Shown: positions 1 through 64,000, counted from the stretch's first letter. The stretch is 64,000 nucleotides of DNA from Psilocybe cubensis (GCA_017499595.2 CM039008.1:1054001-1118000); one strand, 5' to 3'. Numbers and translations: made by a program. Notes: generated from the sequence alone by a model not told the origin.

Positions 1-216
1 AACCAGTCATCTATCAGTGTTTCCAAGAATCCAGAGCACCATGGACGGATGAAGCACCTTGATTTGTGCTATTATTGGCTTAGGGATGCTGTTGGTGTTG
101 GAAAGATTTCTCCTTCTTATATTCCTACTAATCAGCAAGCTGCTGATATTCTTACCAAACCCCTCTCACCTCCTAAAGTGGACTTTTGTAGAGATAAAAT
201 GGGTCTCAAACTTTAG
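1..216 (+). pseudogene. 3' end of Ty1/Copia pol (RNase H C-terminus), truncated by window edge
   Basis: Near-identical to 22756-22970 (…SKNPEHHGRMKHLDL…DKMGLKL*); followed by PPT AGGGGGGAG (271-279) and an LTR. Confidence 0.9.
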
Positions 217-279
217 TCTTTCTTTCTCTGTTTTGTTTTATTTTTCTTTGTTCTGGAGACTTGTCAGAACAGGGGGGAG

Positions 280-657
280 TGTTAAAACTGCTCTCTATGT
301 CTCCCTCACTTTGCTATCTTATCAGATTAGATTACTTTCTTCTTATCTTCATTTGCTCTCCAGACCATTCTAGACACATGATATTTATCAGTCCATAGAC
401 TGGTCTGGACCGGACCAGAGTAGACCTAGGTAGACCAGAGTACTTGAGTCTACACAGTATATAGTCACTCTGGTTTACATCCTGAAGTCCCCAGTTACTC
501 ACTTCGGACTTCAGGTTAGTTTGTTAGCACTTTGCTCAATTCACTCAGTTACTCACTTCGGACTTCAGACGCTTCGTGCTCGCTTATCCCTGCGCCCTAC
601 GTTCTATAACTAGGTCGCCGAGTAGCTCACACTGCCCCGAGCTCGCCTGCTTTAACA
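280..657 (+). repeat. Copia 3' LTR (378 bp, TGTT…AACA)
   Basis: Directly follows PPT; homologous to 3152-3530 and 23034-23411. Confidence 0.93.
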
Positions 658-780
658 CGGTCATCTGGCCTGTCTAGGTGTTATAGTTGGTTGAGTCCAA
701 TGGAGTGATTTGGGGATATTATTGCAAATTGCAAAGGACTGCCTAAGCAGATGTATACAGTCTGTGACACATAACCTGTA

Positions 781-1099
781 GCTACTCAGTAACCTAGTTA
801 TACAATGTATCTGAAGTCCAAAGTGATTAATTGGGTGAATTGAGCAAAGTGCCAACAAACTAACCTGAAGTCCAAAGTGAGTAACTAAAGACTTCAGAAT
901 ATAAACTAGAGTGACTATGTACTGTGTAAACTCAACTACTCTGGTCTACCTAGGTCTACTCTGGTCCAATCCAGATCAGTCTATGGACTGATAAATATCA
1001 TGTATCTAGAATGGTCTAGAGAGCAAATGAAGATAAGAAGAAAGTAATCTAATCTGGTAAGATAGCAATATGAGGGAGATACAGAAAGCAGTTTTAACA
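781..1099 (-). repeat. Diverged, internally deleted Copia LTR in reverse orientation
   Basis: Reverse complement of the LTR start (…gcagttttaaca ends at 1099) and LTR body; left boundary approximate. Confidence 0.85.
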
Positions 1100-1139
1100 G
1101 ACTTAATCTGAATTTACAGCAACAGCCTGACCCTTGCCG

Positions 1140-1567
1140 GCAAGATAAGCGCAAATTGTTGCAGCCTCATATGGAAAAGTGTATCTTTGTTGGGTATCCT
1201 GCCGGGTACAAGGGCTGGAAGTTTTACAATCCAGTTACCAAAAGGTTCATTATCTCTGAAAAAGCTGATTTTGACAAAAGGTGCTTCTCTGGAGTGTCTA
1301 CTGGTCACCCTTCAGATCAAAAGCCAATTGGCTTATGGTTGGTTCTTTAAATTTAAGCAAAATGCAGATGGCAGTATAGAGTGCTACAAGGCTTGTATTG
1401 TTGCCAAGGGCTATATATAGAGTCAGCTCCCTGGCATTGATTACCACAAGGTCTTTGCTCCTACTTTCTGTCCTACAACTTTATACTTGATTGTGGCTCT
1501 GGCAGCCATTGGAGACTTGAAGTTATACTCTGTTGATATTACAGCTGCTTTTAATAAAGGTGACCTA
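1140..1567 (+). pseudogene. Copia integrase C-terminal and RT N-terminal fragments (internally deleted)
   Basis: LQPHMEKCIFVGYP…KGWKFYNP, then WFFKFKQNADGSIECYKA; matches ~20890-21780 with a deletion. Confidence 0.85.
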
Positions 1568-3151
1568 AATCTCCTCGTCTAGGTCACCTTTAGTAAAAGT
1601 AGCTGTAATATCAACAGAGCGCAACTTCAAGTCTCCAATGGCGGCCAGAGCCACAATCAAGTAGAAAGTAGCAGCGCGGAAAGTAGGAGCAAAGACTTTA
1701 TGGTAATTAATGCCCGGGGCATTTTGCTTGATTTTAAATACCCAACCACAGCCAATCGCCTTTTGACCCAGAGGGAGCTCAACTTGCTCCCAAGTTTGGT
1801 TGTGCTGCAACAGATTGAATTATGTATTTGTCAAAATTAAAGTCAGTGGAGTCTCACCCTGAATTGGGAGGTGGTGCGCTTGCAGAAGAAGTGGGAAGAA
1901 GATCAAACTTTGGCATAGGGCCAGTAGACACTCCAGGGAAGCAGCTATAATCGAAATCAGCTCTCTCACAGATAATGAACCTTTTGGTGACTGGGTTGTA
2001 AAACTACCAGCCCTTGTATCCAGTAGGATACCCAACAAAAATACACTTCTCCATATGAGGCTGCAACAATTTGCGGTTATCTCCCTGAACATAAACATAT
2101 GCAAGACAACCCCAAACCCTAAATGAGTAACATTGGGTTTGCACTTCTTCCAGCTCTCATACGGAATCTTGTCTGGTAGAGAAACTGTAGGAACAGAATT
2201 CCATACATGCATGTATGCTGCAACACAGCAACCCCAAAACAAAGATGGTACACAAGCCTCATTGAGCATGGAAGTAACATGTTCTGCCATGGTGCGATTT
2301 GCATGCTTTGCAATTCCATTCTGTTGTGGACAATTTTGTGTTGTATGACGACACTCAATGCCATACTTACTGGTCAGTGAATTTGATGAAAGCATTTGAC
2401 ATGTATTCACTAGCTTTGTCATCCTGCAGCGCTTTGATCTTAAAGCCTAATTTGTTCTCAGCCCATGCTTTGTACGTTTGAAATGCACTGAATGCATCAC
2501 TTTTGCGCTTAAGAAGCACAGCCGCTCTACTCTTTGTATGGTCATCAATAATAGTTATCCAGTAGCGATAGCCGTCAGGAGTAGGTGGCAAGATAGGACC
2601 TTTCAGATCTGAAAAGATAAGCGCAAGCGGAAGATCTGACATGCTGGGTGAAGAAGGAAATGAGTTGGAATGTATCTTGCCTGCAAGGCAAGGTTCACAA
2701 ATGGGGTCAGGCTGTTGCTGTGAATTCAGCTTGAGTCCAGTGACCATACCCTAATCATCTTCTGGATGTCAGTATAGCTATGATGAGTGAAGCAACAATG
2801 CCAGAGACTGATATCAAGGGCTAGAGTGAAATTGGAGGAAATAAAGGCAGACTCCGAAATGGGAACTGTATAACTGTTCAATAAAGCGCAGTTCGATGTA
2901 CTAACATCTGCAGAGAAGAGACAAGCTTACTCGCGATGAAACTCCATCAGATTAGCATCAAATAGAATAGACAGTAGATTGTTTTGGAGATCTGGCACAT
3001 GTAAAACTCTAGTTAACTTGACGCCTCTTGACTTTATTCCATTTACAACCGGTTCAAAGAACACAGTGCCCACCCCTGCAGAATAAATAACTCGTTTATC
3101 TGCTGATTGGATTGGAATGCGAAGGAGGGTGTAATTTCTAACCCAATTGCA
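1568..3151 (-). pseudogene. Copia pol fragment (protease/GAG-pre-integrase/integrase/RT start) with several deletions
   Basis: ORFs 2367-2747 (CEPCLAGK…DLKGP), 1820-2422 and 1565-1810 (KAIGCGWVFKIK) match 19770-21790. Confidence 0.9.
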
Positions 3152-3530
3152 TGTTAAAACTGCTCTCTATGTCTCCCTCACTTTGCTATCTTATCAGATT
3201 AGATTACTTTCTTCTTATCTTCATTTGCTCTCCAGACCATTCTAGACACATGATATTTATCAGTCCATAGACTGGTCTGGACCGGACCAGAGTAGACCTA
3301 GGTAGACCAGAGTACTTGAGTCTACATAGTATATAGTCACTCTAGTTTACATCCTGAAGTCCCCAGTTACTCACTTCGGACTTCAGGTTAGTTTGTTAGC
3401 ACTTTGCTCAATTCACTCAGTTACTCACTTTGGACTTCAGACGCTTTGTGGCTCGCTTATCCCTGCTCCCTACATTCTATAACTTGGTTACCGAGTAGCT
3501 CACACTGCCCTGAGCTCGCCTGCTTCAACA
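3152..3530 (+). repeat. Copia 5' LTR
   Basis: TGTT…CAACA immediately followed by PBS. Confidence 0.93.
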
Positions 3531-3542
3531 GGTTATGGGCCC
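3531..3542 (+). promoter_or_regulatory. Primer-binding site GGTTATGGGCCC (internal initiator tRNA-Met type, as in Drosophila copia/Ty5)
   Basis: Abuts LTR end; complementary to the GGGCCCAUAACC anticodon arm of tRNAi-Met rather than its 3' CCA end. Confidence 0.85.
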
Positions 3543-4095
3543 CGCGCTCTAAGCGCTCCAATTCCGTGTTTTGCGAACCAAGTTGCTTTCTGCATAGTTT
3601 TCACAAAACGGTCATTTTAGTCTTTTTTGCTTTTTATCCTCTACCAGGCCCGGCCATACATTGCCGCTGCTGGTAGGGTTGAACGAGCACGCCTTACGCG
3701 ACTTGTTAACCTCGGTTGAGCGGGCCCCCGTCGCCTAATCCCCGAGTTATTTCTAGTTAAAAGTAACCCTTTTAAATTAGGCTAGTTTAATTTGCATTGC
3801 ACCCTGAGCTCCGAGTAACGCCTAGCTTGTTTCCACACATCATTACACATTAGTCCTTCTCAATTCTAAAAGTTAGAAAAAAAGTTAGAAATTTATGCAT
3901 GGAAACGGTGTAGCAATGATCATGCTGGGCATCGAGGACATGCCATATGACGCCGCCAAGTGTGATCCTGTTCCTGTCTGAGTTAGAATGAGTCTGAAAG
4001 TCGGCAGGCATTGCCGCCGTGCATCGGTTGCCATTGACACGTCCAGACACGCCTCTTTGCCAGTCGCGTCGCAGTTTAAATCGCGTTTTTCTACC

Positions 4096-5622
4096 ATGAA
4101 CCCACACAACAACAACAACTGGAACTACAACAACGCGCCCAACAATGTTTGGCAGCTGGACCAGGCTCCATATTCCTTTGACACTCGTGAAAACCAATCA
4201 TATCTCGAGTATTCTCAGAAACATAATCTTTAAGACGTCAATCCGGCATTCCCCACCGTCGCATCTTATGTTCTCACAGCACACCGCGAAGATTACGTGT
4301 TTAATAATCCTAGGCCAGTCTCCAATCTTTCTCACACTGTGTTGACTTCAAATTTAGTACCGTTTGGACACCATATCACAACAACATCTCAGCCAACCGC
4401 GTCTGGCATGGCGGGGCCAAATCCGACCATCTTGCTAGCTCCTTCTCAGGCCGTTGCAGATGTTCCTGAAAAGGAAAATGTGCAATCCCGCCCTTCCGTC
4501 AAAGTTGTCAAACCTGCATCGAAGTCTGGACTGGGTAGTAAATCGGGAGCCCGACGTGACCAAGGCCAGTCTGACGATGAAATTGCAAAGCTACCTCTGG
4601 AGAAGAAACGCGTTGCCGAGTTGAAGCTCAAGAGAGAAGCCCCCAAATTGACCGACCGTCTGACGGAACAGGACCAAATTTGCATGGTCTCGTGGCTTGT
4701 AGACTCGAAGCGTTGGAAAATCTTTAAAGAGAACCAAAAGAAATTCTGGACTGATGTACGTATTTGGCCTAGTATTGAGTCATTCTTTATCTAATCAAGT
4801 TTACAATTGGCTATGTCAGTCTTTTTCAGTAAATATTCGGCAGAACAGTTGTCAAATTACTGGAATCACAATGCATGGGCCAAATACAAGGCTGTACGTG
4901 AGCTCGAGAATCACACAGGTGGCGGAGATGGTGATAAAGACCAAAACAAGGGCCGTGTTACTGTCAGCAACGGCACTCAGTTTTCTCGCAACGTTCTTAA
5001 TAAGTTCAAAGAATCTGAGATATACAACTTAATTCATAGCGTGTAAAGTTCTCTTTTGGTTATCAATAATATGTGATACTAATTTTGTTAATTCAAAGCG
5101 TCGGAGGATCCCAGTGTCACTTGCTCCCGTAAATTTGACTCGGTTTCACCTCTCTCCGATGAGGAAGACACTCCTACCGAGTCTAGTGACTCGTCCAATG
5201 CCAAACAAACCAAAGACTTGACCAACGCCAAACACGCCAAAACTAAACAACAAATTGGACTCCGTAAATCAGAATCATCCGATAGCATCGAGTCCGATCC
5301 TGAAGCCGCAAGCCGCAAGCTCATTTTCTCCGCTATTGAGAGCATGAAACAGAAGACTAGAGAACAAATGGCGATTGACAAGGCAACACTTGAGCTTGCT
5401 CAGAAACGCGAGGCGCGAGATGAAGAAGAACATCAACTTGCTCGGAAACATGAAGTGCGCGAGGAAGAGGAATATCAGGAACGCAAGAAACGGGCAAAGA
5501 AGGAAGGTGATTGGATTTGGTTTGAAAAGATTAAAGTTATGTGCAAGAGCTCCAGTGCAGTAATACGTGCAATGGTGGAGAAGTTATTGGCGGAAAATAT
5601 GCTTAATGGTGATGATCTTTAA
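4096..5622 (+). pseudogene. Harbinger accessory gene (putative Myb/SANT-like DNA-binding partner), multi-exon
   Basis: ATG 4096, in-frame TAA 4231, continues in ORFs 4297-, 4807- (WAKYKAVRELENHTGGGDGD) and 5218- (charged coiled coil); intron-like GT…CTAAT gaps near 4756-4806 and 5041-5098 (exact splice sites unresolved). Myb-like assignment is inferred from element architecture. Confidence 0.7.
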
Positions 5623-5632
5623 TTTGGTACCT

Positions 5633-6191
5633 CTACAGTACATGATTGTGTAGGTAATCTACGAGTTGCTTCCTTCGAAATAGTCCCTGACGATATAATT
5701 CATCATTATCTCCCTGATCTTCTATGTTTCCCCTCTGAGGCTCATTATTGAGCTTGTGGACACCATTATCTAATTGATTAAATCCAGGTATTTCCAGTGG
5801 ATTGTCGCATCGCTCTTCAAGAATGTTGTGTAGTACCATCAATGCTTCTATTATTTTCTGTATCTTGACCAAATTACGTCCTGGCATCTGCCAGAGGATT
5901 GGAAAGCGTCCTTTTAGAAGGCCAAATGCATGCTCCACAAAAATTCGGATAGAGGATAGTGCCTTATTCCATGCCTTCCGCCGCGTTGCCTCAGTAGAAT
6001 TATTGGTAAGATCGTGGCGATGGAAGGATCTGATTGAAAAAGGCGTTAAAGGATATTCTAGAAAATTATATCCATCAGTTTGCTTGCATTTGCTTGTGTT
6101 AAGAGCTAGGAATGCCTTTGTCAACCAAAATATACTCTTGTTCAGTAAAGTATTGGCTACGATTAAGCCAAAGGTGCGAGTTTCAAAATAC
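5633..6191 (-). pseudogene. Harbinger DDE transposase, C-terminal part
   Basis: …YILVDK[intron]YPLTPF…WNKALSSIRIFVEHAFGLLKGRF…LHN, typical HARBI1/DDE_Tnp_4 motifs. Confidence 0.9.
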
Positions 6192-6195
6192 ATGG

Positions 6196-7824
6196 TATCA
6201 TACCCCAATCCTGATTGGAGATGAGATGTTCATTTTGGATCTACACACGACGCCCTCAACCCAAGCAGTCATTCTTTCCATAAGTCATCCACACATCTTA
6301 TCTTATCAACACTTGTCACATGGGAGCCACGTTATTCCGGATCATGTCACTTTGTCGGATCATCAAGGCTATGCGACGGATCAGTCAACCATCAAACTGC
6401 ACAGCTTTCTACACTGCCTTGCACAGCCGGACTGTCAACTCTATTTTTATCAATTCAATAGTCTTACTCAGCATCAGGCTGCGGATTACTCATTCCAACT
6501 TATTTTTGGTTTGTCTTACTCATTCTTTTGTGTTTATTTATATCTTTTCTATTGTCTGTTGCGCTTTTATTGTCTTTGTCTTACCAATCTTCTATGCTTT
6601 CTGACTCATCCTTGCTTCTTTTATCTAATCTGTATTACCATTCACCTTCGTCATACACTTCTTTCTTACTCATCCTATTCATTTCTTATCTGTCGTAGTG
6701 TCGATATCGACATGTCTTATTGTTCTTGCTTATTGTTACACTTGCGTAGCCTCATTCTTGACACTTTGTACAGTATATGACTCGGTTTTCAGTAGCTCAG
6801 ATTGGTATTTCGTTCACGTAGCTTTTAGTATAAAAGCTGTAGTAGAATTACATGAAATGATAGGAAAGTTACACCCAGTCCCCACTTTCTTCAAAGCAAG
6901 TCAATTTTCATCCAAGTCAAGTCAATTTCAAGTCAATCCACATCGATTCATTTCAATTCCAAGTTCAAGTTCAAGCCAAGCCCAAACCCAAGTCCAATTC
7001 AGTCATCAGTTCCACCCTCCGTCGAGACCAAGTTTACTTCCATTCATCCGAAGCCATCTCGCTTTCCATTAAGAATGTCGTTAACGGGCTGAATCTTGGA
7101 GAATGGTGAAAGTGTCTTTAAATTGACAATCTTTCTGAAGCTTGGAATGAAGCTATACGTCGCAGGAGTATTGACTGAATCGAGGATGAAAGACTAAGTC
7201 TGTCTCGAATGAAATCACTCCAGATGAGTTGACGGAGGGAAAGGATGTCTTGAATACACTCCTAACGGCAATGGTTGGAAGGTGTAGAAAGAGTAGGAGC
7301 GGTGACGGATTGAATGGAGGAGAGGAAGTAGGGAAGTACTGGAGGTCTGGATAGAAGTTGGATATTCAACGCTGAGAAGAAGAGGCGTTGGATGAGGAGG
7401 ATGACTGGTCTCGGATGAAATCCTCTCCAACTCCTAGTCATCTTCTCATCTCCCCTCGGAACGTTCCCCACTCACTTCAGACAACCCCTCTAAGATTCAC
7501 ATTTATTGATTTCTCATACGCATTCTACGCATCTTCTTCACGCTTTCCATATACACCCGCCATCCAATTCCACGGTTCCATCCCATTTTCGGAAGGCTTA
7601 TTTACTATCGTACCCAGACGACCCGGTTATCCTCTTCTTACTATTTCGCTTTCGTTACCCTTCACAATCCACACCATCCTAATCTACTTAAATCCTAGGC
7701 AGCGTCCTCCCTTAAGAAACTTAGGAGAAGGTTTCGTCCTATCTAGTCTAGACCACTCTTTCCCTGGGGTTTGTGTTTGTTGGATTACATATAGTTTATA
7801 ACCAATCACAAACTTCGATCTTCA
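6196..7824 (+). repeat. Gypsy A 5' LTR (contains inverted segment 7073-7427)
   Basis: Colinear with 16057-17685 at a constant offset of 9861 except for the inversion. Confidence 0.95.
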
Positions 7825-8029
7825 TCTGGAGCCCACCGCGAGGGAGGGTTAATTAGGATTTTGTATTAGGAACACAGCAATCTACCACTTTATCACTTCT
7901 ATTCCATCCATTTCGACTCTTTTTCTTTGCAGGTTATTTTGCTTCGCTGGTCTATTCTCTAGGCAACTCTAGGCAACTCTAGGCAACAATTCTAGGCAAC
8001 ACTTTCTGACTTTGTAACTGGTTTACGCT

Positions 8030-11000
8030 ATGACTGATTCTGGCAATCCGCTTCCATCCTCTACTCCCACTATGGCTACTACCATCATCCAACGTACTCC
8101 TGTCAATATGCCCGTTCCTAAAACTAGTGCTGCTCCAAAATTCACTGGATCTTACGTTGATGTCAAGAACTTCTTGGATCACTGCGACCGCATTTTTGAT
8201 TAGTACAATGTCACTCTCGACGATGACAAAGTACAATACATGGTTCAATGCTGCAACCAAGAGAGCAGAGAAATCATTGAAGGTTTACCCAGCCACCATG
8301 CCAAGCAATGGGAACGACTCAAGACTGATATGCTCAAGATCTTTGACCATGCTAGGACAACACAGAAGTTCACGTTGAGTACTCTTCGTGCTTACGCTTT
8401 CCAACACTCCAATCTTTCTATGCGCTCTCTCGACGACTTCCGCGAGTATCAGAAGCAATACATTCGCATCGCTGGTTGGCTTCTCAACAACAACAAGATA
8501 TCCAAGACGGAATACAATCAATACTTCTGGCTAGGAATCAATGAATTCCTCCGACCTGCGCTCGAAAGCAAGATCATGGTCTTTAATCCTCATATCGATC
8601 TCTCCTCACCTTTTTCCATTGAAGACGTCACCAAGGCAGTTGAAATCATCTTCAAACAAGACCGCTTTGACGTTGGAATCTTTGACAATCCTTCTGCACG
8701 CCCCTTCACGTCTCTTATTCCTCCAAAGGATTCATATCCAGAGCGTTCATCAGTCTTTGACGAGATCAAGAAGTACTTACAGGAGATGTTTCCTAACATC
8801 GAGACGCGCGATGCCCGTGAACGTCCATACAATCCCCCGGAAGAGACCAAGCGCATCTTTCAGGATCTAGACAAGGAAGAGAAGCAAGCACACAAGGACG
8901 ACGAAGTGGAGAACTTGATCAAGCAGATGTCGAAGCTCACCATCCATGATTCTTCGTACGCCATTTACTATCTTCGTGCCATCAAGTTGGAACCCGCTCT
9001 TGCTAACATGCTCATTGCTCCGGCCATTATGAATCCAAGTGCACAGCCAGCTCAGCCAGTCCCAATCGCAAGTCAGTCAGCACCTCCAGCACCACAAGCA
9101 CCACGTCAGTCTGCATCCGAGATCATCTGCTATGGTTGCCATCAACAAGGCCATGGAATCAACAACTGCCCAACGCTCATTGATCTTACGAACCGCAAGC
9201 TCATCTCCAGAGACAGTAGCAATCGAGTTGTCTTCCCTGATGGATCCCGCATTATTCGCCAGAATGGAGAGTCAATTGCACAAGCAGTCCTTCGTCAACA
9301 ACAGCCTCCTCCTCCTCCTCCTCAAGTCGCTACCACAAGCATAGCCGTATCTGAAGCATATTATGGTCAGATGTTCAAGAACTACAGAGCCATGGTCGCA
9401 GAAGAAGAAAAGGACGACATTGGAACCTGGGATGGAGAAGACGAGTTTGAGTTTACGCTGGCAGGTCCTGGTAATCGAATCCCAACTAAAAAGCGAACAC
9501 GTGCTGCACGCAAACAGGTCATGGACGCTGTGGTACCTCCGGAACCCGCGTATCTCAAAGGAAAGCGAGCGGAAATGAGTAAAGCTAAGGATTATTCTCA
9601 GATCCCATCTATTCTTAAACGTCCGGCTAACTCTGGATTGCCAAACAACGTGCCTAGCTCCACTTCCATTCAACCTGTCCCAATCCCGTCAATTAATCAA
9701 CCTTCTGCCGAAATGAATCCATCAATTCCTGTCAAACAAGCTCAACCCAATGTCCCGATTAGGGCAAATCCAACGGAACATCCCGAGACTGCGCAACGAC
9801 ACGAGGTTTTTGATCCGGCCGATGATGATCAAATCATGGAAGATGTCACTCCTAGTCTAGAACGAGGCAAATCAGTTACTAAGCCACGTGCAGCCCCTCA
9901 GAAACGTGTCTCTGACATATCCCAAACTGTCGACACTATGGCCATTCTCAGACGATGCCATAATCAACCCGTTAATGCGACGTTCGGCGAGTTACTTGGA
10001 GTTTCAAAGGACCTTAGGACCCTTCTTATCAACAGCATCAAAGGCAAGACCCTTACTGTCGACGAATTCAAAGCTTCATTGGCAAATGGCAACTTAAAGC
10101 TTTCCGATAAGGAAGTTCTAGACATCATTCGCAGTGCCGAAAAGGACGTACCTGTTCAATACATGCACGAGACCAATTCAGTCGAATCCCTTCGCGCTCA
10201 CAAGCCCCTTCTTCGAATCATATTAATGTGTAATGGTCACGAACTCAATGCCTTGATTGACAGTGGATCTACGCAGAACATTCTAAGCAAACAGGCTTGG
10301 AAGAAGATTGTCAAGTTGCCGATGGACAGCCGGAATACTATTGTTATGGTCGATATTCATGGCGGCAAATCTCACATGCTTGGATTCGTTGGAAATGTTC
10401 AACTTGATATTGGTACAGTCAGGACGCGTGCTCATTGCTATGTATCCGACAAAGTCCAGTTTGATATACTCTTAGGACGTCCATGGACCCGTGACAACTA
10501 TGTGGACATTCTAGAACGACCCAAAGGGACCTTCATTGCCTTCTATGATGTCAAAGATCCTACACGTGAGCAGAAATTCCTTGTGACACCTGATACTCAG
10601 CACGACCGGCGTTACTTCACGGATACCATTTACGACAAGACCCCCCACACAATGTTAGCACACAACGACCTCTCCTTAGCTAATCCGGATGCCGAAGAAG
10701 GTGAAATTGAAGAAGATCTAGAACCCGGTGAATTATTGGACGACCTTCGCTATCCATCACCTACCCCTTCCATGATCGAGTTATCTATCCTTACTAGGCA
10801 ACAATCTCTGAATCGGGACGAATCTGCTAACCCAAATGAGGACTTATCCACTTCACAAGATGCACCCTCTTTCTCTGACTCCAACTGCGAATATGACTCG
10901 ACTCAGGACTCCTCTCATGGTCTCTACGCTTCCAATTATGACTCAATGTATCAAGATGACTCGGGAACTTCTCAATTCAATGCGACAGCCCATTATGGTC

Positions 11001-11911
11001 ATATTTCCACACCACCTTACGATTCCACACATGAGGCCCCACAAATAGAACAGCCACCATCACCATCTGTCAATCCGTCCATCAAATCCCACACTTCAGA
11101 CAATAACGACCCACATGAAGAAGAACCAGCTGACGAGGATTCAGAAATGGAACAATTAAGCTCACCCAAAGTAGAAGCTATTCAATTCTCTTCTGACAAT
11201 ACTCACCTTACGGCTATGGGAATGCTCAACCCCCACTTGCGCTTTGAAGACTGGATTCTATACGACGCCACTTATTCTTCTCCTACTCGTGTTGTTTCTG
11301 ACCAAACAGGAACGGCCTTTGTCCATTATGTTTATCCGCAGAGAGACAGCCATATAAACTTGACGACAACTCCAACTATTCTACACTTCAGTCGCACTGG
11401 TATCTCGTCTCAATCTAACCACTCTGCTTCAGTCAGTGCCTATCCAATGGGCCAACGTCACTCAGCATCCTGGACTCATTTTATTCCCCAATCCATTCGC
11501 TCTCAAAACGCTTCTTCTATTCCCCAACCTCATTCCCGAAGTTCTGCTCTTCCAGAGACGCCTCTTTCGATTATGATTCATCAAGAAACACGTGTATCAT
11601 CCACGGTCACCGCAAATGTAGACGAGCATCATCGAGGCCCGAAAGCTTTGGTACATCCTCTGCGAGTAGCCCACGACAGTCCGAAGGAGCCATTAAACGA
11701 GGATGAAGAAGAGCTACGAATCGCCCAAAATGGCAAAGAGGTCGACCACAATTCTTCCCTTTTACCTCTTCCCATAACCAGCACAATGCACGAATCGCGA
11801 GCTTCAAATATGGATGATGGAAACGAATGGTACTATCAGTATGGAGAAGAAAGTCCCTTTGGTATCGACAACACGGAAGAACATCCCTTGGACGCCAACA
11901 CATTGTACTGA
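8030..11911 (+). pseudogene. gag: Gypsy A ORF1: gag (CCHC knuckle), aspartic protease and long low-complexity C-terminal extension
   Basis: ATG 8030 in frame with ORF 8240 via one TAG (8201); CYGCHQQGHGINNC; LIDSGS; DILLGRPW. Confidence 0.88.
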
Positions 11912-12367
11912 CTATCTGGACGGTGCATGGACATCAGCTTGCTTCCTCAACGCCCTCTCTTTGTTCTCCGATCCCCTCAATTTTTCTTTGTCACCTTTGC
12001 TGTTGCTGGTGTTTCTTCTTCCTCATCGTTATGCCTTTATCCCACCTCCCATTTTATTTCCACATTTCACGTTTCTCTTTTCCATTTCACGGACACTTAT
12101 GTAGATTTTTCATTTGTGCAACAAGTTCTTGAACGCCTCCACTTTTCTTTTATGCGCCTTTTCCTCACATTCACACTCTCAATGGCAACTCCACGCTATA
12201 CAACCTTTTCCTTTACCATTTATTTTCATTTTCTTTCCACTTTATCCATTTGTATGTACGTCGACTGAAAAGTCGTTAAACTAACCTTTATTTATTCCTC
12301 CCTTTTATTTATTTGTTCCACCCCCGCTTCACCACTTCAGTCCGCAAACGAATCCTCAGGTCACCTA

Positions 12368-15300
12368 ATGCAGAGTTCTTGGAGAAACACACGCAACCTC
12401 CCAAAGGAATGCTATACGGAATCTCTATCTCCAATATACACCACCATCACGCCTCCAATACACCTCGAACTCCTACAGAATCGGGAAGGGCTTCATCTTA
12501 TCCACAAAGAGCGAAAAATCAAGCTTATGGACAAGATAAGAAGGACGACCACTCCATTACCTCTGATGGGTCAAGACCTACAGAAATTTCGGATAGATCA
12601 AAGCATTTATGCGAGATCATGGTCACTCAATTCAGATATTACTGCTAAACCCACCGTCAACCGAACTAATTCGGCAAGGTCGTCAAGCTCTCCTACAATT
12701 GGTTTTGTATTCACTGCCGCGTCAGGATTGACACTATCAACCTTCCGAGCCTCCATGAATCAATTCATATCACCTATTCTTTCCCCCTCTTCTGCCAATA
12801 CAGCCTATAAACGAGTCGATCGGAAAGTTAGACCTATAAATTGGGTTACTCCAGAATCGGCCAAAGTTATACGACAAATTCCTGTTGATCCATTATTATC
12901 TCTTCCACCTCTCCCACTCCATCCCCCTGCCTTTACACCAACGACCAGACTCACTCTTGAACGCATACAATCAATGAACATTAACGCCAACAAATTCCTA
13001 TGGCCGGAAGAAGAAAAGCTTTTCCTTCATATTCTTAAACTCAATGAACGCTCACTTGCTTTTCATCAGTCCGAACGTGGAACATTTTCTGAAGAATACT
13101 TCTCTCCATACATCTTTCCTGTTGAGGATCACGAGCCCTGGGTAGTCCGAAATATTCCTATTCCACCCGGCATCAAGGATCAAGTTATCAGTCTCTTACG
13201 TGAAAAGATAGACGCTGGAGTATACGAACCAAGCCAAGCTCCGTATCGCTCTCCAATTTTCTGGGTCAAGAAGAAGACATCTGGTGCTATCCGTCTAGTT
13301 CATGATCTGCAGATTCTTAACTCTATTTCCTATCGAGACGCAGGAGTTCCTCCAGTTCTTGACGACTTTGTGGTTCCCTTTGCTGGTCATTCTATTTACA
13401 CGGTCTTTGACTTATATTGGGGATATGACGCACGCAAAATCCATCCTATGAGCCGAGATCTTACCACATTCCAGTCGCCTATTGGACCTCTTCGACTTAC
13501 TTCAATGCCTATGGAATATACGAATGCAGTAGCGGAATTTCAAGCCTGTACCACCTTCATCCTTCGTGACGAGATCCCTCACGTAGCCAATGTCTTTATC
13601 GACAATGTTCCTATCAAAGGCCCTCCAACACAGTACTTAGACGAGGACGGCAATCCAGAAACACTTCCAGAAAATCCAGGAATACGACGATTTGTCTGGG
13701 AACACGCTCAAGATGTTCATCGAGTTATGCACCGCATGGGATGTGCTGGTGCTACATTTTCTAGACCAAAGACTCAGCTCGCTCAGCCTGAAGTTCTTAT
13801 CCTTGGACAGTTATGCACTCCGGATGGACGACTACCCGATCAGAGCAAGATACAGAAAGTCACTGATTGGCCACGACCAAAGTCTGTTCACGACATCCGA
13901 TCCTTTCTAGGTCTATGCGGAACAATGCGTGTTTGGATCAGAAATTACTCAGCCCTTGTCCGACCGCTCACAGAACTCTATCGTAAGGACGAACCCTTTG
14001 TCTGGACTCAACAACGAGAAGACTCTTTCCAAACTCTCAAAGAAATCATTTCCAATCCTCCTGTTCTCACTTCTATTGACTATTCATCCGATCGCCCAGT
14101 TATTCTTGCCGTGGACACTTCTCACATTGCTATTGGTATCATTTTCTATCAACTTGACAAAGAAGGCATCCGACGACCTGTCCGCTATGGTTCTATCTCA
14201 CTTAATCCATGAGAAGCACGATACAGTCAGCCCAAGCTTGAGTTATATGGTCTTTTCCGTGCTCTTCGAGAATTCCGCCTCTATCTTATTGGAGTCAAGA
14301 ACCTCTACGTTGAAGTCGACGCCAAGTACATCAAAGGCATGCTCAATCAGCCTGACTTGCAGCCTAGTGCTAGTATGAATTGATGGATACAAGGCATTCT
14401 TCTCTTTGACTTCAAGCTCATCCATGTAAAGGCCGGTAATCATCGTGGACCTGATGGACTTTCAAGGCAACAACCAACTTCTGAAGAGTTAGAGGAACCT
14501 CAAGAAGACAATGACTGGCTCGACGATATTGCTCTTCTTAATACGGTCAAATTTTTCCCTACTTTTCTTTTTACTCCCTCTTCTATGCCATCGTATGACT
14601 CTATCTCGCTTCCTTCTTTTATTGCTTCTTCTTCTTCTCAAGAACGGACACTTCGACAAATTCTTCAATTTCTTACAGACCAAACTATACCCCCTTTTCC
14701 CAATTTGCAGTCCCGACGACGATTCCTTGCTCGCGCTACTCAGTACTATCTCAAAGATGATCAACTCTATCGACGACGACAAGGAAGACCTCCACTCTTG
14801 GTTATTCTAGATCCAGACAAGCGACGTCTCATTCTTACTCAAGCTCATGAAGAACTCGGACATCGAGGAGTATACGGTGTGTTTGGAGTTATTCGCATTC
14901 AGTTTTTCTGGCCATTTCTTTTTCAGGATATCAAGCATCATCTCGCTACTTGCCATGAATGTCAGATCAGATCCACCAAGAAAAGCGAAGTTCCTATCAC
15001 TATCACAGCTCCCCCAACTATCTTCACTATCATCAATGTCGACGTCATGTACATGCCCAAATCTGGACGCTTCCGATACGTAGTCCTAGCCCGAGACGAC
15101 TTATCACGTGCACCTGAAGGACGTGCCCTCAAGTCTTTACGTTCCAAAGAGCTGGCCACTTTCTTTTGGGAAGAAGTCATATGCCGATATGGTGCTATTG
15201 CTATTGTACGCACGGACAATGGAGTAGAAGTCTCTGGCGCTTTCAGTCTTTTGATGGAAAAGTACGGCATTCCTCAAGTTCGCATTTCTCCTTACAACTC

Positions 15301-15997
15301 TAAAGCCAATGGATCTATTGAACGTGGTCACATTGACTTCCGTGAATCCATTCTCAAAGCTTGCGGCGACCAACCTCTAGACTGGCCACAGTACGTTCAT
15401 CACACACTCTTCTCTGACAAATGCATCACTCGACGCTCTACTGGACATTCCCCTTTCTACGTCATGCATGGTGTTCATCCTGTTCTTCCATTCGATCTCC
15501 TTGAAGCCACATTTCTAGTTGATGGATTCCGACAAGGAATGAGTTCCGAAGATCTCTTAGCTCTCCGTGTTCGACAACTCATGAAACGAGATGAAGACTT
15601 AGCCAACATAGCCGACGTTCTGAAACAATCACGACTTCAATCCAAAGCTACTTTTGAACAACGATTTGCTCGACGTCTTCGACAAGAAAGCTTCAAGTTT
15701 GGTGATCTAGTCCTAGTCAGGAACAGTCAAGTCGAGAAGGAGATGAATCGCAAGCACAAGCCACGATACCTTGGACCTTACGAAGTTGTACGACAGACAC
15801 GAGGAGGATCATATGTGCTTAGAGAACTTAATGGTACGCAACTAGCTCAAGGCGTAGCTGCTTTCCGACTTCTTCGCTATTTTCCACGAGACGGTTCAGT
15901 CATTCCTCGACCTCAGCTAGACTGGATGATTAGAGAACTTGGACACAAGAGTGAGGAAGATGAAGACATATGGAGCGACGACTTGGACGACTTCTAA
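12368..15997 (+). pseudogene. pol: Gypsy A ORF2: RT-RNase H-integrase, with premature stops
   Basis: FDLYWGY, FIDN (decayed YxDD), LAVDTS, HEELGH…CHEC, VRTDNG, GPY; stops at ~14210 and ~14382. Confidence 0.92.
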
Positions 15998-16056
15998 TCT
16001 ATCCCCCCCCTTCCTTCCGCAACTGGGAACGGTTGATTTCTCAAGTTTGGGACGGA

Positions 16057-17685
16057 TATCATACCCCAATCCTGATTGGAGATGAGATGTTCATTTTGGA
16101 TCTACACACGACGCCCTCAACCCAAGCAGTCATTCTTTCCATAAGTCATCCACACATCTTATCTTATCAACACTTGTCACATGGGAGCCACGTTATTCCG
16201 GATCATGTCACTTTGTCGGATCATCAAGGCTATGCGACGGATCAGTCAACCATCAAACTGCACAGCTTTCTACACTGCCTTGCACAGCCGGACTGTCAAC
16301 TCTATTTTTATCAATTCAATAGTCTTACTCAGCATCAGGCTGCGGATTACTCATTCCAACTTATTTTTGGTTTGTCTTACTCATTCTTTTGTGTTTATTT
16401 ATATCTTTTCTATTGTCTGTTGCGCTTTTATTGTCTTTGTCTTACCAATCTTCTATGCTTTCTGACTCATCCTTGCTTCTTTTATCTAATCTGTATTACC
16501 ATTCACCTTCGTCATACACTTCTTTCTTACTCATCCTATTCATTTCTTATCTGTCGTAGTGTCGATATCGACATGTCTTATTGTTCTTGCTTATTGTTAC
16601 ACTTGCGTAGCCTCATTCTTGACACTTTGTACAGTATATGACTCGGTTTTCAGTAGCTCAGATTGGTATTTCGTTCACGTAGCTTTTAGTATAAAAGCTG
16701 TAGTAGAATTACATGAAATGATAGGAAAGTTACACCCAGTCCCCACTTTCTTCAAAGCAAGTCAATTTTCATCCAAGTCAAGTCAATTTCAAGTCAATCC
16801 ACATCGATTCATTTCAATTCCAAGTTCAAGTTCAAGCCAAGCCCAAACCCAAGTCCAATTCAGTCATCAGTTCCACCCTCTGTCGAGACCAAGTTTACTT
16901 CCATTCATCCGAAGCCATCTTGCTTTCCATTAAGAGAGGATTTCATCCAAGACCAGTCATCCTCCTCATCCAACGCCTCTTCTTCTCAGCGTTGAATATC
17001 TAACTTCTATCCAGACCTCCAGTACTTCCCTACTTCCTCTCCTCCATTCAATCTGTCACCGCTTCTACTCTTTCTACACCTTCCAACCATTGCCGTTAGG
17101 AGTGTATTCAAGACATCCTTTCCCTCCGTCAACTCATCTGGAGCGATTTCATTCGAGACAGACTTAGTCTTTCATCCTCGATTCAGTCAATACTTCTGCG
17201 ACGTATAGCTTCATTCCAAGCTTCAGAAAGATTGTCAATTTAAAGACACTTTCACCATTCTCCAAGATTCAGCCCGTTAACGACATTCCAACTCCTAGTC
17301 ATCTTCTCATCTCCCCTCGGAACGTTCCCCACTCACTTCAGACAACCCCTCTAAGATTCACATTTATTGATTTCTCATACGCATTCTACGCATCTTCTTC
17401 ACGCTTTCCATATACACCCGCCATCCAATTCCACGGTTCCATCCCATTTTCGGAAGGCTTATTTACTATCGTACCCAGACGACCCGGTTATCCTCTTCTT
17501 ACTATTTCGCTTTCGTTACCCTTCACAATCCACACCATCCTAATCTACTTAAATCCTAGGCAGCGTCCTCCCTTAAGAAACTTAGGAGAAGGTTTCGTCC
17601 TATCTAGTCTGGACCACTCTTTCCCTGGGGTTTGTGTTTGTTGGATTACATATAGTTTATAACCAATCACAAACTTTGATCTTTA
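16057..17685 (+). repeat. Gypsy A 3' LTR
   Basis: Preceded by purine tract GGGACGGA; near-identical to the 5' LTR. Confidence 0.95.
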
Positions 17686-18553
17686 ACGGCTATCTTGAAC
17701 AGATCCTGGCCACCCAAAGTCGTAAGATGTAAACATTGCACGATCATTGACTGTCGCCTGTACAACTAACTAAATGGAATGAATAACTGTTTTGAGATAC
17801 ATAAAAGAGACTTACTGCGTAAAATTTCCTGTGGCAAAAATAAGCAGATCTGTTTTGAATTGGCCTTTCGAGTAACCAAACATATGTTCCATCACCCATA
17901 CCAATACACCCGGGAAACCCAGATTCTTCAAGGACATCTGAAATAGCTTCACGACAATGCTCACCAGGCCATATAAGAAATCTTGATCGTAGGGATCGTA
18001 GTGCATTTATAACTTGGTGGTTGCTGTTGTAAACACTTCCTTCCGCAATTGACAATACACTGGCTGTTTTAATAGCGCCCTGCGCACCCATGGTAATGAG
18101 AAACGAAGCTAGTTGGAGCTTGACTGGCCATTGAGGCTTTTGTCCTTTTGACACAAATCGGTGGTCATCTTTTATTAAATCGTGAATATACCAGAATGTT
18201 TCTTGATCCATTCTTTGAGTAAACAGTTAGGATCCACAAACACATTAATAAATCATTCCCACTGACCGGAACCATGCTTTAAACCACCGATCTGAATAAT
18301 GATTGATCATGAGATTAAAGAAATCCTTTGATTTTGCCGCATTATACGGTCCTCTTCTCCCATAACGCCCCCCTTTTTGCCGACGAGCCTTTCGATCCTC
18401 GATAGCAAGATGAAGGAAAAGAAGTGCGAGAAGTTGTTCATCATCTGAGTTAGCGTCGCCTAGAAGAAGAATGGATGTCATTTCCAAAAATGTCAACTTA
18501 TTTTCCTTTTTTTGACGCGCTTTAAGGCGCATGAGTAGTCGCGTTCGCGCCAT
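17686..18553 (-). pseudogene. Harbinger DDE transposase, N-terminal exons
   Basis: MARTRLL…FKAWFR|MDQETF…GFPGCIGMGDGT…RKFYA|LVVQATV…GWPGSVQDSR with two GT-AG introns; joins across the Gypsy to VF*NSHLW. Confidence 0.9.
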
Positions 18554-18822
18554 TGTAGTTGAAAGCAATATGTATAGGGGCGTAATATAGGTAAGATCAG
18601 ATAATGAATGAGTTGTGCCGTTTGGCACTGGCATACAACATTTTAAACACCGCTTTGTCTTGTCCGTCTAGGCATCACAAAGCCAAGACGCCCAGCGTGA
18701 TTGTTGCCATGCATAAATTTCTAACTTTTTTTCTAACTTTTAGAATTGAGTAGGACTATTCATACACATTCCTACCAACACTCGTATCTATCCGCTTACG
18801 TGTTCCTTCGCAATTCGCAATA

Positions 18823-21800
18823 ATGACTTCTGATTCCCAAATCACTCCATTGAACTCAACCAACTACAACACCTGGGCAGGCCAGATGACCGCCTATCTC
18901 CAGTCTAAAGGGATATGGCGCATTGTCAGCGGTGCTAGAGCACAGCCAACGCTCTCAGACAAGCCTACTGCTCAGGAGAAAGCTTTGCTTGAAACCTACT
19001 TTGAGCAGAGAGACAAAGCATGTGGTTTGATCTATCTCAGTTTGGAGAATGATCAGAGGGTTCATGTGGAAGCCATCAAGGATGATCCTATCAAGATGTG
19101 GGATGCCCTCGCCGCTGTACATCAGCAAAAGCGCCCTGGCAACCGCTTTAATGCATATGATGATCTGTTCTCAATCCGAAAGGAGGAAGGTGAAAACCTT
19201 CAAATCCTGATCAATAGAGTTGAGCAAGCCATGTTGCTAATTCAGCAGCTTCGCCCTAAGGGGTTTGATCTGGCTAAGCTTGATGAAGAGCTTGCTTCGC
19301 TTGCTCTGGTCAGGGCACTCCCAGAAGAGTACAGTTCATTTGCATCCTCACTTCTCCTTTTGGACAAGTTGGACAAGGCTACAATTCATCAAGCCTTTGT
19401 CACAGAGGATATACAGCGACGTCGCCGCGCTTCGGAGTTGCCTGCACTCGCCACTGCGTTCCAGACCACTCCAGCCCCTTCTGCATCCAAGCCCAAGTGC
19501 GCATTTTGTGATATGACCAATCATGCAATGGACAAGTGTCACAAGTTCATTGCTGCGCAAAAGGATGCGAAGGAGCGTGTCAAAGCGGCTCGCAAAATCA
19601 ACAGAGCGCACAAGGCCTCAGAGGCATCCAGTGAGGAAAAAGAGTCCAAGGACATGGAATTTGCTGGAAATGCAAGTGCTCTTAATACCGATGTTCCCTC
19701 TTCCATTTCACCCCAAACTAATGACGATTGGATTGCAGACACAGGTGTGACTTCTCATATGACGCCCCATTGCAATTGGGTTAGAAATTACACCCCCCTT
19801 CGCATTCCAATCCGATTAGCAGATGAACGAGTTATTTATTCTGCAGAGGTGGGCATTGTGTTCTTTGAACCAGTTGTAAATAGAATAAAGTCAAGAGGCG
19901 TCGAGTTAACTAGAGTTTTACATGTACCAGATCTCTGAAACAATCTACTGTCTGTTCTATACCTCACAAAGCACAAAGGCTTCAAAATCACCATTGATGC
20001 TAATCTGATGGAGTTTCATCGCAAAGGAGCTTGTCTCTTCTCTGCAGATGTTAGTACATCAAACTGCGCTTTATTGAACGGTTATACAGTTCCTATTTCG
20101 GAGTCTGCCTTTATTTCCTCCAATTCCACTCTACCCCTTAATATCAGTCTCTGGCATCGTCGCTTTGCTCATCATAGCTACACTGACATCCAGAAGATGA
20201 TTAGAGAGGGTATGGTCACTGGACTCAAGCTGAATTCACAGCAACAGCCTGACCCCATTTGTGAACCTTGCCTTGCAGGCAAGATGCATTCCAACCCATT
20301 TCCTTCTTCACCAAGCATGTCAGATGTTCCGCTTGCGCTTATCTTCTCAGTTCTGAAAGGTCCTATCTCGCCCCCTACTCCTGAAGGCTATTGCTACTGG
20401 ATAACCTTTATTGATGACCATACAAAGAGTAGAGCTGCTGTACTTCTTAAGCGCAAAGCAATGCATTCAGTGCGTTTCAAACGTACAAAGCATGGGCTGA
20501 GAACAAATTAGGCTTTAAAATCAAAGCACTGCAGGATGACAAAGCTGGTGAATACATGTCAAATGCTTTCATCAAATTCACTGACCAGTGTGGCATTGAG
20601 CATCGTGATACAACACGAAATCGCCCACAACAGAACGGAGTTGCAGAGCGTGCAAATCGCACCATGGCAGAATATGTTACTTCCATGCTCAATAAGGCTT
20701 GTGTTCCACCTTCGTTTTGGGGTTGCTGTGTTGCAGCATACATGCATGTATGGAATCGTGTTCCTACAGCTCCTCTACTGGACCAGACTCCGTATGAAAG
20801 CTGGAACAAGCGCAAACCTGATGTTAGTCATTTGAGGGTTTGGGGTTGCCTTGCATATGTTTATGTTCAGGGAGATAAGCGCAAATCGTTGCAGCCTCAT
20901 ATGGAGAAGTGTATCTTTGTTGGGTATCCTACTGGGTACAAGGGCTGGGAGTTTTACAACCCAGTCACCAAAAGGTTCATTATCTCTGAGAGAGCTGATT
21001 TCGACGAAAGGTGCTTCCCTGGGGTGTCCACTGGCCCTATGCCAAAGTTTGACCTTCTTCCCACTTTTTCTGCAAGTGCACCACCTCCCAATTCAGGGGG
21101 GGACTCTAATGGCTTCAAGTTTGATGATGATGAGGATGACTCTACTCCAAGTCCTGTCATTGAGCCAGAAGTGCCTATTGCGCCTCCTGAACAGCCAGCT
21201 GAACCGCCACAGCCTGAGGCCGTTCCTGCACCTCCTCCTAAGCCTGCACGCCGCCAGCGTGCTCCAGTTGATCCTGCAACGTTGAGATGCACTACTCGCG
21301 TTCCTAAGCAGCCTGGTGAATGGTGGAAGGTCTCACATGATCCTGAACCACCTGAAGCCAATGATCCTGGATTTGAAGAGGTGGAGTTTGCTGGGCTTGT
21401 TTCAAGCGCAGATCCGCGCACATTCAAACAGGCAATGAAAGCGCCTGATGCACACATGTGGGAAGAGGCTGCTAACACAGAATTCAATCTGTTGCAGCAC
21501 AATCAAACTTGGGAGCGAGTTGAGCTCCCTCCGGGTCAAAAGGCAATTGGCTGTGGTTGGGTCTTTAAAATCAAGCGAAATGCAGATAGCAGTATAGAGC
21601 GCTACAAGGCTCGTATTGTTGCCAAGGGCTACAGTCAGCGCCCTGGCATTGATTACCATGAGGTCTTTGCTCCTACTTTCCGCCCTGCTACTTTCCGCTT
21701 GATTGTGGCTCTGGCCGCTATTGGAGACTTGAAGTTGCGCTCTGTTGATATTACAGCTGCTTTCACTAAAGGTGACCTAGACGAAGAGATTTACATGTTA

Positions 21801-22970
21801 CAACCTGAAGGATTTCACCAAGGTGGTCCTAACATGGTTTTGAAGCTCAAAAAGTTGCTCTATGGTCTTAAGCAGTCTGCACGTCAATGGAACCTCAAGT
21901 TGCATGAGGCATTGTCAGATATGGGGTTCAAGCGTATAGAATCAGATCGCTCTGTCTACATCTATTCAGATGGAGATGTGAAGATTATTGTTCCCATTTA
22001 CATTGATGACATTACCTTTGCCTCCAAATTGGACGCTGCCATAGATAGAGCTGTTAAGCAGCTAGCTGCGTATTTTGAACTCCGTGATTTGGGTCCTACA
22101 CAGTATTTACTTGGTGTTGCCATTGAGCGAGATATGGCTGCTAAAACCATTTCCTTGCATCAGCGTCAGTATATCCTTGATATGCTTGATACATATGACA
22201 TGACTGATTCTAATCCGGTCAAAACACCTATGTCTGTGGGCACTGTTCTGTCCAAGGCAGACAAACCTCAGAATGGAGATGAGGTGGAATTTATGCGAAA
22301 TGTTCCCTACCTCAATGCAGTTGGCTCCTTGCAGTATCTAGCCACCATGACCCGTCCTGACATTGCTTTTACTGTGTCCTATCTGGCACGCTTCAACTCC
22401 AATCCTGGGCCTAAGCATTGGGCTGCGGTTAAACATTTATTCCGCTACCTCAGAGGCACTCTGGATTACAAGTTGACTTATTCTGGCGCTGTGGGCCATG
22501 ATAACTTTGTCACCTACACTGATGCTGCACATGGTGATTGTGTAGATACTGGACGCTCTACAAGTGGTTATTTGACCGTTCTAGCTGGAGGTGCTATTGG
22601 CTGGGCAAGCAAACTCCAAACTGTTGTCACTCTGTCTACTACTGAGGAAGAGTATATTGCTGCGGTGGAGGCAGCCAAGGAGATTGTGTGGATGCGCAAT
22701 ATCCTTGAGGAGTTTGGCTACACAGTCACTAAGCCTTCTGTGCTGCATATGGACAACCAGTCATCTATCAGTGTTTCCAAGAATCCAGAGCACCATGGAC
22801 GGATGAAGCACCTTGATTTGCGCTATTATTGGCTTAGGGATGCTGTTGGTGTTGGAAAGATTTCTCCTTCTTATATTCCTACTAATCAGCAAGCTGCTGA
22901 TATTCTTACCAAACCCCTCTCACCTCCTAAAGTAGACTTTTGTAGAGATAAAATGGGTCTCAAACTTTAA
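18823..22970 (+). pseudogene. Copia gag-pol polyprotein (stop at 19936, frameshift near 20460)
   Basis: NYNTW, CAFCDMTNHAMDKC knuckle, WIADTG protease, WHRRFAH/CEPC, PQQNGVAER, YKARIVAKG, YIDD, YTDA RNase H, ADILTK. Confidence 0.95.
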
Positions 22971-23033
22971 TCTTTCTTTCTCTGTTTTGCTTTATTTTTC
23001 TTTGTTCTGGAGACTTGTCAGAACAGGGGGGAG

Positions 23034-23411
23034 TGTTAAAACTGCTCTCTATGTCTCCCTCACTTTGCTATCTTATCAGATTAGATTACTTTCTTCTTAT
23101 CTTCATTTGCTCTCCAGACCATTCTAGACACATGATATTTATCAGTCCATAGACTGGTCTGGACCGGACCAGAGTAGACCTAGGTAGACCAGAGTACTTG
23201 AGTCTACACAGTATATAGTCACTCTAGTTTACATCCTGAAGTCCCCAGTTACTCACTTTGGACTTCAGGTTAGTTTGTTAGCACTTTGCTCAATTCACCC
23301 AGTTACTCACTTCGGACTTCAGATGCTTTGTGCTCGCTTATCCCTGCGCCCTATGTTCTATAACTAGGTCGCCGAGTAGCTCACACTGCCCCAAGCTTGC
23401 CTGCTTCAACA
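23034..23411 (+). repeat. Copia 3' LTR
   Basis: Follows PPT AGGGGGGAG. Confidence 0.93.
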
Positions 23412-24715
23412 ATTCTATACATGCATATTTGCTGCAACACAGCAATCCCAAAACAAAGCTGGTACACAAGCCTTATTGAGCATGGAAGTAACATGTTCTT
23501 CTATGGTGCAATTTGCATGCTCTGCAACTCCATTCTATTGTGTCCAGGACAATTTGTCATAGTATAACAAGCTACACTGGTCTGTCAATTTGATGTTAAA
23601 ACTGCTTTCTGTGTTTCCCTTACTTTGCTATTTTATCAGATTAGATTACTTTTTTCTTATCTTTATTTGCTCTCTAGAATCAATTAATCAAATTAACACC
23701 TTCAAAGGAGCACAACATAATTAGTCTTATGTTTTATAGGTTTTAAGGAAGAGACTCCTTCAGCTTTTTAAGAAGCTTGGTAAGATTGTTGAGACTAGTG
23801 TAATTAATGAGTGAATCTGTGCTAGTAGTAGGGATAAAGTTGTAGGAAGAGAACATACAGGCTTTAAAAGTGCAATTTTCTAGACTTGTTTATATATCTC
23901 ATGGAATACAATGCTACCCAAGGATTCTCCATTACACCAATATAGATTAACCTATTAAAACTGCTCTCTATATCTCCTTCACTTTGCTATCTTATCAGAT
24001 TAGATTATTTTCTTTTTTATCTTCATTTGCTCTCCAGACCATTTTAGATACATAATATTTATCAGTCCATAGACTGGTCTGGACTGGACCAGAGTAGACC
24101 TAGGTAGACCAGAGTACTTGAGTCTACACAGTATATAGTCACTCTAATTTACATCCTGAAGTCTCCAGTTACTCACTTTGGACTTCAGATTAGTTTGTTA
24201 GCACTTTGCTCAATTCACCTAGTTACTCCCTTTGGACTTCAGACGCTTCATGCTTGCTTATCCCCGCGCCCTATATTTTATAACTAGGTTGCCAAGTAGT
24301 TCACACTGCCCTGAGTTTGCCTGCTTCAACATTTTTGTTCTTAAAAAGCACAGCAGCTCTACTCTTTGTATGATCATTAATAAAGGTTATCCAGTAGCAA
24401 TAGCCTTGAGGAGTAGAAGGCAAAATAGGACCTTTCAGATCTAATAAAATAAGTGCAAGCAGAACATCTGACACATTGGGTAAAGAAGGAAATGAGTTGG
24501 AATGAATTTTTTCTTCAAGGCAAGGTTCATAAATGGGGCCAGACTGTTGCTATAAATTCAGCTTGAGTCTAGTAACCATATCCTCTCTAATCATCTTTTG
24601 GATGATAGTGTAGCTATACTGAGCAAAATAAAAATGCCAATGACTGCTATCAAGGGGTAGAGTAGAATTAGAGGAAATAAAAGCAGACTCCAAAATAAGA
24701 ACTGTATTACTATTT
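23412..24715. mobile_element. Shattered copies of the same Copia family: minus-strand integrase fragments, partial LTR (~23594-23677) and solo LTR 23953-24331
   Basis: Direct homology to 2200-2390, 2500-2880 and the LTRs. Confidence 0.85.
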
Positions 24716-25339
24716 AACATGTCTTGATATATTTAAAAAATATACATATATTAATCAATATTAAAACTTCTATACTCAAATTATATATAAGTCTAATTGT
24801 TTAATGCATTTAATGTTTAGGTGAAATATTATTTCTAAAGCTATAAAAATAGCATTAAGTAGCAGCAAATCTATTAATCCAAACCTTCAAACCAAGCCTA
24901 AACACCGCAAAAGTAATAAATATAGCAAGAAATTTGCTGAACATTATTTATTACATGATGGGCTATCCAAATCATTCTTTTTCAAACAGCTAAATTTTAT
25001 TGAGAATGATCTTAAAACACTGAGTGATTTGGAGCCTTCTATAATTCTTATTGTCCCAGATAAGGATTCTGCAAGTAACCTGGAGTCTTTTTTAATTCTA
25101 ATTATTTAGGATAATGATTTTGCAAGCAACCTGAAACCTCTTCCAATGCCAATCATTCCAAATAATGATTCTGCAAGTAACCTAGAATCTTTTCCAATAT
25201 TAAACCTCTATCAATACTAGTTGTCTTGGAAGAGAATTCTAATCCTACCAAATAATATTGAGCCCTCTCCATTGGTATGCTAATTCAATTTGTATATTAT
25301 GGAATTTAATATTAAATAAAGTATACTGTATTTAAATTA

Positions 25340-25450
25340 TTCTATATGCTCCGGAACTGCTCTAGTCAAACATATTGATATAAGAAAATATTATGTGTGG
25401 TAGAAAGTTGCTGACAAAAATGTCTGCATTGAGTATATGCCTAGCTCTGT
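25340..25450 (+). pseudogene. RNase H C-terminal remnant of a different Copia family
   Basis: Translates as KHIDIRKYYVW*KV…VCIEYMPS. Confidence 0.6.
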
Positions 25451-27632
25451 ATCTTTTTACTCTAGGGTCTTGATTTTCTACAAAGCTTTCCAGAATTTGG
25501 ACATAAAAACTTTATCTTTGTCACAAGTGATAATTAGTGGCAGACTATTTTTGCAATACCAATGTGCAAATAAGTCAGCAGCAACTTGTTCTGCACTTGC
25601 ATTGGAGCACCCTGCAATAATGCAAATGTCGGACCCTAGTCAATTCATTATTGTCAAGATCTGATCAAACCTATCATTTTTGGGCAGAAGACCAATAAAA
25701 TTCATTGCAATATTGTTGCCTCAACCATCTGGGATAGGCAATGGGTGCAGGGGTCCAACCAGTTTTGTTGTAAATGATTTATTGCATTGACAATCCACGC
25801 ATCCTGGAATATAACTTTTTTCAAGGTCAATACACATTTTTGGCCAATAAAAAGAGCTTTTGAGTACTGCATAAGTTTTATCAAAGCCAAAGTGCCCCAT
25901 AGAATTATGGGCAATGCAAAAAATTGATTCTTTCATCAAGCCTGTCTTTGGTACAACCAACCGATCACCAACATATCACAACCCATTATTATTGCAAATT
26001 CCTAGCATTCTTAGTGCTGCCTTTGAGAGCGTCTTCTAAACCCACAAGTCATTTTTGTAGCCATCCTTAATTTTTTGCAACAATTCATTTGTGGCTGCCA
26101 ATAGCAAAGTTGCACAGATAGTGTCCTTGGCCTCAGTGATTTCTAATCATTCCGCAAATTTGGCATTCTTGGCAAGTACTTTAGTTGCTATTCATGAAGG
26201 AGGACCTATCAGACATATATCAGACATGTCCCATCACATGCCTTTAGATACATTAAATATGCCCGCCTGTCATCTGTTCTTCAGTCTCTACCTGGTTATC
26301 CACTCATTGTTGTTGCTTCCCGTCATTTCTTTTGTCATTTCCATCATCTCTGAGTCATCTCCTAACATTAGATAGAGACTTAAAACAACCATACCTCAAC
26401 CTTTTACAACCCGCCTTTATACCTAACAAGAATATCTCGATTTCTTAAAACATGTTATTCAATTTCTTCAAACTGTCTAATACTCCCCTCCACCCAAACC
26501 CTTCTGTGATACCAATTCAATGTAATATTTCCTTTAACAAAGAAGCCAACCAAATTTTTTGTCTAGTTGAAGAAGCCACTGTTTCTTTTGGCTTGATTCA
26601 CAAAAGACTTTGTAAAGTTCTCTCCATTGCTAATCACCCCCTGCGTTTTACTGTTACTATTGAATATTTTCAAGTGCACTCTTGTCTTGATAGACTTGCG
26701 TCCCAACTAGCTTCCGTTTAATTGCATACCTCTGACTATACTTTTTTTGATTCCTTGCCTCACTCTTCAACTCCCAACAGTTTACTTGACTTATGTCCTG
26801 CAACTCCTGATAGCCCGCTGGCGCTTGTCAACTTTGTCCCTGATAATTATCCATCAATCAACCCCAGGTTTTTTATATGTTGTCTTAATGCCAACGGTGA
26901 TTATTCTCCACCTTCTTCCCCACCTTGTTCTATTACATATTTACCTTTCTTTAACCAATAATTGCATTTCTTTTTTCTTAGCATAAATTCGCTTATTTCT
27001 GTTTCTTTTCACTTTTTCTTTCTCTTTGTGCATATATTCCCCCTAAGCCCACATACATTCGCTTGAACTGCAAATTTTAATTATTGTCTTTTCTAATTTG
27101 CACATACATTCCGTTTTTTTAATTATTCTTACTGTTTTGATTGCATACATTCTGTGTTTTTCTTTTTCAATTTGCGTATACATTCCCTTTTAATTACTCT
27201 CGCTGTTTTAATTGTCTGTTATTTCTTACTCTTGCTACTTTTAATTATTTTTGCTTGTTATTACCTTTAACTACTTTTTTTTCTTTCTTCTTTTACCTTT
27301 ATTTTTTTGATGGATTCTCATGGAAAGGGCCGCGCAGCAGATAATAACACTGCTAACACTGCCGCATCTGGCGCTAACACTGCCAATGCTGGTTTGTCCA
27401 ATGTCCCTAATGCTACTTTGGTTCTATCTGTACCTCCTATTCTACCCGTATTTCCGGTTTCCATGCCTATCAATCTCAATACCCAACCTTTCTTCAATTT
27501 TTGCTACGCCTCCGGCCCCAACGTTTTCTCTAGCCAGGATTTTTGGCGTCAAAGGAATCCTTATCAACCTAATTTTGCACTATAGTACTACCACTACCAC
27601 CCTCTGTCAATCCCAATATTCTTGCCATGCTT

Positions 27633-29483
27633 CACTAGTACCTACCACTTTTTATAATAAAATATAAGTAGATGCTAGCAGCCTTATATCTTTCTAGCCA
27701 AGGGATAATTAATATGAAATCCTAATGACAAGTTATGATATGAATTAAATTTTTTTTTTTCATTCTTGTCAGACAGATTTATTATATTTTGCCATAAATT
27801 TATCATATGTAGATAGATATTAGATATAGAAATTAATGATATATATTATTAAATATATGGCAACATTATGATATAGAATGATATGAAAATTATGATATAG
27901 GATCTATTAGACAGATTTATCATTATTTTCCATAGATCTATCATTTTTTGCCATAAAATATATCATTAGCAAATGATATATTCAAGAACTCATCAAAGAC
28001 CCAGATGGATATTGGCTTTTATTTATGCATTGTTTATAGTCACCTCTTTGGCCTTTCTCCAAGATATATTTTGACATATCTCAGCTCATACTCATTAGAT
28101 TTCCATGAGTCTATATACTACAAATAGATGTCATTTGAGGCTACATAGCTGTATTATATTTGTATTTTTTGAATGTTGTCTTGCCCATCATATCTCACTT
28201 TTTTGTTATTTTTAGACAATATTGCATATTCTTCTTGTACCATCTTGTGAAGCATTTTGGCTGTTTAGCACTCTGAATATAATATGTAGAGGATGTTAAT
28301 GGCTATCCGTAGATATATAATATGTGCATTTTGGTGAAGAATAAGCAGTGATATACTAATATTTTAATGGAAACCCAACCTCTTCTTTCTATCCCATAAT
28401 AAAATATACAAATTCTGGAGAGGATGGGGGGTGGTATCCTTAAAATTTAGAGTTGCATCAAGATTATAGGCTCTAAGAATTGGTATAATAGGTGCCTACT
28501 CAGCCCCAGTTAGGCCTAAATGTCTCAGATCAGAAAGGCATTTATACAAGGAATAGGGGTGGGAATTGGGTGCATATCCTAATTCAATAGGTTCTGCTGC
28601 TCCAATTAAGCTGAAACTTGGCATGTATTCTGTCTAACATAAATAGAAAATAATGGCATAGTCAAAAGGGTGCATACCAACCCCTGGAGGATGCTATTCA
28701 AGGTGCGCTTTTTGGCCAAAACATTGTACACTTAATTGCACAATAATGAGTAAAGATATTGCAATTCTAATTTCAGATTCGGATTGGGACACTTTAAATG
28801 TATAGGTCTACTAAAAGAGATTAAGGGAAACGGTCCAGAAATGCTCCCAAAAGTGCCCAATCCATTGCTAGCAATGCCCAAAAATAGCATAGAATGAGCA
28901 TTATTTATAGACCCAAGGGCTGAGATCAGAATGTCTATTTAATAATAGTTTTGATAAAGCTGATGGCAGGATCCAGAATTAGCCAGGGTTCCTGAATTGA
29001 TGGCATCATATCACAAATAACCAAGCACAGATAAGATACATGCTTATATCTAATCAAACAGGAATGAATGATCTCATTCCATCATGTGGTAACCTACAAG
29101 GAATGATATGATCTAGCATTTATTGCATTTCTATAGACTACAGTGACCCTAATGATTTCGCTTCAGAGTATGGTAGCTTACAAGCAATGATATCATATAA
29201 TATTTACTACTCTTCTGTGATTTACAATGATCTTAATGATCTGATTCTAGAATGTGGTAGCTTACAAGCAACTTTATGATATCTTATTGACAAATTACTA
29301 TAGATTACAAGCCTTTTAATGATTTGGAATTACTTAGCTGTGTTACAGTATTGAAAGATATATCATTTAGCTATAACTTACAGCAATAATCCATGATTTC
29401 ATATTATTAAAACGTGGTGAAAATGCACATTGCCATATAGGCATTCAGCACGTTATGATTGATTTAAGTGGCAGCTACTAGTG
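27633..29483. mobile_element. Non-autonomous CACTA-like DNA transposon inside Gypsy B gag
   Basis: TIRs CACTAGTA(C/G)CT(A/G)CCACTT at both ends; AT-rich interior with subterminal repeats (GATAT motifs; GGTAGCTTACAAGCAA x2); flanks CTT/CAT give only an imperfect TSD. Confidence 0.72.
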
Positions 29484-31602
29484 CATGCCGTGCGATATGT
29501 TAGTGTTGACAGTAGATATTTGGGAAACACTTCCAGAGTTTGCTAATGTTGCACAAATGTATGAGAACTTCAAGGCTGCGATTTTGATATTATACCCTGC
29601 AGCAGATGATCAGTACAGGTATTTGTTGGATAACATGGACCTACTCATTGGCACTCGCCAACGTTTGGGTATTCAGTTGCTTGCAGATCTTGCTCAATAT
29701 CACTCGCAGTTTATCATGATTACAACCTTCCTCAAAGCAAAAGGTTTGCTCTCAGACCTTGAGCAGAAGTGTGCTTATGTTTGTGGCTTCCCACCCATGC
29801 TTTGGACACAAGTCTCGCAACATCTCCAACTCAAATACCTAGACCACCTACCAGATAGACCCTACGAGATTGTTAACATCCAAGTGGCCGCACATTTATT
29901 CTTCATGGCACCCACACTACGCTAGTCAATGCAGTCAACCCCTCTCCACCTCCAGTCGTCGCCAAGGCATCCATCAAGACAGAGCAACTCAGTGACATTC
30001 TTAACAAGTTCAAAAAGTCTATTGTGGATGCGCTAGCCGCTTCTGCAACTTGTCCTCGCTATGGAGCATCGTCCGACGCTAGACCATGTGATTTGAAGTG
30101 TAACTTCTGTGGAAAGGATCATTTCATTTGCAATTGCAAACTGGTGAATGACTACAAACCCGCTGGCAAGGTAAAGCGCAATGCGGACAACAAGGTCATC
30201 CTCCCTAGCAGAGCCTTTGTTCCAAGCAGTATCCCAGGTAATTTGCTAAAAGATAGCATGGACAAGTGGCACCGTCGCAATCCAGGACAGCTGGGAGTTG
30301 CTACACTGTCTAATACAATGTTGGATACTGTTAGTATGCTTCTTGTTGTTTCTCAGACGCCTGCATTAAGGAACACCATTCAGCAGTTCACTCTGTCAGA
30401 CAGGATTGCTCTTGTGGAAGCAGAGCTGTTTGCATTGCGTGCACGTTAAGCTGGCAGTCAATCACACATCTGCACCCATGCTCAGAAGGCTCATGAGGCA
30501 GAGAACCCAAATATCTTGCCAGAAAACGCTCCAATCGCCCCCGTACCATCATCTCAGTCATCCCCCATGCCTCAGCCATTGCATCACATCAAGCCAACTG
30601 GAAACGCTGCCAGCAATGTGTCCACCACAGCCCCGGTCAACATCGGGCCTGAGCACCCTTTCTGCAATGTTAAAGACGCTTCCTACCTGCCCCCACAGCA
30701 GAGAAACATTGCTGCATTGCCCAAGCCTGCTCCCAAGAAGCCTGAGTCTGCATATTGCACTTCTGTGCCAATCCAAGACACTACCGTCACTTCCACAATT
30801 TACAATCATTTGCTTGAAGCACCCATTACCTTGACACAAAGAGAGCTGCTCAGCATTGCTCCCGATGTGGGTGTGCAGTATTGTGAAGTAACGACAGCTA
30901 AACACAGTGCAAACACGGATGTGACGCAAGGTATTGCGTATCTTGAGGAGGACAGGAAGCACAAGCAAATGTACAACCTCACGCACTTGTTGCCAGAGTC
31001 GGTTCCCATTGTACCAAGTCAGCATTGCTCTCCTCCAGCTGGTGCACTTATTATTTCAAATCCAATCAAACAGTACTATCGCTCGTTGCGTCTTGGCGAG
31101 GAGCCTGATTCTAATTGCATTCTTGTGGCCAAGGACTCAGCTGCGCAGCGTGCCATTCATCCCATTATTGATAACTGCCTCAAGGTCAAGTGTATCCTCA
31201 ATCCTGGGTGTCAGGTAATTGCAATGTCAGAAAAAGTGTGCCATGCACTTTTGCTTGTATATGGTCCCTTGATCACCTCAAATTTCCAGTCAGCAAATGC
31301 CACTTTTAATCGCTCATTAGGCTTGGGATGTAACGTTCCATTTTGCATTAGTGATCTTACCATTTATATGCAATGCCATATTCTTTGTAACGTTGCATCC
31401 TTTTGACATACTGACGGAAAGCATTGTGCAGAACTTCAGCAATGAAAACCAGACTATCACCATTCGCGACCCAAATACAGGTCAAGTTGCCACAGTTCCC
31501 ACAGTACCGCGAGGTGTGTTGCCTTGTATACATGCACACAGGCATAAACACGAGGATTTTTACGTATTGAGGGGTTAAGCGCCGACGTCCTAGGCCTTAT
31601 GA

Positions 31603-32140
31603 TCAAGTGTTTAGCAAAAAAACTGTTCGAATGACTTAGCAAACTGTATATGCTCCTGTTTGGTCAATTCTTGGAAAAATCACATGATCAGTGTGCCATC
31701 CTTTAGCTAATACCCTCTAGTATACCTGTGAATAATCTCATATTTTTAACATTTTTAATTTCAAAATTATAAATTAATCTTTTTATATGTGACCAACACT
31801 CGAACGGTTTTTTTGCCCACTGTAGCTATTATATACCTATTCAACATGTAGTCACATGATTTTATTGATAGTTGTTTGGTATATCAACAAAGTCATGTGA
31901 TAATACATAGTTTATAGCATTTAAATTACTAGCAAAAAAACTGTTCGAATGACTTAGCAAATTGTGTATGCTGCTGTTTGGTCAATTCTTGGACAAATCA
32001 CATGATCAGTGTGTCATTCTTTAGCTAACACCATATAGTATATCTATGAATAATTTCATATTTTTAACATTTTTAATTTCAAAGTTATAAATTAATCTTT
32101 TCATACGTGACCAACACTCAAACGGTTTTTTTGCCCACTG
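31603..32140. mobile_element. Tc1 remnants: right TIR (31603-31822) joined at a TA to the reverse-oriented left end of another copy (31823-32140)
   Basis: Homology to 62115-62334 and to the reverse complement of 60730-61047; both end CACTG|TA. Confidence 0.88.
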
Positions 32141-32142
32141 TA

Positions 32143-32912
32143 TCTGGGGGCAAGGTACGTGTATTCATTGTGATGTTTCCTTCTCAAACTAACATTATAT
32201 AGACCTTCTTTTAACCAAAACAAGGTAGTAGATTATACTTTTTCAGTAAGTAATAGATGATTCTCATTTGGTGCTCATTAGTACTCACCATACACTAGGA
32301 CCAACTATTTTGAACACTTGGATGAAGGGTCAGTAATTTAGTCTCTATTTAGTGTGCTTTACACTGCTAACATTACTTGTGAAAGGTTACGGACACCCAA
32401 ACACTTGGATACAGACTTGAAAGTACGTACATGTAAGTATATGCGCTTTTTATTGATTTTTGATTCATCTTTTAATGCATATATCTTGGTCCTCCATTGC
32501 CCGTACTACTTCAGCTGTTCTGAATGCTTGAAGCTGCCTTTTCCCATGCGTCTTCACCATTCACATCTTCTTTGTATCATTGAGTGTAGGAATTGTCAGC
32601 TTCAGGTTCTGTTTTGGTGTTGAGGGTCCGGAGCCGTGCACGCTAGCATGTGGGTTCAATGTGTCTTATATAGTTGTACTATTTTTATGAATAAATAATC
32701 TATTTTTCATTATGATTTTTATGTGCTCCAAAAGGCATTACAATTGCAATACCCAGAAATATTGTAAACCTCAAATTAATTTATTTACACTGCAATATTT
32801 CCGGTTTCTTACAATATTTCAAGAGTATTGTAATGCAGTGCAAGAATTTCAAAGAAAAAAATATTTTATTGGGTTTGTAATGGTTTGTAATCTACCCACA
32901 CTTTTTATGATG
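32143..32912. mobile_element. Right-end fragment of a CAT…ATG-ended DNA element
   Basis: End GGGTTTGTAATGGTTTGTAATCT…TTTTTATGATG|TA resembles 54778-54821; left boundary uncertain. Confidence 0.55.
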
Positions 32913-35900
32913 TAGAATATAGACACTTAGATACAATGGACTCTGATTTCAACATTCATTTACTCTCAAATTTTGATCCATATTCTTTTAAATCTTACTC
33001 TAGCATACATTCCTTTGCAACGGACACTGTAGACACACCTTACACTTCTTTGAACACTTCATTTTATGCACTCTTGGATTCTGTTTTGGACTTTAATTAT
33101 TCCTATGATTCTTCTTTGTCTGAACATTCCCTTTCTATTCTTGCTGCCACCAAGAAGAAGTACAAACCGGTTGCTTGTAGGACTCGTCCTGTGTATGGAG
33201 AGCTGCCTGAGAAATACCGCATTGTGTGGGACATCAAAGGCGATCCTCTTGCAACACTTCCATTGCTATCCCCACACCCACCTCCTTTCACTCCAACGAG
33301 TCACTACACAGAGGACCAAATGAAGCTTTTTGATGCCGCACACCATCCTGGGTTTTTGTGGCCAGCTGAGCGTAATCTAATGCACCATTTTATGATGCTG
33401 CACCAGGATACCTTTGCCTGGAATGACACAGAGCGTGGACACTTTAGGGAAGATTTCTTTCCTTCAGTGGAGATGCCCATCGTACCGCATAAGCCATGGA
33501 TTGTCTGTAATTGCCCCATTCCGCCAGAAATCTATGACAAGCTTTGCAAGCTGCTCCAAAAGAAGCTTGATGCTGGAGTACTCGAAAAATTGTGCGCTTC
33601 TTACCGCGGCGGTTGGTTTGCAGTCATCAAGAAGGATGGCCATTCATTGCGTATTGTACAGTCATTAGAGCCGTTAAATGCAGTGACTATTGCACACTCA
33701 GGTGTGCCTCTGTTTACTGAGCAAGTTGCAGAGCAGTTTGAGGCTCTAGCTTGTGTCGGACTCCTTAATTTATTTGTTGGATATGACAAACGTGCGCTGG
33801 CTGAATCCAGACCCCTTTTGGTACTCTCCGTTTGACTATCCTGCCAATGGGTTGGACAAACTCTGTCCCTATCTTTCACAATGATGTTACCCACATTCTC
33901 CAGCTGGAAATCCCTCATCTCACTGTTCCATACATTGACAATGTACCTATTAAGGGACCTCGCTCGCATTATATTTTGCCTAGTGGTGACTTTGAGACTA
34001 TACCGGATAATCCTGACATACATCGTTTCATGTGGGAGCACTTTCAGGGCTTGAATCGTATAGTGCAGCACATAAAGTACTCTGGAGGAACTTTCTCTGG
34101 CCTCAAATTGATTTTCTGCACGTCTGAAGTCACTATTTTAGGCCACAGGTATACGTATAAAGGTTGTTTACCTGACCTATTGCGTGTAGCAGCAATATCA
34201 AACTGGAGACCATGTAATGACCTCTCAGACGTGTGTAGCTTCCTTGGTACCATTGGTGTATGTTTTATTTTCATTCGCAACTTTGCTCATCATGCACATC
34301 ATCTGGTCAAGCTCACACGTAAAGGATATGAATTTGAATAGGGTCAAGAACAGACTATGGCTCAAGAGAATCTCAAGATAGTGCTCCTATGCTCACCAGC
34401 ACTTCGCCCAATCGATTACATGTCTGACGCACCCGTCATCGTCGCAGTGGACACATCTTACATTGCTGTTGGGTACCTCCTTGCTCAATGCAACCCAGTA
34501 AACCCTAAAGTTTGATATTTTGCACACTTCGGCTCCATCACACTGAATAAACGCAAAGCTTGTTATTCGCAACCTAAACTCGAGCTTTATGGGTTTTTTT
34601 TGACACTGCAAGCACTTAACATGTACATCATTGGCATTAGGAACCTTGTGGTTGAGGTAGATGCAAAATATATCAAGGGAATGCTTGCAAACCCTGATAT
34701 TGCGCCATCTGCGAGTATCAACCATTGGATATGCGCGATTTTGATGTTCCACTTCAAACTTGTGCATGTTCTGGGTACGCACCACAATCCAGATGGGTTA
34801 TCACGACGGAAACTGCAGCCAGGAGACAAACCAGAGCCAGATGACAACTTCAACGATTGGATTGATCAGGTGCATGGTTTTATGCATATAATCAACCCCA
34901 TCACTCTGCACGTCTTGGTTCAACCACCTCTCATCATCTACACATTGTCCATAGAGCCTAAATCATCTAATATGGATGAGCCCCCACTACTTGAGTCCCC
35001 ATCACTGGCAGTGGATGAGTCTCTTCCCTATTCCCTAATCCCTTGTTCTGACAACGCACTAAAAGCTGATAAGCATGTATTGCTAGTTTTCCAGTGGCAC
35101 AGTGAGCTGAAACAACCCGATAGCATGCCAGACAGCAAGTATGCAAAGTTTTTTTGCTACTGCACCAAGTTCTTTGTTGACTCCGACAGACTTTGGCATA
35201 AGGATACTTGTGGACAGCATAGGCTAGTCATTTGGGTACCTCGTCGTATGTTCTTGCTCGCTAAAGCACATGACAAGGTGGGACATTATGGCTTTTATGT
35301 GATGCATGCACTGCTTGCTGAACACTATTGGTGGCCTGTTATGGGTTTTGACGTTGTTTGGTATATTTGTACTTGTCATTTATGCCAACTGCGACGCACA
35401 CAGAATGTTTTAATTCCGCCCACTGTTGCAACACCCGCACCTTTATTTGCCAAGGTTTACCTCAACACCATGCATCTCCCACCTGCGGGCAGCTTCAAAT
35501 ATATCATCCAGGGTTGCTGTAGCTTAATTCATTTTGTTGAATGGACCATGCTGCGTCGCGAGACAGGCAGGACCGTTGGCGAGTGGATTTTCCACAACTT
35601 GATATGCTGATGTGGTACTTTGGTCAAGCTTATAACGGACAACGGACCCCTGATTGTGAAAGTGATTAAGTACCTTGCAAAGAAGTATCACATCGTTCAT
35701 ATTTGCATTTCAGAGTATAACTTGCGAGCAAATGGGATTGCAGAACATCCACATTTTGATGTGCGTCAAATAATGTTCAAGGCATGTGGAGGAGATCAGG
35801 ACAAATGGCCGCGCTCTGCGCTATATACTTTCTGGGCGGATTGGGTAACTATTCGGCGTCGTATGGGATGTTCTCCATACTTTGGCTTGACTAGAACACA

Positions 35901-36812
35901 GCCGCTTTTCCCCCTTGACATTGCAGAAGCCAATTATCTCCTTCCACCCCCTGACAGTATTCTTTCTACCACAGATTTGATTTCCAGACGCGCTGTGGCG
36001 TTGTCTAAGCATTGTGAGGACCTTGAGAACCTGCATTCAAAGGTGTTTGAGGCTTGTGTAGCTGCGGCGGTTCGATTTGAGCACGAAAATGCCAATACCA
36101 TTTGCAATTACGACTTCAAGCTAGGGGATTTGGTCCTTATACGCAACACACACATTGAGAAGTCTCTCAATCACAAGATGCGTGCGCGCTATCTGGGACC
36201 TCTCATAGTAGTGTCACGCAATTGTGGCGGTGCATACATCCTTTCTGAGCTCGATGATACCCTCCTTCATTGCCCAATAGCCACCTTTCAAGTATGTAAT
36301 ACCCTATTTTACTCATTAAAATCTTGATCTCCCCCCACTCAATGAATTATTCGATGTGTCCATGCGCCGACTGTGCAAGATTGAAGAATCTACTGCGCCT
36401 GACCCAGAGCTTGAGGAAGATGACCCCTTTGTGGATCCTGAGCACAATGTGGACTGATGCGAGTACGCATTTCAGCAAGGAGGAGTTATTTTTCTTCTAT
36501 ACTTGGACACCTTTTCTTTCATTTTCACAAACATTTTCTCTTGCTATTGTTTTCTTCGTCACTCCCTAAATCATATTTAATTTTGTACCAATGCATTTTT
36601 TAAGTTTTTCAACTCGTTTCTGCCTGATACGTTTTGCCTTCTGGTTTTACACATTCTTTAATTCTATTCACAGCTCCAAGACATTTGATACATTCCTTAC
36701 ATGTTCCAGTTTATTTTCAACCTTACATTTACTTTTGCGCTTCATTTATACTTCTATGATTTTCTAATTACAACGCTGACTGAGGACAGTCAGGATTTCA
36801 GCGAGGAGAAGA

Positions 36813-37573
36813 TGATAAGCTGTGTCGCACTACGAGTGCGCGCACACAAGTGCACATTCTCATGACTGCACATTCCCACGATATGCCGCGCAGGGCATTG
36901 ACCATCGACCTCAATATTCATAACATCATCCCACTGCGCCAACTAGACCATTCTCAATTTGAATTATATTACCTTTAACACCTTTAGCTTCACCTTCTAT
37001 TGTGTGCAACACGCCTCCTATCAAGCCTCATGGAGTAGGCAAGACCTTCCCACATTTTGACTTGTTCCCACGCCTAGGCGTCGCAATCAACTTAGTGAAA
37101 AATACAAATTTGGGGGCTTTTTTCAGCCTTACCCTTCAAAAACAACTCCTATTCCACAGCTTCTCATGCATTCTATAGATTTCTATTTCCTCTTTCGTAA
37201 TGGTAGTGTTAGAACCACTTAGCATACACATCCTAGGCAAGTAGTTTAGTTTTGGCCCCTCAGAGCATCATTCCCCACCCAAATAATAGATTTTTGCAAA
37301 TTCATCATTGATTTTACTGTGTCTTCCTGTGTTGTTTCAAACTGCATTTAAGTATACATTATATTGTGTCCACCAGCATTGTTCCCAGCTGTCAAAACAG
37401 TCTACATTTTGTCCTTACCCCTATCAACAACTCCCTAGTCACCTGTGGTTAAGCAGGACTTTGTGAAGCAACCCGCACAAATCAATGCATTTTGCACGAG
37501 TGTTTGGGTGTTCTAGGCACTACTCATTTTGTATCTCGGTCTCTCCATGCCCATCACGCTCGTCAGCGTATCA
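36813..37573 (+). repeat. Gypsy B 3' LTR (~761 bp)
   Basis: Follows PPT GAGGAGAAGA; TGATA/TATCA terminal inverted repeat; host RNase H (RPIAF) resumes after it. Confidence 0.75.
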
Positions 37574-40500
37574 GCGCCCAATTGCATTCTTGTTGAAAGA
37601 CCTCAGCAACACTAAACACAATTATGAGATTCACAACCACAATCTCTCTATTATGTGTGGCCTTACCGACTGGCAACATTACCTATACAGGTGCAATACT
37701 CCTGTTGAGATCCACAGCAACTATAAGAACCTGCAGTACTTTATGACTGCGCAAAAGCTCAACCATTGTCAAGTCCAGTGGTCCTTGGAATTAGCTGAGT
37801 TCAATTTTGTCCTAATTCACAGACCTGGCTCTACAATGATCTGCGCAGATGCTCTTTTGAGGCACCCTGATCACGATAACAGATGGCACAATAATAAGAA
37901 CATAATGTTGCTAAAACCCAAACACATCAGGCGCACCTCTGGCTTTGCGTTTGTCAACTCTCTATTTGTCTCCAAGATCTCATTCTATAAAGACATCCTC
38001 GACACTGCCTGGCTAAAGTACAAGAACCTACGAGGCTGGACTTACAATAATGGCATCCTCTATTGGTTTAACCATATCTTTGTACCCAATAGCAACAATC
38101 TCCGCAAGTGTATCCTGCATGTAAACCATAATTCTCCAACTACAGGCCACCCTGGCTATGCAAAGATGGTTGAGCTTGTGCAACGCAACTTTTGCTGGCC
38201 TTTTCTCTCACGGGATGCCAAGTGGTATGTTGACGGCTGCGTACACTGCCAGAAGTGTAAGCCTATTTGCCAATAACCTTACGGCCTGCTTACACCAAAT
38301 GAGATCTCCACCGGTATCTGGGAAATTATTTCCGTTGATATGATTGTTGACCTGCCCATGTCATGAGGGTTTGACTTTATACTGGTTGTCGTCAATTGGT
38401 TCTCTAAAATGGTGAAATTAATGCCTTGTAAAAAGACGCTAATTGCAGATGGCCTTGCTAAGCTCTTCCGTGACAACATTTAAAGGAACTATGGATTGCC
38501 AAAGCACATAATCTCTGACAGGGGTTCTATTTTCTTGTCTAACTTTATGTGTATACTCAATTTTTTGTTAGGGATCTTTAAAAACCCTTTAACCATGTTC
38601 TACCCCCAGACCAACAGTCAGACGGAGTACATAAACCAGAAGGTTGAGCAATACCTACAAATCTTCATTAATATGAGGCAGAATAACTGGGCTAAGTAGC
38701 TGGCATATGCCAAATTTGCCCTTAACAACAAGGTCAGCAGTACAACCAGTTACTTACCGTTTTTCCTCAACTATGGCCACTACCCGGTGAGAGCAATGCA
38801 GCCCATGTGCACCCCTGACTCTTGTGTCTCCTATACCAACAAGTTTGCTGCCCAACTTGCTGACTTGCGCACTGACATGTCCGCCATCTTGACTCTTGCT
38901 GCCAAGGCCATAAAGCAAAATTACGACTGCAAGCACTTGCCTACACCCCTTTTTAATGCTGGCAACTCTGTACTCCTCAACGCCACCAATATTAAATCTG
39001 CCCGGCCCTCCAAGAGGTTTGACGCTAAACAATATGGCCCTTTCAAGGTTGTCAACTATGTTGGCCTCCAGTCATACCATTTTGCTCTGCCTAACCCTTG
39101 GTGGATTCACAACATATTCCACATCTCAAAACTCTCATCATTTGTCAACGCCGCCTTCCCTAACTAACCCAAATCTACTAGCAATGCCACACCTTTGCCT
39201 GCTCTTGCAAATCCTGCCGTTGCACAAGTGCTTGACCACCGTAAGCTCAGGAGTGGCACTCAGTACCTTATCTCCTTCAAGGGCACTCGGCCTGAAGATG
39301 CCATTTGGGTCACACAGCCAAACATTTTTGACCCCAATAAGCTCATTGATATCTACAATGCGACCAATAGACTCTGATTTGCCTAGTTTTTTTCTTTTCC
39401 TTTCATATTGCTGTAGTCATTTGTAGTATATTTTTATCATTCTACTTTGTCTGCAGCAAGCTTTTTTCCACTAGGTTTTCACACGGCTGCAAATAGATTG
39501 TATACCTAGGATATTGTAGCTATTCTTTTTTTCCCTTTTTTGCCTTTTGTTCTGTAGAGGGGAGGGTTTTTTTTGTGAGGGGGTGATGTCAGACATACAT
39601 TAGACATGTCCCATCACATGCCTTAGATACATTAGACATGCCTGCCTGTCATCTGTTCTTCAGTCTCTATCTAGTTATCCACACATTATTGTTGCTTCCT
39701 GCCATTTCTCTCATTGTCTCCATTGTCCCTGAGTCATCTCCTAACAGGAGCATTCACAGAGAAAACAAAACAGATTGCTTCTCTATCTACTTCTGTATGC
39801 TCTATGGAAGCATTTTCAAATATTACATATGATAGGACATCTGCTACTGTGTTGTTTTCACCTTTCACATAGACAATACTTGTATTGTACTGGGTCAGGA
39901 ACTCCATTCAGTGCAGCTGCTGGCATGACAGATATTTCTGCAAGTTAAAATTTTCAAGTGTCTTGTAGTCTGTGTAGACCTGGAAAGAAACTCCAAGAAG
40001 CTCTGACTGCCATTTTTTGAGTGCATTTATTATAGCGCACATTTCTCATGTACCTGGTAATTCAATTAGGCATCTTTTAAAGTCTTTGATTCAAAAGCAA
40101 TAGGCCGTGCAGACACCCAAGAAGTGCCAAAGCTCAGTACAGCCCCCATAGCATAGTTTCTAGCATCTGTTGTGACATATATCTTATATTCAGGCATTTT
40201 TTTGTAGTCAATAATAGTCAAACATTCCCTGCTTGCAACAATGTTTTTAATGCTTTGAAATGCCTCTTCATGCTTTTTTGACCATTCTAGAAACTTTTTG
40301 ATAGCAACAGGTCTCTGTAAATCTGCAAAAACATGTGTGTGCTTGGCAAGTTTTGGCAAGAAACCTATGAAATATCTTGTCAACCCTAGAAAGAATTTAA
40401 CATCTGATGTAGACTGTGGCTATGGCTAATTTTCAATCTTAGTCGCTTTTGACTGATTAGCTTCAATTCCCTACTCGGACAACTTATGACCCAGAAATTT

Positions 40501-41363
40501 AATCAATTTTTGAAAAAACTTTGACTTCTTTTTATTAATAACCAACCCGTTTTTTTCTAGTGCCGTTAAGATATTTCTGAGATTGATCTCATGATTGTTG
40601 TATCCTCAAGATCTTATTATGCAATTGTCAAAATAAATGTTAGTGACGTTCCCAAAATACTTTTTTTAATGGCCATGTTCATTCGCTGCTGATGTATTTC
40701 TGGGGCATTTCTCAACCCCATGAGCATTACAGTCCATTCATAAAAGCCAAAAGGTGTATTTACTGCTGTTAAGTGTATGTCATCTGGATGCATCCAAGTT
40801 TGGAAGAAAGAATTTGTCAGATCCAATATGGAAAAAAACATTGTAACCCTTCACTGTGTTGGTGAGAACAAAGTCCATTCTTGGTAGAGGGTGATTATCT
40901 GGCACAGTATTATCATTAAGCTGACAATAATTGTTTACCCAACAGGGTAGTGCAGACTTATCTGCCTTTGGAATCAAAAAACACGGCAAGGCATACACTG
41001 ATAAAGAGAGATGTATTCTGCCTGCTTGCAAATGCCCATCAATAAGCTATTTCCATGTATTATTATACTTGCAAGGGTGGAATATAATCTATTTTTGATT
41101 ACCTTATTTGGATCCTTAAGTTTAATCCTTGCATAGTAGTCAGTAGAAAGCTTGTTGATATCCGGAGACGTGGTACCAAATAGATGTTGGAATTTTTTTG
41201 TGACTTTTTCCGCTTGACAATTTCGATCCTCCTCATTGGCTAGCTTGTCTATTGTTTTACGGATTGTTGCAATAATATCAACAGGCTGCTCTTCAGCATT
41301 TGTGTCAACATGAGACAAAGAAGCCACTGCATTTTGTAAAAAATCTCTTTTTTTAGTTCTGGC

Positions 41364-41845
41364 TGAATGAGAATGCGTGTTGATGTAATAAATCAGATTC
41401 TCAAAGGCGTGTGAAAATCAAGTCAAAGACGTAGCTTCGAGGGAGTATTTCTTGATTTTGTGACTTAGTCGACTCAAGTAATCTCGTAGATACAAATATA
41501 TTTGTTTCTATTCACTACACTGGCTTATAGAAAGTGTATTAGGTCCCCTAAAATACTGTATAACAAACTTAGAGTGATTTTCTATCTCAGGTTCACACAA
41601 AGTATGTTGTAGCAGCAAGTAATTGAATTTCGGTGGTCTCTACCTACTACACATTGCTCCTTATATACTAATTTATCTTAAGTCTATCTAGAACCTTCTC
41701 CGAGCTTCTCATTGTGTTTTACTCCTTCCAGCATGGTATCGTGCTTTTGGGGTAGTATAAAGGGAAACATGGGAAAGTGTAATGGTTTGTCATGTGACTT
41801 AAAGGACTTAGTGAAGAACGTTTAACGTTTTGCAGTTCTCTAACA
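41364..41845. repeat. Solo LTR (482 bp) inserted in Gypsy D
   Basis: TG…CA termini with perfect 5-bp TSD CTGGC. Confidence 0.8.
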
Positions 41846-43183
41846 CTGGCATAGACACAACACGCTACACTTGTATAGGTTTCATCAGATTGTAGCCAGA
41901 CACTTTATCAATGTAAGACCTTTCATTGTGATCTGTAACAATGTTGTTATGTTCAAGAAATGGCAATCCAAGAATTACGAGCATGCAAAGGCCAGGTGCA
42001 ATAAATGTGTAAACCCACTTTGATATCCACACATTATCAATTGATATTACTACTAGTTTAACACAATGAGAGAGAGACACAATTTTTTTTCTTTAGAGCT
42101 TGGGGATATTGCAACACAAATAGATTCAGGCTTCTTTAATATAATACGGGGTAGCTTTAACTCCTCAACAACCTCTGGTTAAATCAACACAATATATGCA
42201 CCATTGTCAATTAAATATGTGAATGTTTTGTTTTTCTTTTTTGGTGGAAGGTTGAGGGAAGGGCAGTGATGCCCATACTTCCTCTTCGTTAAAGAGAGGC
42301 AAATTGCACCCCACTAGTTCAGGCCACCCCGGAGTAATGTCTTAGTACACCTATTACTAGATAGTGCGGGACTGGAATGTCATGGAAAAGCCGAGTTTGA
42401 CAAGCTTCCACCTCGCAGAGCGTGGGATCACACAATTGACCTCAAACCAGACGCCAACTCTATTAAGGCACAGATATACCCTTTATCCCCGTCACAGTCA
42501 AGAGTAGCGGATGAGTTTGTCAAAGAGGAGCTAAGGACAGGCTGCATTCCACCCTCAACGAAGCCGTATGCCTCACCCTTTTTCTTTGTTCAGAAAAAGG
42601 CTCTCTTCAGCCGGTGCAGGACTACAAGAAGCTAAACAAGATGACAATATGTAACCAATACCTTTTACCCCTCATCTCAAAACTCATGGACAAGCTGAAA
42701 GGCGTGAGGTTCTTCTCAAAACTTGACATTTGGTGGGGTTACAATAATGTCAGAATCTGAGAGGGCGATGAACACAAAGCCACATTTATTGCTAACAAGA
42801 GCCTTTTCAAACCCCTCATTATGTATTTTAGGCTCTGCAATTTGCCGGAAACTTTCCAAAATATAATGAACAATCTTTTCAAAGACCTCATAGCCGAAAA
42901 ACATCACTGGATGAAGCATTGAATAATATGAGTCAAATTATTCAAAGATTATGCAAAATTTAATATGTAAAAAATTTTAAATTTTTGGTGGCAAAATATT
43001 TGAAATGTATTTAAATGAAAATTTAAATAAGTTTTCAGTAGATATTTAACAATTATACAAGATTGATTTGAAGACTATGTAATGAATAAATATTTTATGA
43101 GTTGAATAGTTATTGAATTATTGATTACCAATTATTCTTGAAAAATTTAAATTTAAATATTGATTGAATAATAGACAATAGTT

Positions 43184-44042
43184 GTCTGTTTTCCTTGTCT
43201 ATCTACACCTGATCTCTGCCATCTGAACCCAATCTGTTGATTTTGGTCTCATCTGACCACCAGACCCTTGCCCAGTCATCCACAGTCCACTCCAAGTGCC
43301 TTTCTGCAAACTCCAATCTAGCCCTCCTATGCTTTTTTGATAACAAAGGCTTCTTTTGTTTTGCTACTGAGACCATGCCAGTTGATTTGAGTGCATTCCT
43401 AACTGTTTGAGGACTGATATTCTGGCCATTAATAGTAGCCAGAGACTTGGCAGCTTGCACAGCATTCTTGATTTGTCCAGTTCGAATTCCATGCTTGGTA
43501 TAGGTGATATTGGCACCAGTCAGCTTCTTTGGGCATCCTCCATGGGAAACCACTGCCTCAGGACAGTAGTCTTGGCAAATTTTGGTGATAGAACCAGCAC
43601 TAGCTCTAGTCTGGGCCTTGATAGAGGCATAGGAGTGACCAGAAGTAAGAAGAGAGACAATAGTAGCAATGATTGCTTTAGAAAGGGGTTTCATGCTTGA
43701 TTGGGGGGATAAAGAGGTTGGTTGTAGCTATTATATACCTATTCAACATGTAGTCACATGATTTTATTGATAGTTGTTTGGTATATCAACAAAGTCATGT
43801 GATAATACATAGTTTATAGCATTTAAATTACTAGCAAAAAAACTGTTTGAATGACTTAGCAAATTGTGTATGCTGCTGTTTGGTCAATTCTTGGACAAAT
43901 CACATGATCAGTATGTCATCCTTTAGCTAACACCATATAGTATATCTGTGAATAATCTCATATTTTTAACATTTTTAATTTCAAAGTTATAAATTAATCT
44001 TTTTATACGTGACCAACACTCGAACGGTTTTTTTGCCCACTG
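43184..44042 (-). mobile_element. Truncated Tc1 element: left TIR and N-terminal half of transposase
   Basis: ORF 43203-43694 (MKPLSK…WSDETK); TIR ends CACTG|TA; same family as 60730-62334. Confidence 0.9.
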
Positions 44043-44285
44043 TATTTATGGCTGGCACTCATTTATATTTTCTAGGGAAATATATATTGGTAATGATACT
44101 TCCTATTGAATTTAAACATATTTTTGGGACTTTGGGATTACCTAATAAGGAAACCCAGAGTCTAGATACTACTAGTGCTTATACATATTTTTCTATAAAA
44201 TATATATTGGTAAAATTATGTTTTTTGTTGGTATTTGAAATATTTTTCTCATAAATAGAGTCTAGGAATATCCAATTAGGGAAGC

Positions 44286-44963
44286 TGTCATATACTGTAC
44301 TCTCTCAACTCCGTCATACAACATTGTCAGTCAAATTCCACATCCAACTTCCATCTCCCTACTTTGCCTAATTTCCGTCTCTCCAACTTCAGTCTGACTT
44401 TGTATATAGACTTGTCTCAGACACTTGTCTTATTTTTTTCCTAAACCTTATTCCTTTCATTCATTATCTTATTCCTATTCCTTATTCCTTATCTTTATTC
44501 CTTATGACTCATTTCTTGGTGGTTCATCTTTATTCCAATAGTAGTATATAAACCCCTCCTGTTGTAGGCTAGAACCCCCAAGCTGATTATCAACTTGGGT
44601 AACTTGGGTAACCTAGACATCTTAGTCCATTTGCTACTTTGTGCAACTTTGTTTCAAACTCTAATTCCGAATTTGATTGGACTTAGGCTCTAAGAAACTT
44701 AAGTTTACTCCATCAATTTTAATCCAACTTTGACCAATACTTGACCAACTTTGTCTTTAATGTAGTCTCTTGCCTAGTACTGTTCTCCTCTTAGATCTCC
44801 ATATCCAAATTAGGACACAAGATATACGAAGAGCACAGCACATAAGCTGAAGCTAACCCCTCCAACCACTAAATTTGACAGTAACTTTTTTCTCTTACTT
44901 CAGCCTCCTACTTCCATCTACAAACTTGCCCTCAACTTCATTCCTCTTAATACAACCCTAATA
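44286..44963 (+). repeat. Solo LTR (678 bp)
   Basis: TG…TA (likely decayed CA) with perfect 5-bp TSD GAAGC; second, inverted copy at ~53549-54253. Confidence 0.85.
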
Positions 44964-44966
44964 GAA

Positions 44967-45545
44967 GCAAAAATGTAATCCAGAATGTTGCAGAATAATA
45001 TCTGTGAATTCTGGAATGTTGCGGGAAAGAGTGTGTACTTTCCAGAAAATTGACAAGCAGTGCAAAATGTGTGTTTCCAGTTGAAATCAATGTCGGAATG
45101 ATATTTATACTTTCCAGAAAACTGACAAGCAGTACAGATTGTGTGTTTACAGCAAAAATGTAATCCAGAATATTGCGGAATGATATCTGTGAATTCTGGA
45201 ATGTTGCGGAAAAGTGTGTATACTTTCCGGAAAATTGACAAGCAGTGCAAATTGTGTGTTTCCAGTTGAAATCAATGTCGGAATGATATCTATACTTTCC
45301 AGAAAACTGACAAGCAGTACAGATTGTGTGTTTACAGCAAAAATGTAATCCAGAATATTGTGGAATGATATCTGAATTCTAGAATGTTGCAGAAAAGAGT
45401 GTGTACTTTCCGGAAAATTGACAAGCAGTGCAAATTGTGTGTTTCCAGTTGAAATCAATGTTGGAATAATATCTATACTTTCCAGAAAATTGACAAGCAG
45501 TACAGATTGTGTGTTTACAGCAAAAATGTAATCCAGAATATTGCA
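44967..45545. repeat. Tandem repeat, ~3.1 copies of a ~185-bp unit with internal subrepeats
   Basis: GCAAAAATGTAATCCAGAAT recurs at 44967, 45152, 45337 and 45520. Confidence 0.9.
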
Positions 45546-47115
45546 AAATTGCATTTTTCTAGCAGATTAACAAATAGTTTGCATTATTTATTTATAATTA
45601 AAACCAATTCTGGCATATTGAAATGTAATATTTCTGAATTCCAAAACATTGTGCAAATTCCAGAAGACTAACAAGTAGCATATATTACATATTCATATTG
45701 ATTTTTGAAATGTTGCAAAATGATTATTTATATCTGTACTTTCTAACAAAATGACAAGTAATGTGGATTCCATATTCACTGTCACAATGAATTCTGATGT
45801 ATATATATATACTGACAAGTGATTTGCAGTGTGGATTATATATTCAACTTTACAAGCAATTTTAGAATATTGCAGCTTGGAACCAAATAGTAAATGCACT
45901 TTGGAAAAGATTGACTATTAGTATATATTGTATATTTACTGCACTAATGAATTGCATAATATTGTAGAATAGTAAATCTACCATACCAAAAAATACCTAG
46001 TAGTGTGAATTGTATATTTACAATTATAATGAGTTTCAAAACTTTAAAGGCTTTTAACTATTTTATATTGTTTTTTCTCTTCAAATTAACTATAACTTTA
46101 AATAATCTTTGAATTTCCATTACCTAACTATTTTGCAAATATGCAAAATCTATTTAAAAATAAATTTTACTTGATTTTGATTTTTCTTTGTATAATTTTT
46201 GCTTATTATTCTTATATTTTTTATAAACTTCCACATTTTTCTTTGTATAGTTGTTGTATTATTTTCATTTACTTATTGAATTATGCATTTAAATAATAAT
46301 TGGTAATCTTTTAAATAATCTTTATGTATACTATTGTCCATTATTCAATCAATATTTAAATTTAAATTTTTCAAGAATAGTTGGTCATCAATAATTCAAT
46401 AACTATTCAACTCATAAAATATTCATTCATTACATAGTCTTCTAATCTATCTTGTATAATTCTTAAATATCCACTGAAAACTTATTTAAATTTTGATTTG
46501 AATACATTTTAAATAATTTGCCACCAAAAATTTAAAATTTTTTATATATTGAATTTTGCATAATCTTTGAATAATTTGACTTATATTATTCAATGCTTCA
46601 TCCAGTGCATGTTGTTATCTATATGGACAATATTCTCATATTTTCTAATGATATCTGTCACCATTTGTCAGGGCAATACTATAATCAGTGTGACAAGGCC
46701 ACCAACAAAGATCAAGCAAGGGAGAGAGAGAGAGAGCAGAGGGAGAGTAAGAGAGCAAAGAGAGAATAAGAGAGTGAGAGAGACTCAATGATTCTAAGAG
46801 ATCACACCAATGATAGTGGATATCCTAAGAGATTGAAGCTGAAGCTACAGCTACCTACAAGTCCAGTATTTATACTCTACAGCTATTCTAGAATATTCTC
46901 TACATTACATCATAAAGGAAGGTTAAAGAATAAAAGTGACATCATATAGAAAAAGGATGAGTAAGACTAGGAATCATATAGAATTTACTAGAAAGAAGTG
47001 GAGCAAGAAGGCTGTGATGAAAGAAATAAACTATCTAATCAGATAATTGATAAGATAATGAAAGGATAAGATAATTCTGTGAAGATAAAGAGGGGAAACT
47101 GGAGAAACCCTGACA

Positions 47116-50100
47116 TCACCCCCTCTTTAAGGCACATTTTCCACAATGTGCACATGGATGGGTTAGTTTAAAGGGTTTAAGAAGAGGAGGAGGTTCAGTA
47201 AAGTTAATAATAGGAGTGAAAGAAAGTCTATCAAAGGTCACAGCAGAAATCCTTCTAGGTGCTGAAGGATGTTTGGCATGGAAGTCCTTGATAGCCTTAG
47301 AAGCATTTTTCAAATGCTCTGCAGGCTCCCAAGTGCATTCTTCATTAGGATAGTTCTTCCACTTGACCAAATATTGAAGTTTGTTTTTAAAAAGTCTGCT
47401 GTCCTTGATAAATTCAACTTCCCACTTAGGATTTTCTCCTTGAATGACAGGTGGTGGTCTAGAAGGAGGCTTTCTTCCTACAATATCTGGGTGATAAGGT
47501 AGAAGTTTAACCACATTGAACACTGGATGGATTTTCATGGTAGATGGCAGCTTAAGCTCATAGGCATTAGGGCTAATAACTTTGGTAATTTTGTAAGGCC
47601 CATATCTTTTATCATCCAATTTCTTGGAGGGCCTATCAGTTTTGAGGTCCTTGCCATCCAACCATACCAAATCCCCAACTTTGTACTGAGTTGGAGTATC
47701 TCTGTGTCTATTATAGAATTTAGCCATATCATCAGCAGCTTTTCTAAGTGCAGACTCTGCTTCTTTCCTGGCTTCTTCCATATTTTTCACAAAAATATCC
47801 ACAGTGTCCATTTTACTATCTCTAAGGGGTTCAGTGCCCATTCTGGGATGTCTGCCATTATTGAGCATAAATGGTGTCTGCCTGGTTGAAGCCTGAACTC
47901 TATTGTTATAAGAGAATTCAGCTAGAGCTAACCATTCAACCCAATCATCTTGTCTATGGTTTATAAAGAGTCTAAGATACTGCTCAATTTCTTGGTTAAC
48001 TCTTTCAGTCTGACCATCAGTTTGGGGATGGTAGGCTATAGATGAGGCTGTCTGGATACCAAGTATTGAGTTGAGTTCTTTTATAAACCTTGAGACAAAC
48101 TGTGGACCTCTATCACACAGAATTTTAATGGGTAAGCCATGGTATTTCCAGACATAATCTCTGTATAGTCTGGCTGTCCCTTCAGAAGTGACTTCATCTG
48201 TAGTAGGGATAATGTGGATCATTTTACTAAGTCTATCCACAACCACCATAATGGCATTATACCCTTGACATTCTGATAACCCCATAATAAAGTCCACAGA
48301 GATGCATTGCCAGACATCAGAGGGAATCTCAGTAGGAATTAAAAGGCCAAGAGGTTTGGCTGGAAAGGTTTTGGTTCTGTTGCATCTATCACAACCTCTG
48401 GTATAGGCTGCAATAAAATGTGACATTCCTGGCCACCAATAATTCCTAGAGACTAGCTTAATTGTCTTCCATTTCCCTGGATGTCCAGCAATGAAGGCAT
48501 CATGGTGCAGTTCCACAATCTTTCTTCTAAGATCTTTGTCCTTGGAAATATACACCTTCCCCCTGTAGAGAATAAGGCCTTGTTCTTCTGACCATTCCTG
48601 TCCTTCAATCTTCTTGGTAGAAGATTTCTTGAGCTCTTGAACTGCCTTGACCACCTTTTCATCCATCTCCTTAGCTTCTCTAATCTTCTTAAGAAGATCA
48701 TTTTCTGCACCAGTAATGGTAGCATGACCCTGCTTGAGAGCCTGGATTTTAAAGTAGGAAGGTTTGAGGAGAACTACATTTTGGTTATCATTCTCTCCCT
48801 TTTTATGATCTGATCTTCTAGACAAAGCATCTGGCTTAAGAGATCTTTTACCAGGCCTATGATGAAGAGTAAAATCAAATCTGGACAGGAAGAGTGACCA
48901 TCTGGCTTGCCTTCTGCTAAGCTTTTGGGCAACCATAAAGTACTCTAAGTTTTTGTGGTCTGTCCAAATCTCAAAGGAATGTTAGGTTCCTTCAAGATAA
49001 TGTCTCCATTCATCTAGTGCTCTGATAATAGCCAGCATCTCTTTGTCATGGATCTCATAATTCCTTTCTACTTCAGATAGACTCTTAGACATAAAGGCTA
49101 CAGGATGCCATTTCCCATCTGATCCTTCCTGAGATAAAACAGCCCCAGTAGCATAATCTGAACTGTCTGCTTCAACTTTATATGGCTTGTTATCATCAGG
49201 GAAAATCAAGATAGGTGAAGAAGTGACTTTCTTCTTTAACTGGTCAAAGGCTTCCTGCTGTCTAAGACTCCATCTCCAGACTATTCCTTTCTTTGTCAAT
49301 TCATGAAGGGGCTTAGCAATGTCTGCAAAATCCTCTATGAACCTTCTATAAAAATTAACAAATCCCAAGAATGATTGGACATCCTTGACATTTTCAGGTT
49401 CAGGCCATTTAGAAACTCCCTCTACCTTGACAGGATCCATCTCAATCCTGCCTTGTGAAATGATTAGTCCAAGATATTCAATCTTTTCCTTTTCAAATTC
49501 ACATTCCTCTGCTTTAAGGTAGAGTTTGTTCTGTTCTAGGATTTGCAGAACTTGCTTGACTACCTCTCTATGATGATCAAGAGTTTCAGTGAAAATTAAA
49601 ATGTCATCCATATAGACAATGACAACATTTCCATCAATAAGCTCAATAAAGATATCATTCATCATAGTTTGGAAGGTAGCAGAACTATTGGTTAAACCAA
49701 AGAACATGACCAATGGTTCAAACAGCCCTCTATTGGTTCTAAAGGCTGCTTTTCATTCATCTCCCTTTTTGATTCTGACATTGTTAAATCCCCACCTAAC
49801 ATCAAGTTTGGTGAAGTATTTGGCTTTGCTGAGTTTGGTGATAATGTCAGAAATCAATGGAAGGGAGTAGGAGTTCTTGATGGTCATTTCATTCAGTTTC
49901 CTATAGTCCTGGACAAGCCTAAGAGATCCATCCTTCTTCTTGACAAAGAATACAGGGGAGGCCATAGGTGACTTGGAGGGTCTAATCCTGCCAGATTTCA
50001 GATTTTCCTCTAAAAAGGCATCAAGTTCCTTTTATTTATTGGGAGAAAGAGGATAAATCTTGGATCTGTAAGGTTCAGAACCAGGTTTCAGCTCAATAGC

Positions 50101-50994
50101 ATGATCCCAAGGCTTCCTGTCTGGTAGCCTATCAAAAGATTCCTTTGAAAAAACACCTTTAAACTGGTGATAGTGCTTAGGGACAGTTTCTTCAAAGATT
50201 TTCTTAGGAGAATCAGCTTGCTGATGAGACTCTTCTGCTAATCTTTGAGACATAGTAGAAGTAGCATTAATAGACTGCTTCTGAGGATGAAGGTATGAGA
50301 TGAAAATTCTGTCCTCAGGCTCAATCTCAGAATCAGAAGAATCTTCAATAGAATCATCTTCTTCTTCATCAAATTGAGGGAGTTTCCTCCTTTTGACTGC
50401 AGCTATTCTCTGCCTCTTTTTTCTGGCTCTTTTGGCTTCCATTTGGCAGTCAGAGGGACATCTAATAAACTGAACATCCCCTGTCTTCCAATCAATATCT
50501 GGATTATGGTGCCAAAGCCAAGTATGTCCAATGATAGCAGATTTGTCTCCCAAGTCACAAACAGCAAAGGTGGCCCTTTCTGTATGGTTCTTGTGTACCA
50601 TAATTAAGTCTACTTCCTCATGGATAGAGCCACTCTTGTTGAGAGTACCATCAACATTATAGACTGGAATGGCTCTAGGAAGTTTCCTTGTGTTGAGATT
50701 ATGATACTTCACAAAACCAGAATGCAGAAAGAGGCCAGTAGCTCCAGAATCAAGCAAAGCATCAACAGATAACCTTTTCTCTGTGTCCATTGTCTTTAAG
50801 ATGACAGACAAATGGGTAGAGGTTTTAGGATTATGGTTGAGGATGTAGATCTTTTCAGGGAAGGTAGAAAGAGAGGAAGAAGAAGACATGATTTCTGCAC
50901 CAGAATCTGAAGACTGAGGATCAAGTCTGTCAATTTCATTTTCTGGTACATTAAATCTATTCCATTGGGACATGTCTTTCACCAATGGTGCTTC
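47116..50994 (-). pseudogene. pol: Gypsy F pol: protease-RT-RNase H-integrase-chromodomain (three in-frame stops)
   Basis: [56 protein letters not shown]…YLVKWKNY…TWEP. Confidence 0.93.
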
Positions 50995-52103
50995 TAAAAA
51001 TTTTTCTTTTCCTCATCTTTCTGCTCTTTGCCTTCCAAGATTAATTTCCCAAAGTAGTCAGCCAGTTCTTCATGGGTCATAGCATTGATGTTAACTGATG
51101 ACCTGCAGTTTACAGCCTTATGACCAGGCTTTCTGCACTTGAAGCAAACAATTGGCCTAACTGACTTCTATCCAGAGTCAACCTCCATGGGAACTACATC
51201 TGGTTGCTTTGCCTGAGCACCAAAGGTCCTTGAGCTGCTGTTGGAAAAGACTGGAGGATTTGGAGTAGGCTTAGGAACAGCCTTGGGAGTTGGGGCTTTA
51301 AGAAAGGGAGAAGATGAGGAGGAGGAAAGAGACTTGGTAAAGGCCTCACTCTGTCTCCACTGCCTATCTAGCCTAGTACTCCATTTAATCCATCCATCCA
51401 AGGTTTTGGGCATGTCAGGAATATAGTAGACTGCATTCCTGAGATTTTCATTGAGCCCAGCCTTGAATTGGTCTACCAAAGCAGCATCATTATACCCAGT
51501 ATCTGAGATCAGAGCCCTGAAGCTAGCAACATACTCATCAGCAGTCTGTCTGCCTTGCTTGAGCATGTGCATTTTATGCTTAGCTGTGTTGGAGGGGTCT
51601 GAATCTGCAAACACTTCCCTAAATTCATAAACAAAGTCAGCCCAAAGACCTTCTTGGGACTGAGCATTGTCTATTACTTTAGTCTTCTCATATGCCCACT
51701 TTCCAGCAGTACCTCCTTTCATATGAGATAGAGCACAAATAACTTTCTGAAAGTCATCTGTAATCCCTTTCCCATAGAAATATAATTTGAGCTGACTAAG
51801 GAAGTTTTCTGCCTTCTCCATAGAACCATCAAATGGATCTGGAGGTGAGACTTTAATGACAGAGTGTGAACAGGAAGGGGCAACATGAGGGGTAGGGAAA
51901 GAGTGAATATCTAGAGCAGCAGGTGGTGGTGGTGGTGGTGATGATGGTGACTGACTGACTGGTTGCTGAGGGTGTGGTGGAGTGGATGATGACTGCTGCT
52001 GCTGTCTAAGAAAATTCAACTCTTGGGTAAGGAGCTGGACCTGATGCATGAGCTCTTCCACAGAAGGAGTGGTGGGAGGCAATTGGGAGGGGTCCATGTC
52101 CAT
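50995..52103 (-). pseudogene. gag: Gypsy F gag (one premature stop) ending in a -1 slippery site
   Basis: PDPFDGS, LKQG, PMEVD, CFKCRKPGHKAVNC knuckle after TAG at 51168; AAAAATTTTTAG at ~51005-50994. Confidence 0.88.
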
Positions 52104-53254
52104 GGGTAGGGGTAGGTAGGCTCTCTGATGTGTGTGTGGGAGAAGCTATCTACTAAAAGTGCCCTTGAAACTATACTAAGTATTCTAAAAAAAATATCTA
52201 TCTACTGGATACCCAGTTGTCACACCACTCAGGGCTCTAAACCTAGGATCACAGGGTTACTGGATATTTCCTAGACCACCAAAAACAGAACACTAGTAGG
52301 ACTGTGTCTGCCCCAACAGTTGGTATCCCTATCTACTAAGTTCACACACAGCACACAACAGAGAGTAGAAAAGATGATGAGCCAAAGGTCTTGAGGAAAG
52401 GTCTTGAGGAGGATGTTGAAGATTGGTGGAGATGTAGAGGTTGGTAAGAAGATTGGTGAAGAGGTTGATGAAGAGGTTGGTGGGTTGGAAGGTGGGGAAG
52501 AAGGTTGAGATGATGATGTTGAAGAGGTTGAAGAGGTTGAAGAGTTTGGTGTTGAAAGAGAGATGGTGGAGTTGTCTTGAGAGAGCTTCAATCTTCTGTC
52601 AGGGCAACACTATAATCAGTGTGACAAGGCCACCAACAAAGATCAAGCAAGGAAGAGAAAGAGAGAGCAGAGGGAGAGTAAGAGAGCAAAGAGAGAATAA
52701 GAAAGTGAGAGAGACTCAATGATTCTAAGAGATCACACCAATGATAGTGGATATCCTAAGAGATTGAAGCTGAAGCTACAGCTACCTACAAGTCCAGTAT
52801 TTATACTCAACAGCTATTCTAGAATATTCTCTACATTACATCATAAAGGAAGGTTAAAGAATAAAAGTGACATCATATAGAAAAAGGATGAGTAAGACTA
52901 GGAATCATATAGAATTTACTAGAAAGAAGTGGAGCAAGAAGGCTGTGATGAAAGAAATAAACTATCTAATCAGATAATTGATAAGATAATGAAAGGATAA
53001 GATAATTCTGTGAAGATAAAGAGGGGAAACTGGAGAAACCCTGACACCATTGTGCCATCGTCAATCGTGTTTTTACTATTCTGTGTGATAATAATCTATA
53101 TCTGAAGCCGGAAAAATGTGAATTCAAACAGACCAAAATCAAATTTTTGGGCATCATCATATCCAAAGGCAAGCTGCAGATGGACCCAAAGAAGGTTTGC
53201 ACTATTTCCAAATGGCCTAAACCTAACAACAAGAAGGATGTCCAACAGTTCCTA

Positions 53255-54819
53255 CATCAACTAAACATACAAAAGATTACAATGCATCACAAACCAATAC
53301 AAGGATTTTTTAGCATTACAAACCCAAACAATCTTTGGGGGCTGGTTTACAATATCAAGAAATAATTCTCTTAGGTTTACAAAATGGTCACAATTATTCA
53401 ATTTTTTTATTCATTTGAGTATAGTCTTGCACCTCCATCTGCACTTTCATCTTATTGTCTGCCTCCATCTGTCGGATTATATCAATCTTACCCTGCACAA
53501 TAACTCCATCATTGTTATTGTTGTTGTTATAGGTGGGTTGTTGTCAACTATTAGGGTTGTGTCAAGCGGAATGAAATCAAGGGCAAGTTTGTAGACAGAA
53601 GTCAGAGGCTGAAGTCGGAAAATAAAGTTGCTATCAAATTTGGTGGTTAGAAGGCTTAGCTTCAGCTTATGTGCTGTGCTCTTCCTATACCTTGTGCCCT
53701 AATTTGGATATGGAAATCTAAAAAGAGAACAGTACTAGACAAGAAACTAAGTCAAAGACAAAGTTGGTCGAGTACTGGTTGAAGTCAAATTGAAGTTGTT
53801 GAGGTAGACTTAAGTTCCTTAGAGCCTAAATCCAATTGAATTTGGAATTAGAGTTTGAAGTGAAGTCAGATGAAGTATCAAATGAACAGAAATGTCTAGG
53901 TTACTCAAGTTACCCAAGTTGATAATCAGCTTGGGGATTCTAGCCTACAACAAGAGGGGTTTATATACTACTGTTAGAATAAGGATGAACCACCAAGAAA
54001 TGAGTCATAAGGAATAAAGATAAGGAATAAGAAATAGGAATAAGGATAATGAATAAAGGAAATAAAGTTTAGGAGTAAGGTAAGACAAGTGTCTGAGACA
54101 AGTCTACATACAAAGTCGGACTAAAGTCAGAGGGACAGAAGTTGGAGATGAAGTTGAGGACCAAAGTTGGAAGTGAAGTTAGAAGTTGGAAGTCGGATAT
54201 GGAATTTGACTGACAATGTCATATGACAGAGTTGAGAGAGTATGGCATATGTATAACACCAACAACAACAATAATGTTAATTTTAAAAAAAAGATTGTGG
54301 AAAATTTGCACGCACCATAATTAATTTAATTTTTTATTTTAATAAAGTTTCATGGTATAATGGTTAAGTGCTGTCTTTTTTTTTATTAAACTTGATGGTT
54401 CAAACCTCAACCAGGCCATTTATTTGGCATGCAGACTACAAAGACTACAGGCCTATGGTAAATATCATGTTATATTGCCTTGGCCTTGATTATACCATCT
54501 CCGTAGAATACCGTATGTTGTGAATAAAATGTATTAAACATATGTAGTGAAAACATATCATGTAATCCAATTATGTAAGGCTACTAAATATTACAAAGGC
54601 TACTGGAAAGTCCGGTTACTACGGTGTCTACTGTAATATAGGCATATGCTACTGAAAAAAAAGTTTTCTGCTGATGTATAAGACATTACAAGACTATTAA
54701 TTCTTGTAATCTCATACAAACATTGGTTAAGAGTATCATAATCCGGCTCCAGAATTGTGAAGAAAAAATAATTTATTGGGTTTGTAATGCTTTGAAATCT
54801 CCCAGCCCTTTTTATAATG
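53255..54819. mobile_element. Non-autonomous DNA element with CAT…ATG termini and TA TSD
   Basis: Removal with one TA restores QFL|GFCNFY in the host RT; imperfect TIRs share AGATT.CAA.GCAT.ACAAACC. Confidence 0.78.
53549..54253 (-). repeat. Diverged solo LTR, same family as 44286-44963
   Basis: Reverse-complement homology over its whole length; TSD not clean. Confidence 0.82.
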
Positions 54820-57800
54820 TAGGTTTCTGCAACTTTTATTGCAGGTTCATTGTGCAATTTGCTTGCATTGCCTCTCCACTCAACTTCCTCTGCGGGAAGC
54901 AACCCTGGTCTTGGTCTACGCAACACAACACCACCTTCCGGAACCTATGTGACGCTGCCGCTGCCTCGCCTGTTCTTACAATTCCCCTCGACAATGCCTC
55001 TTTCCGAATTGAGGCGGACAGCTCTGGGTTTGCTACTGGGGCTGTACTTTCTCAGCTTCAAGACAACGTATGGCATCCGGTTGCTTTTGCCTCCAAAGCT
55101 CTTAGCGAGGTCAAACATAACTACAATATCCACAACAGAGAGCTACTGTCCATTATGCAATTGCTAGATAACTGGCGCAGATACCTTCACGGCCCCCCCA
55201 CCCATCAAAATCCATTCCAATCACCGAAATCTGCAGTATTTCATGACAGCTCAGAAACATAACTGACGTAAAGCCCAATGGTCTCTTGAGCTTGCAGATT
55301 TTAACTTTGTGCTCATTCATAAACCAGGCAACACTATGGTATGCACAGATGCTTTATCCTGAGGCCCCAACTATAACAAAGGAACCGACAACAACTTGAA
55401 CATCTTGTTACTAAAGCCAGAATACATAAGGTGCACCTATGTACGTTGATCTCCCCAACAGCCCCTTTCTTGCTGAAATCAAAGCCAACAAGCCTACACT
55501 TGACAAATTCTTTAGCACACACTGCAACTTACATGGCTGGTCTTCCTCTAATGGCCTCGTCTTGTGGCACAATCATATTTTTGTGCCCAACTGCAGTGAC
55601 ATCAGGCAGCATATTCTGAAAGCTAACCATGACTCACCCACTGCTGGCCACCCGGGGCGCACTAAGACAATTGAGCTCGTCCAACGTGACTACTGGTGGC
55701 CCACCCTTTCAAAAGACGCTCGCTGCTACGTTGACAGCTGCAATGGCTGCCAACAATCAAAGCCTTTGTATCAACGCCCCCACGGTCTACTGACTCCAAA
55801 TAAGATCCCCTCCAACACCTGGAATGTTATCTCAGCGGATCTCATCACCAACCTTTCCCACTTCTCGGGATTCGACGCCATCTTTGTCGCTGTCAACCAC
55901 CTTTCCAAAACTGTTTGGATTATGCCCTACAAAAAGACAATAACTATGGAAGGACTGGCACGTTTGTACAGAGATAACATTTGGAAGGATTTGGGGCTAC
56001 CCTGTCATATGATATCTAACCATGGGTCTGTTTTTCTTAACAAGTTCACCCTTGTCCTAAATAACCTGTTAGGCATATTGGAAAACACATCGACATCCTT
56101 TCATCCACAGATCAATAGGCAAACCAAATATACCAACTAAGAAGTTGAACAATTCCTGCAGATTTTCTGTAACCAACGCCAATCCAATTGGGCTGAATGG
56201 CTTGCATATGCAGAGTTATCTTTCAACAACAAAGTAAATGTGTTAACCAGATACTCACTCTTCTTTCTCAATTTTGGTTGCAATCCTCAACGCCCTCTCT
56301 AGCCCATCCGCTAGTCAACTTTCCAGTCAAAGGTGCCAATAAATTTGCCTTGCAGATGGAGGCCCTTGCAAAAGAATCTTTTGCTGCTCTGGAACTTGCC
56401 GCCTAAGCCATGTCTCACGCCTACAACAAATTACATTCTCAAGCTTCCGTTTTTGATGTTGGCGACCTGGTACTACTCAATGCAACAGACATAAAAACAA
56501 AAAAACCTTGCAAAAAACTCAACAATAAACGCTACGGACCCTTCAAGATCACGCAATGCATTGGAATCCAATTTTATAAACTCACGCTGCCACTGGGTTG
56601 GTTGATCCACAATGTTTTCCACATTGCTAAACTATACCGCTACAACTTGCCATCTTTCCCCGTTCAACCTCAATCTGGCGATGCTCTGCCAGTTGCTTAC
56701 AATATTCCCCAATGTGCTGTCGGCAAAGTACTTAACCACAGAGACCTCAGGCATAGCAAACAATTTTTTGTAACTTTAGAAGGCTCCAATAACCCCGTAT
56801 GAGACTCAAAAGATGCTTTGTTTGACCCTAATGACTTGATTTCCAACTATCTCCAAAATCTTCCTCCCCTGCCCCCCGGTTTGTCTTAGAGAGGGGATGA
56901 TATTATGAGATTACCTAACATGACATCATTGTAGACACTGACTCCCGCATTTGTATGTCTTCCTTCCTTTTTGAGTAGCTACGTAGCCACCTCTTCAGGA
57001 CCGCCTACCTATATAACACGGCCCTCCTCTCCATATACATTAGTCTTGACCTTGTCTCCCAACTATTCGTTGTCTCTTTTTGCTCGTCTTTGCTCATCCC
57101 AAGTCCTCACCTGACATAACAACACCAAACCCCAAAATACATCTGCAGACCAACATACCAAACAGCCAATACTAGTGTATGCTCAAGCCATACCATAAAC
57201 CACAATAGTCATTTACGGCAAACAAAAACCCCTATCTAGAAAACCAACACAAGAATCAGTATTGGTCTAGTACAGCCATGACCAAGTAAAAAATGGGATT
57301 AAAACCTTATACAAGGGAGTAGAACCATGGAAACAATGCCTTCTGACAGCCCTCAAATCTGCCCTAAAAATGCCCACCCAACCACTCTCTGTGTATCCTA
57401 TAATGGCTGAATATGAATGATGGCACGGCACCCCAAACAAAGAACTGCTTAAAGACTGCCTGGAGTTGCTACAAACCTAAAAACAACCTGTTATATCTAG
57501 ACCCATGGATATCATAGATAGACATGTCAGAAGCGACATATACCTTGAATATGCGAGAAAAAAGAACCAGCCCCTTGCAACAACTAAACAAACTAGCCAA
57601 CCCAGAAAGGCAATTACCATAATAAACACTACACACAACCCAGAATAATACACGGCACCTCTATCTACCTCTTGATCCAAATACAAGCCTATAAACAGAT
57701 CTTAATGGTAAAACACCGCTTCTTGGGTGACCGGAAAACAATATTAACAAACCTAGACATCATAAAACATGCAGTCCAAGTGATGCTGAACAATCAAAAC

Positions 57801-57868
57801 TCCCCAACCAATAGAAAAATCTGGCTGCTGTCGTTGCATCATAAAGCCTTAACAACTAAGATGCGCGC

Positions 57869-60258
57869 TAAAGATTGTAGTATATAATTTGTTATAGGCT
57901 ATAAACAACCCAATAAATCAATACTCCAGAAAAGGACTGGTCTAGTCTAGATAGAACAAATCCCTTGCCTAAGTGTCTTAAGGGTGGTCTATGCCTAGGA
58001 TTTAGGTAGATAAGGATTGTGTGAATAGTAAAAGGTAGTGAAAGCAAGATAGTGAGTACTAGGTCAACTAGATCTTCTGGGTACAATAGTAAAAAATTCT
58101 TCAGAAAATGGGATAGAATTGTAAAATTGGATAGCGGGTGTATAAGGAAAACAAGAAGAAGGTGCGTAGAAGGCGTAGGAGAAGTTAATAAAAGTGAACC
58201 TTAAAGGTGTAGTCTGGAGGGAATGGGAAACATTTCAAGAAGATGTGAGAAGGTGACTAGGAGTTGGTATGTTGTTGTATGGCTGAATGTTAAATAATGG
58301 ATGGTAAAGGTGAAGAAATTCTTAAATTGACAATCTTTCTGATGCTTGGCATGTCTCTTTTTGTTACAGGAATATTGACTGGATTTAGATAGAAAGACTA
58401 AGTCTGTTTCAAATGAGTTCACTCCAAATGAGTTGACGAAGGTGAGAATGTTTTGAATCAACTCCTAACAGCGATAATTGGAAGGTGTAGAAGGGGAAAG
58501 TATTATGACAGGTTAAATAGAGGAAAGGAAGTAGTGAGGTACTGGATGTCTGGATAGAGAGGAAAAGAAGGACTGGTCTCTTACAAAATCCTTTGCTGAT
58601 GGAGAGTGATTTGACTTTGGATGGATGAATGTAAAAATGATATTGTTAGAAAATGGAACTAATAAATTGATTTTGACTTAAGCTTGGGATTGGGCTTGAA
58701 TTTGAGTTTGGAATTGAAATGAATTGATGTGGATTGACTTGAAATTAACTTGACAATGCACACCTAAACAAAATCAGAGCAAAGGAGAACCCAAACTGCG
58801 AATAGTGTGCAGACAACGTGCCGGAGACAGTAATGCACTATCTGAGAACCTGCAGCGCATACATAGCACAGAGAGAAGAATGGAGAAAAGAGTTGGGACT
58901 AGGAAGAGCGATCGATCTAGTGCTCCTGGGGAAGATAAAGACAATCCAGAGCGCACTCAGATATGTGAAAGCAACAAAAAGATTTGCAGAATTGCACAGC
59001 GACATCGTATGCAGGGAAAAAGAAACAAAAGAGGAGGAGAAGAGGAGAGAGGAGGAAGAGGAGCTCGAGCAGGAAGAAACATGGGCGTAGAAGAAAATTG
59101 CAAGCAACAAAGACCGAGAAGAGTGACAAGATACTGACAGAGAAGGCGCCAACAGAGCAGGCCACAGCCCAAATGTCCCACTTCATTTTATTCCCGACGT
59201 GTACATATTCAAGACTTACATTCAAAACTATTCTATATTTTCTTTCAATCAATGTCCCATATTGCGCATTCAACTTTCATCATCATTCTCCATACATTTT
59301 ATACAATAGACCATATAATTCAACTAATATAAACACCACATATTACAATCTAGATATTATACACCAAGGTGCGAGGCGCTACCAAAGGAGGCCCAACACT
59401 TCAGTAGAGTTTGAGTAGATTAGAACAGCAGCACATTAGAGTAGAAGTAGTAGTCGTAGACATCCTACATAAGGTACAACCTCAAAGGGCAATAAATGGA
59501 TTAAAAAAAAAAAAAAAAAAAATTAACTTGACTTAGATGAAAATTGACTTGCTTTGAAGAAAGTGGGGACTAGGGACCGGGGTGTAACTTTCCTATCATT
59601 TTGTGTAATTCTACTACAGCTTTTATACTAAAAGCTACATGAACAAAATACCAATCTAAGCTACTGAAAACCGAGTCATATACTGTACAAAGTGTCAAGA
59701 ATGAGGCTACGCAAGAGTAACAATAAGCAAGAACAATAAGATCTGTCAATATCAATGCGACAATAGATGAGAATGAATAGGATGAGTAAGAAAGAAGTGT
59801 ATGAAAAAGGTGAATGGTAATACAGATTAGATAAAAGAAGCAATGATGTGTAAGAAAGCATAGATGATTGGTAAGTCAAAGACAATAAAAGCACAATAGA
59901 CAATAGAAATAATATAAATAAATACAAAAAATGAATAAGACAAACCAAAAATAAGTTAAAATAAGTAATCTGCAGTCTGATAATAAGTAAGACCATTGAG
60001 TTGATCAAAATAGAGTTGACAGTCCGGCTGTGCAAGGCAGTGCAAGATACTGTACAGTTTGATGGATGACTGATCCATCATATAGCTTTGATGATCCAAC
60101 AAAAGTGACATGATCTGGAATAACGTGGCTCCCATATGACAAGTATTGATAAGATAAGATAGATGTGTGACTTAAGAAAAAGGATGACTACTTGGATTGA
60201 GGACATTGTGTGTAGATCCAATTGAATATCTCATCTCCAATTAGGATTGGGTGCGATA
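57869..60258 (-). repeat. Diverged solo LTR of the Gypsy A family, containing a LINE insertion
   Basis: Reverse-complement homology to 16057-17685 end to end; no clear TSD. Confidence 0.88.
58755..59519 (+). mobile_element. 5'-truncated Tad1-like LINE (ORF2 C-terminal CCHC, 3' UTR, poly(A))
   Basis: HLNKIRAKENPNCE*CADNVPETVMHYLRTC…YVKATKRF; AATAAA at 59491; poly(A) from 59503; 13-bp TSD AAATTAACTTGAC (58742-58754, 59520-59532). Confidence 0.88.
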
Positions 60259-60729
60259 TATAAAATTGGACAATATTAGACAAATATTCCCAGACTCAAA
60301 GGAAGAAGCTAGTGTAAAACATGTAATACAGAAGAAAACATGGAACATATACTCCTCGAGTGCTCTAAAACAGGCCAAAAGTGGGCCTGGAAAGCCACAA
60401 AACAACTCTGATTGCTGAAGAATACAGAATGGCCACAGCCCATACTAGAAAACATCCTAGGATGTGGACTACCAAATATTGAACAAAATAATGCCCCACT
60501 TCCTGGGAGAAGTCAACTGTACACAATACTGATGTTGAAAACAGCTCTCCTCATCTGGAAAACAAGATGTAAGTAGAAAATTACCAATAACAAAACAAAA
60601 AAACTTGCTCCAACAAGAACCCAGGTTAGAAACAGATAGCTAGCATGCATAAATCACTGCCTAAAACTGGACTGTATATCAATAAATAGACAAGCATACG
60701 GTAAACAAGCAAATAACGCCTGCCTTATA

Positions 60730-62334
60730 CAGTGGGCAAAAAAACCGTTTGAGTGTTGGTCACGTATGAAAAGATTAATTTATAACTTTGAAATTAAAAA
60801 TGTTAAAAATATGAGATTATTCACAGATATACTATATGGTGTTAGCTAAAGGATGACACACTAATCATGTGATTTGTCCAAGAATTGACCAAACAGCAGC
60901 ATACACAATTTGCTAAGTCATTTGAACAGTTTTTTTACTAGTAATTTAAATGCTATAAACTATGTATTATCACATGACTTTGTTGATATACCAAACAACT
61001 ATCAATAAAATCATGTGACTACATGTTGAATAGGTATATAATAGCTACAACCAACCTCTTTATCCCCCCAATCAAGCATAAAATCCCTCTCTAAAGCAAT
61101 CATTGCTACTATTGTCTCTCTTCTTACTTCTGGTCACTCCTATGCCTCTATCAAGGCCTAGACTGGAGCTAGTGCTGGTTCTATCACCAAGATTTGCCAA
61201 GACTACTGTCCTGAGGCAGTGGTTTCCCATGGAGGACGCCTAAAAAAGCTGACTGGTGCCAATATCACCTATACCAAGCGTGGAATTCGAACTGGACAAA
61301 TCAAGAATGCTGTGCAAGCTGCCAAGTCTCTGGCTACTATTAATGGCCAGAATATTAGTCCTCAAACAGTTAGGAATGCACTCAAATCAACTGGCATGGT
61401 CTCAGTAGCAAAACAAAAGAAGCCTTTGTTATCAAAAAAGCATAGGAGGGCTAGATTAGAGTTTGCAAAAAGGCACTTGGAGTGGACTGTGGATGACTGG
61501 GCAAGGGTCTGGTGGTCAGATAAGACCAAAATCAATAGATTGGGTTCAGATGGCAGAGATCAGGTGTGGATAGACAAGGCAAACAGACAGGACCCCAGGA
61601 GGATCAAGCAAACTGTGAAGTTTGGAGGAAGTAACTTGATGATGTGGGGTTGTATGGGATGGGAAGGAATTGGATTTGCCATTAGAATTGATGGGAAGAT
61701 GGATGCTCAGTTATACATTGAGATCCTAGGTGATGAGCTTCTAAAATCCTTGGAGTGGTATGGTCAACAGGTAGAAGATATCCACTTTCAGCAAGACAAT
61801 GACCCCAAGCACACCTCAAAATTGGCCAAGAAATGGTTTAAAGAGCAGAATTTTAGGGTCCTCATATGGCCTGCACAATCTCCAGATCTCAACCCCATTA
61901 AACATCTATGGGAATACCTTAAAAGAAGACTTAATGAACATGAAGTCCCACCAAAGGGTATCCATGAACTTTGGGAGAGGGTTAAGAAGGAATGGAATGG
62001 AATACCCAAGGAAGTGGTGCAGAATTTGATTGCTAGCATGCCTAGAAGGTGTGCAGCAGTGATTAAGGCCAAGGGTGGACATACAAAGTACTAGTAGATA
62101 TGATTTATTAATACTCAAGTGTTTAGCAAAAAAACTGTTTGAATGACTTAGCAAATTGTGTATGCTGCTGTTTGGTCAATTCTTGGACAAATCACATGAT
62201 CAGTGTGTCATCCTTTAGCTAACACCATATAGTATGTCTGTGAATAATCTCATATTTTTAACATTTTTAATTTTAAAGTTATAAATTAATCTTTTCATAC
62301 GTGACCAACACTCGAACGGTTTTTTTGCTCACTG
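60730..62334 (+). mobile_element. Full-length Tc1 (DD34E) DNA transposon, 1605 bp, 211-bp TIRs
   Basis: TA|CAGTG…CACTG|TA; TIRs 60730-60940 and 62124-62334. Confidence 0.96.
61078..62094 (+). pseudogene. Tc1 transposase (ATG>ATA, stop at 61159, catalytic E>K)
   Basis: WSD, QQDNDPKH, WPAQSPDLNPIK with 34-residue spacing, GGHTKY; sister copy at 43694 keeps the ATG. Confidence 0.92.
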
Positions 62335-62648
62335 TATAAAAGACATGGTGGAGAGTATTAAGAGATTAATAGGATCTTAGAGAAGACTGGCTTACAGCTG
62401 CTAGGGCTTTAGTGGGTATCACAGAGTCCTATACCAGAGAAAACTGACCACAGTGTCAGCATCCAAGTCCCATACTGCTTCCCAAAGGAGCGTGCAAAGA
62501 CATTTCCCTAGAGTGCAGCTTAGAGCATTGCCCTAATGACCTCCTACCAGTCAAAAAGTCTAATTCTATTAGATGTCTGAGATTAATAGTACCACCAAAA
62601 AAAAACAAAAAAAAAAACTAATTAATTGTCCAAACCAAACAACAGGAT

Positions 62649-63832
62649 CATCGCGAAAACCGCCAAAAACATGCATTGCCTTTGTACCCTTTTAAGGTAA
62701 GTCAGGAATTAGCCGACCTTACCAAGCCAATCAAAACATTTGTTGACCTTGGATTGCCTTTGAAAGGTTAGTGAATTATTAACTGATCTTTGCTTGGGAT
62801 TTTAATATTTGTTCTTATTGTAAGTCATAGCAAAAGATTTCAGATGTATGTATAATCAGAGAATTATAAATTCCACCTTATTTTCCAATATAATTATATG
62901 CTTTGCCTTATATTGTGTTGTAAAGCTTTAGAAAAATATTTCCTTGTTAATGAAATCTTCCCTAAAAATTGAAAGGCAAACCAATATCTAGATTAGTAGT
63001 GTAGGTTATTCATTGATTTTTAGTTATTATATTGATTGTTCAATATTTATAACCACGGGGCGTTCCTCACTGCTCAGAGCAAGCTCAGGGACAAAGTTCC
63101 GTGAGAAATCACATGACATAGAGTCAGACATTGGGGCCACGGAAATTGGGGACGGGGACTCTAAAAGACCGTCGCACAACTCAAAACGACTCTGTCAAGG
63201 CTTTTCACTTCCCCCATCTTCAAGAAATTAAATGGTAAGAATTTCTTCCTAACTTGTGAGATTCCTGCCTTATAACCTCTAGCATATACAGTTCTAACAG
63301 TACTAGCACACATGTGGGACTGGGTTTGGCTGGTCAGATAGTAAGTGCACATCATATTCTGTACCATCTATTCCACAATGTACTCATTTTCAACACAAAG
63401 GTGACCAACTATCTGATTCTTGCACTCGGTCTCATTCTCGCTTTTAGTGTAGTTTTTTTGCTCTGCTGTTTTGACTTCTACAGTAGCTTTTTTTACTACA
63501 CGTGTATTTGTATTTAGTTGGTTAATAAGCAATTTGTACATTTCTGGATACCGGCGGCCAAGCCAGAAAGAGTGAAATAAGATTCATTAATGAGCGCACA
63601 TCTTTGCAAACTTACCCAGCTTTGCAAGGGCAATTAAAGATTTGCCCTGCCTTCAAAGGTCAACTAAGAATGACCAAAAGTTACTAAGGATTTGCAATGT
63701 TGCTAATTATAACGTGTCCTTACTTGTAAGTGCTTACAAGTAAGGCCATTTATAATCTTTGTGTCCTTAGTGCCATTTGTTACCTTTATTAGCAATGTAT
63801 TATCTGGCAAACTTATGGCGGTTTTCGCAATG
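62649..63832. mobile_element. Non-autonomous TIR element with CAT termini and 2-bp (AT) TSD
   Basis: CATCGCGAAAACCGCCA / TGGCGGTTTTCGCAATG; subterminal (G)CCTTTG/CAAAGG-like repeats. Confidence 0.72.
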
Positions 63833-63889
63833 ATACCCATAGTAGTTGATTCTATCATTATGCTAAGTACCATACTTTTTCTGTCTAAT

Positions 63890-64000
63890 AAATAAAAGTA
63901 ATATCATATGGAAAAAGGATGAGTAAGATTAAGAATTATATAGAATTTACTAGGAAAAATAGAGCAAGAAGGGTGTGATGAAAGAAATAGACTATCTAAT
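63890..64000 (-). repeat. Diverged fragment of a Gypsy F-family LTR (runs off window)
   Basis: Matches ~46929-47039. Confidence 0.8.

Follow-up and report, generated by a model that had tools for sequence, protein, structure and literature searches.

A Ty3/gypsy chromovirus copy without CpG, probably from a lineage that was CpG-free before insertion

The window (the whole stretch of DNA analysed, 64,000 nt) carries an LTR retrotransposon of 6381 bp that is nested within another element. A single host reverse-transcriptase frame runs through both flanks (YMDNILIFS... and ...LKPEKCEF). The features of the insertion are listed below in window coordinates, with the LTRs named in element sense.

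46661–46665, no strand: left target-site duplication, CCATT (direct reading of the sequence)
46666–53046, minus: LTR retrotransposon, Ty3/gypsy chromovirus, 6381 bp, 40.6% G+C
46666–47115, minus: 3′ LTR, 450 bp, TG...CA ends, 0 CpG versus 13.7 expected
47116–47118, minus: pol stop codon TGA, overlapping the polypurine tract (frame from translation)
47119–47128, minus: polypurine tract AAAGAGGGGG, directly adjoining the 3′ LTR
47275–48540, minus: integrase (Pfam matches)
47275–47424, minus: chromodomain at the integrase C-terminus (PF00385 Chromo, E 4e-16; residues 520–569 of the 621-aa C-terminal piece)
47491–47676, minus: SH3_Tf2-1 domain (Pfam, E 1.7e-18)
48025–48309, minus: integrase catalytic core, rve (Pfam, E 9.5e-11)
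48367–48540, minus: integrase zinc-binding H2C2 domain (Pfam, E 2.8e-20)
48982–48984, minus: premature stop TAA interrupting the RNase H part of pol, private
48988–49944, minus: reverse transcriptase and RNase H (Pfam matches)
48988–49272, minus: RNase H (RT_RNaseH_2, E 1.9e-36)
49759–49944 and 49459–49731, minus: RVT_1 (E 3.6e-20 and 9.3e-09)
49603–49614, minus: YMDD, codons TAT ATG GAT GAC
49753–49755, minus: premature stop TGA in RT, private
50032–50034, minus: premature stop TAA between PR and RT, private
50515–50769, minus: aspartic protease region, a weak assignment (gag-asp_proteas, E 4.4e-4; 21.2 bits against a Pfam cut-off of 28.2)
50994–52103, minus: gag, ATG at 52103, broken by one premature TAG
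50994–50996, minus: gag stop TAG, directly 3′ of the frameshift heptamer
50997–51003, minus: candidate −1 frameshift heptamer A AAT TTT (three-frame translation)
51105–51146, minus: CCHC zinc knuckle of gag, CFKCRKPGHKAVNC (sequence reading)
51168–51170, minus: premature stop TAG in gag
51384–51869, minus: Ty3 capsid domain of gag (Ty3_capsid, E 3.2e-10; Retrotrans_gag, E 1e-09)
52584–52594, minus: putative primer-binding site AGATTGAAGCT, separated from the 5′ LTR by 2 nt
52597–53046, minus: 5′ LTR, 450 bp, 0 CpG
52761–52771, minus: putative self-primer and transcript start, about 27 nt downstream of TATAAATA (promoter and start predicted)
52798–52805, minus: TATAAATA in the 5′ LTR
53047–53051: right target-site duplication, CCATT (direct reading of the sequence)
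63891–64000, plus: fragment of a second, older LTR of this family (89% identity across 110 bp), truncated where the window ends

The matches to RVT_1, RT_RNaseH_2, Integrase_H2C2 and rve follow one another on the minus strand, giving the pol order PR-RT-RNaseH-IN, in which the PR match lies below its cut-off. Together with the preceding gag, the C-terminal chromodomain, the SH3_Tf2-1 domain, the 5-bp target duplication and the TG..CA LTR ends (TGTCAGGG...CCCTGACA), this is the arrangement of the Tf1/sushi-type fungal chromoviruses (Metaviridae). Tf1 is a single ORF; unlike it, the element has gag and pol in different frames, with pol in the −1 frame relative to gag at the candidate heptamer (three-frame translation). 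The heptamer is of the slippery X XXY YYZ type, and gag and pol would presumably be joined by −1 frameshifting at this site.

A TGG-type tRNA primer site was sought beside the LTR and none was found. The putative primer-binding site is instead complementary over 11 nt (52584–52594) to an upstream LTR stretch (52761–52771), a likeness to Tf1/sushi-type elements that suggests Tf1-type self-priming by the LTR. When 52560–52780 is folded, the minimum-energy structure pairs these two stretches with each other, but taken as a whole it scores no better than shuffled sequences do (z −1.28). Tf1 is described as self-priming, and the same has been proposed for Tj1 (PMC4600332).

The most unusual property of the element is its dinucleotide content. 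An earlier note on this DNA had reported that CpG is missing throughout while GpC remains common, and that CpGs return just past the target duplication. Counting bears this out: 46666–53046 holds 0 CpG against 261.1 expected from base composition, and 215 GpC (O/E 0.82), while the first CpGs to the right lie at 53059 and 53066. The whole CpG-free run extends over 7648 bp (45411 to 53059), the second-longest gap in the window being 1012 bp; the additional 1254 bp on the left lie outside the element, in another nested insertion of 23% G+C where 17 CpG would be expected. The comparison with neighbours that the note had called for gave O/E values of 0.10–0.94 for neighbouring 2-kb bins, so that zero CpG across 6.4 kb is far beyond chance. 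The absence extends through the coding sequence, with 87 AGA/AGG and 0 CGN codons for Arg, 0 NCG among 390 NCN codons, and 0 C|G codon boundaries (85 expected), and it includes U3 of the LTR and the UTR, which are non-transcribed or untranslated. The note's remark that conserved Arg residues are kept as AGA/AGG is correct for all 11 invariant positions, but this usage is not specific to the element: related chromoviruses that carry CpG also favour AGR (30–46 AGR versus 0–10 CGN), and AGR use is therefore not independent evidence of purging. TpG/CpA has an O/E of 1.17 in the element, compared with 0.87–0.96 in the CpG-rich sister clade L002/L003 and 1.09 in a CpG-rich window neighbour; since the excess over that neighbour is slight, a deamination footprint is neither excluded nor demonstrated.

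Reads of a public Illumina run (X17), independent of the assembly, were aligned to the element. Of 72,366 aligned reads, 23,595 were at least 99% identical to it and 42,133 were 95–99% identical. Depth was 1,315–1,728 inside the element and 87–94 in the adjacent host flank, and the LTR ends continue into a wide variety of flanking sequences, as shown by 1,551 and 957 loose ends and flank consensus agreements of 0.35 and 0.34. The family is abundant, with roughly 16–45 copies. Systematic miscalling of methylated CpG during assembly can hardly be credited as the source of the CpG-free sequence, given the closely matching reads from an independent run, the even depth across the element, contigs from three other labelled organisms that match at 97–100%, and the normal calling of CpGs only 13 bp outside the element.

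The sites that were inspected, which were 40 of 797 variant rows, apparently chosen largely by depth in a second run (X12), give indirect support to the view that the family as a whole may lack CpG. None of six majority letters in X17 creates a CpG; in the same run, A>G or T>C variants reach at least 5% at 211 further places, and some copies may carry CpGs. In X12, from another organism, a relative about 83–86% identical shows no CpG-creating change at any of 39 listed differing sites, even though 19 of these are T>C or A>G and about 4.5 CpG-creating changes would be expected (P = 0.006). The older LTR fragment at the window end is likewise CpG-free, with 0 CpG in 168 aligned bases against 2.8 expected, a difference of little weight by itself.

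When CpG was lost can be judged from the LTRs. The pair is identical at 445 of 450 positions, with exactly five differing sites, where the earlier note had estimated about five, and no indel. The differences are one T/C, three G/A and one T/A, and none falls at a CpG-derived site (CG/TG or CG/CA). Two other repeat pairs in the window, each at least 98% identical, served for calibration. The LTRs of a CpG-rich gypsy element (6196–7822 and 16057–17683; 99.4% identical) have 10 differences, 6 of them at CpG, where only about 6% of the LTR consists of CpG positions. The second pair (1–657 and 22755–23411), with about 1% non-CpG divergence, has 13 differences, 7 at CpG, and retains 13 and 8 CpGs. 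Pooled, 13 of 23 differences lie at CpG, and from these small counts (10 and 13 differences) CpGs in the repeats of this genome mutate about 20 times (roughly 20–40) faster than other sites. As the LTRs are of similar age (1.1%) to the calibrating repeats, most CpGs, had they been carried at insertion, would have survived. These comparisons support the view that the absence of CpG predates insertion and would be a property of the replicating lineage.

The opposite possibility is that the element arrived with ordinary CpG content and lost all of it after insertion to CpG mutation, either methylation-driven or RIP-like. CpG hypermutation is indeed active in the window, neighbouring elements are CpG-depleted with Arg replaced by Q, H, C, W or stop codons at invariant positions (the earlier note had described C, H and stop), and the low-CpG relatives found in metagenomes are decayed copies. 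Of the nine invariant Arg positions that could be aligned in the host element, for example, six read Q, H, H, Y, Q and Q. Had the two LTRs decayed independently, TG-versus-CA mismatches between them would be expected, yet the pair is 98.9% identical with no difference of this kind, and the repeat pair of equal non-CpG divergence keeps its 13 and 8 CpGs within 657 bp. One third of the reads, which come from roughly 16–45 other copies, match the CpG-free sequence at 99% identity or better, all 11 invariant Arg residues are retained, and the stops number just four, none of the CGA>TGA type. Decay after insertion is on this evidence very unlikely. A decayed relic was also considered and rejected, on the LTR differences (0/5 related to CpG versus 6/10 and 7/13 in the two other pairs), the absence of Arg damage (11/11 AGR) and the density of stops in pol, 0.23 per 100 codons compared with 0.54–1.70 in the six relatives with O/E below 0.1. 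Across a set of 88 relatives, stop density tends to rise as CpG O/E falls (Spearman −0.62).

The coding capacity of the element is close to intact. Its catalytic YMDD uses GAT-GAC and it has four premature stops, both as noted earlier; one of the stops lies in gag and three in pol. At all three pol stops, 98–99% of X17 reads have a sense codon without CpG: 1387 of 1400 reads have another letter at 48984 (RNase H), 1347 of 1360 at 49753 (RT) and 1320 of 1334 at 50034 (between PR and RT). Of 155 integrase columns on which 9 or more of 11 relatives concur, the element deviates at only 6. Comparison with the X12 relative at the listed sites gives 36 changed codons, of which 26 are synonymous and 10 are not, and five of the ten nonsynonymous differences are private defects of the window copy. 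In these codon comparisons the lineage shows purifying selection.

The element is best read as a dead member of a Ty3/gypsy chromovirus family that is abundant and was recently active, and whose lineage was CpG-free before insertion, a reading to which we assign a probability of about 80%. Of the earlier proposal, the part that CpG was purged during the replicating history of the family is supported by the CpG-free LTR pair, the calibration within the window, the near-intact coding sequence and the relative at about 85% identity.

The most likely route to such a lineage is mutation and selection driven by CpG mutation. The excess of CpG mutation in repeats would be the mark that deamination of 5-methylcytosine leaves in transposons methylated at CG, and methylation is presumably the mutagen behind the loss. 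Each CpG would have been converted over many rounds of residence and retrotransposition, and only copies with silent or tolerable changes (AGR for Arg, NCH for Ser, Pro, Thr and Ala, and no C|G junctions) would have kept replicating. Repetition of mutation and selection could yield a coding, CpG-free master element, with neither a substrate for CG methylation nor targets for CpG hypermutation. Ordinary non-CpG C:G>T:A transitions still act on the element, and these inactivated the window copy. The CpG-free state may alter silencing, and evasion of methylation is a plausible consequence of the loss.

Methylation in Pleurotus is mainly in CpG context, with LTR/Gypsy families 26–59% methylated and repressed (PMC6191308), and an excess of CpG transitions in Agaricomycotina transposons is ascribed to 5mC deamination (Horns 2012, PMC3318451).

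It is possible, although we hold it only tentatively, that the loss was itself favoured, CpG-free copies escaping silencing dependent on CG methylation as well as hypermutation, and so out-replicating CpG-bearing copies. A passive equilibrium at a 20–40-fold rate predicts 0.025–0.05 × 261 = 7–12 CpGs, and 0 are observed, while old, dead neighbours in the window still have O/E values of 0.10–0.3. Conserved Arg codons, at which deamination would be lethal to the element, are all AGR, and the family is far commoner than the host family it entered (depth 1,315–1,728 versus 87–94). In the Gypsy-like elements of Microbotryum, selection has been proposed to favour variants that lose hypermutation target sites (PMC5381629). 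Against this, the cumulative CpG exposure of a lineage can far exceed that of any recognisable dead copy, so that zero needs no positive selection, and only 23 differences underlie the rate ratio. The CpG-rich gypsy element with 99.4% identical LTRs in the same window indicates that CpG-bearing families have also been recently active. Mutation alone can come very near zero: L068, a decayed metagenome relative, has 5 CpG in 11.4 kb (O/E 0.01) and 5 stops per 570 codons.

Avoidance of CpG at the level of RNA or composition, by CpG-sensing RNA restriction, by codon or AT bias, or by import from a CpG-suppressed donor genome, is unlikely. CpG is self-complementary and the DNA and RNA levels are inseparable from sequence alone; relatives in AT-rich contexts also favour AGR, and AG/CT (1.38) and GG/CC (1.19) are enriched in the element. 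The CpG-free U3 and UTR do not fit such avoidance, TpA depletion is no stronger than in a CpG-rich neighbour (0.70 versus 0.65), and a CpG mutation bias at the DNA level is directly visible in the same window. We know of no CpG-sensing RNA restriction in fungi.

The preferred reading, a replicating lineage already free of CpG, can be compared with several known systems. Relics hypermutated at CpG or TpCpG are reported in Basidiomycota by Horns 2012 (PMC3318451), by the Rhizoctonia solani AG8 study (PMC4014442), and by Clutterbuck 2017 as cited in PMC11451569. These involve the same dinucleotide and the same kind of host, and the window repeats share their excess of C>T at CpG (13/23 differences). 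Those relics are copies decaying from a CpG-bearing consensus, whereas here the replicating lineage is CpG-free and the copy lacks decay damage. The Gypsy-like elements of Microbotryum undergo RIP-like TpCpG hypermutation (Horns 2017, PMC5381629; Hood 2005, as cited in PMC3318451), and TpCpG is reported to be scarce at their non-synonymous positions (PMC5381629; PMC3318451). In that case the ancestral 938-bp fragment kept 35 target sites and shedding is only proposed. The present element differs in that CpG is gone in every context over 6.4 kb, including the LTRs, and its host is agaricomycete-like, a kind of host not known to have a RIP-like process.

Another parallel comes from viruses. Vertebrate RNA viruses and lentiviruses show partial CpG suppression that evades ZAP, the sensor being an RNA-binding protein. 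In both cases a genetic parasite is recoded with its proteins kept, removing a dinucleotide that gives the host a handle on it; the loss in the element differs in being total, and the likely agent would be DNA CG methylation with its mutagenic by-product.

CpG hypermutation of basidiomycete transposons is already on record in the literature, as is the idea that elements lose their target sites; what appears to be a new extreme is that the loss is total and affects a coding, recently active family. A lineage without CpG is a lineage without the target of the host's methylation and mutation defence. Whether the chromovirus was recoded across LTR promoter, UTR, gag and pol as a counter-defence, making it invisible to CG-specific methyltransferases and immune to hypermutation, is doubtful but conceivable on the sequence evidence. 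If true, this would explain how the family reached tens of near-identical copies beside CpG-bearing neighbours in decay. It would also be the DNA-level counterpart of the CpG suppression known from vertebrate viruses, and would provide a natural CpG-null reporter for the contribution of CG methylation to the silencing of fungal transposons.

Unlike the Tf1/sushi-type chromoviruses that it otherwise resembles, the element is without any CpG and lacks a close relative that has been named. Among named proteins its nearest matches, at about 50% identity, are 'Tf2-like' retrotransposon proteins of Agaricales, and it is from this similarity that the host is presumed to be a basidiomycete; the best protein matches overall are unnamed metagenome proteins at 72–85% identity.

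No CpG occurs in the minus-strand element at 46666–53046 (6381 bp, 40.6% G+C), although its base composition would predict 261; GpC occurs 215 times (O/E 0.82). The CpG O/E of the remaining 2 kb bins of the window ranges from 0.10 to 0.94. The CpG-free run spans 45411–53059 (7648 bp); the second-longest gap in the 64 kb window is 1012 bp. On the right side, CpG is back at 53059 and 53066, 13 bp past the element end. These counts agree with an earlier note, made from the sequence alone, which described an absence of CpG over 6381 bp, common GC dinucleotides, and a return of CpG at about these two positions. On the left side the run goes on for 1254 bp (23% G+C, 17 CpG expected) outside the element. 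This AT-rich flank was considered as part of the host element (the older gypsy element into which the CpG-free element inserted), but tblastn identified it as part of a separate nested insertion. An independent public run supplied 72,366 Illumina reads for the element, one third of which match it at ≥99%, so its sequence is real.

All domains and end features tested assign the element to the Ty3/gypsy chromoviruses; it is inserted into the RT gene of the plus-strand host element. Its features, and those of other insertions in the window, are as follows.

53046–52597, minus strand: 5′ LTR, with TATAAATA at 52805–52798
52771–52761, minus strand: 11 nt stretch, the exact complement of the primer-binding site
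52594–52584, minus strand: primer-binding site, 2 bases past the 5′ LTR
52103 (start) to 50996–50994 (TAG end), minus strand: gag, with a Ty3 capsid domain and a CCHC knuckle
51170–51168, minus strand: TAG, a defect in gag
51013–51015: TGA in the pol frame upstream of the heptamer, not a defect
51003–50997, minus strand: heptamer A AAT TTT directly before the gag TAG, its −1 frame being the pol frame
Minus strand: pol, with RT, RNase H, integrase zinc finger and core, Tf2-type SH3 domain and chromodomain, a weak Pfam match to protease, and three defects (TAA, TGA, TAA)
47118–47116, minus strand: pol stop TGA, within the polypurine tract adjoining the 3′ LTR
47115–46666, minus strand: 3′ LTR
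Both element flanks: target duplication CCATT (5 bp)
6196–17683, plus strand: young CpG-rich Ty3/gypsy-like element, CpG O/E about 0.8–0.9
18754–22970, plus strand: Ty1/copia element with gag and RVT_2, CpG O/E about 0.5, TpG/CpA 1.34
42893–46590 (approximate): nested insertion of about 3.7 kb, splitting the host RT about 70 bp upstream of the insertion site of the CpG-free element

The 11 nt stretch and the primer-binding site are paired in the minimum-energy fold, and this complementarity between LTR and primer-binding site resembles the layout described for Tf1-type self-priming in PMC4600332 (in part). Self-priming of the element, with a putative transcript start near 52771, is predicted as probable only, since the overall fold does not reach significance. 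Further details of the earlier note also held on inspection: the catalytic YMDD is encoded by TAT ATG GAT GAC, arginine is specified by 87 AGA/AGG and no CGN codons, and there are four premature stops.

Decay of the window copy in place, with loss of CpG after insertion, is ruled out by its LTRs, by calibration within the window, by its nearly intact proteins and by the type of its stops. Both LTRs lack CpG, and their differences (5/450, the number noted earlier) are a T/C, three G/A within a GA-rich run, and a T/A. There are no TG-versus-CA or TG-versus-CG mismatches between them, which argues against independent CpG loss in two LTRs. A G>A at GpA (TpC-type) signature among these differences was dropped because the region is GA-rich.

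For calibration, the neighbouring CpG-rich gypsy element has LTRs of 1.63 kb with 10 differences, 6 of them at CpG. The repeat pair 1–657 and 22755–23411 shows 13 differences, 7 at CpG, with 13 and 8 CpGs kept; its non-CpG divergence of about 1% corresponds to the age of the element's LTRs. These two comparisons indicate a mutation bias, CpG sites in the window mutating roughly 20 times faster than others, yet the majority of them outlast a period like that since insertion. In-place loss of about 260 of 260 CpGs is therefore excluded, and the element was CpG-free when it inserted.

The proteins are consistent with this. Arginines that are invariant among relatives are kept at 11 of 11 positions, all as AGA/AGG, and of the 155 integrase columns on which 9 or more of 11 relatives agree, the element departs at only 6. 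None of the element's stops is of the CGA>TGA type. Neighbouring elements show Arg to Gln, His, Cys, Trp or stop changes, bearing out the damage (Arg to Cys, His or stop) reported for them in the earlier note. Stop density falls as CpG O/E rises across 88 related loci among the matches listed (Spearman −0.62); the pol of the element has 0.23 stops per 100 codons, compared with 0.54–1.70 in the six listed loci with an O/E below 0.1. TpG/CpA excess was also tried as a test of recent deamination, and is ambiguous because the baseline differs among comparators (O/E 1.17 in the element, 1.09 in the CpG-rich neighbour, 0.87–0.96 in the sister clade and 1.26–1.34 in decayed neighbours). The CpG-free state gave the window copy no protection: all six private changes seen in it are C:G>T:A transitions outside CpG.

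The absence of CpG is probably a property of the family. All or part of the element was found in 14 public runs from six studies, under eight organism labels. In one of these (X17), of which 26% of the raw reads were used (1,632 million letters), depth is 1,315–1,728 over the element interior and 87–94 over the adjacent host flank. The LTR ends are represented by 1,551 and 957 loose ends with many different flanks (flank consensus agreement 0.35 and 0.34). From these depths and flanks, the copy number of the family is no lower than about 16 when scaled to the flank, and would be about 35–45 if single-copy depth is near 36–40, a value derived from the 41–47 million contig letters of runs with the same label. 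The three pol stops are replaced by another letter, giving a sense codon, in 98–99% of X17 reads. At six places in total, these included, the window copy differs from the majority of reads, and at none of them does the majority letter create a CpG. Structural variants in X17 include a 68 bp deletion (47279–47348) in 33 reads, a 1387 bp internal deletion (48878–50266) in 15 reads, a 13 bp insertion after 52383 in about 21% of reads, and one-base deletions in the 5′ UTR at 52537 (about 64%) and 52187 (about 41%).

A second run (X12), which has a different organism label, contains a very abundant relative, about 83–86% identical, with a contig word depth above 3,000 over 47900–50800. Variant letters were inspected in 40 of 797 rows, apparently chosen mainly by X12 depth, and at the 39 differing places among them no CpG is created; of the 39, 19 are T>C or A>G changes, a set in which 4.5 would be expected to create a CpG (P = 0.006). 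They change 36 codons, 26 synonymously and 10 non-synonymously, and 5 of the 10 are private defects of the window copy. Mostly synonymous change with no CpG created points to two lineages that were replicating, and under purifying selection, as they diverged, and that gained no CpG meanwhile. Purging of CpG during the replicating history of the family, as the earlier note proposed, is thus supported at the level of the lineage by the CpG-free LTRs, the calibration, the nearly intact proteins and the X12 and X17 reads. The rows inspected do not include the letters at 211 places where X17 shows A>G or T>C variants. No CpG occurs either in an older, second LTR fragment at the window end, whose short length gives it little weight. 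Five short contigs, 98–99% identical to the element, from a run that is RNA only by guess (X14) have no evidential weight on expression either way. Low-depth contigs in X12 are 97–100% identical to the window copy, so two diverged sublineages of the family co-occur in that organism.

The best protein matches are unnamed metagenome sequences (72–85% identity), and the best named ones are Tf2-like proteins of Lyophyllum and Amanita (about 50%), which suggest an agaricomycete-like fungal host. A metagenome scan found at least 80 loci at 45–54% identity, the 72–85% protein relatives not being among the matches listed; a scan of viral contigs found nine loci at 42–48%, and one of prokaryote genome contigs found none. 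In a tree made by a quick method, the element stands alone on a long branch (0.44), and the nearest sister clade among the matches listed is CGN-rich, with an O/E of 0.5–1.0. CpG O/E among the 80 metagenome loci listed ranges from 0.01 to 1.22. Within tight clades, low-CpG copies lie beside CpG-richer sisters and have longer tips and more stops, a picture of ordinary decay. AGR codon use was rejected as evidence of purging because it is non-specific: in the largest clade, AGR codons dominate (30–46 against 0–10 CGN) even in copies with an O/E of 0.6–0.76. A distantly related chromovirus at one metagenome locus (L068, 11,403 bp) has 5 CpG against 383 expected and 5 stops per 570 integrase codons, showing that near-total loss of CpG through decay happens in some fungal hosts. 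Arginine in the 64-member clade of L068 is almost exclusively AGA/AGG.

The CpG-free coding master most likely arose by passive purging (a probability of roughly 0.8). Repeats in this genome would be CG-methylated, as in Pleurotus, where most methylation falls on CpG, and LTR/Gypsy families are repressed and 26–59% methylated (PMC6191308, in part). We infer that methylation was the mutagen: methylated CpGs would deaminate, and as copies repeatedly resided in the genome and retrotransposed, replication would have continued only from those with silent or tolerable CpG losses, leaving after many such rounds a coding master without CpG. The earlier note went further, proposing that CpG loss was also favoured for freeing the family from silencing. 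The family is abundant, and its zero CpG is below the 7–12 that a passive equilibrium would leave at a 20–40-fold rate ratio, as such adaptive evasion might predict. However, the lineage was potentially exposed for far longer than any dead copy, a decayed relative reached 5 CpG in 11.4 kb through mutation alone, and a CpG-rich family is likewise young within the same window. An adaptive component is rather unlikely.

Hypermutation of basidiomycete transposons at CpG or TpCpG is established (PMC3318451 and PMC4014442, in part; also Clutterbuck 2017, as cited in part of PMC11451569), and passive purging would place the element, whose lineage still codes for its proteins, at the extreme end-point of this process. 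In basidiomycete transposons, dead copies depleted of CpG are commonly taken to bear the mark of a host defence that worked. Complete depletion is found here in a lineage that went on multiplying with its genes preserved, which makes the element a candidate for a transposon outliving a defence by losing its target. Favouring of variants that shed target sites was earlier only proposed, for Microbotryum (PMC5381629, in part; also Hood 2005, as cited in part of PMC3318451). Within the literature covered (main texts, with few subscription journals), no fungal retrotransposon family entirely free of CpG was found to be described, and a term search of a 2026 review of fungal methylation (PMC13297926) returned no passage on evasion. 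For annotation, a low CpG content does not by itself tell how old a transposon is or whether it is dead. Because the window also contains the young CpG-rich gypsy element, nature has set up a paired experiment in this organism, in which two LTR families of recent activity, with about 50 and 0 CpG per LTR, share a chromatin neighbourhood. Their comparison would directly test how far transposon silencing and decay depend on CG methylation in these fungi.

The window seems to be made up of nested transposons only, and no host gene was seen in its 64 kb. The Ty1/copia element at 18754–22970 is an intermediate in decay. In the CpG-rich element at 6196–17683, a 355 bp segment (7073–7427) is in the opposite orientation in the other LTR (16934–17288), so that its LTRs differ by an internal inversion. 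The insertion at 42893–46590 carries three copies of a 185 bp tandem repeat (44966–45518), and its last 626 bp are 19.5% G+C, with 43 G and 79 C on the plus strand. Two repeat pairs of about 98% identity, 1–657 with 22755–23411 (22.8 kb apart) and 31821–32143 with 43723–44045 (11.9 kb apart), are probably the LTRs of large elements later filled by nested insertions.
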